Shown: positions 1-64,000 of the stretch, piece after piece
Layout: each line of letters starts with the position of its first letter
Position numbering within the stretch: position 1 is the first letter of the stretch
NCBI GenBank assembly: GCA_052327205.1
Contig: CM126212.1
Coordinates: forward strand, 17,298,001-17,362,000
Length of the DNA stretch: 64,000 nt
Direction: 5' to 3'
From: Somniosus microcephalus
Taxonomy: Eukaryota
Notes under the pieces: model-generated
What the model saw: only the letters and a program-made list of their open reading frames with translations
Databases searched by the model: none
What the model was told of the DNA's origin: nothing
Program-made: the position numbers and the translations under genes

Positions 1-1473
1 CCCCCTACGGTTCTAGACCTTGGACTTAGGTGCAGAGAACAGTAGTGCAGAGAAAGAACTCAATAGACCAGGTTGAATAGCACGAAATGGATGCTTTTAT
101 TTTTAAACAGTTTGAAGCATTACAAAATACATGTCATAGGCACAGATTAAAGTTACTACAATCATGCACAAATTTATGAACTTGACTCTATGGAAATGGG
201 GAACACACGGCACATCGAAAAAGGGGAAACACATTACGATTTCCCTTAACTCCCTCCCCTATACCTAAACTAAGTTTCGACCTGGGGAACTTGGGATCAT
301 GCTCACCACTCTCGAAATCGCGAGAAAGGGGGTTCGCAGCCTTTTTGGCACCGCTTTCCGTCGTCACGTGGATTTGGAAACTTCTGGCGCAGTCGATATT
401 CTCTCCTCCCTCGAGGCGGTGGGGTAGACCCAGCCTCGATGAGCGCTCGTTAAGGTTGAGATCCACTAAGTCGATTTGGGTTCATGGAGCAGACCTAGAT
501 GCAGGTTATGCACATGGGAGAATCTTGTGGCATCGATCGCTGGTTCTCCAGAGGGTTTCTTCTCCGTCGGCCTGGGTCGTCGATGATCTCCCGACCCCAG
601 TACCCGGGCCACCCTTGTCGTCTTCTCGTCGTGGCCGAGCCTTGTTTGGCTGAACACCGGCCACGTTGTCCTTTTTTCCGAAACCGTCCGTCTTTAAAAA
701 GACAAAAACGTTTTCATCGATCTGCCGAAGTGGAAGAGGCGCCGATCCGGGCACCGTCCGCCCTTCGTTCGTTCCTCGTAGAAGAAAGTTCTTGAAGAAA
801 TGGAAGCCTGAAGTCGCCCAACAAGAAGCCGTGGCAGTGAAGAAGAAGTTGTTCAAGTAACCCGAAGTCCGAAGTAACTTAGATGGACTTTCAATCCATA
901 GTTATACTCTTTTGGGACAGTCTTATCTCCCGCCAAATCATAGTCCTGTCTTTGTATTAATTTTGGCGGGCAGAAATCTCTGCAGGGGCGCTTTGTCTTG
1001 TAACGGAGCCGGTGATAACTTAAACTGGCCTTCCTGGCCGATAATGTCTTTCAATGTCTTTTGCATTGTCACCGTGGCTCGGTTCGCATATTGATCGGTC
1101 CGGACATTTTCCTTGATGGCTGCTAAACGGTTTTTCCTTTGTACGATAAATGGGTATAAGTGTTTTTACATTGTCCGCCCATATTTTGATGGGCCCCATC
1201 CTGTACTTATAATCCATTGAATATGTATGCTGTTGCTCTGAGTTTCGGTTCCCAGAGACTGGCTTTCGTGGGCTCACTGTCTTCAATCCACAAGCCTGTC
1301 TGGCTTGCAGTAACAGAAATAAAATGGTTCATAAACTGATCACGGGGCCTGGCGGCCATTTTGTATGCCCTTTTATCAAAGGTTTTTCTGTGCAAGCTTA
1401 CTTTGGTCAATAAACAGTCTTAATTTTATCCAGTTTTCTTGCGTGATTTTTGCTGAAAATTGCGAATCTTACA
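1..1473 (-). mobile_element. Probable long LTR (>=1.47 kb, runs off the window edge) of an ERV or LTR retrotransposon
   Basis: Minus strand starts TGTAAG at 1473, directly abutting the 3' tail of a SINE (1474-1525). CpG-rich compared with flanks. AATAAA on the minus strand near 95-100, TATA-like AGTATAA near 902-908, YY1-like AAAATGGCCGCC near 1351-1362. No convincing ORF. The other end and TSD are outside the window. Confidence 0.5.
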
Positions 1474-1529
1474 GGATGCCCGGTGATCGCGAAAGGTGCT
1501 GTATAAATGCAAACTCTATTTGCGGTTAC

Positions 1530-2520
1530 GGTAGAGCAGCGGTTACGTTACTAGACTCAGAATCCAGGGGCCAGGACAAACAGTCCAGAGAATGCAAGTT
1601 CAAATCCCACGACGGCAGTTTGAGAACTTGAGTACAGTTTTAAAAATAAAAAGCTGGTATCAGTAAAAGTGACCATGATTGTCCTAAAAAACCAACTGGA
1701 TGATTAATATCCTTTAGGGAAGGAAACCTTTCCACCATCTACAAGGCACAAGTCAGGAGTGTGATGGAATACTCTCCACTTGCCTGGATGAGTGCAGCTC
1801 CAACAACATTCAGGAAGCTCGACACCATCCAGGACAAAGCAGCCCGCTTGATTGGCACCCCATCTACCACCTTAAACATTCACTCCCTCCACCACCGGCA
1901 TACCGTGGCTGCAGTGTGTACCATCTACAAGATGCACTGCAACAACTCACCAAGACTTCTTTGGCAGCACCTCCCAAACCCGTGACCTCTTCCACCTAGA
2001 TGGGCAAGGGCAGCAGGTGCATGGGAACACCACCACCTCCAAGTTCCCCTCCAAGTCACACACCATCCTGGCTTAGAAATATATCACCGATCCTTCATCG
2101 TCGCTGGGTCAAAATCCTGGAACTCCCTACCTAACAGCACTGTGGGAGTACCTTCACCACACGGACTGCAGCGGTTCAAGGCGGCGGCTCACCACCACCT
2201 TCTCAAGGGCAATTAGGGATGGGCAATAAATGCTGGCCTTGCCAGCGACTCCCACATCCCATAAAAACAAATTTTAAAAAACCTGCCATCCTCAGCAAGC
2301 CTACACGTGACTCCGTTCCCCCACCAACGAGGTCGACTCTTAACTGCCCTTTGAAGTGGCCAAGCAAGCCACTCAGTTGTATCAATCCACTACAAAGAAT
2401 AGCAAGAATAAAACTGGACACACCAGAATCCAGAAGGCCAACCCCCACCTTCCCAGGGCAACTGAGGGGATGGACAATAAATGCTGACCCTGCCAGCGAT
2501 GCCCACGTCCCGATAATGAA
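1530..2520 (+). mobile_element. tRNA-headed SINE (SlmI/MetaSINE-like body) interrupted by a LINE 3' fragment
   Basis: B-box GTTCAAATCC near 1598-1607; body motif ...cctttagggaaggaaacct|gccatcct... is split by the insertion; tail gggcaa..ggatggacaataaatgctg matches the tail of the inserted LINE. Confidence 0.6.
1731..2279 (+). mobile_element. 5'-truncated non-LTR retrotransposon 3' end (RSg-1-like)
   Basis: RT C-terminal peptide IYKAQVRSVMEYSPLAW...HSLHHR; 3' UTR gggcaattagggatgggcaataaatgctgg plus A-rich tail; aaacct on both sides as probable TSD. Confidence 0.7.
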
Positions 2521-2884
2521 TTTAAAGACTAATTTCTATAATGCCACTGTGATTGATGCACAATTATTTATTTTTTTGCAGGTTTTTTTTTTTTTTGGAA
2601 TTTACTAATTGGGTTGAGCAAATCTATCTTCCCTACCCAGCACTGTGTTGAGTTTCAGTAGTATACAATTGAATGATTTCTAAAAGAATAATTGCAGACA
2701 CTTTAGAGCTTGAATTCAGAAAAGCTCATCTACACATCTAAAAAGAGTGGCCGGATAGTCAGAGTTTAACCCACTTTACAAAAAATGTCCTAGAACTTAA
2801 TAAAATGAGTTGACATCTATTGGGGAAACATCAATATTGCACCAAACTTTGTTATTACTGGCAAACTGTGTAATTGTGGTAAAA

Positions 2885-3151
2885 GCATAGAAACTTAGGG
2901 CACAGAAGGAGGCCATTTGGCCAATGTGTCGGCCGACAACGAGCTACCCAGCCCAATCCCACTTTCCAGCTCTTGGTCCGTAGCCCTGTAGATTGCGGTG
3001 CTTCAAGTGCATATCCAAATACTTTTTAAATGCGATGGAAGGTTTCTGCCTCTACCACCCTTTCTGGCAGTGAGTTCCTGAAAGGCAGCAAGTTCCTGAA
3101 AGGGTGATAGAGACGGAAGCCCTCACTGAATTTAAAAAGTACTTGGATATG
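2885..3151 (-). mobile_element. CR1 LINE 3' fragment with internal inversion
   Basis: CR1 tail motif (catagaa..gcacagaaggaggccatt); 3010-3065 and 3096-3151 are diverged inverted copies of each other. Confidence 0.6.
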
Positions 3152-4284
3152 AGGCTAATTCCATTCCCAGCGGCCCATTAAATGGCAGAACATTTGACCA
3201 GATTTACCATTTATGACACAGGTCTCAGGACATTAGCTAGTAGGCATCAGGTAATGAGTTAGTTTCTGTGCTGATTGGTCAGTTGTGTCTCTTGATACAA
3301 CCACTGCCCAGTACCTTTGACTCTAAGACAGTCACTGGACAGTATTTAAAGAGTTCTAATTGGCTGGCTTACTTCCGTCATGTAAAAGGAAGAAACATGA
3401 ATGTTAGCAAACATGTGCATGAAGCCAACAGAACAATGAATATCTACTGGAATAGATTATACCCCCTCATTAAGTAAGAAATAAATTGTGGGGTCTCAGT
3501 AGTTATTTAAATGGTGCAACACTAAAGGCTCAAATTTTATTAAGTATCTGAATCATCACCCTACTTTCATAAAATATAACATTTATCACAAGTAACTATA
3601 ACATTTCTGGGTGGAGAAGAAATCAACTTTAAGGCTCACAATGTAGAAATATGGGCTGATCAAACTAGCTGTAAGCAGGTCAAATTAATAAAAAGCTGTA
3701 GTAGGCTCTGAACGTAACATTTGATTTTGCACATGTCGCTTTAGACGTGAAATATCATTGAAAACAACCAGACTACTGACCAGTTAAGCAAAAACCAAAA
3801 ATATAACACGTTCACAGGGCAAATGATTGATGTTTTCAGCTAGGAATAAAAAAGGTCAAAATTACCATTCTTGTCAAATGGATGAAATGTGTACTGAATC
3901 CACATTACAGCAGCATGCAGGCCAACTCCAGCCCTGACAATGAACACTGCCCCGTTTGCTTCCCTGTTCGTCTAGAGGTGCCTCCAAACACTAACTGATT
4001 TGCTAGACATCCTTTTAGATTGGTCTTGTGGGACATCAAGTCACTTTTGTCAGCGAAGTGGGAGCCAACAGCAGGAACTGATTTAAATTACCCAATTTTA
4101 GGTCGCTTCGTGCAGTTAAGTTGGTCCTCGCTATTATTACCAGATGCAGAAAGATTTTGAAATTTATGCTTCAAAAATGCACAAATAATTAAATGTGGAC
4201 CCTGGTATTCATCATGAAATCTGACAGGAGGGCCAGAAGAATGGACGCTGCTCAACAAAGAATATATATATATATGGGATAATA

Positions 4285-4502
4285 AGGAGTTCAGGAGAAA
4301 CGTCTTTACTCAGAGTGGTGAGAATGTGGAACTCGTGGAGTGGTTGAGGCAAATAGCATAGATGCATTTAAGGGGAAGCTGGAGAAAGCAGAAGGAGGGT
4401 GTATTGATTGGGTGAGATGAAGCAAGGTGGGAGGAGGCTGGTGTGGAGCAGACCAACCCATTGGGCCGAATGGCAGGTTTCTCTGCTGAAAATTCAATGT
4501 AA
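4285..4502 (+). mobile_element. CR1 LINE 3' end fragment
   Basis: RRNVFTQ/RVVRMWNS-type coding remnant followed by the gggccgaatggc hairpin tail. Confidence 0.7.
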
Positions 4503-4743
4503 TTTAAGTTTTTGAGGCTGTTTGGTGCCAACAGTAAAGTTACCCCTGTGACCAGCTTTCTGACTGATAACCAACTGAGCTCTTTCAGAAGTAAATGCAA
4601 GGAAATTGATTATAAACTTTAATCTTCGATATTAGATGCAGGGTTGTGTGGGGGGGGGGAAATGAATGGTTCTCAATATTCTGTTACCAAATATTCTTGA
4701 GTTTCGAGTTAGCAATTTTATTTTCAACTATTAACTATAAAAA

Positions 4744-5418
4744 GGGGGAAAATTGAGTCGTGCCCCCTTTGGGGGGCTAACTTCACCGGGGCACTACTTT
4801 TAGCGCCCCGAAAAAATTAGCACCCCCCCCCAACCCCGCGGCCAAAAATTGAATGGTAGCACCCCAAAAGGGAAGCAGGACGCTACTGGAAGTGCCCCGC
4901 CTCCCTCTTGGGGCACTGCGAGGGAATATTGCAGCGCTATGTGCCACAGTGCCACACACTGCGGTATGTCGCGCCACGGTACTGCAGGCCTTCCTCCCCT
5001 TCTTAAAAGGGAAGGGGCCTTGCGGAGCGCGACCCGCGGCCCAGTTGGACCACCAGGGATCGGCGTGCCGGGAGACGTGCCGGGCTCACGGAGCGCAGCT
5101 GGCTCTCCGCGAGGCGGGGCAGGTGGCCAGCAACAAAAATGGCTGCCTGCCAGCACTTCGCCTTTAATTAGCGCCGCCCCGGCCGCAGGTAGGCCCCCTG
5201 ACCCCGTCGGACATAGAGAGTTGGGCGCTGTGCACGGCGATGACGTCACTGCCGATGGCGCAGTGCCGTGGGGCGCTAACAGTTACCGCCGCCACCAATC
5301 TCCTGCTGAATTTCGCGGGAGGCGTTGGTGGCGCCGCGTCCAGGCGCTAGTTGTTTTGCGCCCCAGTAGCGCCCTCTTAGGGTGCCAACGGGAGGCGCAA
5401 AGCAACAGAATTCCCCCC
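4744..5418. mobile_element. GC-rich non-autonomous PIF/Harbinger-type element (MITE)
   Basis: Ends gggggaaaatt / gaattccccc; GC/CpG-rich block; internal motifs shared with the copies at 33092-33759 and 52708-53447. Confidence 0.6.
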
Positions 5419-6181
5419 CCCACCCCAAGACTTTTATTCAATTAAGGCTAAAAACGTTACCTCGGTATATTTGCTAACAACTGTTTTGTAATAAGACTTA
5501 ATACGTGAAGAATGGTGGAATAAATTGATTTAGCAGTTTGCACAATGGAGTGGTATGATGCATGTTGACACCCATGATTCTCTAGATGGTGAGTTTCCTA
5601 TCCTGCCCACACTTTCATGTGAAGATGCCAAGCAGAGGCTGTCGCTACACAGAATGGAAGGACATTTACGTGTTACTCCTTGGCCACTGCTGCCCACAGC
5701 ACAATTGTAAGGTAATAAATGCACAGTTGATACAATGGATGTGTTATATTCTGCACGTGATAATACCATATTACTGGGTAAAAGAAATCTCATACACGAT
5801 AACTTGACTTCTATTTCTCCTTCCCCATTTGAATACCATAAATATGCTTTACTCAAGTGCTTCTGCACTTACAACCTGTTTTGTAACTAAAGCACTAAGA
5901 ATGACTTAAAATGTATCTATTACTTTTCTGTGTTTACAACAGAGTCGCAACCTTGCAAAAAATGACTATTTGGCAGCAAGACAATCCATGGATTTAGTGT
6001 CTATATTTAGGGAGCACCAGGTAGCTCAGATCATTGAGTGTTGGCATCAGGACATCCTCGGTTCAAATCCTGGGAGGGGTCACTCAGCATATCACTTCAA
6101 GGTGCAATAAAATGAGCATCATGTCATGGAAATAGGACACTGTCTACAGTGCCCATCAGTCTACCAGTATCTGTCATTGGG

Positions 6182-6460
6182 CAACAACAACTTGCATTTA
6201 TATAGCACCTTTAACATAGTAAAACATCCCAAGGCGCTTCACAGGGGTGTTATCAAACAAAATTTGACAGAGCCAGATAAAGAGATTAGGACAGGTGACC
6301 AAAAGCTTGGTCAAAGAGACAGGTTTTAAGGAGCGTCTTAAAAGGAGGCGAGAGAGGTAAAGAGGCGGAGAGGTTTAGTGAGGAAATTCCAGAGCTTAGG
6401 GCCCAGGCAGCTGAAGGCACGGCCGCCAATGGTGGAGCAATTAAAATCGGGGATGCGCAA
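6182..6460 (-). mobile_element. L2 LINE 3' end
   Basis: Tail aacaacaacttgcatttatatagc; minus strand encodes IGGRAFSCLGPKLWNS, the L2 ORF2 C-terminus. Confidence 0.75.
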
Positions 6461-7486
6461 ACTGGGGACACTCCTGGCTGTTAAGAACCACTCCAGAGAG
6501 AGAGAGATGTATTTTGAATCCGGGACTGATTTCTATGCTACTTTCTTTGTCCAACATCACATCTGCAGCATGATCTAACTCTTGCAACATAACAGGAAGT
6601 GCATTAAACCATCCTCTACAATTATAATCCCTCTATTCACACTATTGCTTTTTGAAGCTCACATACTGTACTTCAGAATATATAAATGAGGAAAGCAGAA
6701 AGTTAAGTTTAGTTCACTCGTCACAATTGCGTATTATTATGCTCCATATAAAATGATACAATGCACAAAGGGTTTTCCATACAATAAACTTCAATGTATT
6801 TGCAAGAACATCACAGCTGTTATTTTTTCCAATGTGACTGTTACCATACTGCAACTCCAAGGAGAGAGCAGCCTTTTATTATCCATATAAAACAGAATAA
6901 AATCACTCCCTCAAACTAAGTGTACTTTGAAATAAATATGTATCCTTGGAGTCATTTCATGGCATTAAGCAAATTTGGGGGTTTAAATTATACTTGTATT
7001 TTGTCTGAACCCAAAAGATTATATTAATGCCTTAAAATTAATTCAGAGAACTGCAGCTCATTAAATAAAGGGGAAGAAACAGCCTTATTTGAAGGCGATT
7101 TCAGCCAGTCGGTTTTGAAGGAGTAGAATGGCATGTGTGGGGTCTTTATCACATCATATGCAAGTGATTCAGGTTTCCCGAGATGAGAAAGAGCAGTTAA
7201 TAATTTGGAGGAATGCCCCTTCAACTATTTTAGCAGAAACACACATGATGAAAATCTTCCGTAGGAATCACCTTAAAAAGAAAACATTTGCACAAGGATT
7301 TACAAATATTGATTGCATCAACAGGAAATACAGAGTATATTATTTTTAAAGTAAAGACAGATTGCAAAACAGGCTCATCAGCAAAAATGCACTTTGCAAT
7401 CATGCATTATAGAGTGCACAAGGATGCAGATTCAATGAATAAACAGAACTGGTCTCGGCGGAGCAGATACTTTAAAAACTCAAAAC

Positions 7487-7810
7487 ACTTACCTACGTGT
7501 TTGCTGCATGCACTGTCCTTCCACCCAGCACCCCTGTCCTGGACTTAACCTCAGATTATCAAGACAAGTGTCACAAACTTCTTTAGCCAAGACTCCGGTC
7601 ACATCCCAATTCCCTCCGACCTCCCCTTGCACTCAGTGTTAATTTATGTGCTCGGTGACCGACCCTTCCAACATCGCACCAACTTTTCGCCCCAGCAAAT
7701 TTCTGACCCCACCCCTCTACGGCCATTGGCTGTTGGAAATTACTTTTGTCCAATCAGTAACGACAGTCGGTCCATTTCTAATTTCGGTTGGCTGAGAATT
7801 ATGTCAATCA
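7487..7810 (-). promoter_or_regulatory. Possible CCAAT-box promoter with first-exon splice donor
   Basis: Non-repeat, locally CpG-retaining DNA with clustered CCAAT-like motifs (attggctg ~7725, ccaatca ~7750, ggttggctg ~7785, gtcaatca ~7803). Perfect AG|GTAAGT donor on the minus strand at 7494-7487. Confidence 0.35.
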
Positions 7811-8147
7811 TCAAATAGCAGCTAACTTCTGTTTCGGAATGTACCCATTTGGATGCAACATTCAGGGTTGGTTTTTATTTTCACTCAAGAGTGCTAGTTT
7901 CATATTACTGTTGATAATACGATTAATCAAACATTATATATCTATAATTATCACATTTACCTCATTGGCTCTGTTTTGTGTACTAGGATGAGTAGTGCCT
8001 AGGACTTTATTATGGGGCAAAAAAGATTTACAAGGATGATACCAGAACTGAGAGGTTACAACTATCAGGAAAGATTGAACAGGCTGGGGCTCTTTTCTCT
8101 AGAAAAGAGAGGACTGAGCGGTGACCTGATGGCAATGTTCCCTTTAA

Positions 8148-10625
8148 CATAGTAACATAGAGATAGGAACAGGAGTAGGCCATTCGGCCCTTCGAGCCTG
8201 CTCCGCCATTCAATGAGATCATGGCTGATCCTCGTCTGAGATCATAGCTGATCTTACCAGTTCAGTACCCCGTCCCCGCCTTTTCTCCGTAACCCTTAAT
8301 CCCCTTAGCCTTCAGAAATATATCCAATTCTCTCTTGAAAATATTTATTGAATTAGCCTTCACAGCCCTCTGTGGCAGGGAATTCCACAGGCTCACCACT
8401 CTTTGAGTGAAGAAATTCTTCCTCATCTCTGTTTTAAATGATTTGCCCGCTATTTTTAGACTGTGGCCCCTGGTTCTGTGCTCCCTGGCCATTGGAAACA
8501 TTCTCTCTGAATTCAGCCTGTCCAGGCCTGCCATAATTTTATATGTTTCGATGAGATCCCCTCTCAATCTTCTAAACTCCAGTGAGTACAAGCCCAAACT
8601 ATTTAATCTCTCTTCGTAGGTCATTCCCGCCATTCCAGGTATCAGCCTGGTGAATCGCCGTTGCACTCTTTCCATGGCAAGAACATCCTTCCGCAGATGG
8701 GGCGACCAAAACTGTACACAATACTCCAGATGCGGTCTCACCAGCACCTTGTACAGCTGTAGTAAGGTATCCCTATTCCTATACTCGAACCCCCTTGATA
8801 TGAAGGCCAACATACCATTTGCCTTCTTAATCGCCTGTTGCACCTGCATGCTCTCCTTCAGTGACTGGTGCACAAGAACACCCAGGTCCCTCTGCACTTC
8901 CCCATCTCCCAATCTATTGCCATTTAGATAATAATCTACCCTCCTGTTTTTACCCCCAAAGTGGATAACCTCGCATTTATCCACATTATAGTGCATCTGC
9001 CACGTATCCGCCCATTCCCCCAACCTGTCCAAATCGCACTGTAGCCTCCTGACATCCTCATCAGAGCCCACCCCTCCTCCTAGTTTAGTGTCGTCAGCGA
9101 ATTTGGAAATATTGCATCCAATTCCCTGATCCAGATCATTTATATATATTGTGAACAGCTGGGGTCCCAGGACAGATCCTTGCGGCACCCCGCTGGTCAC
9201 TGCCTGCCACTCTGAAAACGAGCCGTTTATTCCAACTCTCTGTTTTCTATCCGCCAGCCAGTTCTCTATCCACGTTAATACTTTGCCCCCAATCCCATGA
9301 GCCTTAATTTTGCATGACAATCTTTTGTGTGGAACCTTATCGAAGGCTTTCTGGAAGTCAAGGTACACCACATCCACTGGCTCTCCCCCATCTATTTTAC
9401 CAGTTACTTCCTCAAAAAATTCCAGCAGATTAGTCAAACACGATTTACCCTTTGTAAATCCATGTTGACTCTGTCCGATCCTTTCCCCATTTGTCAAGTG
9501 CTCCGCTATTTTATCCTTAATAATGGACTCTAGCATTTTGCCCACAACCGATGTAAGGCTTACTGGTCTATAATTCCCTGCTTTCTCTCTACCCCCCTTT
9601 TTAAATATTGGGGTAACATTAGCTACCCTCCAATCCACGGGTACTGTTCCCGAGTCAATGGAGTTCCGGAAGATGATCCTTAGAGCATCTGCTATCTCCA
9701 GGGCCACCTCCTTAAGTACCCTAGGATGTAGTTTATCAGGCCCCGGGGATTTGTCGGCCTTCAGTCCCCTCAACTTACCCAACACCATATCCCTAGAGAT
9801 ACTAATTTCTGTCAGCTCCTCCCTCTCATTAGTCCCTATGTTTGCCGATATTCCTGGGAGGTTATTTGTGTCCTCCTTTGTGAATACAGAACCAAAGTAT
9901 GAGTTTAATTGGTCTGCCATTTCCTTATTCTCCATTATATATTCTCCCGAATCGGACTGCAGGGGACCGACTTGGGATTTTACCAGTCTTTTCCTCCTGA
10001 TATACCGATAAAAGCTTTTGCAGTCTGTCTTTATTTTTGCTGCAAGTTTACTTTCGTATTCTATTTTCCCCTTCCTGATTAATCCCTTTGTCCTCTTCTG
10101 CTGTATCCTGTACTGCCCCCAATCTTCCGGTCTGGTGCTTTTTTTTGCCAGTTGATATGCCCTTTTTTTAAATTTTATGCTGTCCCTAATTTCCCTCGTT
10201 ATCCACGGTTGAGTCACCTTTTTAGGTTTATTTTTATGCCAAACCGGTATAAACATGTTCTGGAATTCTTCCATTCTATCTTTGAATGCTTGCCATTGTC
10301 TATCCACTGTCAATCCCCCCAGAAACACCACCCAATCAATCTTACCCAATTCCCGTCTCATACCCTCGTAATTCCCTTTATTTAAGTTCTGGACCTTAGT
10401 CTCTGATTCAATTTCCTCACTCTCCATCTCGACTGAGAGCTCGATCATATTATGATCGCTCTGACCCAAGGGGCCTCGTACAAGAAGATTGGTGATAAGT
10501 CCCTTCTCATTGCACAATACCCAGTCTAAAATGGCCTGATCTCGAGTCGGCTCCTCGACATATTGGTCCAGATAACCGTCCCGAAAACATTCCAGGAATT
10601 CCTCCTCCTCAGAATTTTTACTAAT
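8148..10625 (-). mobile_element. 5'-truncated young CR1 LINE
   Basis: Uninterrupted ORF2 remnant plus CR1 3' hairpin and (atagtaac) tail repeats at ~8148-8160. Confidence 0.92.
8262..10517 (-). CDS. CR1 ORF2, endonuclease C-terminus plus reverse transcriptase, N-truncated
   Basis: SDHN (APE), NYRPVSLTS, QHGF, LDFQKAFDKV, GVPQGS, FADD, RPHLEYC motifs; 751 codons with no stop. Confidence 0.9.
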   Translation of the reverse strand: MCNEKGLITNLLVRGPLGQSDHNMIELSVEMESEEIESETKVQNLNKGNYEGMRRELGKIDWVVFLGGLTVDRQWQAFKDRMEEFQNMFIPVWHKNKPKKVTQPWITREIRDSIKFKKRAYQLAKKSTRPEDWGQYRIQQKRTKGLIRKGKIEYESKLAAKIKTDCKSFYRYIRRKRLVKSQVGPLQSDSGEYIMENKEMADQLNSYFGSVFTKEDTNNLPGISANIGTNEREELTEISISRDMVLGKLRGLKADKSPGPDKLHPRVLKEVALEIADALRIIFRNSIDSGTVPVDWRVANVTPIFKKGGREKAGNYRPVSLTSVVGKMLESIIKDKIAEHLTNGERIGQSQHGFTKGKSCLTNLLEFFEEVTGKIDGGEPVDVVYLDFQKAFDKVPHKRLSCKIKAHGIGGKVLTWIENWLADRKQRVGINGSFSEWQAVTSGVPQGSVLGPQLFTIYINDLDQGIGCNISKFADDTKLGGGVGSDEDVRRLQCDLDRLGEWADTWQMHYNVDKCEVIHFGGKNRRVDYYLNGNRLGDGEVQRDLGVLVHQSLKESMQVQQAIKKANGMLAFISRGFEYRNRDTLLQLYKVLVRPHLEYCVQFWSPHLRKDVLAMERVQRRFTRLIPGMAGMTYEERLNSLGLYSLEFRRLRGDLIETYKIMAGLDRLNSERMFPMAREHRTRGHSLKIAGKSFKTEMRKNFFTQRVVSLWNSLPQRAVKANSINIFKRELDIFLKAKGIKGYGEKAGTGY

Positions 10626-11224
10626 TTGGGGTCCCGCACGGCCGGCTCACCAGCTTTTGAATGGAAAAATCGTGCGTGCGCGGAAACTCGAATGGGCCGT
10701 GGAGCCCCTTGAATGGGCTGTGCGTCCCCCCAAAAATTAAAAGGAACATTGCCTGATAGAGGTCTTTAAAATTATGAAGGGTTTCGATAGGGTAGACATA
10801 AAGAAGATGTTTCCACTAGTAGGGGAGTCCAAAACCAGGGGCCATAAATATAAGATGGTCACTAATAAATCCAATAAGGAATTCAGGGGCAACTTCATTA
10901 CCCGGAGAGTGGTGAGAATATGGAACTCGCTACCACATGGAGTACTTGAGGTGAATAGCACAGATGCCTTTAAGGGGAAGCTAGGTAAGCACATGAGGGA
11001 GAAAAGAATAGAAGGAGGCTCGTGTGGAGCACAAACACCGGCAGAGACCAGTGGGCCAAATGATCTGTTTTTGTGCTGTAAATTCTATGTAATTCTCTGT
11101 ATTTCACTCCCTGAGCAGCAGTGAGACTGGGAGAGGTGTGGTTAATGAAGGGGTTAATTGACCATGAATATATCAGTATTTTTTTAGTGTGCAGTTAGCT
11201 TTATAGTTCTTGAAAATCCTTCTT

Positions 11225-11860
11225 CTTTGGAACCGAGGATGACTTGCTTCCACATTAAAAATGAGTTCTCAGGTGACTGGTGAGTCCAATGCGGGACCTA
11301 CAGTCTCTGTCACAGGTGGGGCAGACAGTGGGTGGGGTGCTTGGGTTGACGTGCGCTCCTTGCGCTTGATCCCAGCGAAGAGACTCGAGGTGTTCGGCGC
11401 CTTCCCAGATGCTTCTCCTCCACTTTGTGCGGTCTTGGGCCAGGGATTCCCAGGTGTCAGTGGGGATGTTGCATTTTTTCAAGGAGGCTTTGAGGGTGTC
11501 CTTGAAGCATTTCCTCTGCCCACCTGGGGCTCTCTTGCCATGTCAGAGCTCCGAGTAGAGCACTTGTTTTGGGAGTCTCGTATCGGGCATGCGGACAATG
11601 TGACCCGTCCATCGGAGCTGATCGAGCGTGGCCCATCCATCGGAGCTGATCGAGCGTGGTCAAAGCTTCGATGCTGGGGATGTTGGCCTGAGCGAGAACA
11701 CTGACGTTGGTGCGCCTATCCTGCCAATGGATTTGCAGGATCTTGCGGAGGCAGTGTTGGTGGTACCTCTCCAGTGCTTTGAGGTGCCTGCTGTACATGG
11801 TCCATGTCTCTGAGGCATACAGCAGGGTGGGTATCACTGCTGCTCTGAGAACCTGGGCTT
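11225..11860 (-). mobile_element. RTE/BovB-type LINE 3' fragment, decayed
   Basis: AVIPTLLYASETWT, CLRKILQIHWQD, DRTKWRRSI, CPTCDRDCRSRIGLTSHLRTH (C2H2 tail typical of RTE/BovB); internal ~28-bp duplication at 11609-11659. Confidence 0.85.
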
Positions 11861-12129
11861 GAAAATCCGGTGTACAAGTCATACCTTAATGCATCTCGAA
11901 ATGGAGATTTTATTTCTTTCATTCTGGCATGTGATTTATAATTTGAATTTTTCAACTTATGGAATATTTTATTCATTCAATTCATCAGTGTGAGTGTGGA
12001 TCCGAATGTAATGTAATGTAATAACAACTTGTATTTATGTGGTGCCTTTAAACTAATAAATGCCCCACAGTGTTTCACAAACTGAGTAGGAGAAGGGGGA
12101 GTTAGGACAGATAACCAAAAACATGGTGT

Positions 12130-14500
12130 GGTTAAACAAACCATGTTCAACAAATGAGGTCGGAGACAGTATCAAGCTAAAAGAAAAGACTTGCATAAAC
12201 ACAAGGAAAAGTGGAAACCCAGTGGACTTGGCGAGCTATAAAGAGCAACAAAGGGATACAAAGAAGCTAATAAGAGGATATGTCAAAAAAAATTGCAAGG
12301 GATATCAAAGCTAACAGCAAAACTTTTAATAAATATATTAAGAGAAAGAGAGTGGTAAAGGGCAATGTGGGCCCAATAAAGGTGGATGTAGGCAAGACTA
12401 TAATGGATAATAAGGCAATGGCAGACTTGTTAAATGATTGCCTTGTATCTACTTTCATAGTGAAGGAAGAGGACAAAATACCAGCGGTACACAGGAACCT
12501 AAAAATAGCTCAAAGGGAGGAACTTATTGGATTTAATATGTGATAATGGAGAAAATAATGGGACTTGAGATAGACAAGTCTCCAGGGCCTGATGGTCTTC
12601 ACCCCAGGGCAGTAATAGAAGTAAGTGAGGAAATTGAAGATGTATTAGCCATAATTTTCCAAAGCTCTCTAGATTAAGGAATTGTGTCTTTGGATTGGAA
12701 AACTGCAAATGCCACTCCATTATTTAAGAAGGGAGGGAGAGAGAAACCAGGTAACTACAGACCTGTCAGTTACATAGAGTTACATAGTCCACAGCACAGA
12801 AACAGGCCATTCAGTCCAACTAGTCCATGCCAGCATTTATGTTCCAAACAAGCCTCCTACCACCCCACTTCATCTAACCCTATCAACATATCCCTCTATT
12901 CCTTTCTCCCTTATCTGCTTATCCAGCTTCCCCTTAAATGCATCTATGCTTTTCACCTCAACCACTCCTTGTGGTAGTGTGTTCCGCATTCTTACCACTC
13001 TTTGGGTAAAGAACTTTTTCCTGAATTTTCTATTGGATTTATTAGTGACTATCTTATATTTATGATCCTCTAGTTTTGGTCTCCCCCACAAGTGGAAATA
13101 TTTCTCTACCTCTACCCTATCAAACACTTTCATAATCTTAAATCAGGTCACCCCTCAGCCTTCTCTTTTTTGGAGAAAAGAGCCCCAGCCTGATCAGCCT
13201 TTCCTAATAAGTATATCCTCTCAGTTCTAACATCAGTTATGAGTAAGTTACTGGAATCTATCATCAGAGACAGAGTGATTGAACACTTGGATAGGTATCA
13301 CATAGAATTACATAGAATTTACAGCACAGAAACAGGCCATTCGTCCCAACAGGTCTATGCCGGTGTTTCTGCTCCACACGAGCCGCCTCCCATTTTACTT
13401 CATCTCACCTTATCAACATATCGAGTTGATTAAAGAGAATCAGAATGGATTTGTGTAGAGTAGGTCATGTCTGACTAATCTAGTTGAATATTTGGAGGAG
13501 GTCTCTAGCATGGCGGATAGGGAAGTATCTAAAGATGTTGTCTATATGGACATCCAGAATGTATTTGATAAGGTTCTTATTAGCAAAAATGAGAGCACAT
13601 GGAATTAAAAAATAACCTTATGATATGGGTAGTAATTGGTTGAGCGGTAGGAGACAGAGAGTGGTGAAAAATGATTTGTTCTCTGATTGGTGGGATGTGA
13701 CAAGTAGTGTTCCCCAGGGATCTGTACTTAGCATTTCACCATATATATCAATGACTTGGATGAAGGAATAGAGAGTTGTATATCCACATTTGAAGAGGAC
13801 ACTAAGTTAAGAGGGACAGTATGTTGTGTGGATGGGAGGACAAAATTATAACGGGGCATAGGCAGACTAAGTAAGTGGGCAAAACTATAGCAGATGGGGT
13901 TCAGTGCGGGGAAGCGTGAGATCATCCACTTTGGAGCCAAGAATGACAAATTGAAATATTTTCTTAATGGTGAGGGACTAGGAGCTAGAAGCAGAGGGAT
14001 TTAGGTGTTCAGGTACACACATCACTAAACGTTGGTGCACAGGTACAAAAAGTAACCAAAAAGGCTAATGGAATGTTGGCCTTTATCTCAAAGAATACAA
14101 AAGTGAGGCAGCGATGCTCCAGTTGTACAGAGCCTTGGTCAGGCTCCCTCTGGAGTACTGTGTACAGTTTCGGTCTGGGAGAGGGTCTAGCACAGATACA
14201 CCAGCGTAACACTGGGCCTGAACGGGTTAAATTCTGAGGACAGGTTGTATAAACATGGTTTGTATTCTCTTGAGTTTAAAGGTTGAGGTGTGATCTCATC
14301 AAGGTACTTAAAATGATTAAGGAATTCGATAGGTTAGATAAAGAGAAGCTATTTCCTCTGGTGGGGGAATCCAGAACAGGAGGAAATAGCATCATCTTAC
14401 AATCAGAGCTCAGTCATTTAGGAGTGAAATTAGGAAATGTGCAACCTGCTCCGTCATTCAATTAGATCATGGCTGATCTGCACCTCAACTCCATTTACCC
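12130..14500 (+). mobile_element. Old decayed CR1 ORF2 with nested antisense CR1 3' fragments (12770-13230, 13280-13420)
   Basis: Frameshifted DKSPGPDG, KGGREKPGNYRPVS and later RT motifs; duplicated flanks around the nested pieces. Confidence 0.75.
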
Positions 14501-14839
14501 ATATCCCTTAATAAATTAAGTTAAGGTGTTGTGTAATCTAATGATTTGTTCTACGTTGAAACTACTGCCTAAAACTCGCCCAACAATATTATTGTGTGCA
14601 GCTTCAGAGGGCAGGAATAGTCAATTATACATATTTTTTAAAATGGCGCTCTCCAGGTGCAGCTGTATCTTGTCTCTCATTCCGGTTTTTCTAATACTCT
14701 GAGCGTAGTATGTGATCTGCCCGCAACAACTCCACACTGTAGTTTAGCCGTGCGCTCTCTTCTCTGGCTTGCTGACCTCCCAGTTCTCGCGCGGCAGCCT
14801 TTGGCGTCAACCCTTGCCCGCCCCCATCATCATATCCTG

Positions 14840-15140
14840 CCTCCGCATGGGGACCTGGGCCTCTGCATGGGGACCTGGGCCTCCATGGGGACCTGGGCCT
14901 CCGCATGGGGACCTGGGCCTCCATGGGGACCTGGGCCTCCATGGGGACCTGGGCCTCCGCATGGAGACCTGGGCCTCCGCATGGAGACCTGGGCCTCCGC
15001 ATGGAGACCTGGGCCTCCGCATGGGGACCTGGGCCTCCATGGGGACCTGGGCCTCTGCATGGGGATCTGGGTCTCCATGGGGACCTGGGCCTCCGCATGG
15101 GGACCTGGGCCTCCGCATGGGGACCTGGGCCTCCAAGGGG
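14840..15140. repeat. GC-rich minisatellite with 18/20-bp units (ggggacctgggcctc[cg]cat)
   Basis: About 15 tandem units read directly from the sequence. Confidence 0.9.
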
Positions 15141-15589
15141 ACAGGTACACGCCCTAGCAACCATTTCAGTGCGACTGTCGGCCTTGGGGTTTTGGGGAGT
15201 GGGGTGGTTGGAGATGGGAATTCATGTGATGGAATCTCCCAGAATATGTACAACCAAAGTTGGCCACCCTCAGCACCTTCCCTTGGGAGCCTCTTTTATG
15301 TTGCCAGTGCTGTAATATAAATGCGTCATTACATTGTTAATTATTTCCTTTATCTGTCTTTGTTCAAACATTTTACTTGGAAATATTCCAGTACTTGATG
15401 CAATTCATGGCTTCAGCGAAAAATCACTGGTGTGATAAAACCCCTAACATACGCATTGTTCATTGTTGCCTAATTAGCTCATGGGCAAAGCCATTGAATA
15501 GCCCTTTAAAGAGGTATTGTCTTCATGAAAAACGTCTGGCAAATGTTTTATCCCTCAACCAACATCACGAAAACAAGATTATCCTGCCA

Positions 15590-16005
15590 TTCTTAGGCAG
15601 TCCCTTGGAACCGAGGATGACTTGCTTCCACATTAAAAATGAGTTCTCAGGTGAGTGATGAGTCCAATGCGGGACCTACAGTCTCTGTCACAGGTGGGGC
15701 AGAGGGTGGTTGAAGGGGCGGGTGGGTGGGGTGCTTGGGTTGACGTGTGCTCCTTGCGCTTGGCTTCCGCTTGCTCCCGGCGAAGAGACTCGAGGCGTTC
15801 GGCGCCTTCCCGGATGCTTCTCCTCCACTTTGTGCGGTCTTGGGCCAGGGATTCCCAGGTGTCGGTGGGGATGTTGCACTTTTTCAAGGCGGCTTTGAGG
15901 GTGTCCTTGAAGCGTTTCCTCTGCCCACCTGAGGCTTTCTTGCCGTGCCGGAGCTCCAAGTAGAGCACTTGCTTTGGGAGTCTCGTATTGGGCATGTGGA
16001 CAATG
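15590..16005 (-). mobile_element. RTE/BovB-type LINE 3' fragment
   Basis: RLPKQVLYLELRHGK..GGQRKRFKDTLKA..CPTCDRDCRSRIGL; same family as 11225-11860. Confidence 0.85.
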
Positions 16006-16174
16006 CTCACATTGCTGTCTGTGGGAGCTTGCTGTGCGCAAATTGGTTGCCGCGTTTTCCGACATTACAACAGTGACTCCACTTCAATAAAAAGTACTTC
16101 GTTGGCTGCAAAGCCCTTTGGGACATCCTGAGGTTGTGAAAGGTGCTATAGAAATGCAAGTTTTTTCATTAAGT

Positions 16175-16630
16175 GTCAACTGTGGCTCAGTGGGTAGCAC
16201 TCTCGCCTCTGAGTCAGAAGGTTGTGGGTTCAAGTCCCCACTCCCTGAGACTTGAGCACAAAAATCTAAGCTGACACTCCCGTTCAGTGCTGAGGGAGTG
16301 CTGCACTGTCAGAGGTGCTGTCTTTTGGATGAGACGTTAAACCGAGGCCCTGCCTTCCCTCTCAGGCGGACGTAAAAGGTCCCATGGCACTATTTCGAAG
16401 AAGAGCAGGGGAGTCCTGGCCAATATTTATCCCTCAATCAACATCACTAAAAAACAGATTATCTGGTCATTATCACATTGCTGTTTGTGGGAGCTTGCTG
16501 TGCGCAAATTGGCTTCCGCGTTTCTTACATGACAACAGTGACTACACTTCAAGAAGTACTTCATTGGCTGTAAAGTGCTTTGGGATGTCTGGTGGTTGTG
16601 AAAGGCGCTATACAAATGCAATTCTTTCTT
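16175..16630 (+). mobile_element. Full-length tRNA-derived Deu-domain SINE with L2-type tail (SacSINE1-like)
   Basis: A-box tggctcagtgg, B-box ggttcaagtcc, Deu core gaagaagagcaggggag..ctggccaatattt, tail gaaaggcgctatacaaatgcaa. Many further copies in the window. Confidence 0.8.
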
Positions 16631-17221
16631 TCATTATTTTGTTGCTGATGGAGATTTTATTGGCGGCAGGGCAGTTAAGAAAACAGACAATGGGCTTGAT
16701 TTTGCCAGGCCCGAGGAGGCGGGAATGGAGGCGTGTGGGGTGTTAAAATTGCAAAAAATGGCAGGCGGGCCCGACCCCGCCTCCATCACGCCTCCGAGTA
16801 ATTTTCCCAAATGCGTGGTTTCTGATCCCGTCTCCGTCCCGCCTCCAAGAGGCGGGATAGGCCCTTAAGGCCCTTAACAAACACTGAATTGCCTCTATAA
16901 TCCCATTTTGAGAGGCCTTTCTGATTTTAACACTTTTCCCACGTGATGAACGCCTCCTCTGGAACACGACGGTGAAACCTGGCGGTAGCACAATTGGGTT
17001 GCTGACTATCAGCTGCAGCTCCACCATTAAATAGGAGATTTGATCAGTCATCATTTGCAGGTGGCAGAACTTTGTTGTCTCGTGTCTGGGGGAACTTTTA
17101 GCAGGCATAACCATTGCTGTGGAAGTTTGGAACCTGACACCCATCTCCAGTGTGACCTCCTGGGAAACCCCTCTCCCCACCTTGACTGAGCACTTCCTCA
17201 ACTGAGGCATATACCAGAAGC

Positions 17222-17893
17222 ATGGGAACCATTTATTTCCTTTCCTCCTGGACATCAGATTCGGACGAAGACCAGCCGCGGCAGCAGCAGAACCATGAAC
17301 AACAGCAGCACCAACTGCAGGAGCAACAGCAGGAGCTCCAAGCTGCTGCTCACCCACCTGAATCTGCACAGGCCAGAGGGTGCCAGCGCATGGAAGCCCG
17401 TCGGCGCAGGAGATACCCCCCAAACAGGGCCTACAGACACAGGGTCAGCTATCTCAACATGTCTGAGCAGCAGTGCCAAAGGCGGCTCCGACTTTCGCGA
17501 GAGGTAGTGGGTGACATCTGCGCAATGGTGCAGCAAGACCTGGAGCCCAGAGGAGCAGGTGGATAACCCTTACCAGTGGCCTTCAAAGACACCACCGCAG
17601 TCAACTTTTTTGCTTCAGGCTCATTCCAGGGATCAGCAGCAGACATCAGCGGCATCTTCCAGGCGGCCGCACACACTTGCATCACGCAGGTAACCGATGC
17701 CCTCTTTGCCATCGCGCACAATCACATCCATTTCTCTAAGGATCAAGCAAGTGTCATGGTGTGTGCGGTTGGATTTGACAATCTGGCCGGCTTTCCAAGG
17801 GTGCAGGGCATCGTTGACTGCACACATGTGGCCCTTAAGGCACCCCATCGCAATCCAGGTATTTTTGTCAACCGCAAGGGCTTCCACTCATAG
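17222..17893 (+). pseudogene. Harbinger DDE transposase (HARBI1-like), N-terminal half
   Basis: [30 protein letters not shown] (first catalytic Asp), NRKGFHS; in-frame TAA at 17564-17566; sequence ends after FHS. Confidence 0.88.
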
Positions 17894-18167
17894 ATGCTTA
17901 GAAGGAGACAAAGATGGAGTGAGGTGGCAAGGCCAAGGGCCCTCCCTGTGTTTTGTAAGTTGTTTTCATAGCATCACAGTGATAGGGAGTGTGAGGGCTG
18001 CATAGTTGAATAGTTAGGTGAATGTGACCATAGAGAGAGAGGGAATGGGTAAGGGTGCAGGGATGTCAGTGTCAAGTGGGATGTGGAGGAAGAGGTTGCT
18101 AAAGCTGAGTGCTGGTGAGGAGAGGCAATGGGGATCAGATTGAGGGTGATGGGAAAGTCATACTCAC

Positions 18168-18407
18168 TTTTCCAGTGCGCAGAAGGTCATGAAACCTCTT
18201 CCTGCACTGAAGCCAGGTTCTGCAGATCAGCGACAACGAGTTGACCTCCTGGGCCACCTGGATCCACACAGCCTTTGTCTGCTGGGGAGGCTTCTTCCTC
18301 CCTGAAGAAGGGAAGAGCACCTCCTTATTAACTCTTGCTCCCTCCACCAAAACTTGCAGGGCGACGTCATCAAATCTGGGAGCAGACTTAGGTCTCCCAC
18401 TGTTCAT
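18168..18407 (-). CDS. Harbinger Myb/SANT-like (trihelix) DNA-binding protein, first exon
   Basis: PRF...LVE....EVLF...W..VA.EVNS....RTW.QCRKRFHDL; followed on the minus strand by a GTGAGT donor at 18167-18162. Confidence 0.8.
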
Positions 18408-19389
18408 TTTGCCTCCAGGTCCCTCTCACAGCAAAGGCCAGAAGGTTGGCAGTCTGCAGAAGATGCAAGGCTTCTTGCAGACCTTAAATGCAGCAGCAAT
18501 GATGATGTCATCGGAGGCGAGTTTCAGACTGAAAAACTAATTGGGCCATGGGTTCCCACACGCTGGAACTCAATTGCCCAATTAAGTGAAAATCGCATCA
18601 TTCTCCCACATTGATTTGGTTTCGGGTGGCTAACATGAAAAGCGGATGACATGACCCCAGCCCGCCCCATGACAAAATCCAGCCCAATTGGTCTCCCATG
18701 ATGCATTAGTATTCCTAGTGACAGGATTTTATTTCCACAGTATGTTACAGTTTACATCTAGTTGCAGGTGTTGGATGGATAATGAGGATTGCTTCTGTCG
18801 ATTATTGTTGTATTGATGTATGTGGATATACTGGCACTTTTATGTGACCTCAATCAAGCGCTTACTAGTCATTTTATAGGACATTTTCTTGGAGGACAGG
18901 AACAATGTGGGAACATTCATCACATTTAATAGATACTTCAGTGAAAAGAAAGATTATTACTTCTTGCTTAATTGTCCTTAATTTGTTCAACAACCTAACA
19001 GTCAAGAAGGAAACAAATGTAAACCATTGGCTTAAATAATGATTCAGCCCAAAAGGTCTGCTCATAGGTTAGTTTTTGATTGATGAGGCTGTACGCTGGA
19101 AAAAAAATGTTTTGGGCTGATTAAAGTATGATTGCCTCGCGCTTTAAACTGAAGCAATCATATACTGAATGCTGGGGAAAAAAAGCTTTCTCCTAAATGT
19201 TTAAGACTTAACAGAGCCTGAAACCCAAGCAGAAATACATCTTAATCAAACTTGAATAGGATTTTAGAATTTAACTGTTATCCTTATATTAAAATGATGA
19301 TTTAGCACATCAGAATAATTGTTGGCAGGGGCAGGCACAAATATTAACAGAAAAGCAAATTGATCTTTTTAAGAATTTTTTTTACGTAG

Positions 19390-19767
19390 AATGTACAGCA
19401 CAGAAACAGGCCAGTCGACCCAACTGGTCGGTGCCGGTGTTTATGCTCCACATGAGCCTCCTCCCACCCTCTTCACCTCACCCTATCAGCATTTCCTTCT
19501 ATTCCTTTCTCCCTCATGTGCTTATCCAGCTTCCCCTTACATGCATCTATGCTGTTCACTGCAACTACTGCATGTGGTAGCGAGTTCCACATTCTCACCA
19601 CTCTCTGGGTGAAGAAGTTTCTCCTGAATTCCCTATTGGATTTATTAGTGACTATCTTGTATTTACGGCCCCTAGTTTGGGCCTCCCCCCACAAGTGGAA
19701 ACATCTTCTCTATGTCCACCATATCGAAACCCCTTCATAATCTTAAAGACCTCGATCAGGTCACCCC
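19390..19767 (-). mobile_element. CR1 LINE 3' fragment
   Basis: TRGRKYK..RRNFFTQRVVRMWNSLP motif and CR1 tail. Confidence 0.8.
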
Positions 19768-20154
19768 GCAGACTGTTCAGTCTTTATGACTTAACTTCTC
19801 CTCATTGTCAACAGTTAATCACAGTTTGTTCTCTTTGTAAAAGAGGGAAATTGAAGTGACCTATTTGAAATTTTCAACATTATGAAGGCAATTAGCAGAA
19901 CTGATCAAGGACTTTTTTCACTAAAGTGAAGGGTGCAAATAGTGTGAGTTGCCAATTAAGTCCTATAATGGAACTAATTACCCAGAAGTTAATAGTGCTG
20001 CAAAATACGCTATCAGCAAAGGCAATTAAAACAGGCAGTATAAATGAGATCAAGAGGCAGAGAGAAGGTGTTGAGTGATATGGTAAGAAGGCAGATAGGT
20101 GAGATTAGGATCTATTAGAAAGAGAGTGCATGAGTGGCCTAATGGCCTAAGATG

Positions 20155-20485
20155 ATTCAAGGATTTGATAGGGTAGATAGAGAAAAACTATTTCCTCTGG
20201 TGGGGGGCAGCGGGAGACCAGAATAAGGAGGCATGACCATAAAATTAGAGCCAGGCCGTTCAAAGGGTGACGTCAGGAAGCATTTCTTCACACAAAGGGT
20301 AGTGGAAATCTGGAACTCTCTCCCCCCAAAAAGCTGCTGAGATTGGGGGTCAATTGAAAATGTCAAAACTGAGATCGATAGATTTTTGTTAGTCAGGGGG
20401 TATTAATAAGCAAGGAGGGTAGATGGAGTTAAGATTCAGATCAACCATGATCCAACTGAAAGGCCTACTCCTATGCTCCTATGAC
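20155..20485 (+). mobile_element. CR1 LINE 3' fragment
   Basis: GFDRVDREKLFPLV..RKHFFTQRVVEIWNS remnant plus tail. Confidence 0.7.
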
Positions 20486-20744
20486 TTTCCCTGTTCCTCA
20501 AAAATACTTATATAAAGAGAAGTTATACTGGTGCTTGTTCTACTTCTCTGTTTTCATATTATTTGCTGTAAACTGCTACCTGGAGTTTGTCTCTAAGCAG
20601 ACACTGTGGGCTGTTATCAGTACTTGCTCTTCATGATGTTGCTGAAGGAAAAATGTCGCAATTGGGAGTGTTGAATACGTATATTCGAGCCATCTACTGG
20701 TCAGGAATGTGCTCTGGAGGTGGCATTGTCAGTTCCAGATTTCA

Positions 20745-21003
20745 GCAGCAGATGAGCTGAGGCGGGGCGGAGACGGGCAATGTTACAGCGGTGGGATTAG
20801 GCGGTCTTGGTGATGGAGCAGATATGGGGTCGGAAGCTCAGCTCAGGGTCAAAAAGGACACCAAGGTTGCGAACGGCCTGGTTCAGCCTCGGACCGTGGC
20901 CAGGGGAGAGAGATGAAGTCAGTAGTTAGGGAATGGAGTTTGTGGCGGGGGCTGAAGACAATGGTTTCAGTCTTCCCGATATTTAATTGGAGGAAATTTC
21001 TGC
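20745..21003 (-). mobile_element. L2 LINE RT fragment
   Basis: NFLQLNIGKTETIVF motif; similar to 30510-30660. Confidence 0.65.
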
Positions 21004-22390
21004 TTGTGAAAGGGAAATCATGTTTAACCAATTTATTGGAGTTCTTTGAGGAAGTAACATGTGCTGTGGATAAAGGGGAACTGGTGGATGTACTGTACTT
21101 AGATTTCCAGACGGCATTTGATAAGGTGCCACATCAAAGGTTATTGTGGAAAATAAAAGCTCATGGTGTAGGGGGTAACATATTGGCCTAGATAGAAGAT
21201 TGGCTAGCTAACAGGAAACAGAGAGTAGGCATAAATGGGTCATTTTCTGGTTGGCAAGATGTAATGAGTGATGTGCCACAGGGATCAGTGCTGGGGCCTC
21301 AACTTTTTACAATTTATATAAATGACTTGGATGAAGGGGCCAAAGGTATGGTTGTTAAATTTGCTGATGATACAAAGATAGGTAGGAAAGTAAATTGTGA
21401 AGAGGACATGAGGCTACAAAGGGATATAGATAGGTTAAGTGAGTGGGCAAAGATCTGGCAAATGGAGTATAATGTGGGAAAATGTTAAATTGTCCATTTT
21501 GGCAGGAAGAATAAAAAAGCATATTATCTAAATGGTGAGAGATCGCAGAGCTTTGAGATGCAGAGGGATCTGGGTGTCCTAGTGCATGAATCGCAAAAGG
21601 TTAGTATGCAGGTACAACAATTAGGAAAGCTAATAGAATGTTATTGTTTATTGCGAGGGGAATTGAACACTAAAGTAGGGAGATAACAACAGAAAATGCT
21701 GGAAAAACTCAGCAGGCCAGGCAACATCCGTGGAGAGAGAAATAGAGTCAACATTTCAGGTTGAAACCCTTTGTCAAGACTAAAGTAGGGAGGTTATACT
21801 TCAGTTGTACAGGGCATTGGTGAGACCACATCTGGAGTACTGTGTACAGTATTGATCTCCTTATTTAAGGAAGGATGTAAATGCATTGGAAGCAGTTCAG
21901 AGAAGGTTTACTAGACTAATACCTGGAATGGGCGGGTTGTCTTATGAGGAAAGGTTGGACAGGCTAGGCTTGTATCCGCTGGAGTTTAGAAGAGTAAGAG
22001 GTGACTTGATTGAAACATATAAGATCCTGAGGGGTCTTGACAGGGTGGATGTGGAGAGGATGTTTCCTCTTGTGGGAGAACCAAAACTAGGGGTCACTGT
22101 TTAAAAATAAGGGGTCACCCATTTAAGACAGAGATGAGGCGAAATTTTTTCTCACAGAGGGTCGTGAGTCTTTGGAACTCTCTTCCTCAGAGGGCGGTGG
22201 AAGCAGAGTCTTTGAATATTTTTAAGGCAGAGGTAGATAGATTCTTGATAAGCAAGGGGGTGAAAGGTTATCGGGGGTAGGCGGGAATGTGGAATAATCA
22301 GATCAGCCATGATCTTATTGAATGGTGGAGCAGGCTCGAAGGGCCGAGTGGTCTACTCCTGCTCCTAATTCGTATGTTCGTGTGTATGTT
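21004..22390 (+). mobile_element. 5'-truncated decayed CR1 LINE
   Basis: KGKSCLTNLLEFF, VPQGSVLGP, FADD, VQRRFTRLIPG with stops; (gtatgttc) tail. Confidence 0.88.
21683..21778 (-). mobile_element. Short Penelope-like element fragment with 14-bp flanking duplication
   Basis: actaaagtagggag duplicated at 21669-21682 and 21779-21792; insert resembles the common shark repeat acagaaaatgctggaaa.actcagcagg; partial copy at 45430-45477. Confidence 0.5.
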
Positions 22391-22817
22391 CGTATCCAGT
22401 AATGCATGAAAAAGGTTGTAGTGGATAGAGTAAGAGAAAGAAAACCAGGAATCTAGAGGTGAAAAAAGAATCAAAAAAGTTCATACGGTGGCCAATTCTA
22501 AAGCTAGTATAATAATGGAACTTAATATTAAACGGTGTTTGAGATATGTGCTGGATAACCCTCCCGAGACAGTTTTATGTTCTTGAATGTTGTGATGTTT
22601 ACTGGCTAGATACACAACAACTTATTAGCAGAGCTAAAAGGTTTCTGCCTTAGGCACTCATAGCACTCTACAGCCAACTAAGATTGACAGGGCCTTGAGG
22701 CTTCTAACTCTGAGGATTCTGCAGCTTCAAATTGAAAGTCTCTTGCCTCCAGGCACCATTAGAAGCCTCAACCACTAAATCTGATCAGCAGAACTCAAAA
22801 GGCTTGTGTTTCCAAGC

Positions 22818-23406
22818 ACATAAGAACATAAAAACATAAGAAATGGGAGCAGGAGTCGGCCATTTGGCTCTTCGAGCCTGCTCCGCCATTCAATAAGATC
22901 ATGGCTGATCTTCTACCTTATCTCCACTTTCCTGCACTATCCCCATACCCCTTGATTCCCTTCATATTCAAAAATCTATCGATCTCTGTCTTGAATATAC
23001 TCAACGACTGAGCCTCCACAGCCCTCTGGGGTAGAGAATTCCAAAGATTCACCACCCTCTGAGTGAAGAAATTTCTCCTCATCTCAGTCCTAAATGACCG
23101 ACCCCTTATTCTGAGACTGTGACCCCTGGTTCTAGACTCCCCAGCCAGGGGAAACATCCTCTCTGCATCTGCCCTGTCAAGCCCTGTAAGAATCTTGTAT
23201 GTTTCAAAGAGATCACCTCTCATTCTTCTAAACTCCAGAGAATATAGGCCTAGTCTACTCAATCTCTCCTCATAGGACAATCCCCCCATCCCAGGAACCA
23301 GTCTGGCGAACCTTCGTTGCACTCCCTCTATGGCAAGTATATCCTTCCTTAGGTAAGGAGCACAAAACTGTACACAATACTCCAGGTGTGGCCTCACCAG
23401 GGCCCT
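22818..23406 (-). mobile_element. CR1 LINE 3' fragment
   Basis: Open 159-codon remnant RPHLEYC...GYGDSAGKW; (acataaga) tail repeats. Confidence 0.88.
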
Positions 23407-24136
23407 ACACCCAGCAGCCTAAAGCAGCGAGCATTATCAATGGGATTGAAAGGCTTCTTGCCTCATACACTTTGGCAGCCTGCAGACATTAAACCGTTTG
23501 TTGCTCAACACAGCAGCTATTGGTCCAGGTCAACAGAACAGAGATTCCTGTCTTTGACAGTCATTAAAAGAGTGTTGACATATAAAAAAAAATCTTTGAC
23601 ACACCTTTTGTTTGGGGGCGGGGGGAAGAGAACGGAGAGGAGCTAGAGACTAACTTTGTATCACCTTGGCCCAGTGGTTGAACTCTCACCTCTGACTGAG
23701 AAGGTCATGGGTTCAGTCTCATTCTAGGGATTTGAGCACATGGTCAGTCTTGACACTTTAGTGCAGTACTGAGGGATTGCTGCATTGCCGAAGGTGCAAT
23801 GGATGAGATGTTAAACTGAGGTCCTGCCTGTAGTGATCAATAACATGTCATTCTGTGGTGGACACTAGGTGGAGCTGTAGAGCTGTATATAGCTGTATGT
23901 ATAAGACTACACTACCCAGCTGTATGATATTAAGACTACATTACCCATGAGGCACTAGGCTACCCACAAGGCAGCAGTCAAGATGGAAGCCTCCACAGAT
24001 ACAGTACCTAGTCCACATGTGCTCAATAAAAGGTCTAGCAAAAGCTAGCTGTGTTCATAATAAGAATGTCTAGTTATTAATGAACATAACATGGTACCAG
24101 GGTGGTGAAGATCTGCTGAAAATTGTGAAAAGCGAC

Positions 24137-24962
24137 ATGGAGAATTTGAAGCCACCAGAGCGTTTGAATCTCGAGGGAAATGTCGACTACAATTGGCAGA
24201 TTTTTAAACAACAATTCGAACTCTACATTGCAGCCATCAGATTCGGTACGAAGCCAGATGCAAGGAAGATAGCGTTGCTGCTTACGGTTGCAGGCCCACA
24301 GGCGATAGAAGAATTTAATACATTTGTATTTAATCCAGTGGAGAACAGAGAAAAATTAGAAGATGTGCTAAAAAAATTTGATGCACATTGCTCTCCCAAA
24401 AAGAATGAGACCTATGAAAGATACATCTTCTGTTCTCGGACACAGCAGCAAAATGAGACTTTTGATAGCTTTATAACTGATCTGAAACTGAAAGCACAGA
24501 CATGTAATTTCTCTGAGCTGAAATCATCCATGATTCGTGACCAGATTGTGTTTGGTATTCATGATAAAAAAGTCAGGGAACGTCTGTTGAGAGAAACCGA
24601 ACTAAATTTGGAAAATGCGGTGAAAGTATGCCAAGCCAGCGAGCTAGCTCGAAATCAATGATGATGCGATTGTAATGAGTGATAATGCTGCTGTCGGTGA
24701 TGTGTCCTACAAGGGGAAGAAACGTGGGCAGAACAGAAATGAAAAGCAATCGGAGGATGACATTTTTAATTGTAAACGCTGTGGTTACAAACACCAGTTA
24801 AGACAATGCCCAGCATTTGGAAAAATGTGCACAAAGTGTAATGGAAAGAATCACTTTGCCAAACAATGCTTTTCAAAAGTAAAAACGATGAAAGGGCAAC
24901 GAGTTAATGTGATTGAGGACACTGATTTAAGTGAGACATTTTTTGTAGGAATGGTGTCGTGA
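24137..24962 (+). pseudogene. Gypsy gag, frameshifted, with two CCHC zinc knuckles
   Basis: NWQIFKQQFELY, KNETYERYIF, MIRDQIVFGI, RERLLRE; CKRCGYKH..QC and CTKCNGKNHFAKQC; frame break near 24660. Confidence 0.85.
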
Positions 24963-24987
24963 CGATATCAAAAAAGATACAGAAAAT

Positions 24988-25908
24988 GTGCAGCCCTCAG
25001 AAATAGACAATGCTGAACATAAAGTTAATGCAGTAAAAGAGGACAAATGGATGATCCCACTGCAGATAAATGGAGCATTAGTTACATTGAAACTGGACAC
25101 TGGGGCAAAAGCAAACTTAATCAGTATGAGTGACATTAACAATATGAAAGAAAAGCCCAAAATACAGAAAAAGTCAGTACTACTGAAGAGCTATAATGGA
25201 CAGAAAATTGATAGCTTAGGTGTATGCAGACTTAAAGTGACATTCAAAGACAAAGTGCATCATCTCATGTTTTCTGTTGTGGCTGAAAGACTTGATTCGA
25301 TACTAGGTGACAAAGCTTGTGAGGACTTAGAACTGGTCAAGAGAGTCTACCGTATAAACTGTGCCATAAGCAGACCAGATGACTCAGGTGATGAAGCAGA
25401 GAGCCCATCAAGGATGAAAAGGCCAAAGGGTATCCATGTCTTCAAAAAGCCTAGTTTCTCCAAGAAGAAAGAAAAAGACTTTAAGGTCAAAGAAAAGCAC
25501 AAAGAGGAAAAACACAAGGAGAAAAAGTCCAAAGATATAACCGCAGCAGATGTTGTTAAGCAGTGGAAAGAGAAAAAGAAAAAGAAGAAGCCTGCACCAG
25601 AGCAGGAAGCAGTTCCGGTGGATACTCCTTCTTCCCTCAGGCCAATCTTTGGTGTTCCCTTAGCCGAGGCTGCTGAGAGGACTATGCTGTATGATGGGAT
25701 CCAGCTGCCAGCAGTTTTTCGAGAGTGCATTGACTACATTGAGAGTTATGGCATGAAGAGTGAAGGAAACACTGAAACCCTCTCCAAGCAAAGATCGCAA
25801 GGAGACCTCAATCTATACAAGAGCAGATTGATGACAATGCCGCAACTGCATCTTGTCATTCACCGCCAGAACAATCTCATGAAGACACATCAGACTTACC
25901 CATGTTGA
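24988..25908 (+). CDS. Aspartic protease fused in frame to a captured RALBP1 segment
   Basis: LKLDTGA active site and SILG..AC..L.LVKRV protease end, followed with no stop by the RALBP1 peptide. Confidence 0.85.
   Translation: MQPSEIDNAEHKVNAVKEDKWMIPLQINGALVTLKLDTGAKANLISMSDINNMKEKPKIQKKSVLLKSYNGQKIDSLGVCRLKVTFKDKVHHLMFSVVAERLDSILGDKACEDLELVKRVYRINCAISRPDDSGDEAESPSRMKRPKGIHVFKKPSFSKKKEKDFKVKEKHKEEKHKEKKSKDITAADVVKQWKEKKKKKKPAPEQEAVPVDTPSSLRPIFGVPLAEAAERTMLYDGIQLPAVFRECIDYIESYGMKSEGNTETLSKQRSQGDLNLYKSRLMTMPQLHLVIHRQNNLMKTHQTYPC
25384..25767 (+). pseudogene. RALBP1: Transduced fragment of RalA-binding protein 1 (RLIP76): Lys-rich region and start of RhoGAP domain
   Basis: SGDEAESPSRMKRPKGIHVFKKPSFSKKKEKDFK..KSKDITAADVVKQWKEKKKKKKP..PIFGVPL..ERTMLYDGIQLPAVFRECIDYIESYGMKSEG closely matches vertebrate RALBP1 as recalled (SGDEAESPSKMKRSKGIHVFKKPSFSKKKEKDFK...GMKCEGIYRVSG). 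Confidence 0.93.
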
Positions 25909-26656
25909 GAAGATCCACACGTGAAGTAAAAGAGCCTGATAGACTTAATCTTTGAGTACAATGTAAAGCTTTGAAAATGTGTTGACTGTTTTGAAAATGT
26001 TAATGTTTATAGAGCACTAACAAAAGTGTTACTGATATTATCTTTATTGTTTTCTTGAAAGTTGATTGATATTCATTTTGTTAAACCTCAAAGAAAGGAG
26101 GATGTAGTGATCAATAACATGTCATTCTGTGGTGGACACTAGGTGGAGCCGTAGAGCTGTATATAGCTGTATGTATAAGACTACACTACCCAACTGTATG
26201 ATATTAAGACTACATTACCCATGAGGCACTAGGTTACCCACAAGGCAGCAGTCAAGATGGAAGCCTCCACAGATACAGTACCTAGTCCACATGTGCTCAA
26301 TAAAAGGTCTAGCAAAAGCTAGCTGTGTTCATAATAAGAATGTCTATTTATTAATGAACATAAGATTGCCTGCTTGTAAAAGAAGAGCAGGGGACCTCTT
26401 GTGTCTGGGCCAGCATTTAACCCAGAATCAACACCACCAAATACAGTTAGCTAGTTATTTATCCCACTGCTGTCTGTGGGACCTTGCTGTGCGCAAACTG
26501 GCTGCCACGTTTGCCTACAAAACAACTGCAGAACTAATTAACTGGCTGTAAAGTGCCTTTGGGACCTCTCGATGGTGTGAAAGGTGCTTTTTTTCCTCAT
26601 CATGATCCCACTCAATGATGTGTTCCAATGTGATTCCCATTATTTCATTGTTTAAT

Positions 26657-27050
26657 TCTCAGCTGTGGCTCAGTGGGTAGCACCCTCACCACCAACTCCA
26701 GGGACTTGAGCACAAAAATCTTGGCTGACACTCCAATGCAGTACTGAGGGAAGTGCTGTCTTTCAGGTGAGATGTTAAACCGAGGTCCCATCTGCCCTCT
26801 CAGGTAGATGTAAAAGATCCCACAGCACTATTTCAAAGAAGAGCAGGGGTGTTCTCCCCAGTGTCTTGTGCCAATATTTATCCCTCAATCAACATAATAA
26901 AAACAGATGATTTGGTCATTGTCACATTACTGCTTGTGTGCGCAAATTGGCTGCCACGTTTCCCACATTACAACAGTGACCACTGGCTGTAAGGTGCTTT
27001 GAGATGTCCGGTGGTCGTGAAATGCACTATATAAATGCAAGTCTGTCTTT
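26657..27050 (+). mobile_element. tRNA/Deu SINE copy
   Basis: Same head, core and tail as 16175-16630, with internal deletions. Confidence 0.8.
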
Positions 27051-27311
27051 CTTTCATTGGCAAACAAGTGACAAAGGTTTTCTATGCACCTTCTCATGGG
27101 GACAGGGGTCCTTAAAAATATTGGTTGTAAAAGCTGTTTCGACTCAGCTGCTGTCAATGGTCCAGGAAAACATTTTCTTTGAATTGTCCTGTAACTTCCA
27201 AATTGAAAAATTATGTGGAATTATCTCGTGGTCAACCATCCAATTATTTTCCTGTTCCTTCCACCTCGCAGTGTTCATTCACTGTCACTTACATTTTCAT
27301 TCCTCCTCTCT

Positions 27312-27765
27312 TCAGCTGTGGTCAGTGGGCAGCACTCTCACCTCTGAGTCAGAAGGTTGTGGGTTCAGTGTCCCACTCCAGAGACTTGAGCACAAGTTCT
27401 AGGCTGACACTCCAATGGAGCACTGAAGGAGTGCTGCACTGCCGGAGGTGCCTTCCTTCAGATGAAATCTTAAACTGTGGTCCTGTCTGCCCCCTCGGGT
27501 GGATATAAAAGATCCCACGGCATGTGCAGCAGTTCTCCCCGGTGTCCTGGTCAATATTCAACCCTCGACCAACATCACTTAAAACAAATTAACTGGACAT
27601 TATCACATTGCTTTTTCTGGGAGCTTGCTGTGTGCAAATTGGCTGCCACGTTTCCTACATTACAACAGTGACTACAGTCCAAAAGTACTTCATTGGCTGT
27701 AAAGCGCTTTGGGTTGCCCTGAGGTGGTGAAAGGTGCTATATAAATGCAAGTTCTTTCTTTCTTT
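27312..27765 (+). mobile_element. tRNA/Deu SINE copy
   Basis: Same head, core and tail as 16175-16630. Confidence 0.8.
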
Positions 27766-27854
27766 CAAAATTCAGACTCGTGCTGGAGTAAAGTTCCACT
27801 GGTGCTGACAGCCTGTTGGTGCTTTGGTCAAGCCCCTGATCTTCCCCACGTATG

Positions 27855-30660
27855 AACAACAACAACAACTTGCATTTATATAGTGCCGTTAACATAGTAG
27901 AAACATCCCAAGGCGCTTCGCGGGAGCGATTATCAAACAAAATTTGACACCGAGGCACAGAAGGAGATATTAGGACAGGTGACCAAAAGCTTGGTCACAG
28001 AGGTAGCTTTGAAGGAGCATCTTAAAGGAGGAAAGAAAGGCGGAGAGGTTTAGGGAGGGAATTCCAGAGCTTAGGGCCCAGGCAGCGGATGGCATGGCCG
28101 CCAATGGTGGGGCGATTAAAATCAGGGGATACGCAAGAGGCCAGAATTGGAGGAGCGCAGAGATCTTGGAAGTTTGGAGGGCTGGAGGAGGTTACACAGA
28201 TGGGGGGAGGGGAGGTGCGAGGCCATGGAGGGAATTGAAAACAAGGATGAGAATTTTAAAATTGCCAGACCGGGAGCCAATGTAGGTCAGTGAGCACAGG
28301 GGCGATGGGTGAACCAGACTTGGTGCGAGTTAGGACACGGGCAGTGAGCACAGGGGCGATGGGTGAACCAGACTTGGTGCGAGTTAGAACACGGGCAGTG
28401 AGCACAGGGGCGATGGGTGAACCAGACTTGGTGCCAGTTAGGACACGGGCAGTGAGCACAGGGGCGATGGGTAAACCAGACTTGGTGCGAGTTAGGACAC
28501 GGGCAGTGAGCACAGGGGCGATGGGTGAACCAGACTTGGTGCGAGTTAGGACATGGGCAGTGAGCACAGGGGCGATGGGTGAACCAGACTTGGTGCGAGT
28601 TAGGACACGGGCAGTGAGCACAGGGGCGATGGGTGAACCAGACTTGGTGCAAGTTAGGACACGGGCAGTGAGCACAGGGGCGATGGGTGAACCAGACTTG
28701 GTGCGAGTTAGGACACGGGCAGTGAGCACAGGGGCGATGGGTGAACCAGACTTGGTGCGAGTTAGGACACGGGCAGTGTGCACAGGGGCGATGGGTGAAC
28801 CAGACTTGGTGCCAGTTAGGACACGGGCAGTGAGCACAGGGGCGATGGGTGAACCAGACTTGGTGCCAGTTAGGACACGGGCAGTGAGCACAGGGGCGAT
28901 GGGTGAACCAGACTTGGTGCGAGTTAGGACACGGGCAGTGAACACAGGGGCGATGGGTGAACCAGACTTGGTGCAAGTTAGGACACGGGCAGTGAGCACA
29001 GGGGCGATGGGTAAACCAGACTTGGTGCGAGTTAGGACACGGGCAGTGTGCACAGGGGCGATGGGTGAACCAGACTTGGTGCCAGTTAGGACATGGGCAG
29101 TGAGCACAGGGGTGATGGGTGAACGGGACTTGGTGCGAGTTAGGATACAGGCAGTGAGCACAGGGGCGATGGGTGAACCAGACTTGGTGCGAGTTAGGAC
29201 ACGGGGCAGTGAGCACAGGGGCGATGGGTGAACCAGACTTGGTGCGAGTTAGGACACGGGCAGTGAGCACAGGGGCGATGGGTGAACCAGACTTGGTGCG
29301 AGTTAGGACATGGGCAGTGAGCACAGGGGCGATGGGTGAACCAGACTTGGTGCCAGTTAGGACATGGGCAGTGAGCACAGGGGCGATGGGTGAACCAGAC
29401 TTGGTGCCAGTTAGGACACGGGCAGTGAGCACAGGGGCGATGGGTGAACCAGACTTGGTGCGGGTTAGGATACAGGCAGTGAGCACAGGGGCGATGGGTG
29501 AACCAGATTTGGTGCGAGTTAGGACATGGGGCAGTGAGCACAGGGGCGATGGGTGAACCAGACTTGGTGCGAGTTAGGACACGGGGCATTGAGCACAGGG
29601 GCGATGGGTGAACCGGACTTGGTGCGAGTTAGGACACGGGCAGTGAGCACAGGGGCGATGGGTGAACCAGACTCGGTGCGAGTTAGGACACGGGCAGTGA
29701 GCACAGGGGCGATGGGTGAACCAGACTCGGTGCGAGTTAGGACACGGGCAGTGAGCACAGGGGCGATGGGTGAACCAGACTCAGTGCGAGTTAGGACACG
29801 GGCAGTGAGCACAGGGGCGATGGGTGAACCAGACTTGGTGCGAGTTAGGACACGGGCAGTGAGCACAGGGGCGATGGGTGAACCAGACTTGGTGCGAGTT
29901 AGGACACGGGCAGTGAGCACAGGGGCGATGGGTAAACCAGACTTGGTGCGAGTTAGGACACGGGCAGTGAGCACAGGGGCGATGGGTGAACCAGACTTGG
30001 TGTGAGTTAGGACACGGGCAGTGAGCACAGGGGCGATGGGTAAGCCAGACTTGGTGCGAGTTAGGACACGGGCAGTGAGCACAGGGGCGATGGGTGAACC
30101 AGACTTGGTGCGAGTTAGGACACGGGCAGTGAGCACAGGGGCGATGGGTGAACCAGACTTGGTGCGAGTTAGGACACGGGCAGTGAGCACAGGGGCGATG
30201 GGCGAACCAGACTTGGTGCCAGTTAGGACACGGGCAGTGAGCACAGGGGCGATGGGTGAACCAGACTTGGTGCGAGTTAGGACACGGGCAGTGTGCACAG
30301 GGGCGATGGGTGAACCAGACTTGGTGCCAGTTAGGACACGGGCAGTGAGCACAGGGGCGATGGGTGAACAGGACTTGGTGCGAGTTAGGACACGGGGCAG
30401 CAGAGTTTTGGATGAGCTCAGGTTTATGGAGGGTGGAAGATGGGAGGCCGACCAGGAGAGCGTTGGAATATTCAAGTCCAGAGGTGACAAAGGCACAGCT
30501 GAGGGTTTTATCCTCAGATGACCTCAGGCGGCGGGGAGTCGGACAATGTTACAGAGGTGGGAGTTGGCGGTCTTGCTGATGGAGTGGATGTGTGGTCGGA
30601 AGCTCATCTCAGGGTCAAATACACCACCAAGATGGCAAACGGTCTGGTTCAGCCTCAGAC
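27855..30660 (-). mobile_element. L2 LINE 3' portion containing an expanded minisatellite
   Basis: L2 tail at 27855; DLHWLPV motif left of the array; L2 ORF2 remnant continues right of the array. Confidence 0.85.
28287..30396. repeat. 54-bp minisatellite, about 39 copies
   Basis: Unit gcagtgagcacaggggcgatgggtgaaccagacttggtgcgagttaggacacgg; 18-aa periodicity in the ORF track. Confidence 0.97.
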
Positions 30661-31857
30661 AGTGACCAGTTGGAGTTTGTGGCGGGTACCCAAGATAAAG
30701 TAGACAGTTGGCAGGCTGTTCAACTGATGTCTACACACATGCGCTTTTCAGCAGGGTCATTGGAGAACGATCAAGAACAGGAGCCCCGACTGATATGTTC
30801 CTTCTCCCGGCTCGGTACGCTAATGCGAGTTGTGGCAGCCCTTAACATCACTCTGGCTGCCTGAGGTCATTAACCTCTGCTCGCTCAAACTGGGGATTGA
30901 ATGTAAGAAATCCCAGGTCTGTTGAGTTATGCGAGACATTAGAGGACCCTCCCTTTAGGATGAATCTTTGCTCAGCTCGTTCAGTTTCATTTAATAACAG
31001 GAATTGATCAAACAGAATCACTAACGAGGGATCAGAGGCTCTAAGATTGTACGCAACGTCATTACATTAATAGAAAAATGTGTTCAAGCTATGGATAATA
31101 TATTTTGCCTGTTAGAGAAGCTTCACTGGTGATTCATTCGATATTCAGGAGCTCAGAAACTATCATAGCTTCACGGCTAGCTTATCATTTTTCCATAAAA
31201 CATTTACGGCATTTGGTTTATAACCAATTTTGTTCATGTTGTTTCATTAATAGTTTAATAAATCCTTTTTGATTCATGTCACATGACACAATCGTGACAC
31301 CATCTTGTATTAATTCATGTCTGCAGTGTGTTGCCTTTAATATTCCATTTGGGAGCAATCCTCTCCGAAAAATAACGCACGGCAAGATAAATAGCCACTC
31401 TCTTCATTCTTGATGAGCATAATATAGAAAGCTGTCCTTCTAAGAAGGGGCAGCTGTTATGCTGGAGATGAACCTGTCACATCGAGTGATGAAGCTCTTC
31501 AGATTGGAGCTGGATTTGCTTGGCTGGTAGAGAAAGCTCTTCGATTCGCGAAGGCGGTTTCACATTATAATGCACAGCCATTGGGCTTGAGAGAAACCAG
31601 CTGGCAAAGAATGCTGCTTGCACAGAAGGCGGTGCTGGTACATCATTATGTGGCTGTTGGATGCTTCCAATTGTTGATGAAGTTATTTTGATTTTGAATA
31701 TAAATTTCTGCAAAAAGTGATGACTCACAGGTGAAGTGAAATAAAATCCTGTGTAATTTGATTGAGGTTTGCATGTGAATCAGAGGAACTATTGTTTAAA
31801 TGATCATGAGGGATGAACATCAGTCTAACACAGACTGAACAGAAGTAATGATACAGA

Positions 31858-32230
31858 TATTAAAATTCTCATCTTTTTGTTCAAATCTCTCCATGGCCTC
31901 GCCCCCTCCCTATCTCTGTAACCTCCTCCAGCTCTACAAACCTCCGAGATCTCTGCGCTCCTCCAATTGTGACCCTTTGTGCATCCCCAATTTTAATCAC
32001 TCCACCATTGGCGGCCGTGCCTTCACCTACCTGGGCCCCAAGCTCTGGAATTCCCTCCCTAAATCTCTCCGCCTCTCTCCTCCTTCATGACGCTCCTTAA
32101 AGCCTAACTCTTTGACCAATATCCCTTTAAGTGGTTTGGTGCCAAATTTTGTTTGATAACGCTCCTGTGAAATGTCTTGGGTCGTTTTACTACGTTAAAG
32201 GTGCTATATAAATGCAAGTTCTTGCTGTTG
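31858..32230 (+). mobile_element. L2 LINE 3' end
   Basis: PPYLCNLL..PRSLRSS..IGGRAFTYLGPKLWNSLP and tail gctatataaatgcaagtt. Confidence 0.8.
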
Positions 32231-32520
32231 TAGAATAAAATCAAACTTGCGATTCACAATGTACTTGGGCACTGAATTAAAAAAAATTCACATCAGACTA
32301 GACTAGAATGGGAAACGTTCGGATGTATCTTTTGCCACCTGCTCTGTAAGCCCTTCCATTCTTTTACTTTTCCGAGGTGCCTGAAGTCTTCACAGTCAAA
32401 TAGCAACCATTACTGTTTAGAAAAGAAGGGGTCCCCTGTAATTACCTATTTATTTATAGCAAAAAAAATGCAATACCAGGAACTGACTCTTCCAATGGCA
32501 ATCGTTCAATTTTCCAACTT

Positions 32521-32892
32521 TAAGAACATAAGAAGTAGGAGCAGGAGTAGGCCATACGGCCCCTCGGGCCTGCTCCGCCATTCAATAGGATCATGGCTGA
32601 TCCGAATCTAGACTCACATCCACTTCCCTGCCCTCTCCCCGTAACCCCTAATTCCCTTATCTGCTAGGAAACTGTCTATCTCCATTTTAAATTTATTTAA
32701 TGTTGCAGCTTCCACAGCTCTCTGGGGTAGCAAATTCCATAGATTTACTACCCTCTGAGTGAAGAAGTTTCTCCTCATCTCAGTTTTGAAAGGGCAGCCC
32801 CTTATTTTTAGATTATGCCCCCTAGTTCTAGTCTCACCCATCAGTGGAAACATCCTCCCCGCATCCACCCGATCAAGCCCCCTCACAATCTT
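32521..32892 (-). mobile_element. CR1 LINE 3' fragment
   Basis: GLDRVDAGRMFP..RRNFFTQRVVNLWN..GYGERAGKW plus tail. Confidence 0.85.
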
Positions 32893-33091
32893 TAATTGGT
32901 GAGTAAAGTCTCCAAAGCATTGGAAGGGTGAAGGCACTAAAACAATGACAAAACCTGAGTCACTTTGAACTTTCCAAACTTTGATCAGAGGCTCATCTGC
33001 TTAGTAAACCTCATGGCATCTGTCGCTGCTTGGATTGTGTTTTATAGAACTCCATCAAGGGTTCCTGTTGTTGATTACATAGAAATACATA

Positions 33092-33759
33092 GGGGGCGAA
33101 AGTCGGCTCCTTTGCGCCTGCCGTTACCGCCTCCGGGGGGGGTCAATAATGGGGCGCAAAGGGGCTATCGCCCTGAGGGGGGGGCAGAAAAAGCAACTCC
33201 CGCGAAATTCGGCGGGGTGTTGCTGAGGCGTACCCGATAGCACCACGCCCCCGCCGCAAGCGCCAGGCCGATCTCCACTCGCGGGGCGGTAGTTAAAGGG
33301 GAGGTGCGGCCGCGACCCACGCCGCCATTTTACTTTTTTTGCCCAACCTCCAGGTTGGCCCTCCGTGGTGGGCCGCAGCGTGGTCCTGGCCGCCATCATG
33401 CAGCCTGGCACTGCGTCTCGGCACTGGGTGGCGGCCGCGGCACCGTGCCGCCCTGGTGGCCTAGCTGGGGCCATCGGAGGCCCTGCAGAGTGCGCAGCGG
33501 CCCTCCCATTTAACTGAAGGGGAGGGGGGCGTTGAACTGCGGCAGCCTACCACGGAGCCTCCGCGGAGCGCTGCCGATCGTGCCCTGACATCGCCTCTAT
33601 TACCATCCCACCAGGAAGTGGAGCGCCCGACATCATGTTCCACTTCCGGGGCAGTAAGGCGAATTTCGCGGCAGGGGTGGGACTTCCTCACCGGGCGCAG
33701 GATGTCCCGCCTCGGCAGCGTTACCACCCCGAAACAGGGCGCTACAGAATTTCACGCCC
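33092..33759. mobile_element. GC-rich Harbinger-type MITE inserted in a CR1 tail
   Basis: Ends gggggcgaaa / aatttcacgccc; 3-bp TSD ATA; closely related to 52708-53447. Confidence 0.75.
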
Positions 33760-34580
33760 ATAGAATTTACAGCACAGAAACAGGCCAGTCGGCCCAACTG
33801 GTCTATGCCAGTGTTTATGCTCCACACGAGCCTCCTCCCACTCTACTTCATCTCACCCCATCAGCATACCCGTCTATTCCTTTCTCCCTCATGTACTTAT
33901 CTAGCTTTCCCTTAAATGCATCTATACTATTCACCACAACCACTCCCACATTCTCACCACTCTCTGGGTAAAGAAGTTTCTCCTGAATTCCCTATTGGAT
34001 TTATTGGTGTCAATCCCATAGTTACAGCCTCTAATTGCTCTGTGTCTCAGATGGGAGGAAAGTTAATTAATTTAAATAAAGTGAAAATTGAGTGTCGACT
34101 CTCAGATGGACAGTTAGGAAGAGAAAGAATAGACATATTTGCAGTTATACTGAGAATGTGTTTATAATTGTATTTAGTTAAAAATTCATTCTTTATCATT
34201 GCTTTAAAATAGCATTTTATTCTCAAATGGTCTTTTGAAGACACAGCAGCCTAACATTAATTGCAAATAAAAATATCCATTTTTCTTATAAATCGATTGA
34301 CTCATATTATAAGCAGGAGTTATTCAAAGGCAAATGAGAGCATGTGCATCAACCGCCAGCTTTACGCTGGTCTCACGTTCCATGGGTGCTGGGTGCCCAC
34401 CGGTATCCCCATCCCGCCCCTCTCCCCCGCCATCCCTCTCCCCATGAGACTGGACAGTGAATGTTGGCCGGACGCTCGACAATATTGGCATCACAGCTGA
34501 CCTCTAACCTATCCTCATGAGATAGCGATCAGGAATGGCTGATTTCCCCCCTCCGCCACCCCTCTTCCGAGCCCAGGAGC

Positions 34581-35160
34581 ATTGAGACCACATCTTGAGT
34601 ACTGTGTGCAGTTTTGGTCGCCTTATCTGAGGAAAGATGTTCTTGCCATGGAAGGAGTGCAGCGAAGATTCACCAGGCTGATACCTGGGATGGCAGGAAT
34701 GACGTATGAGGAGAGATTGGGTCGATTGGGCTTATATTCGCTAGAGTTTAGAAGAATGAGAGGGGATCTCATTGAAACTTATAAAATTCTAACAGGACTA
34801 GACAGACTAGATGCAGGGAGGATGTTCCCGATGGTCAGGGAGTCCAGAACCAGGGGTCACAGCCTAAGGATAAGGGGTAAGCCATTTAGGACAGAGATGA
34901 GGAGGAATTTCTTCACCCAGAGAGTGGTGAACCTGTGGAATTCTCTACCACAGAAGACAGTTGAGGCCAATTCATTAAATATATTCAAGAAGGAGTTGGA
35001 TATATTTCTTAAGGCTAAAGGGATCAAGGGATATGGGGAGAAAGCAGGGACAGGGTACTGAATGTGGATGATCAGCCATGATCTCATTAATGGCGGAGCA
35101 GGCTCGAGGGGCCGAATGGCCTACTCCTGCTCCTATCTTCTATGTTTCTATGTTTCTATG
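34581..35160 (+). mobile_element. CR1 LINE 3' fragment, young subfamily
   Basis: Open 159-codon remnant; (tttctatg)n tail; same subfamily as 8148-10625 and 55787-57155. Confidence 0.9.
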
Positions 35161-35560
35161 AAGGCCAATTTTACTACCATTCCAGCTAAGGTCGGCTAAC
35201 GCTGCACGGATCACAGATGCTGGAAAGTGTGCGTGTGTGTCGGTACGTTCTTTTTCAACGTTAAAGGCGCTATATAAATGCACATTTTGTGTGTGTGTGT
35301 AAACGTGAGGCAAGGAGTGGATTGAACCTAAATGTGATGCTCGCAGTGCCTGAGCAGATCAGCCATGATCTAATTGATTTGTGGAACAGGCTCGAGGGGC
35401 TGAATGGCCTCCACCTGTTCCTATGTTCAGTGATACTTAATTGTCCAAGCTCACGCATTGAGACATATGCAGTGGAATCAGGTCATATACAACGGGGGTA
35501 AATTTGACTTTGGGCAATAGTGTCAAACAGACGATAGCAAATTGGCCGCCCGTTTCTCAT

Positions 35561-37827
35561 CAAATCAAATCAAATCAAATCAACTTTTATTGTCATTGTT
35601 AGTGCACAAGTGCAGTACAACGAAATGTAGGCTTGCGGCTCCCGAGAGTGTACATTTAGATTAAGACATTTAAACATTCAACATACATTTGGCTTGTAAT
35701 ATATTAACATAAACATAACCATAATAAAGTGCATTGGCAGATGTGCAGGCTTTAGAGTTTATTTGTGGAGTTCAGTAGGATGACAGCCCTGGGAAAGAAG
35801 CTGTTCCTAAATCTGGTCGTACGGGTGCGAATGCATCTGTAGCGTCTCCCAGATGGCAGGAGGGCGAACAGACTGTGGCTGGGGTGGGTAGGGTCTTTGA
35901 TGATGGACCGTGACCTCCGTAAACAGCGTTTCTGGTATATGTGCTCTATGGTCGGTAGCCGGGTGCCGGTAATGCGTTGGGCAGTTTTGACTACTCGCTG
36001 CAGGGCTTTCCGGTCATAGTAGCTGCAGCTGCCATACCATACTGTGATACAGTTTGTCAGGATGCTCTCTATTGTGCAGCGGTAAAAGTTAGAGAGGATC
36101 AGGGGTGACAGGTTACATCCCTTCAGCCTCCTTAGGAAATATAGGCGCTGCTGGTCCTTCTTCACCAGAGAGGAGGTATTGAGGGACCAGGAGAGGTCTT
36201 CCGTGATGTGGACTCCGAGGAACTTAAAGCTGTCCACCCTTTCCACCACAGCCCCATTGATGTGGATGGGGGTGTGACTTCCGCCTTTAGACTTCCTGAA
36301 GTCCACAATGATTTCTTTGGTTTTCTTGATGTTAAGGGCCAGGTTGTTATCGGCGCACCACTTCACGAGATGCTGGACCTCCTCCCTGTAGGCTGACTCA
36401 TCGTTGTTGGTGATCTGACCTACTACCGTGGTATCATCCGCAAACTTGATGATGGTGTTGGAACCATGAACAGCCACACAGTCGTGGGTGAAGAGGGAGT
36501 AGAGGAGGGGGCTCAGCACACATCCTTGTGGGGCCCCCGTGTTCAGGGTCAGGGTGGGGGAGGTGTGGTTACCTAATTTGACAGACTGGGGTCTGTTTGT
36601 TAGGAAGTCCAGGGTCCAGTTGCAGAGGGAAGTGTTCAGGCCAAGAGTTTGGAGTTTGGTGGCCAGCTTGTTGGGGACGATAGTGTTGAATGCTGAGCTG
36701 TAGTCTATGAACAGCATTCTGATGTAGGTCTCCTTACCATCTAAGTGATTCAGTGCCGAGTGTAGAGCAGTTGTGATTGCATCCTCCGTTGATCTGTTTG
36801 CACGATAGGCAAACTGGTGTTGGTCAAGAGAGGCGGGAACACTGGCTTTGATGTGAGACAGGACCAGTCTCTCGAAACACTTCATTATGATGGGTGTGAG
36901 TGCGACAGGTCGATAGTCGTTCAGGCACGTCACAGCCGTTTGTTTTGGCACAGGAATAATGGTAGCGGTCTTGAAGCATGTAGGGACTACTGCCTGGGCC
37001 AATGACAGATTGAAGATGGCGGTGAAGACATCAGCCAGCTGATCAGCACATTCCTTGAGTACCCGTCCAGGGATGCTATCCGGTCCAGCAGCTTTTCGTG
37101 TGTTCACTCTGCGTAGAACACCCCTTACATCGGAGGTCAACAGAGTGAGCACCTGGTCTTCCGGGGGTGGCAAGGCTTTGGTAGCCGGCTCCCTGTTGTC
37201 CCTGTCGAAGCGAGCGTAGAAGTTGTTAAGCTCCTCCGGAAGGGAGGCATCGCTAACCGGGGGGCTGGTGTTTTTGCCCTTGTAGTCAGTGATGGACTGG
37301 ATGCCTTGCCACATGCGCCGGGGGTCCGAGTTGTTGTGGAAATGATCCTCTATCCGCAGTGTCCGTTTCCTTTTGGCAGTCCTGACCCCCTTTTTTAGGT
37401 TGGTCCTAGCTGCACTGTAAGCCGCCGCGTCGCCAGATTTAAATGCTGCGTTGCGTGCTTTCAGCAGTGAGCGGACCTCTCCGTTCATCCAGGGTTTCTG
37501 GTTGGGGTATGTCCTGATATTTTTATGGGTCGTGACGACCTCGACGCAGCTGTTAATGTAGAATAGCACTGTGGATGCGTATTCCTCGATGTCATTATGG
37601 GCAAACATGCCCCAATCAGTGCGTTCGAAGCAATCCTGAAGCTCCGATACTGCCCCCTCTGGCCATACTTTCACTGCTCTCACTGATGTTCTCCCTCTTT
37701 TGATGAGCGGTTTGTATGCCGGGGCTAGAAACAGGGAGAGGTGGTCAGACTTCCCAAGGCGGGGGCAGGGAATGGCCTTATAAGCGTCTACAATGCTTGT
37801 GTAGACTTGGTCCAGTGTGTTCTCCCC
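35561..37827 (-). mobile_element. 5'-truncated Rex1/Babar-type LINE
   Basis: (ATTTG)n tail at 35561-35583; probable TSD tctcat (35555-35560, 37828-37833); uninterrupted ORF. Confidence 0.85.
35752..37827 (-). CDS. Rex1-type endonuclease C-terminus plus reverse transcriptase, N-truncated
   Basis: [78 protein letters not shown]; about 690 codons without a stop. Confidence 0.9.
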
Positions 37828-38024
37828 TCTCATTTCCATTCCATTTCAAATCTCTCCCCATTTTCATTTCCATTGACTTCCATTGATGATTGTTCAAAGT
37901 CAAAATTACCCCCAATGTGTCGGGACCGATTTAAAAAAAGTATTGATAACTAGAGGTAAATATAAGGGATACAGCACAGACTATATATAAAGCAAAAATG
38001 GGTGTTGCTGGGGACTTTCATTGG

Positions 38025-38420
38025 AGACTTGAGCACAAAAATCTAGGCTGACACTCCCAGTGCTGTGCTGAGGGAGTGCTGCACTGTCAGAGGTGCCGTC
38101 TTTCAGGTGAGATGTTAAACTGAGGCCCCGTCTGCCTTCTCAGGTGGACGTAAAAGATCCCACGGCACTATTTCGAAGAAGAGCAGGGGAGTTTTCCCTG
38201 GTGTCCTGGCCAATATTTATCCCTCAATCAACATCACAACAACAGATTATCTGGTCATTATCATATTGCTGTTTGTGGGAGCTTGCTGTGCGCAAATTGG
38301 CTGTCGCGTTTCCTACATTACAACAGTGACTACACTTCAAAAGTACTTCATTGGCTGTAAAGCGCTTTGAGACATCCGGTGGTCCTGAAAGGCGCTATAT
38401 AAATGCAAGTCTTTCTTTCA
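38025..38420 (+). mobile_element. tRNA/Deu SINE copy, 5' truncated
   Basis: Deu core and L2-type tail. Confidence 0.8.
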
Positions 38421-39462
38421 TATATCAGGGCAGTTTGAGAAGTTGTCTTGTAACAGGATTACGTATATATCTATTATTAGAAATGAACACACTTTAAAAT
38501 ATAATTTATAAAATCTAATAAGCCTTCGCTGAGAACATTCAGTCTTGCTGAATCCAAATGATCTTCAAAAGCCTTAAGTGTGTAAAAATTGAAAAATAAC
38601 TGTTTTCTGGCGGGGGTGGGGGGGAGGCGGTGGGGGTGGGAGGGGGCGGTTTACGCAGTTGCCCTGTTGTGAATATTTGGGAACTACTTACCTTTTCAAT
38701 CATATTAAATGATACACTCTTTCTTCAGGTTAAAATATAGCCACTTCACTTGGCATGTTTGATATTCAGACACTGAGTCAGTACAGCTCCTGTCAGAGTC
38801 TCTCAATGCATCATTAAAAAGGAATTTTATTATAATTCATCATTATAAACAGACTCAGTAAACATAGATCCAAAGCAAATTGAAGATAGAAGTAATGCAG
38901 AGACAGATGCTTGCGGACACCAGCCTCAATCTTTTCCCCTGTAAGTGTTGAAACATAGACAAAACAAATATAAAGGAAAAATTTGCATTTATCTAGTTCC
39001 TTACTTGCTCAGAAGTGCCCCAAAGCACTTCACATCTAGTGAATTACTTCTGAAATGTTGTCACAGAATGTCTTGTAGGCTAGTTTGCATGCAGCTGGAT
39101 AATACGAACAGCAAATTAAGCATGCACTACATTGGCTGTAAAGCGCTTTGGGATGTCCTGAAGTTGTGAAAGGCGCTATAGAAAGGCAAGTCTTTCTTTC
39201 TTTCAAAGTGTGTAAGGTGATGCAGCAGCAGCACGTGGGTGTGCCATGCTGCTGTTAGTGCATTGTTGGGTGCAAGACTTTGCCCATAACGCCCCATATG
39301 GCAAGTGACATGAATCTGGTCATTCATGAAAGAAAGACTTATGAAATAATACTGAGCGGCCTACGGGTGGCACTGTCCAGGGAGTGTATAAATACTCGGG
39401 CACGGGCCCAGCTTGCGCAGGACATTCTTAACAGGAACTGGTGAAGGACACAACTAGACCTC

Positions 39463-42400
39463 TGTAGTGTATGTACTTTGCAGAAGGAACGATATTCTGC
39501 AGCCCCTGTATACTGCAGTACCAGTAGTGACCACCCCTGTATATAAGCCTGTGGAATAACTTTGCATAGTAGTTCCAGTTTTGTCTCCACTCAGTAAACA
39601 CCTGTTGTAACCAACTCCTGCAGTCCGTGTCTCAATTACACACGGACATAATACTGGCAACGAGCAGATCCAAACTTACCGACAGTTCTGCACCACCTCA
39701 TGGGGATCCATCCCTGAAGCAAAATTGTTAGAGGTCGAGGCCAGAAGGAAGAAAGAAAAAAAAAACAAACAGAAGAAACGGGTGTCGACCGTGGGCAACC
39801 GCCTCTGATTCATCGGATTTGAAGATTTGCAGGAGAGGCTGTCGAGAGCGGGGCTTGGTTATCCTGTCTATGGTGTTCCAGCTAATCGGGCTGGTGGCAG
39901 GTAGTACACTGATCCTTCCTGGGCTGCGGCGGGCTAGAGCTCGATCGGGTGGCTTTTCAACGGGGCCGAGCAGCGTTGTCGGGAAGAGGAGAGAGAGAGA
40001 GAGGGTGGAGCACACAGGGCGCGGCCGGTGCTACGAAGCCGGGCAGCGTACAGACCCGAGAAGAGGGAGGAAAGTGTCCCGTAGGGTTTGCCCTGACGAC
40101 GGGAAAATAAAAGAAAGTAGAAGCGCAGAAAGCCGCGAGGAGCTGCAGTTTGCCACGGGGACCGCGGAGAGCGGCGTTAGCAGCAGCGCGGGGGGGGGGA
40201 AGTGCGCGAAGACCATAGGGCATCGCCATCAAGGCATAAAAACGCCAGCAACAGCGCTAGCAGCAGCGGAGAAGACAGAAAGCGCGGGAGGCGCCATCTT
40301 AATCCAACGGGGAAGAAGGCAAAGCGCGGGAGGCGCCAATTTGTTCAATCGGGGAAGAAGGCAAAGCGCGGGAGGCGCCATCTTAGATTTCCAAGATGCC
40401 GAAGACTGGCAATATCACTGCCTTCGATAATGCAATAGAAGACTGGACCACGTGTGTGGAAAGAGTCGAAGTATATTGCAAGGCAAACGAAGTAGCCGAT
40501 GAGAAAAAGGCATCGGTACTACTAAACTTAATGGGCGCAGGAATGTACGGCCTATTGCGGAACCTGATCACTCCAGCCAAACCGATGGCGAAGAGTTTTA
40601 ACGAAATTGTTGATATCCTATAGGAACACCTAAATCCTACAACGCTGCTGATAGCAGAAAAATTTAAATTCCACAAGAGAAATCAGCATAAAGATGAGAG
40701 CAATGCTGATTACCTTACGGAACTACGCAAGCTATCGAGGCACTGCCAGTTCGGAGCAGGACTGGCAGATACCCTATGGGACAAATTTGTCTGTGGACTC
40801 CTGAGTGAAGGAACCCAGAAGAGGTTACTCTCAGAGAAAGAGCTGACGCTAGATAAGGCTTTCAGCATGGCAGTATCGTACGAAGCAGCAGCAAGGGGAG
40901 CTGCGGAAATACAGCAAAAGCCACAGGAATACGGCACCCATGAAATGACACGGGAATTTGAAAAATGTTATCGCTGCGGCAGAACAACCCATGACCAGAA
41001 GGACTGCTGGTCCAAGGACAAAATATGCAGGCAATGCGGAAAGATGGGACACATTGCACGAGTTTGCAGGTCTGGGAAGAAGACTAACGACAACAAAAAC
41101 GCTACTAAGGAACAGTACAGGAAAGTAAACAAGATGACGGACAGTAGTTCCGAAGACCAGAAGAGCGATAGTGAATCCGGGAACAAGAGACTAAGCTGTC
41201 TCAAACTTCACAACGTAATCGCAAAAGAGGATCACCAAACCATTTGGGTCACCCTCACGATAGCAGGGTCCCAAGTCAAAATGGAATTGGATACAGGATC
41301 AGCCCTGACCGTCATGAATCGACGAGACTACGAGCGGCTATTCTCACACATACCCTTGAAAGAGACATCCATTGTCTTGAAGACGTATACGGGGCAGAAA
41401 GTATACCCCAGAGGGAAAATAAGGGTGCCTGTCGAATACAACGGCAAGGAAATACAGAAATTGTATCTCTACATACTGCAAGATGGTGGACCACCGTTAT
41501 TGGGACGTGAATGGATCAGAAAGATAAGTTTAGACTGGCACTCCATTCAGGCACTGACTGTGGCTGGTAAAAAGGATGACGACATCACACCTGGATGATT
41601 GTCAAAAATCTTAGCTAACGCTAAAGAGGTATTTCAACAAGAACTGGGAACTCTTAAAGGCGTAACCGCCTCGATAAAAATAGAAGAGAATGCAATTCCC
41701 AAGTTTTTCAAAGCAAGACCAGTACCGTACGCAATTCGCCCAGCCGTCGAGGCAGAGCTGGAGAATCTGGAGAATGCAGGCGTGTTATCTAAGGTAGACT
41801 GGAGCGAGTGGGCGACACCCATCGTTCCTGTCATGAAAAAAATGTTAAACAATAAGTCTGAGGAGCCAAGGAAGGTTCGCATCTGTGGGGACTTCAAGGT
41901 GATGGTGAACCCAGTCCTTCGCACAGTACAGTATCCTCTCCCGAGGATAGAAGATATTTTCGCCTCACTATCTGGAGGGAAGCGTTTTACAAAAATTGAC
42001 CTAGCACAAGCATATTTGCAGATGGAGGTTGAAGAATCCTCTAGGAAGTATCTCACGATAAACACTCACAAAGGTCTTTACCAGTATAATCGACTGGTAT
42101 TCGGAGTAGCATCAGCTCCGGCGATATGGCAAAGAGCGATGGAACAAGTCCTGCAAGGGATTCCGGGGACTCAGTGTTACTTGGACGACATCCTAGTGAC
42201 AGGTGAAAATGACAGTGAACACCTTGCCAACCTAGAGCAGGTGCTCACTAGACTAAGAGAACACGGGCTACGAGCCAATCGCCCCAAGTGCGAGTTTTTT
42301 AAGAAACAGATATCGTATTGTGGCCCCGTGATTGATGAAGAGGGGTTACACAAGTCTCCTGACAAAATTGAAGCGGTAGTTAAGGCTCCAGCGCCTGAAA

Positions 42401-44633
42401 ATGTGTCACAACTGAGGTCATTCCTCGGATTGGTGAATTACTACCATAAGTTTTTGCCGAATTTGTCCACAATTCTGCGCCCACTGAACGCCCTACTACA
42501 AACTGGAGTAGCATGGAAATGGAGCGATGAATATAAGCGGGCCTTTCAGAAGAGTAAAGACCTAATCACTTCAAGAGAAGTATTGGCTCACTACAACCCA
42601 TCACTACCGATAAGACTGGCGTGTGATACGGCATTGGAGCGGTACTGTCACATAAATTCCTTGATGGTTCAGAGAGGCCGATAGCTTTTACGTCACGCTC
42701 GTTAACTTCAGCCGAGCGTAACTACGCCCACATTGACAGAGAGGCCCTCAGCCTGGTGTGGGGGGTGAAGAAGTTCAATCACTACCTGCACGGTCAGAAA
42801 TTTACTCTACTAACTGATCATCAACCTCTCGTCTCCATTTTCAACCCTCAGAAGGACATCCCGATAATGACAGCACAACGGCTACAGAGGTGGTCCCTTT
42901 TCCTAGGGGCACACCAATATGACATCGAGTACAAAGGAACTAAACAGCATGGGAATGCTGATGGATTGTCACGCCTACCGTTGCCGACGGTGGAAGAAGC
43001 ACCTGCAGTGGATCCTGTGGAGATATTCCACTCGACCATAGTCGAATGTCTACCTGTGACGAATGCAAACATAGAAAAGGGAACACGAAATGACCCGACA
43101 CTCTCCAGGGTCTATGATTTAGCGGTGAAGGGATGGCCAGCACATGGCGAACCACTGTTGCCAGCATTCTCGCCGAGAAGAGAACAGCTGTCAGTGTGCA
43201 GAGGAACCTTGATGTGTGGATCCAGAGTAGTAATTCCACCCAAATTGAAGGATAGAGTGCTCAATGAGCTTCATGAGGGTCATCTGGGAGGGGTAAAAAT
43301 GAAGAACTTAGCCAGAGCCTTTGTGTGGTGGCCGGGAATCGATAGAGAAATCGAAGAGATGACCAAGAGCTGTACAGGATGCCAGAAGGTCCAAAACGCC
43401 CCACCACAAGCCCCTCTACATCCATGGGAGTGGCCCTCATCTCCATGGCAAAGGGCGCACATTTATTTTGCTGGTCCATTTATGGACTCGATGTTTTTAA
43501 TTGCGGTGGATGCACATTCAAAGTGGCCAGAGGTAATAAAAATGTCCTCAACCACCACAGAAAAAACTATCGCAGTCTTACGAACCATATTCGCCAGAAA
43601 TGGGCTGCCTGAACAGATTTGCTCCGACAATGGACCACAGTTTGTGTCTGAAGAGTTCCGGAGGTTCTTAAAGAACAATGGTGTTAAGCATTACACCTCC
43701 GCCCCATATCATCCAGCCACCAATGGATTGGCTGAGAGGTTCGTTCAAACATTCAAGAAGGCTATCAAGGCAATGTGTAATGAAGACATACCCCTACAAC
43801 ACAAGGTGGATAACTTCTTGTTTGCCTACCGGAATGCGACACATGCGGTTACCAACCAAACTCCAGCCATGATGTTCTTCAATCGAAGACTACGATGCCG
43901 CTTGGATTTGGTTAAGCCAAACATCAGAAGAGATGTGGAGAACAGGCAGTTTCAGAATATGAATGAAAGGCCGACCAGGAATTTTAAGATAGGTCAACCA
44001 GTTTTGGCCCGGGACTACCGCACAGAGAAATGGCAGCCAGGAATGATCTGCACACGGCAAGGACCTCTAATGTATACCGTGGATGTTGGAGAGAGCATTG
44101 TAAGACGCCATGCTGACCAGATTCTAGAGTCACTGGAAAACGTCAAATCCACACCACGATCCGATACACCTGGTGATGAAACCGAAGTGCCAATTGCATC
44201 TACCTCAGAATCGGTGATATTGGAAGCAGATGAACCAAACAACGACGTTGATCCCGAATCAACTTTGCCAGAAGAACCTGATACCCCAAAGAGGCGTTAT
44301 CCAGACAGAATCAGGAAGCCTCCTCAAAGACTGAACTTATAATTGCTTAACTTCAGCTAATGTATATAGCAACTGTAATTGTAAATATGTTATTTAATTA
44401 TTAATCGAATGTTATGTACTGTTTAGCTAAAAGGGGAGGAATTGTAGTGTATGTACTTTGCAGAAGGAACTATATTCTGCAGCCCCTGTATATTGCAGTA
44501 CCAGTAGTGACCACCCCTGTATATAAGCCTGTGGAGTAACTTTGCATAGTAGTTCCAGTTTTGTCTCCACTCAGTAAACACCTGTTGTAACCAACTCCTG
44601 CAGTCCGTGTCTCAATTACACACGGACATAATA
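39463..44633 (+). mobile_element. Full-length Ty3/Gypsy (Mag-type) LTR retrotransposon 1, disabled
   Basis: 191-bp LTRs 39463-39653 and 44443-44633 (3 differences by eye); TSD acctc; PBS tggcaacgag (tRNA-Ser-like); PPT aaaaggggagga. Confidence 0.95.
40396..44342 (+). pseudogene. gag-pol (gag, CCHC x2, PR, RT, RNaseH, IN) with stops and a frameshift
   Basis: LDTGS, YLDD, HEGH..C..C, SDNG, AERF motifs; stops at 40621 and 41596; frameshift near 42625. Confidence 0.93.
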
Positions 44634-45079
44634 ACCTCCATGTTGTAAAACAGTTGATTAAAGCTTTGTTTAACGCTTAGACCAAGTGCCTAGTAGTTTT
44701 CTTACATCAGCAAGTTTAGAGCATTGGGCAGGGGGTGGGTGGGGGTGTGGAAAGGAGGCTACGAACACAGGGACCCAAACGTCTTCATAAAAGATGGCTG
44801 CCAATCAGCATTATTCATATACTGGGACTAAAGAGTGGTGCTAACGATTGGAAGTGGAGAAATTGGTGTGGTAGTGGGTGATTGGGGCACAATGTGTACA
44901 AGGGTGTCCAAGCGTGCCGAAAGTTGAGAAGCCATTCCTCGACTCCGGCATCCTTTACCTCGATGAGCATAAGAATACTGTAAGCAATCACATACACAGA
45001 TGAATCACGCCACAAGGTGCTTGTCAGACGAGACCAACGTGCATGTACAGTGCACTTCAACGCTCCCACATTGTAAAAA

Positions 45080-45291
45080 TATTTCCACTGACTCCCGCTT
45101 TCTTTGTTTTCAGTATCAGCCTTTTTAAAGGATTTTATATCAAAGGCCTTACTGAAATCCAAGTGTACCACCTCCACTACCTTACTTCTATCAAGATCCT
45201 CTGTCATACCCTCAAAGAAAATCAGTAAGTTAGATTGGCAAGACAGCGCCTTCATGAACCCATATTTCATCAAAGAGGACTTAGATAACAT
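45080..45291 (-). mobile_element. Ancient CR1 RT fragment
   Basis: YGFMKALSCQSNLLIFFE..VHLDFSKAFD. Confidence 0.6.
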
Positions 45292-45737
45292 ACAAACCGC
45301 CCCGTCTGACCCTGCAATTCCTCAGGATCCGGCACCAATGGCGTACTCCGGTGTTCACCCTGCCAGAGTTTGCGGGATCTCCTTAGTATGGGGCAGGGAT
45401 GCGTTCAAACACCGTTATAGGTACATCATGGATGCTGCCTGGCCTGCTGAGTATTTCCAGCATTTTCTGTTGTTATAGGTACATCTGTGGCTTTTGCCTT
45501 TCCCATGCCTATGGAAACTCTGGCCTTGGTTCACCGTTGTGGAGGGAGGGGCTGTCTAGATCCTCCGCCACCCACCCCCACACCCCGACCTCGGCAATTG
45601 TCCTATTGTCCCCCTGAACAGGGTTCTTCAGGGGTTCAGGCTGCCTGCCTGGCCTGGACTCTACTGGTTTTGCCCACTTACACCCAGGCTTAGGTTGGTA
45701 TACCTCTGCTCGCTCAGCGTACTGGCCACCACATAGA

Positions 45738-46593
45738 TTCTCATTGAAACATATAAGATTCTGAGAGGCTTGACAGGGTAGATGCTGAGCGGTTGTTTCC
45801 CCTGGCTGGAGAGTCTAGAACTAGGGGGCATAGTCTCAGGATAAGGGGTCGGCCACTTAAGACTGAGATGAGGAGGAATTTCTTCACTCAGTGGGTTGTG
45901 AACCTTTGGAATTCTCTACCTGAAAGGGCTGCGGATGCTGAGTTGTTTGGTATATTCAAGGCTGAGATAGATTGTTGGACTCTAGGGTGTCAACAGTGTC
46001 AGCTGTGGCTCAGTTGGAAGCACACATGCCTTCTGAGTTAGAATAGTTGGGGGTTCAAGTCCCACTCCAGGGAGTTGAGCACATAAAGCTAGGCTAACAC
46101 TCTCAGTGCACTGCTGAGGGAGTGCTGCACTGTCAGAGGTGCTGACTTTCGGATGAGATATTAAACTGAGGCCTCCATCTGCTCTCTCAGGTGGGTGTAA
46201 AAAAAGATCCCATGGCACTATTTCGAAGAAGTTATCTCCGGTGTCCTGGCCAATATTTATCCCTCAACCAACATAATAAAAACTGATTATCTGGTCATTG
46301 TCACATTGCTGTTTGTGGGACCTTGCGGTGCGCAAACTGGCTGCTGTGTTTCCCACCTTACAACAGTGACCACACTTCAAAAAGTACTTCATTGGCTGTA
46401 AAGTGCTTTGAGACGTCCGGTGGTCGTGAAAGGCACTATATAAATGCAAGTCTTTCTTTTCTTTTTAGGGGAATCAAGGGATATGGGGATCGGGTGGGAA
46501 AGTGGAGTTGAAGTCGAAGATCAGCCATGATCTTATTGAAAGGCTTAAGTGGCTGTATGGCCTACTCCTGCTCTTAATTCTTATGTTCTTATG
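45738..46593 (+). mobile_element. CR1 3' fragment interrupted by a full tRNA/Deu SINE (about 45997-46465)
   Basis: CR1 coding remnant stops at ~45987 and resumes ggaatcaagggatatggg at ~46470. Confidence 0.8.
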
Positions 46594-46862
46594 CAGGAAC
46601 CACTGGCTTGGGGAGTCCCATTACCCCCGTCTGTCATTTGCCTGGCAATGGGGTGAACGGAGGTCCCACCTGATGTAAGAAAACTACTAGGCACTTGGTC
46701 TAAGCGTTAAACAAAGCTTTAATCAACTGTTTTACAACATGGAAGTCCAGTTGTGTCCTTCACTAGTTCCTGTAAAAGAATGTCCTGAGCAAGCTGGGCC
46801 CGTGCCCGAGTATTTATACTCTCCCTGGACAGCGCCACCAGCAGGCCGCCCAGTATTATTTC

Positions 46863-49800
46863 TGTAGTGTCCGTGTGTAGATAAAGACACTGAAGACAGG
46901 AGTTGGTTCATAGGTATTTACTAAGCAAGTCTGGGGGGGGGGTTTCTAAAGGATATACACAATACACAGGCTTATATAGCCCAAGTGGCAATTACTGGCA
47001 TTACGCACACCTGGGGCTCTTAAAGGCACATACACCATAATTGCTCCCCTTCTAGCTAACTAGTACATCATATTTTAAGTAATTATTAATTACATGTTAT
47101 ATGCAAAATAATATACATTGCTGTATTAATTAATTATAAGTTAGTCTCTCAGGAGGCTTCCTGACTCGGTCCGGATAACGCCTCGGGGGTGTAGTAGTTT
47201 CTGGTGGTGTAGTAGGTTCTTCTGGCAAGGCTGATTCGGCTTGAAGGCCAGTGTCGGGTTCATCGGGCTCCAGTATCACCGGATCGGAGGTAGATATGGG
47301 TATCTCTACTTCATCGTTAGATGTATAGAGTGGTGGTGTAGGTTGTCCCTTTTCGGATGACTTGATGATTTGGTCAGCATGGCGCCTTATTATGCTGTCT
47401 CCGATGTCCACGGTATACATCAGTGGTCCTAATCGTGTGCAGATAGTTCCAGGCTGCCATTTCTCGGTACGGTAGTCCCGGGCCAAAACCGGTTGGCCTA
47501 TCTGGAAGGCCCTAGTTGGCCTTTCATTCATGCCCTGAAACTGCCGGTTCTCCACGTCCCTTCGGATGTTGGGCTTGACCAAATCCAGCCGGCATCTTAG
47601 GTTTCTATTGTAGAACATCATGGCGGGAGTTTGGTTAGTAACCATATGCGTTGCATTCCTATATGCAAATAAGAAGTTATCCACCTTGTGCTGAAGTTTT
47701 ATGTCTTCATTACCCATGGCCTTGATGGCCTTCTTGAAGGTCTGGACAAACCTTTCAGCCAATCCATTGGTGGCGGGATGGTATGGGGCGGACGTGTAGT
47801 GCTTTACCCCATTGTTCTTTAAGAACTTTCTGAATTCTTCGGACACAAATTGCGGTCCATTATCAGAACATATCTGCTCCGGCAGCCCATTCCTGGCAAA
47901 TATGGTCCTTAATACTGTGATGGTTTTTTCCGTGGTGGTGGAGGACATCTTTATTACCTCCGGCCACTTGGAGTGTGCATCAACTGCGATTAAGAACATT
48001 GAGTCCAAAAATGGACCAGCAAAGTCGATGTGCACCCTTTGCCAGGGAGATGAGGGCCACTCCCATGGATGTAGAGGGGCCTGTGGCGGAGCATTTTGGA
48101 CCTTCTGGCATCCTAGGCAGCTCTTGGTCATGTCTTCGATGTCTCCATTGATACCTGGCCACCATACAAACGCCCTAGCTAGGTTCTTCATTTTCACTCC
48201 ACCCAGATGTCCCTCGTGAAGCTCCTTTAGCACTTTATCCTGGAGTTTGGGTGGAATCACCACTCTGGATCCACACATCAAGGTTCCTCGGCACACTGAC
48301 AGCTGTTCTCTTCTTTGCGAGAATGCCGGCAACAGTGGTTCGCCATGTGCTGGCCATCCCTTCACTGTTAAATCGTAGACCCGTGAGAGAGTAGGGTCAT
48401 TTCTTGTCTCCCTTTCAATGGCAGAATTTGTCACCGGTAGACATTCCACTATGGTAGAGTGGAATATTTCTACTGGGTCTACTGTAGGTGCCTCTTCTAT
48501 CGTTGGCAACGGTAGGCGTGATAAACAGTCAGCATTCCCATGCTGTTTTGACCCTTTGTATTCAATGTTGTATTGGTGTGCCCCTAGAAAAAGGGACCAC
48601 CTCTGTAGTCTTTGTGCCGTCATAATGGGGACACCTTTTTTAGGGTTGAATATGGAGATGAGGGGTTGATGGTCAGTCAGCAAGGTAAATTTTTGTCCGT
48701 GTAGGTAATGGTTGAATTTCTTCACTCCCCATACCAGGCTGAGTGCTTCCCTGTCTATCTGGGCATAGTTACGCTCAGCTGAGTTCAATGAGCGTGACGC
48801 AAAAGCTATCGGCCGTTCCGAGCCATCAGGGAATCTATGGGACAATACCGCTCCTATGCCGTAAGGGGATGCATCGCACGCCAGTCTGATTGGTAGTGAT
48901 GGGTTGTAATGAGCCAAAATTTTCTCGGATGTGATTAAGTCTTTACATTTATGGAAGGCACGTTTACAGTCTTCGTTCCATTTCCAAATCACTCCTGTCT
49001 GTAGAAGATCATTAAGAGGGTGTAGAATAGTTGATAAGTTCGGTAAAAATTTATGATAGTAATTTATTAATCCCAGGAATGACCTTAATTGTGAAACATT
49101 TTCAGGTGCTGGGGCTTTTATAACTGCTTCAATTTTTTCAGGTGACTTATGCAACCCTTCCTTATTAATTATGTGGCCACAATATGATATCTGATTTTGG
49201 AAAAATTCGCACTTGTGGCGATTTGCTCGTAGGCCCCGTCCTTTCAGCCTAGTGAGCACCTGCTCCAAATTGGCAAGGTGCTCGTTGTCGTTTTCTCCTG
49301 TTATAAGGATGTCGTCTAGGTAGCATTGAGTCCCCGGAATCCCTTGCAGGACTTGCTCCATAGCTCTTTGCCAGATAGCTGGAGCTGATGCTATTCCAAA
49401 AACCAGTCGATTGTACTGGTACAGGCCTTTGTGTGTGTTTATTGTGAGATACTTTTTAGAGGTCTCCTCAACCTCCATCTGTAGATATGCCTGTGCCAAG
49501 TCAATTTTTGTGAAACGTTTCCCTCCGGATAGTGAGGCGAAAATATCTTCTATCCTCGGAAGAGGATACTGTACCGTGTGAAGGACCGGGTTTACAGTCA
49601 CCTTAAAGTCTCCACAGATGCGAATTTTTTTCTGTTCCTCAGAGTTATTTTTCAATGTTTTTTTCATGACTGGAACGATGGGTGTTGCCCATTCGCTCCA
49701 ATCTATTTTGGATAATATGCCTGCCTTTTCCAAATTCTTCAGCTCTGCCTCGACTGCCGGACGTATTGCGTATGGCACCGGTCTTGCCTTAAAAAATTTT

Positions 49801-51764
49801 GGAATTGCTGTATCTTCCACTTTTATTGAGGCGGTGATGCCTTTCAAGGTTCCTAGTTTCTCTTGAAACACTTCTTTGGCGTTGGCCAAGATGTCTTTTA
49901 ATCGTTCAGGTATGATGTCATCATTGTTTTTTTCCTTACTGGTCACCGTCAGTGCCTGAATGGAGTGCCAGTCTAAACGTATCTTCCTTATCCATTCACG
50001 TCCCAACAACGGTGGACCACCATCTTGTAGAATGTATAAATACAACTTTTGTATTTCTTTGCCGTTGTATACCACAGGCACCCTTATTTTTCCTTTGGGG
50101 TAGACTTTCTGCCCCGTATATGTTTTTAAGATAATGGATGTGTCTTTTAGAGCTATATGCGAAAATAGCCTCTCGTAATCTCGTCGATTTATTACGGTTA
50201 GAGCTGATCCTGTATCTAGCTCCATTTTAACTGGGGACCCTGCTATTGTGAGGGTAACCCAAATGGTTTGGTAATCCTCTTTGGCAAGTACATTATGTAA
50301 TTTGAGACAGCTTAGTCTCTTGTTTCCGGAGTCGCTATCGCTATTCTGGTCTTCGGAGCTATTGTCCGTCATCATTTGTACCTTCCTGTACTTTTTTTTA
50401 TTGATTTTTTGTTTTCTGTCAGTGGATTTATTTTGTCCAGATTGGCATACCCGTGCAATGTGTCCAATCTTACCACATTGCCTGCATGCTTTGCCCTTGA
50501 ACCAGCAGTCCCTCTGGTTATGGGTGGATCTGCCACAGCGATAACATCTTCCGAACTCCTGTGTCATTTTATGGGTGCCGAAGTCCTGTGTCTCTTGTTG
50601 TATCTCTGCAGCTCCTTTTGCTGCTGCTTCGTATGATACAGCCATACTGAAAGCTTTGTCCAACGTTAAATCTTTTTCAGAAAGCAGTCTTTTTTGTGTT
50701 CCTTCACTTAAGAGACCGCAAACAAATTTGTCTCGAAGATAATCCAATAGTCCTGCTCCGAATTGGCAGTACTTTGATAGCTTTCTTAATTCGGTTAGGT
50801 AATCAGCGTTACTTTCATTCTTGTGTTGATTTCTCTTGAAGAACTTGAATCGTTCCGCTATCAGCAGCGGTGTTGGGTTTAAATGCTCCTGCAGGGTATC
50901 AACAATTTCTTTAAAAGTCTTGTCCTTTGGTTTGGCTGGAGTGATTAAATTTCGTAACAGCCCGTATGTCTTCGCGCCCATTAAGTTCAGAAGTACTGAA
51001 GCTTTTTTTTCATCTGTTATTCCATTTGCAGTGCAATAAACCTCTACTCTTTCCACGTATGCGGTCCAATCTTCTATTTCGCCATCAAAAGCCTCAATAT
51101 TACCAGATTTAGGCATTTCAGAAAAGATATGGCGCTTCCCGCACTTTTTTTTCTCTCTCTGTAGCAACGATATGGCGTTTCCCGCGCTTTCCCACCGCTG
51201 CTACCGATAACAACGCTGTTTACTGTGGTTTCAGTTTATTCACTGTTGGAGACTCGTTCCCGACGGAGGTCTAAACGCTGACCTGCTTGCCGCGCCGGCC
51301 GTCTCTCGAGTGCACCCTCCCAGTCCGTTATTGCTTGCCTCCGATTTCGCTGCCTGTCTCAGCTGTAGAGCCCGCCGCTGGAGCTCCAGCCTGACGCCCA
51401 GGAAGGATTAGCGCAGTACCTGTCACCAGCTTGGCCAGTTTCTCTTACTTCCTTGAGTCTTCTGGACGCTGGAGGAATCGATGTCCTTGAGGTGCTGCCG
51501 AATTGCAGGTAAGTCCGTTTCCACTTCGTCGCCACTGTAGTGTCCGTGTGTAGATAAAGACACTGAAGACAGGAGTTGGTTCATAGGTATTTACTAAGCA
51601 AGTCTGGGGGGGGTTTCTAAAGGATATACACAATACACAGGCTTATATAGCCCAAGTGGCAATTACTGGCATTACGCACACCTGGGGCTCTTAAAGGCAC
51701 ATACACCATAATTGCTCTTAAAGGCACATACACCATAATTGCTCTTAAAGGCACATACACCACA
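46863..51764 (-). mobile_element. Full-length Ty3/Gypsy (Mag-type) LTR retrotransposon 2, coding-intact
   Basis: LTRs 51536-51764 (5') and 46863-47039 (3'); TSD atttc; PBS tggcgacgaagtgg (tRNA-Ser-like); PPT agaaggggag. Confidence 0.96.
47130..51116 (-). CDS. Intact single-ORF gag-pol polyprotein
   Basis: ATG at 51116 (MPKSG..., equivalent to the start of element 1); two CCHC knuckles, LDTGS, YLDD, RNaseH CDAS/REAL/TDH, integrase HHCC and IDF/SDN/AER triad; no stops. Confidence 0.95.
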   Translation of the reverse strand: MPKSGNIEAFDGEIEDWTAYVERVEVYCTANGITDEKKASVLLNLMGAKTYGLLRNLITPAKPKDKTFKEIVDTLQEHLNPTPLLIAERFKFFKRNQHKNESNADYLTELRKLSKYCQFGAGLLDYLRDKFVCGLLSEGTQKRLLSEKDLTLDKAFSMAVSYEAAAKGAAEIQQETQDFGTHKMTQEFGRCYRCGRSTHNQRDCWFKGKACRQCGKIGHIARVCQSGQNKSTDRKQKINKKKYRKVQMMTDNSSEDQNSDSDSGNKRLSCLKLHNVLAKEDYQTIWVTLTIAGSPVKMELDTGSALTVINRRDYERLFSHIALKDTSIILKTYTGQKVYPKGKIRVPVVYNGKEIQKLYLYILQDGGPPLLGREWIRKIRLDWHSIQALTVTSKEKNNDDIIPERLKDILANAKEVFQEKLGTLKGITASIKVEDTAIPKFFKARPVPYAIRPAVEAELKNLEKAGILSKIDWSEWATPIVPVMKKTLKNNSEEQKKIRICGDFKVTVNPVLHTVQYPLPRIEDIFASLSGGKRFTKIDLAQAYLQMEVEETSKKYLTINTHKGLYQYNRLVFGIASAPAIWQRAMEQVLQGIPGTQCYLDDILITGENDNEHLANLEQVLTRLKGRGLRANRHKCEFFQNQISYCGHIINKEGLHKSPEKIEAVIKAPAPENVSQLRSFLGLINYYHKFLPNLSTILHPLNDLLQTGVIWKWNEDCKRAFHKCKDLITSEKILAHYNPSLPIRLACDASPYGIGAVLSHRFPDGSERPIAFASRSLNSAERNYAQIDREALSLVWGVKKFNHYLHGQKFTLLTDHQPLISIFNPKKGVPIMTAQRLQRWSLFLGAHQYNIEYKGSKQHGNADCLSRLPLPTIEEAPTVDPVEIFHSTIVECLPVTNSAIERETRNDPTLSRVYDLTVKGWPAHGEPLLPAFSQRREQLSVCRGTLMCGSRVVIPPKLQDKVLKELHEGHLGGVKMKNLARAFVWWPGINGDIEDMTKSCLGCQKVQNAPPQAPLHPWEWPSSPWQRVHIDFAGPFLDSMFLIAVDAHSKWPEVIKMSSTTTEKTITVLRTIFARNGLPEQICSDNGPQFVSEEFRKFLKNNGVKHYTSAPYHPATNGLAERFVQTFKKAIKAMGNEDIKLQHKVDNFLFAYRNATHMVTNQTPAMMFYNRNLRCRLDLVKPNIRRDVENRQFQGMNERPTRAFQIGQPVLARDYRTEKWQPGTICTRLGPLMYTVDIGDSIIRRHADQIIKSSEKGQPTPPLYTSNDEVEIPISTSDPVILEPDEPDTGLQAESALPEEPTTPPETTTPPRRYPDRVRKPPERLTYN

Positions 51765-52707
51765 ATTTCATAAGGCATTTCCACATGAATGACAAGCTCC
51801 ATGTTACCACCCCTCCTGAATCAACGAGGAAACTCCTGGAAACAACAGAGACCCAACGTAACCGGGTCTCCGCCGGTTCTCTGAGTTACGGAGGGGAGAC
51901 CAGGGGAACCCCCATGGAAATTCCCCCATGGAAATTCCCCCATGTATCTGTAATTAACGGGGCCAACAAATTTCTCACAGGGCCTGGCACCACCGCCAAA
52001 GTGATGCTGTAGGATTAGGGAATCAATTGCTCAGAGCTTCATTGATCCTATCTGCCAGTGCACTTGGTAAAAGATTGCTCATTGGTGCCGAATCCATTGC
52101 ACATTCAGAAACTATTCAATTACCTTCTGCTGGTGAACACTCTATGCTGTCTGAGGGGGTTAAAGTCCTTGCAGAGACTACTCACCCAGTTCCTTGCTAG
52201 TCTGGCGCCAGGCGCCATTTTAACAGGCACATTCTGGCCAGCCAATCAGATTCTCGCATCAGGCAGGTGCGAGCCTCATTGAAATTCAAAAGTTGGGGTC
52301 TGATGACGTCTTTCATAGCTGGACTACTATTATTAAATATAATATGCTCAAATTCCTTATGAGTTCAGCACGCAGTGGTAAAAATATACATAATGATTCT
52401 TCACTTTTTATCAGAGAACAATTTTAAATGTCAATGGTTATGATGACAATTATATTCCAGCCTACATGCTCTTACTTATTTCCCTGAGGTGCTATAAACC
52501 CGTGACGATACAATAGTTAAGAAACTTTGCTTTATTAACAGTTTCATAATATAACTTTGACATCTACATGGTCAATTCAGCATTTGGAACGCGATGATAC
52601 CAGTACACAATTCCTAAAGGCCCTCCAAGGTGTCAGCCTTGGCTCAGTCGAAAGGTTATGGGTAAAAAGCAACGCCCCCCCGCATCACTCCAGAAACTTA
52701 AACACTT

Positions 52708-53447
52708 ATATTTGGCTCCTTTGCACCTGCCATTAGCGCCTCTGAGGGGGCGCTAGCAGGGCGCAAAGGGGTTATCGGGTTCGAAAAAGGCCCCTCCCGC
52801 GAAATTCGGCGGGGCGTTGTTGAAGTGCTACCCGATAGCTTCGCACCCCCTGCCAGTAGTACCCCGGGCCGCCGCGCCTCCGGCGATGCCGTCATCACCG
52901 TGCGCGGCGACCCCTTACCGCCCCGTGGCAGAAATTTGGCTGCTCCCCGTGAGGCTTCCGCGGGCAGTGTCAGTGCCAGCCTCGCGGGGTCGCAAGCCGG
53001 GCCGACCTCCACTCGCGGGGCGGTATTTAAAGGGGAGGTGCGGCCGCGACCCGCGCAGCCATTTTCTTTCTTTGGCCGACCTCCAGGTCTGCCCTCCGTG
53101 GTGTGCTGTGGCGTGGTCCTGGCCGCCATCGGGCAGCCGGGCACCGCGTCTCGGCGCCGGGTTGCTGCCATGGCACCACGCCACCCTGGTGGCCTAGCTG
53201 GGGCCATCGGAGGCCCTGTAGAGTGCGCAGCGGCCCTCCCCTTTAACTGAAGGGGAGGGGCGTTGAATCGCGGCTGCCTCAGTTACCGCCCCACCAGGAA
53301 GTGGAGCGCCCGGCATTGCGCTCCACTTCCTGGGCAGGGCGGTAAGGCAAATTTTGCGGCCGGGGCAGGACTTCCTCGCCGGGCGCAGGATGTCCCGCCT
53401 CACCTGCGTTACCTCCCTGAAACGGGGCGCTACCGAATTTCGTGCCC
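52708..53447. mobile_element. GC-rich Harbinger-type MITE inside a SINE
   Basis: Homologous to 33092-33759; right end gaatttcgtgccc; left TIR degraded; SINE sequence on both sides. Confidence 0.7.
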
Positions 53448-53789
53448 TTAATCTAGGCTGCCTCTCCAGTGCAGTACTGAGGGAGTGCTGCACTGCTGGA
53501 GGTGAGGTATTAAACACAGCCTCGCTGCTGCAATTCTCAGTGAAGATAAAACTGGTTTGAGAGTTCTACTCAAAAAAAGGACTCCACTAATCGCCATGAG
53601 AATTACAGGACACTCCAGTGTGAAAATTAAAGTAATCTATAATCGACATTATAAGGGCTGTTACAGGACAAAATGAGGATAATGAACAGAATAGGAGATT
53701 TCCTAATGATGTGATCTACTTAATTAATGTACAACACCTTCCGAAGCAGAATTAATGTGCATCAAACAGAACACTTGATCTATGAAGTA

Positions 53790-54352
53790 GACCTGGAGTG
53801 CTGCGTGCGGTTTTGGTCTCCATATTTAAGGAGAGATATATTTGCTTTGGAGGCAGTTCAGAGAAGGTTCACGAGGTTGATTCCTGAGATGAAGGGGTTG
53901 TCTTATGAAGAAAGGTTGAGCAGGTTGGGCCTATACTCATTGGAGTTTGGAAGAATGAGAGGGGATCTTATTGAAACAGATAAGTTTCTGAGGGGGCTCG
54001 ACAGGGTAGATGCTGAGAGGATGTTTCCCCTCGTGGGGGAATCTAGAACTAGGGGGGCATAGTTTCAGGATAAGGGTTTGTCCATTTAAAATGGAGACGA
54101 GGAATTTCTTCTCTCAGAGGGTCGTGAATCTTTGGAATTCTCTACCCCAGAGAGCTGTGGAGGCTGAACATTGAATATATTCAAGGCGGAGATAGAGAGA
54201 TACTTGAGCTACAGGGGAGTCAAGGGTTATGGGGAGCGGGCGGGAAAGTGGAGTTGAGGCCAAGATCAGATCAGCCACGATCTTATTGAATGGCGGAGCA
54301 GGCTCAAGGGGCCGAATGGCCGACTCCTGCTCTTGTTTCTTATGTTCTTATG
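53790..54352 (+). mobile_element. CR1 LINE 3' fragment
   Basis: LECCVRFWSPYL..VQRRFTRLIP..ESRTRG and (ttcttatg) tail. Confidence 0.85.
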
Positions 54353-54834
54353 TAAAATTAAAAGTGATGTCCTGCATTTATCCAGCTAGATAAACACATG
54401 AGGGAGAAAGGAATAGAAGGATATGCTGATAGGGCGAGATGAAGAGGGGTAAGAGGAGGCTCGTGTGGAGCATAAACACTGGCATAGACCAGCTGGGCCG
54501 AATGGCCTGTTTCTGTGCTGTAAATTCTATGTTATGTTACTGTCTCTTTTAGTTTGCTGGTTAAGAAAATGATAACTATAAAGTGACAATTACAGGACTT
54601 CACTTCCCATGTAATGTAGTCTCCCTTGAATGTAAAAAGAATAAGTCAGGCCTTGTTTGCAGTAACAGCTGTTGTAATTTTATCAAGGGCTTGCGTTACA
54701 TTGGCCATTAAGCAAGAGCTAACGACAGACTTCCATTGTAGGAAAATAATAATAATGTAGATAGCTGCATAAAATGTTGTGCCTTGGCCAATATTTATCC
54801 CTCACTCAACATCAATAAAACAGATTATCCGGTC

Positions 54835-55062
54835 TGATGTAAGAAAACTACTAGGCACTTGGTCTAAGCATTAAACAAGGCTTTAATCAACTGTTTTTCA
54901 ACATGGAGATCTAGTTGTGTCCTTCACTAGTTCCTGTTAAGAATGTCCTGCACAAGCTGGGCCTCTGCCTGAGTATTTATACTCTCCCTGGACAGTGCCA
55001 CCAGCAGGCCGACCAGTATTATTACATAAGTCATTTTCACAGGAATGGCAAGGTTCATGTCG
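54835..55062 (-). mobile_element. 228-bp solo LTR copy C, uninterrupted, inside a Deu SINE
   Basis: Perfect TSD cggtc (54830-54834, 55063-55067); SINE text cagattatccggtc|attatcacattgct is split at the TSD. Confidence 0.9.
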
Positions 55063-55420
55063 CGGTCATTATCACATTGCTCTTTGTGGGATCTTGCTGA
55101 GCACAAATTGGCTGCTGCGTTTCCCCATGATACAACAGGGCCTACACTTAGAAAAAAGTGCTTCATTGGCTGTAAAGCGCTTCGGGACATCCTGAGGTGT
55201 GGAAAGGCGCTATAGAAATGCAAGGCTTTCTGTTTTTTTGTATGAAACACCAACAATAAGGGTAAGATCGTCACACTTAAATAAAAAAAGAATGGGAGCT
55301 TTTAAAAGGAATTGGGACTTTAGGAATTGGAGGATAAAGAAGTGGGAATTACCCCCATAGTGACGTGCGCCATGGGAGACCTGCTAATTAGGAAGAAATG
55401 ATGGGCCAGACGGTTCTGAG

Positions 55421-55576
55421 CAACGTTCCCGCGCAGCCGCGCAGTGGTGTGGAGGTCCCGCGCAGGCCGCTCACCGGCTTTTCAATGGAAGAAACCGCGC
55501 ACGCGCGAAAACTTTAATGGGCCGCGCAGCCAGTTAAAGGGACCACGCACGAGAAAGAAGATTAGAGGGAGCATTG
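55421..55576. mobile_element. hAT-type MITE, second copy
   Basis: caacgttccc...gggagcattg ends; internal similarity to 10630-10751. Confidence 0.6.
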
Positions 55577-55786
55577 GTCCTGGTTCTGAGTGCAGAATTT
55601 CTACAAGGAATGAAGCAGAGAAGCCACGCGGAAAGACACAACCAGCACGCTTCTGAATACTTTGTTGCTAGGTGAAGGAAATAGAAAAGGATTCAATAAT
55701 GTATCAAATTGGATTTAAGAAGATTTTTCGGAGTAATTGAAAAATAATGGACTGGACGATGACACGCAGAATTTATGTTCTTGGGA

Positions 55787-57155
55787 AACATAGAAACATA
55801 GAAACATAGAAGATAGGAGCAGGAGTAGGCCATCCGGCCCTTCGAGCCTGCTCCGCCATTCAATGAGATCATGGCTGATCATCCAAATTCAGTACCCTGT
55901 CTCTGCCTTCTCCCCATATCCCTTGATCCCTTTAGCCTTAAGAAATATATCCAACTCTTTTTTGAATATATTTAATGAACTGGCCTCCACCGCCCTCTGT
56001 GGCAGAGAATTCCACAGGTTCACCACTCTCTGGGTGAAGAAATTCCTCCTCATTTCAGTCCTAAATGGCTTACCCCTTATCCTTAGACTATGACCCCTGG
56101 TTCTGGACTCCCCGGCCATCAGAAACATCCTTCCTGCATCTAGTCTGTCCAGGCCTGACAGAATTTTATAGGTTTCGATGAGATCCCCTCTCAATCTTCT
56201 AAACTCCAGTGAGTATAAGCCCAATCGACACAATCTCTCCTCATACGTCATTCCTGCCATCCCAGGTATCAGCCTGGTGAATCTTCGCTGCACTCCTTCC
56301 ATGGCAAGAACGTCCCTCCTCAGGTAAGGCGACCAAAACTGCACACAATACTCAAGGTGCGGTCTCACCAAGGCCCTGTACAACTGTAGCAAGACATCCT
56401 TGTTCCTGTACTCGAACCCTCTTGCTACGAAGGCCAACATACCATTTGCCTTCTTAACCGCCTGCTGCACCTGCATGCTTACCTTCAGCGGCTGGTGCAC
56501 AAGAACACCCAGGTCTCTTTGCACTTCCCCTTCGCCCAATCTATTGCCATTCAAATAATAATCTGCCTTCCTGTTTTTGCCACCAAAGTGGATAACCTCA
56601 CATTTATCCACATTATAGTGCATTTGCCATGTTTCTGCCCAATCACCCAATCTGTCCAAATCGTACTGGAGTTTCACGACATCCTCCTCACAGCTTACCC
56701 TCCCACCCAGCTTTGTGCCGTCTGCAAATTTGGAGATATTACATCCAATTCCCTCGTCCAGATCATTAATACATATTGTGAATAGCTGGGGACCTAGGAC
56801 CGATCCTTGCGGTACCCCACTAGTCACTGCCTGCCACTCGGAAAACGACCCGTTTATTCCAATTCTTTGCTTTCTGTCCGCCAACCAGTTCTCTATCCAA
56901 GTCAATACCTTGCCCCCAATCCCATGTGCCTTAATTTTGCACGCTAATCTCTTATGTGGGACCTTATCGAAAGCCTTCTGAAAGTCCAAATACACCACAT
57001 CCACTGGTTCTCCCTTATCTATTTTACCAGTTACATCCTCAAAAAATTCCAGTAGATTAGTCAAGCATGATTTACCTTTTGTAAATCCATGTTGACTTTG
57101 TCCGATCCTGTCACTGCTTACCAAGTGCTCTGCTATTACATCTTTTATAATAGAT
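55787..57155 (-). mobile_element. 5'-truncated CR1 LINE
   Basis: 411-codon RT remnant (55889-57124) with FADD changed to FADG; (aaacatag)n tail. Confidence 0.92.
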
Positions 57156-57455
57156 AATAGATTCTAGCATCTTCTAGAATGTCCCGCATTATGAGCCTTT
57201 CCGCCAGCATTTATTGAGCATGAACATTTACTGAGGAATACTTTTGTAACAATTTAGCAAGATGTTATAGCTCCGTAATCTGTGGAAGCCTAACCTGATT
57301 GTAGTCATCTGTTTGGACAGTTCCTATTTGAGTAGGTAATCAATTACTCAGCCAAAAACATAATTATCTGGTTGGATATTTTGACCTAGAAATTGGTTGA
57401 CACCGAGCCACTTTTCTTGGCATAAATCGGGCACCTAAGCATCCAATATGGTGAG

Positions 57456-57680
57456 TATCATGAATCTTACCATTCATGTAGAAATGACTCATGAGATAAC
57501 ACTGGGCGGCCAGCTGGTGGCGCTGTCCAAGGAGTATAAATACTCGGGTGTGGGCCCAGCTTGCTCAGGACGTTTTTGTAACCAGGAACTAGTGATGTAA
57601 CTAGAACTCATGGTTGTGAAACAATTGATTAAAGCCTTGTTTTATACTCAAACCAAGTGCTTAGAAGTTTTCTTACGTCA
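57456..57680 (+). mobile_element. Solo LTR copy D, more diverged
   Basis: Homologous to copies A-C; ends cttacgtca; TSD gtgag/gtggg. Confidence 0.8.
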
Positions 57681-58029
57681 GTGGGCAGCGTGTGCAATCA
57701 CATACCGCGCTGGAGGTGCGTCGCCTGCAATATTGGTAAAGGCAGAAGATGAGGCATCAAAGGCTCTCGCCAGAAACAGGCGTTAATGAAATAATAGGTG
57801 CTAACACCTGTTTGAGGCCCGCCTAGCAAAACTGGTCTGTGTTCAGGTCGGCTGCGTTCAGGAAAGCCTCCAAACCAGCGGTCTTTAAAAGGACCACCGC
57901 CGGTCCCCACCAAAAAGGTATGTTTGTTAAAAAAAATGCGTACCAGAATGCTGAGCCGAGAGGAGAAAGGGGTGTTCACCACGGCTGCACCGCAGTGCTG
58001 AAGACCATTGCTGGCTCCCGCTAGATCCT

Positions 58030-58540
58030 GTCTCCCGATCATATCCCCCCTCGGTCACCTCCCCCCCTCTCCTGATCACCTACCCCCTCTCCCAATCACC
58101 TCCCCCCTCTCCCGATCACCTCCCCCCTCTCCCGATCACCTCCCCCCATCTCCCGATCACCTCCCCCCTCGACCACCTCCCCCTCAATCACCTCCCCCCT
58201 CTCCCGATCACCTCCCCCTCTCCCGATCACCTTCCCTCCCTCTCCCAATCACCTCCCCCTTTCCCGATCACCTTCCCTCCCTCTCCCGATCACCTTCCCT
58301 CCCTCTCCCAATCACCTCCCCCTTTCCCGATCACCTTCCCTCCCTCTCCCGATCACCTTCCCTCCCTCTCCCAATCACCTCCCCCTTTCCCGATCACCTT
58401 CCCTCCCTCTCCCGATCACCTTCCCTCCCTCTCCCAATCACCTCCCCCTTTCCCGATCACCTTCCCTCCCTCTCCCGATCACCTCCCCCTCTCCCGATCA
58501 CTTTCCCCCCCTCTCCCGATCACTTTCCCTCCCTCTCCCA
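58030..58540. repeat. Pyrimidine-rich minisatellite (ccctctcccgatcacct variants), continuing at 63897-64000
   Basis: Tandem 18-23-bp units on both sides of the CR1 insertion. Confidence 0.9.
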
Positions 58541-59692
58541 AGCGGCGGCAGGCAGCGAGAGGCGGGACCTGTGGGAGACTCGGCGGCGAGGTATAAAAGC
58601 GGCAGCGAGGCCAGGAGAGGCCTCAGAGCAGCGGCGGCAGGCAGCGAGAGGCGGGACCTGTGGGAGACTCGGCGGCGAGGTATAAAAGCGGCAGCGAGGC
58701 CAGGAGAGGCCTCAGAGCAGCGGCGGCAGGCAGCGAGAGGCGGGACCTGTGGGAGACTCGGCGGCGAGGTATAAAAGCGGCAGCGAGGCCAGGAGAGGCC
58801 TCAGAGCAGCGGCGGCAGGCAGCGAGAGGCGGGACCTGTGGGAGACTTGGCGGCGAGGTATAAAAGCGGCAGCGAGGCCAGGAGAGGCCTCAGAGCAGCG
58901 GCGGCAGGCAGCGAGAGGCGGGACCTGTGGGAGACTCGGCGGCGAGGTATAAAAGCGGCAGCGAGGCCAGGAGAGGCCTCAGAGCAGCGGCGGCAGGCAG
59001 CGAGAGGCGGGACCTGTGGGAGACTCGGCGGCGAGGTATAAAAGCGGCAGCGAGGCCAGGAGAGGCCTCAGAGCAGCGGCGGCAGGCAGCGAGAGGCGGG
59101 ACCTGTGGGAGACTCGGCGGCGAGGTATAAAAGCGGCAGCGAGGCCAGGAGAGACCTCAGAGCAGCGGCGGCAGGCAGCGAGAGGCGGGACCTGTGGGAG
59201 ACTCGGCGGCGAGGTATAAAAGCGGCAGCGAGGCCAGGAGAGACCTCAGAGCAGCGGCGGCAGGCAGCGAGAGGCGGGACCTGTGGGAGACTTGGCGGCG
59301 AGGTATAAAAGCGGCAGCGAGGCCAGGAGAGACCTCAGAGCAGCGGCGGCAGGCAGCGAGAGGCGGGACCTGTGGGAGACTCGGCGGCGAGGTATAAAAG
59401 CGGCAGCGAGGCCAGGAGAGACCTCAGAGCAGCGGCGGCAGGCAGCGAGAGGCGGGACCTGTGGGAGACTCGGCGGCGAGGTATAAAAGCGGCAGCGAGG
59501 CCAGGAGAGACCTCAGAGCAGCGGCGGCAGGCAGCGAGAGGCGGGACCTGTGGGAGACTCGGCGGCGAGGTATAAAAGCGGCAGCGAGGCCAGGAGAGAC
59601 CTCAGAGCAGCGGCGGCAGGCAGCGAGAGGCGGGACCTGTGGGAGACTCGGCGGTGGCGAGGTATAAAAGCGGCAGCGAGGCCAGGAGAGAC
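58541..59692 (+). repeat. 13 tandem 89-bp CpG-rich monomers, each with a TATA box (CR1 5' UTR)
   Basis: 89-bp periodicity; each unit has gaggcggga and gtataaaag. Confidence 0.93.
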
Positions 59693-59942
59693 ATACCAAA
59701 CTCCAGTCTGCGAGCTCGGTAGTTGCAGGGAGGTAAAAAGTAATCGGGGTGTGACGTCACCAGGGAGCAGGTAAGTGATTGGTTGGTGAGTATTTCTCTC
59801 TTTTCATTACAAGCTTGAATTCTGTGGTGTTAAATTTCTAGGGGCTCTGTTGTGGTGAGGACAGTTGGTAAATAAAGCGCCCTAGAGTATACCTGTAACT
59901 GGGGTATTGAATAAATTTTTAGATTAATTAAAGGAGTAAGTC

Positions 59943-60881
59943 ATGGCAGGAGAGCTCAGACCCGTGTTCTGCTCCTCCTGCTCTATGTGGGAAATCAGGG
60001 ACGCTGCCAGTGTCCCTGGCGACCATGTGTGCGGGAAATGCATCCAGCTGCAGCTACTTGTAGACCGCATTGTGGCGCTCGAGCTGCGGGTGGATGAATT
60101 TTGGAGCATACGCGATGCTGAGAGGCTCGTGGATAGCACGTTTAGCGAGTTGTTCACGCCTCAGGGTAGGGCAGCACAGGGGGTGACCATCAGGCGGAGC
60201 AACAAAGGCAGGCAGGTAGTGCAGGGAACCCCTGCGGACATCCCCCTTTCAAACAAGTATACCGCTTTGGATACTGTTGAGGGGGATGACTCACCAGGGG
60301 AAGGCAGCAGCAGCCAACTTCCTGGCACTGGCGGTGCTCCTGCTGCCCAGGAAGGGGGGAAAAAGAGTGGGAGAGCAATAGTGGTAGGGGATTCTATAGT
60401 AAGGGGAACAGATAGGCGTTTCTGTGGCCGTAGACGTGAATCCAGGATGGTTTGTTGCCTCCCTGGTGCCAGGGTCAAGGATGTCACTGAGCGGCTGCAG
60501 GGCATTCTGGAGGGGGAGGGTGAACAGCCAGTGGTCGTGGTCCACATTGGTACCAACGACATAGGTAAAAAGAGGGATGAGGTCCTGCAGCAAGAATTTA
60601 GGGAGCTAGGTGAAGGATTAAAGAGCAGGACCTCAAGGGTTGTAATCTCTGGATTACTCCCAGTGCCACGTGCTAGTAAGTATAGAAATAGGAAGATAGA
60701 ACAGATGAATGCGTGGCTAAAGGGATGGTGCAGGGGGGAGGGCTTTAGTTTCCTGGATCACTGGGTCTGCTTCTGGGAAAGGTGGGACTTGTACAAGTCG
60801 GACGGTTTACACCTGAACCAGAGGGGAACCAATATCCTTGCGGGGAGGTTTGCTAGCACTGCTGGGGGGGGTTTAAACTAA
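59943..60881 (+). CDS. CR1 ORF1p: zinc finger, leucine zipper and SGNH esterase
   Basis: CSSC..CGKC, heptad leucines, VVGDS (block I), PGA, HIGTND (block III), DGLH (block V). Confidence 0.93.
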   Translation: MAGELRPVFCSSCSMWEIRDAASVPGDHVCGKCIQLQLLVDRIVALELRVDEFWSIRDAERLVDSTFSELFTPQGRAAQGVTIRRSNKGRQVVQGTPADIPLSNKYTALDTVEGDDSPGEGSSSQLPGTGGAPAAQEGGKKSGRAIVVGDSIVRGTDRRFCGRRRESRMVCCLPGARVKDVTERLQGILEGEGEQPVVVVHIGTNDIGKKRDEVLQQEFRELGEGLKSRTSRVVISGLLPVPRASKYRNRKIEQMNAWLKGWCRGEGFSFLDHWVCFWERWDLYKSDGLHLNQRGTNILAGRFASTAGGGLN

Positions 60882-61000
60882 CTTGGCAGGGGGATGGGGT
60901 ACAGAGTGGAGCTATAGTAGGGGGTGATTTACAGCCAAATACAGAGGGAAAAACAAGTCAGCTGGGAAGGCAAAGCAAATATGTGAAGGCAAAAGAGAAT

Positions 61001-63814
61001 ATGGCAGGGCTGGAAGGCATTTATTTTAATGCAAGGAGTCTTGCAAATAAGGTGGATGAACTGAAGTTGTTGTTGAACACATGGGAGTACGATATTGTTG
61101 CTATCACGGAGACATGGTTGAGGGAGGGTCAGGACTGGCAGCTCAATATTCCGGGGTATAGAATCTTCAGGCGAGACAGAGGGGGGTGTAAAAGGGGAGG
61201 GGGTGTTGCAATATTAATTAAGGAGTCAATTACTGCTGTAAGGAGGGATGATATATTAGCGGGTTCCTCTAATGAGGCCATATGGGTAGAACTTAAAAAC
61301 AAAAAGGGGGCAAGCACTTTGCTGGGAGTGTACTATAGGCCCCCAAACAGTCAGGGGGAGATAGAGGAACAGATATGTAGGCAAATCTCAGAAAAGTGCG
61401 AAAATAATAGGGTAATAATAGTGGGGGATTTCAACTTCCCCAATATAAATTGGGATAGTCAGAGTGTGAAAGGCTTAGAGGGTGCAGAATTCTTAAAGTG
61501 CATCCAGGAGAGCTTTTTGAGCCAACATGTAGAAAGTCCTACAAGAGAGGGGGCGGTACTGGACCTAATTCTGGGGAATGTAGCCGGGCAAGTGGTGGAA
61601 GTGTCAGTAGGAGAGCATTTTGGCGACAGTGACCACAATTCGGTGAGATTTAAGGTGGTCATGGAAAAAGACAAAGACGGCCCGGAAATAAGGGTTCTAA
61701 ATTGGGGGAAGGCCGATTTTAATATGATAAGGCAGGATCTGGCCAAATTGGACTGGGAGCAGCTACTTATAGGAAAATCCGCATCAAAACAGTGGGAGAC
61801 TTTCAGAAGGGAAATAGAGAGAGTACAACGCCAACATGTTCCTGTAAAGGTCAAGGGTGGGACCAACAAGCAAAGGGAACCTTGGATGACAAGGGATATA
61901 CAAAAATGCATTAGAAATAAAAGGGGGGCTTTTGGCAGTTACAAAAGACTAAAGACGGAAGAAGCCCTAGAGGAGTATAAAAAATGCAGGGGCATACTTA
62001 AAAAAGAAATTAGGAGGGCGAGGAGGGGCCATGAAATAACACTGGCGAGCAAAATAAAGGAAAATCCTAAGATGTTTTATAAGTATATTAAGGGCAAGAG
62101 GATAACCAGGGAAAGGGTAGGGCCCATTAGGGACCAAAGTGGCAATCTGTGTGTAGAGCCAGATGATGTAGGCGGGGTTTTAAATGAATTTTTTGCATCT
62201 GTGTTCACTATGGAGAAAGACAATGCAGACATAGAAATCGGGCAAGGGGGCTGTGACATACTTGAACATATTAGCATCGAGAGGGAGGAGGTGCTAGCGG
62301 TTTTAGCAGGCCAGAAAGTGGATAAATCCCCAGGCCCAGACGAGATGTATCCCAGGCTGCTGTGGGAGGCAAAGGAGGAGATTGCAGGGGCTCTGACACA
62401 AATTTTCAGAACCTCTCTGGCCACAGGGGATGTACCAGAGGACTGGAGAACAGCTAACGTAGTACCATTATTCAAGAAGGGTAGCAGGGATAAACCAGGG
62501 AATTACAGGCCAGTGAGCCTAACATCTGTGGTAGGGAAATTATTGGAAAAAATTCTGAGGGACAAAATTAGTCTCCACTTGGAGAGGCAAGGATTAATCG
62601 GGGATAGTCAGCATGGCTTTGTCAAGGGTAAATCATGTCTGACAAATCTGATTGAATTTTTCGAGGGGGTGACTAGGGGGGTGGATGAGGGAAATGCTGT
62701 GGATGTGGTTTACATGGACTTCAGTAAAGCTTTTGACAAAGTCCCGCATAGGAGACTGGTCAAGAAGGTAAGAGCCCATGGGATCCAGGGTGCCTTGGCG
62801 CGTTGGATCCTAAACTGGCTGAGTGGCAGGAGGCAGAGGGTGATGGTCGAAGGTTGCTTTTGTGACTGGAAGCCTGTGTCCAGTGGGGTACCTCCGGGAT
62901 CGGTGCTGGGTCCCTTGTTGTTTGTGATCTACATAAATGATTTGGATGAGAATGTAAAAGGTATGATCAGTAAGTTCGCAGATGACACGAAAATTGGTGG
63001 GGTGGTAAATTGTGAGGAGGAAAGCCTCAGGCTACAGGACGATATAAACGGGTTGGTCAGATGGGCGGAAAAGTGGCAAATGGAATTTAACCCTGAAAAG
63101 TGCGAGGTGATGCATTTTGGACGGACAAATAAGGCAAGGGAATACACAATGAGTGGTAGGACCCTAGGAAGTACAGAGTGTCAGAGGGACCTTGGTGTAC
63201 ATGTACATAGATCCCTGAAGGCAGCGGAACAGGTAGATAAGGTGGTTAAAAAGGCATATGGGATACTTGCCTTCATTAGCCGAGGCATAGAATATAAGAG
63301 CAGGGAGGTTATGATGGAACTGTACAAAACGCTGGTGAGGCCACAGCTGGAGTACTGTGTGCAGTTCTGGTCGCCTCACTATAGGAAGGATGTGATTGCT
63401 TTGGAGAGGGTGCAGAGAAGATTCACCAGGATGTTACCTGGGATGGAGCGCCTCAGCTATGAAGAGAGGCTGGACAGGCTGGGGTTGTTTTCCTTGGAGC
63501 AAAGAAGGCTGAGGGGGGACCTGATTGAGGTGTACAAAATGATGAGGGGCATAGATAGGGTAGACAAAGAGGAACTTTTCCCCTTAGTAGGGGGGTCAAT
63601 AACAAGGGGGCATAGATTCAGGGTAAGGGGCAGGAGATTTAGAGGGGATTTGAGGAGGAACTTTTTCACCCAGAGGGTGGTTGGAATGTGGAACTCAATG
63701 CCTGAAAGGGTGGTAGAGGCAGGAACCCTCACAACATTCAAGAAGCATTTGGATGAGCACTTGAAATGCCATTGCATACAAGGCTATGGACCAAATGCTG
63801 GAAAATGGGATTAG
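61001..63814 (+). CDS. CR1 ORF2p: APE endonuclease plus reverse transcriptase
   Basis: YFNARS, ITETW, YYRPP, GDFN, SDHN, NYRPVS, DFSKAFD, FADD; first in-frame ATG at 61001; GVPQGS motif reads GVPPGS. Confidence 0.95.
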   Translation: MAGLEGIYFNARSLANKVDELKLLLNTWEYDIVAITETWLREGQDWQLNIPGYRIFRRDRGGCKRGGGVAILIKESITAVRRDDILAGSSNEAIWVELKNKKGASTLLGVYYRPPNSQGEIEEQICRQISEKCENNRVIIVGDFNFPNINWDSQSVKGLEGAEFLKCIQESFLSQHVESPTREGAVLDLILGNVAGQVVEVSVGEHFGDSDHNSVRFKVVMEKDKDGPEIRVLNWGKADFNMIRQDLAKLDWEQLLIGKSASKQWETFRREIERVQRQHVPVKVKGGTNKQREPWMTRDIQKCIRNKRGAFGSYKRLKTEEALEEYKKCRGILKKEIRRARRGHEITLASKIKENPKMFYKYIKGKRITRERVGPIRDQSGNLCVEPDDVGGVLNEFFASVFTMEKDNADIEIGQGGCDILEHISIEREEVLAVLAGQKVDKSPGPDEMYPRLLWEAKEEIAGALTQIFRTSLATGDVPEDWRTANVVPLFKKGSRDKPGNYRPVSLTSVVGKLLEKILRDKISLHLERQGLIGDSQHGFVKGKSCLTNLIEFFEGVTRGVDEGNAVDVVYMDFSKAFDKVPHRRLVKKVRAHGIQGALARWILNWLSGRRQRVMVEGCFCDWKPVSSGVPPGSVLGPLLFVIYINDLDENVKGMISKFADDTKIGGVVNCEEESLRLQDDINGLVRWAEKWQMEFNPEKCEVMHFGRTNKAREYTMSGRTLGSTECQRDLGVHVHRSLKAAEQVDKVVKKAYGILAFISRGIEYKSREVMMELYKTLVRPQLEYCVQFWSPHYRKDVIALERVQRRFTRMLPGMERLSYEERLDRLGLFSLEQRRLRGDLIEVYKMMRGIDRVDKEELFPLVGGSITRGHRFRVRGRRFRGDLRRNFFTQRVVGMWNSMPERVVEAGTLTTFKKHLDEHLKCHCIQGYGPNAGKWD

Positions 63815-64000
63815 ACTGGACAGGGATGGATGGGCGGCGCAGACACGATGGGCCGAAGGGCCTCTTTCTGTGCTGTAAAACTCTATGACTCTATGACCTC
63901 CCCCTTTCCCGATCACCTTCCCTCCTCTCCCGATCACCTTCCCTCCCTCTCCCAATCACCTCCTCCCTCGATCACCTTCCCTCCCTCTCCCGATCACCTT

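Follow-up and report, generated by a model that had tools for sequence, protein, structure and literature searches.

The sequence between positions 23829 and 26365 of the window, the 64-kb stretch of DNA analysed here, is confirmed as one decayed copy of a non-autonomous Ty3/Gypsy family bearing pieces of the host gene RALBP1, a family that numbers about 2,860 copies in a 6.45-Gb assembly. The explanation that fits best, and that seems probable when taken as a whole, is a single birth by RNA capture followed by amplification in trans, with the RALBP1 cargo carried as a passenger.

Anatomy of the element

All features of the element lie on the + strand. The 5' LTR (23829..24091; 263 nt, ends TG...CA) is preceded by the left target-site duplication CTGCC (23824..23828) and followed by a primer-binding site (24092..24109) that is complementary to the 3' end of tRNA-Leu(TAA) and one base short of the perfect form present in some sister copies. 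The same genome has 136 pattern matches to tRNA-Leu(TAA), and both of the two loci examined were called tRNA-Leu(taa); no tRNA gene was found in the 64-kb window. The internal region comprises gag with its zinc knuckles and the gag-protease linker (24137..25053), an aspartyl protease (DTGA) with a C-terminal linker (25054..25382), two RALBP1 pieces, a remnant of the integrase C-terminal tail (25813..25955) and the polypurine tract (26090..26102). It is closed by the 3' LTR (26103..26365; 263 nt, ends TG...GA) and the right target-site duplication TTGCC (26366..26370), four of whose five letters agree with the left one. In the Pfam analysis of the window copy the protease scored above the cut-off (PF13975 and PF13650 at or above it) and the zinc knuckle below it, and the N-terminal part of Gag was not recognised either in this copy or in its relatives. 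The LTR pair, the tRNA primer-binding site, the polypurine tract and a duplication of 4-6 bp are those of Ty3/Gypsy elements, as is the order of pol domains in full-length relatives.

An earlier note, made from the letters of the window, had described a complete LTR element with gag, protease, an insert, a pol tail and a target-site duplication, and all of these parts (LTRs, primer-binding site, polypurine tract, zinc knuckle, protease and duplication) were found. Its count of five LTR mismatches over 263 nt also holds. The date that it drew from them applies to the insertion in the window only, and one of the five, the CA/GA end, need not postdate that insertion since it is a heritable variant of the family: TG...CA ends were found in 34 of 54 copies and TG...GA ends in 16, both types occur in chimeras and relatives, and two copies, the window one included, have one end of each type.

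With regard to coding content, about 2.5 kb of pol has been swapped for about 0.43 kb, so that the chimera retains only the protease and the integrase tail of pol, and RT, RNase H and the integrase core are gone. The parts behind the protease are read in three frames: the first RALBP1 piece in the protease frame, the RALBP1 C-terminus in the second, and the integrase tail, LRRSTREVKEPDRLNL*, in the third and thus outside the fusion frame, which ends at the stop codon 25906-25908. In the window copy, the gag frame is disrupted near 24655 and again near 24958 by short deletions, both absent from most sisters. Since its gag frame is broken twice, this copy is unable to make the fusion protein and is a dead insertion. 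It interrupts an older dispersed repeat (23658..26588, no strand assigned), which is SINE-like, and both flanks of the element correspond to successive parts of four other copies of that repeat in the window. No second copy of the RALBP1-carrying element was found within the window.

The captured RALBP1 pieces

Piece 1 (25383..25766, stop-free and in the protease frame) consists of 384 nt from inside the 462-nt second coding exon and corresponds to residues 93-230 of shark RALBP1, with a KEEKH repeat 30 nt shorter than that of the host. It matched PDB 2mbg (E 4.5e-19), and the best genuine BLASTP matches of the insert were ray and shark RALBP1, at 82-85% identity, the top row having been set aside because its own source flags it as contamination; these matches suggest that the host is a cartilaginous fish. 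The assignment of the insert to RALBP1 is thereby upheld, along with its open reading in the protease frame; the exon match starts and ends one position before the 25384-25767 originally given. Piece 2 (25760..25814) is the coding end of the last exon, in another frame and 98% identical over 55 nt, and both pieces are in sense orientation. As a consequence of this second piece, the integrase C-terminus does not resume directly after the insert, as had been claimed: homology to the element restarts at about 25813, not at 25767.

Piece 1 ends at EG, three residues short of the arginine finger, just as the earlier note had it; the finger is Arg232 of RALBP1 according to the accessible text of PMC8124665. 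The cargo has only positions 1-20 of the 148 in the Pfam RhoGAP profile, and lacks the finger and the whole fold, so that the piece is predicted from its sequence to encode a RALBP1 peptide without GAP activity. Its 128 residues include 31 K+R and 22 D+E. The two other frames hold 4 and 10 stops, and the frame in use is therefore the one open frame of the piece; the following piece stays in frame at only one of the three junctions.

The resident RALBP1 is a single ten-exon gene on contig C7, in which the donor exon is flanked by AG and GT. A tblastn search with whale-shark RALBP1 returned nine exon blocks over 41 kb on that contig, two of them extending into introns, and no second intron-containing donor was found, splice signals being present at one of nine matches.

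Origin of the chimera

In the donor, the two pieces are separated by 38.5 kb of genomic DNA, or by about 411 codons of the mRNA; in the element they are both exonic, in gene order and without intron letters. Microhomology was found at every junction. The inner joint has the 7-nt GTGAAGG (25760-25766), common to both pieces, and the chance of at least seven common letters at a switch is 0.0004 if equal base use is assumed. The 5' switch has two to five exact common letters, depending on which of five relatives is compared, and the 3' switch has two, with an adjacent 6-nt match. None of the junctions is a splice junction: each piece lies inside one exon, and the inner joint is not a splice site. 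The distance of 38.5 kb between the pieces in the genome points to an RNA template, even with no exon-exon junction included. These results support the proposal that RALBP1 RNA was captured by template switching; two switches had been proposed, and three are needed, as two separate RALBP1 pieces were captured.

The founder would have been born once, in a virus-like particle with co-packaged RALBP1 mRNA. During minus-strand synthesis, RT would have left the element RNA within the integrase tail and copied 55 nt of the last RALBP1 exon. At the 7-nt repeat it would then have switched to a site some 1.2 kb further upstream in that mRNA, where about 400 nt of the second coding exon would have served as template before a last switch took it back to the element, directly behind the protease. 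The resulting element would have kept the LTRs, primer-binding site, polypurine tract, gag and protease and lost RT, RNase H and the integrase core, and for this reason its copying and integration would have depended on full-length relatives.

A capture at the level of DNA, in which a break or gap in the element was repaired from the RALBP1 locus or from cDNA before the product spread, appears very unlikely. Neither piece crosses an intron, as such a repair would allow, and one chimera is inserted 28 kb upstream of the donor exon in the same orientation, where about 0.04 would be expected by chance. However, repair does not readily account for two exonic sense pieces in gene order drawn from sites 38.5 kb apart with no intron letters, and the copy near the gene contains both junctions and is flanked by a target duplication of its own, with LTRs that differ at 1 of 285 positions, which makes it a re-insertion. 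That copy was accordingly rejected as the founder. The probability that the structure is an assembly chimera, or an exon of the resident gene, either of which the earlier note had named as fatal to its reading, is negligible: thousands of copies have the same junctions with different flanks, coverage by the contigs of two other organisms and by RNA reads is present in all bins of the element, and the sole resident gene lies on C7, a different contig from the window (C11).

Copy number and helper relatives

A 28-mer spanning the 5' junction gave 2,854 genome matches at up to three mismatches, and a 28-mer spanning the inner jump gave 2,863, with none for the reversed control of either. These counts were used instead of a similarity search for the insert, whose candidates, at least 202, are a lower bound. 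Non-chimeric relatives with the normal protease-to-RT junction gave 6,752 pattern matches, a first pattern (204 matches) having been replaced because it left out the commonest form by design, and chimeras thus make up 30% of protease-bearing copies of the two classes. Forms without cargo, in which the protease is joined directly to the integrase tail, number 4 copies vs about 2,860 with it.

Forty chimeric copies, taken in list order from the exact matches on contig C1, were fetched with 3.6 kb each. Two LTRs were present in 36, among which the 5-bp target duplication was exact in 30 and had at most one mismatch in 33, all of the duplications being different; the LTRs diverge by a median of 1.5% (range 0-8%). 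The number of copies and their different duplications show that the chimera is mobile, by the sign that the earlier note had proposed. Five copies on contig C3 are apparent segmental duplicates of one insertion.

Relatives bearing RT are about 4.5-4.9 kb long, with PR, RT, RH and IN in that order (Pfam), the same primer-binding site and 5-bp duplications, and the best solved-structure match of the full-length forms is Ty3 Gag-Pol (E 2.6e-79). There is no room for env in relatives of this length, in which the integrase tail is followed by the polypurine tract and LTR. In the Mag-like Gypsy clade, the primer is tRNA-Leu, the duplication is 5 bp and gag and pol form one frame. A set of 20 relatives was sampled non-randomly, as it was drawn with the pattern blind to the commonest form; nine of them have two LTRs, with a median divergence of 2.2%, and this value, set beside the 1.5% of the chimeras, indicates that both classes were active in overlapping periods. 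Two of the 20 have LTRs 92-93% alike to those of chimeras. A tree of gag-protease sequences from 39 chimeras and 20 relatives, with 3 short rows left out, places these two as sisters of the chimeras and a third relative nested among them, and well-supported branches force two label changes. Furthermore, gag and protease hold variants found in at least five copies at 3-4 times the density of cargo and tail, and variation among copies is lowest in the cargo (0.8% vs 1.5-2.7% elsewhere in the element). From this we infer that the cargo has a single origin and that its flanks were renewed by recombination in shared particles. The founder would have been amplified in trans to about 2,860 copies, exchanging gag and LTR parts with its helpers in those particles. 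Mobilisation by a helper, as already suggested in the earlier note, agrees well with RT-bearing relatives that have the same LTR type and with thousands of insertions flanked by different duplications.

A second RALBP1 capture

In eight other loci, RALBP1 sequence runs past the junction, and five of these are bounded by LTRs of another type, with duplications of 4 bp and a different primer-binding site. This second family includes spliced RALBP1 exon junctions, with 8 genome-wide matches, and is without another part of the KEEKH repeat. Further gene pieces in it were assigned by Pfam to phosphoglycerate kinase, a vWA domain, a chromodomain and CCCAP, and two of its cargo pieces received no Pfam name. 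Since a second LTR family also carries RALBP1, the mRNA of this gene entered the particles of two unrelated families. A derivation of the chimera family from the second one was rejected, as different parts of the KEEKH repeat are missing and the LTRs are unrelated.

Five sites set the whole chimera family apart from the resident exon, and one of these is a family-only change (K to R). The other four are common to the second family, with A or T in the families and G or C in the host; three are silent and one is an I-to-L change, at a position where all five of the other aligned vertebrates have I. With three of about 77 silent sites changed, the difference is larger than the 0.8% spread among copies. 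These differences between host and cargo could reflect an older capture, another allele or biased gene conversion. That the host used the four changes to escape piRNAs is unlikely, because the AT-to-GC pattern, seen at all four mismatches over 384 nt, fits biased gene conversion or an allele difference equally.

Selection on the cargo

Variants were recorded in 97 copies, the number left after removal of 4 duplicate retrievals from 101 loci; 60 of the 97 were picked by their likeness to the window copy. Singletons outside CpG served as the neutral control and were compared with non-CpG variants found in at least three copies. Singletons in gag comprised 227 nonsynonymous (stops included) and 73 synonymous changes vs 45 and 29 among shared variants (p=0.013), and those in the protease 98 and 29 vs 11 and 14 (p=0.0015). 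In the cargo, the corresponding values were 100 and 36 vs 11 and 4 (p=1). There is thus purifying selection on gag and protease and none seen in the cargo, where power is low: the test uses 15 shared variants, 5 of the 19 listed sites lie in a hard-to-align 15-nt repeat, and the C3 duplicates contribute, so that moderate constraint on the cargo is possible. The signal in gag and protease may perhaps have been imported from helpers and does not imply that the chimera needs a Gag of its own.

The absence of a nonsynonymous deficit, the propagation of changes at invariant residues (S26F, K29N and A54T of the piece, in 6-8 copies each, at residues invariant across six vertebrate RALBP1 sequences) and the fact that only one of three junctions is in frame argue for a cargo that is probably a neutral passenger. 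In unbroken copies, the RALBP1 peptide would be translated as a basic, disordered tail of Gag-protease, most likely without effect. That the cargo is useful to the element, whether as protein or as RNA, is the less probable reading.

An unlikely form of the latter holds that, with the same origin, the peptide is a polybasic tail that aids Gag-protease by binding anionic membranes, endocytic adaptors or RNA, with benefits for assembly, traffic or nuclear access, and that the chimera outgrew its rivals for this reason. The human RLIP76 region that overlaps the piece is described in the accessible text of PMC8124665 as disordered and polybasic, as part of what binds AP2, Epsin and R-Ras, and as a possible binder of membranes, and the fusion is in frame. 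Frames of at least 600 codons were found in 7 of 36 unselected two-LTR copies and in 10 of the 30 best matching the window, 8 of these 30 having a single frame of 632-634 codons that runs from gag to include the cargo. The KEEKH repeat varies in length by whole units of 15 nt in 69 of the 72 copies that were scored, and cargo-free forms are few. However, joining in frame has a one-in-three chance, slippage by 15 nt is in frame by construction, and of the 17 young Drosophila cases in Tan 2016 (PMC5131818), 14 have an in-frame ORF. The shared cargo variants, with non-conservative changes propagated at invariant residues, also speak against a benefit to the protein.

The rarity of cargo-free forms (4) and the basic, disordered nature of the piece are observations that point toward an advantage; a founder effect, with a small number of strong copies as the source, accounts for the copy numbers equally. 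It is unlikely that the piece is a selected accessory, either a basic, membrane- or RNA-binding tail of Gag-protease or a piRNA camouflage, to which the 30% share of the chimeras vs the 4 cargo-free copies would be due. If it were, about 2,860 near-identical exon copies would pit silencing of the element against expression of host RALBP1, and the four sites at which host and captured sequence differ, one of them at an otherwise invariant residue, would reflect a move away on the part of the host gene.

Relation to known systems

Acutely transforming retroviruses are helper-dependent genomes in which a fragment of a signalling gene is fused behind gag. The parallel with oncogene transduction that the earlier note had drawn stands for the layout, with Gag, protease and host sequence in one frame, and not for function: the element described here is a germ-line one without env, its fragment is without the catalytic and Ral-binding parts, and no selection on the cargo was seen, at low power. 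Plant TR-GAG elements keep the LTRs, primer-binding site, polypurine tract, gag and protease, have lost RT, RNase H and integrase, and are mobilised in trans. The same parts are retained and lost here, in an animal Gypsy lineage in which host mRNA replaces the lost part.

The mechanism of capture is already known from LTR-mediated retrocopies, and the novelty lies in scale. In the accessible text of Tan 2016 (PMC5131818), partial mRNAs replace internal ORFs, microsimilarity at switch points has a median of 6 bp, and secondary retroposition is reported, with few copies. The present family agrees with those cases in the replaced internal ORFs, the microsimilarity, the sense orientation, the in-frame ORF and the further retroposition, repeated here with the same switch points. 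The cases given there are single loci or few copies, with one to five for maize Bs1, in contrast to about 2,860 here, and the jump within the same mRNA and the lack of an exon-exon junction also set this family apart from the retrocopies described in that text. Because no such junction is included, pipelines that demand one, such as that of PMC13320880, would miss the family. Maize Bs1 and other plant LTR elements that carry genes are likewise non-autonomous, with host pieces in one frame (PMC13317346, accessible text), whereas here the host is a vertebrate, the copies are far more numerous than those of Bs1 and there is no sign of selection on the cargo. A mainly open-access search without Repbase found no literature on a RALBP1-carrying retrotransposon family or on such a copy number, and a mainly open-access search for captured cellular genes at hundreds of copies found only an unrelated review.

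LTR-mediated capture in a vertebrate can therefore yield a major repeat family and not just a stray retrocopy. By arithmetic, the family accounts for about 7 Mb of the genome, more than 1 Mb of which is near-identical host coding sequence. It offers an unusually large natural sample for deciding between a cargo that is neutral, one that benefits the element and one that harms its donor via cross-silencing, a subject of mainly plant studies so far. It is also a warning for annotation, as repeat masking will conceal this exon of RALBP1 and read-based estimates of the gene's expression and copy number will come out too high.

Expression and range

Two RNA runs of one study, with the same species label as the best DNA source and no tissue given, placed 6,412 and 11,326 reads on the element, and 30 of 30 bins had depth in both. 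In one run, most first mates map to the minus strand, the pattern that sense transcripts would produce in common stranded libraries. Reads over position 25810, at the 3' end of the cargo, numbered 287 and 179, host reads included, vs 672 and at least 335 reads with helper-type loose ends beside it. As this ratio is close to the genomic ratio of 0.3, the two runs show no excess expression of chimeras.

These reads bear on an advantage at the level of RNA, with the same origin, in which the cargo would act as piRNA camouflage, with sequence from a conserved host gene protecting the transcript from silencing, or as a spacer, packaging or stability signal. The second capture by an unrelated LTR family suggests that RALBP1 mRNA is readily packaged, camouflage is proposed for maize elements in the accessible text of PMC13317346, and no part of the element varies less than the cargo. 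The low variation is, however, equally expected from a single origin of the cargo with exchange of its flanks, and together with the absence of excess expression this leaves an RNA-level advantage quite unlikely and a neutral passenger the preferred reading. With regard to range, contigs of two other organisms have deep coverage of the cargo and of both junction bins, a depth that is not a copy number, which hints that the family is older than the species or common to close relatives.

LTR ends, cargo-free forms and duplicated copies

Non-canonical TG...GA ends are present on both LTRs in 16 of 54 copies of the chimeric family, drawn from loci L031-L060 and L149-L188. The copies with these ends form a heritable sub-lineage and have still integrated with perfect 5-bp duplications. 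With regard to the window copy, its LTR ends are mixed, with CA at 24090-24091 and GA at 26364-26365, as a two-template recombinant would show.

Four deletion forms devoid of cargo were also identified (L086, L091, L093 and G000:C41:14249857, G000 being the whole assembly and C41 a contig), in each of which a 9-nt repeat marks the point where the end of the protease meets the integrase tail. Furthermore, five chimeric copies (L041, L047-L049 and L054), located on contig C3 at about 253.8-256.0 Mb and 227.3 Mb, have in common the right flank GTAAG and rare variants, and appear to be a single insertion that was multiplied by segmental duplication.

A second LTR family carrying host mRNA pieces

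A second LTR family, unrelated to the chimeric one, was observed at loci L062-L077, with the LTR ends TGTGAGCT...TGATCGCA and 4-bp duplications; examples are found at G000:C10:164735000-164744500, C7:228570000-228579500 and C35:98696000-98705500. Neither gag nor pol was found in five copies. Between the LTRs, pieces of host mRNA are combined in a mosaic whose composition varies between copies. The family is an exon-shuffling cassette. Its cargo includes spliced RALBP1, PGK, vWA, chromodomain and CCCAP (Pfam) and, presumably, Tudor-, DCN1-, PRPF6- and UBR7-like pieces.

At four exon positions, 272, 308, 378 and 425, the resident RALBP1 exon (L061) does not match either captured family; all four differences are AT-to-GC, and one of them results in an I-to-L change at an otherwise invariant residue. 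A chimeric copy also lies 28 kb upstream of this donor exon, on the RALBP1 strand (L144, G000:C7 about 32357800-32361200); this copy is itself split by an interruption of about 0.75 kb, and the chance expectation for a copy so near the exon on the same strand is about 0.04.

Other features of the window and genome

Two gag-pol-like elements in the window, at 40624-44339 on the forward strand and at 47133-51200 on the reverse strand, the latter with one stop-free stretch of 1,356 codons, have no DNA-level relation to the chimeric family. Long open frames at 8265-10646, 22918-23418, 35755-37845 and 55892-57163 (reverse strand) and at 59940-63811 (forward strand) resemble LINE ORFs of the CR1/L2 type. 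Elsewhere in the assembly, tRNA genes form a large cluster at about 0.7-1.9 Mb of contig C4, where most of the first 100 tRNA-Leu(TAA) 3' ends among the matches listed are located.
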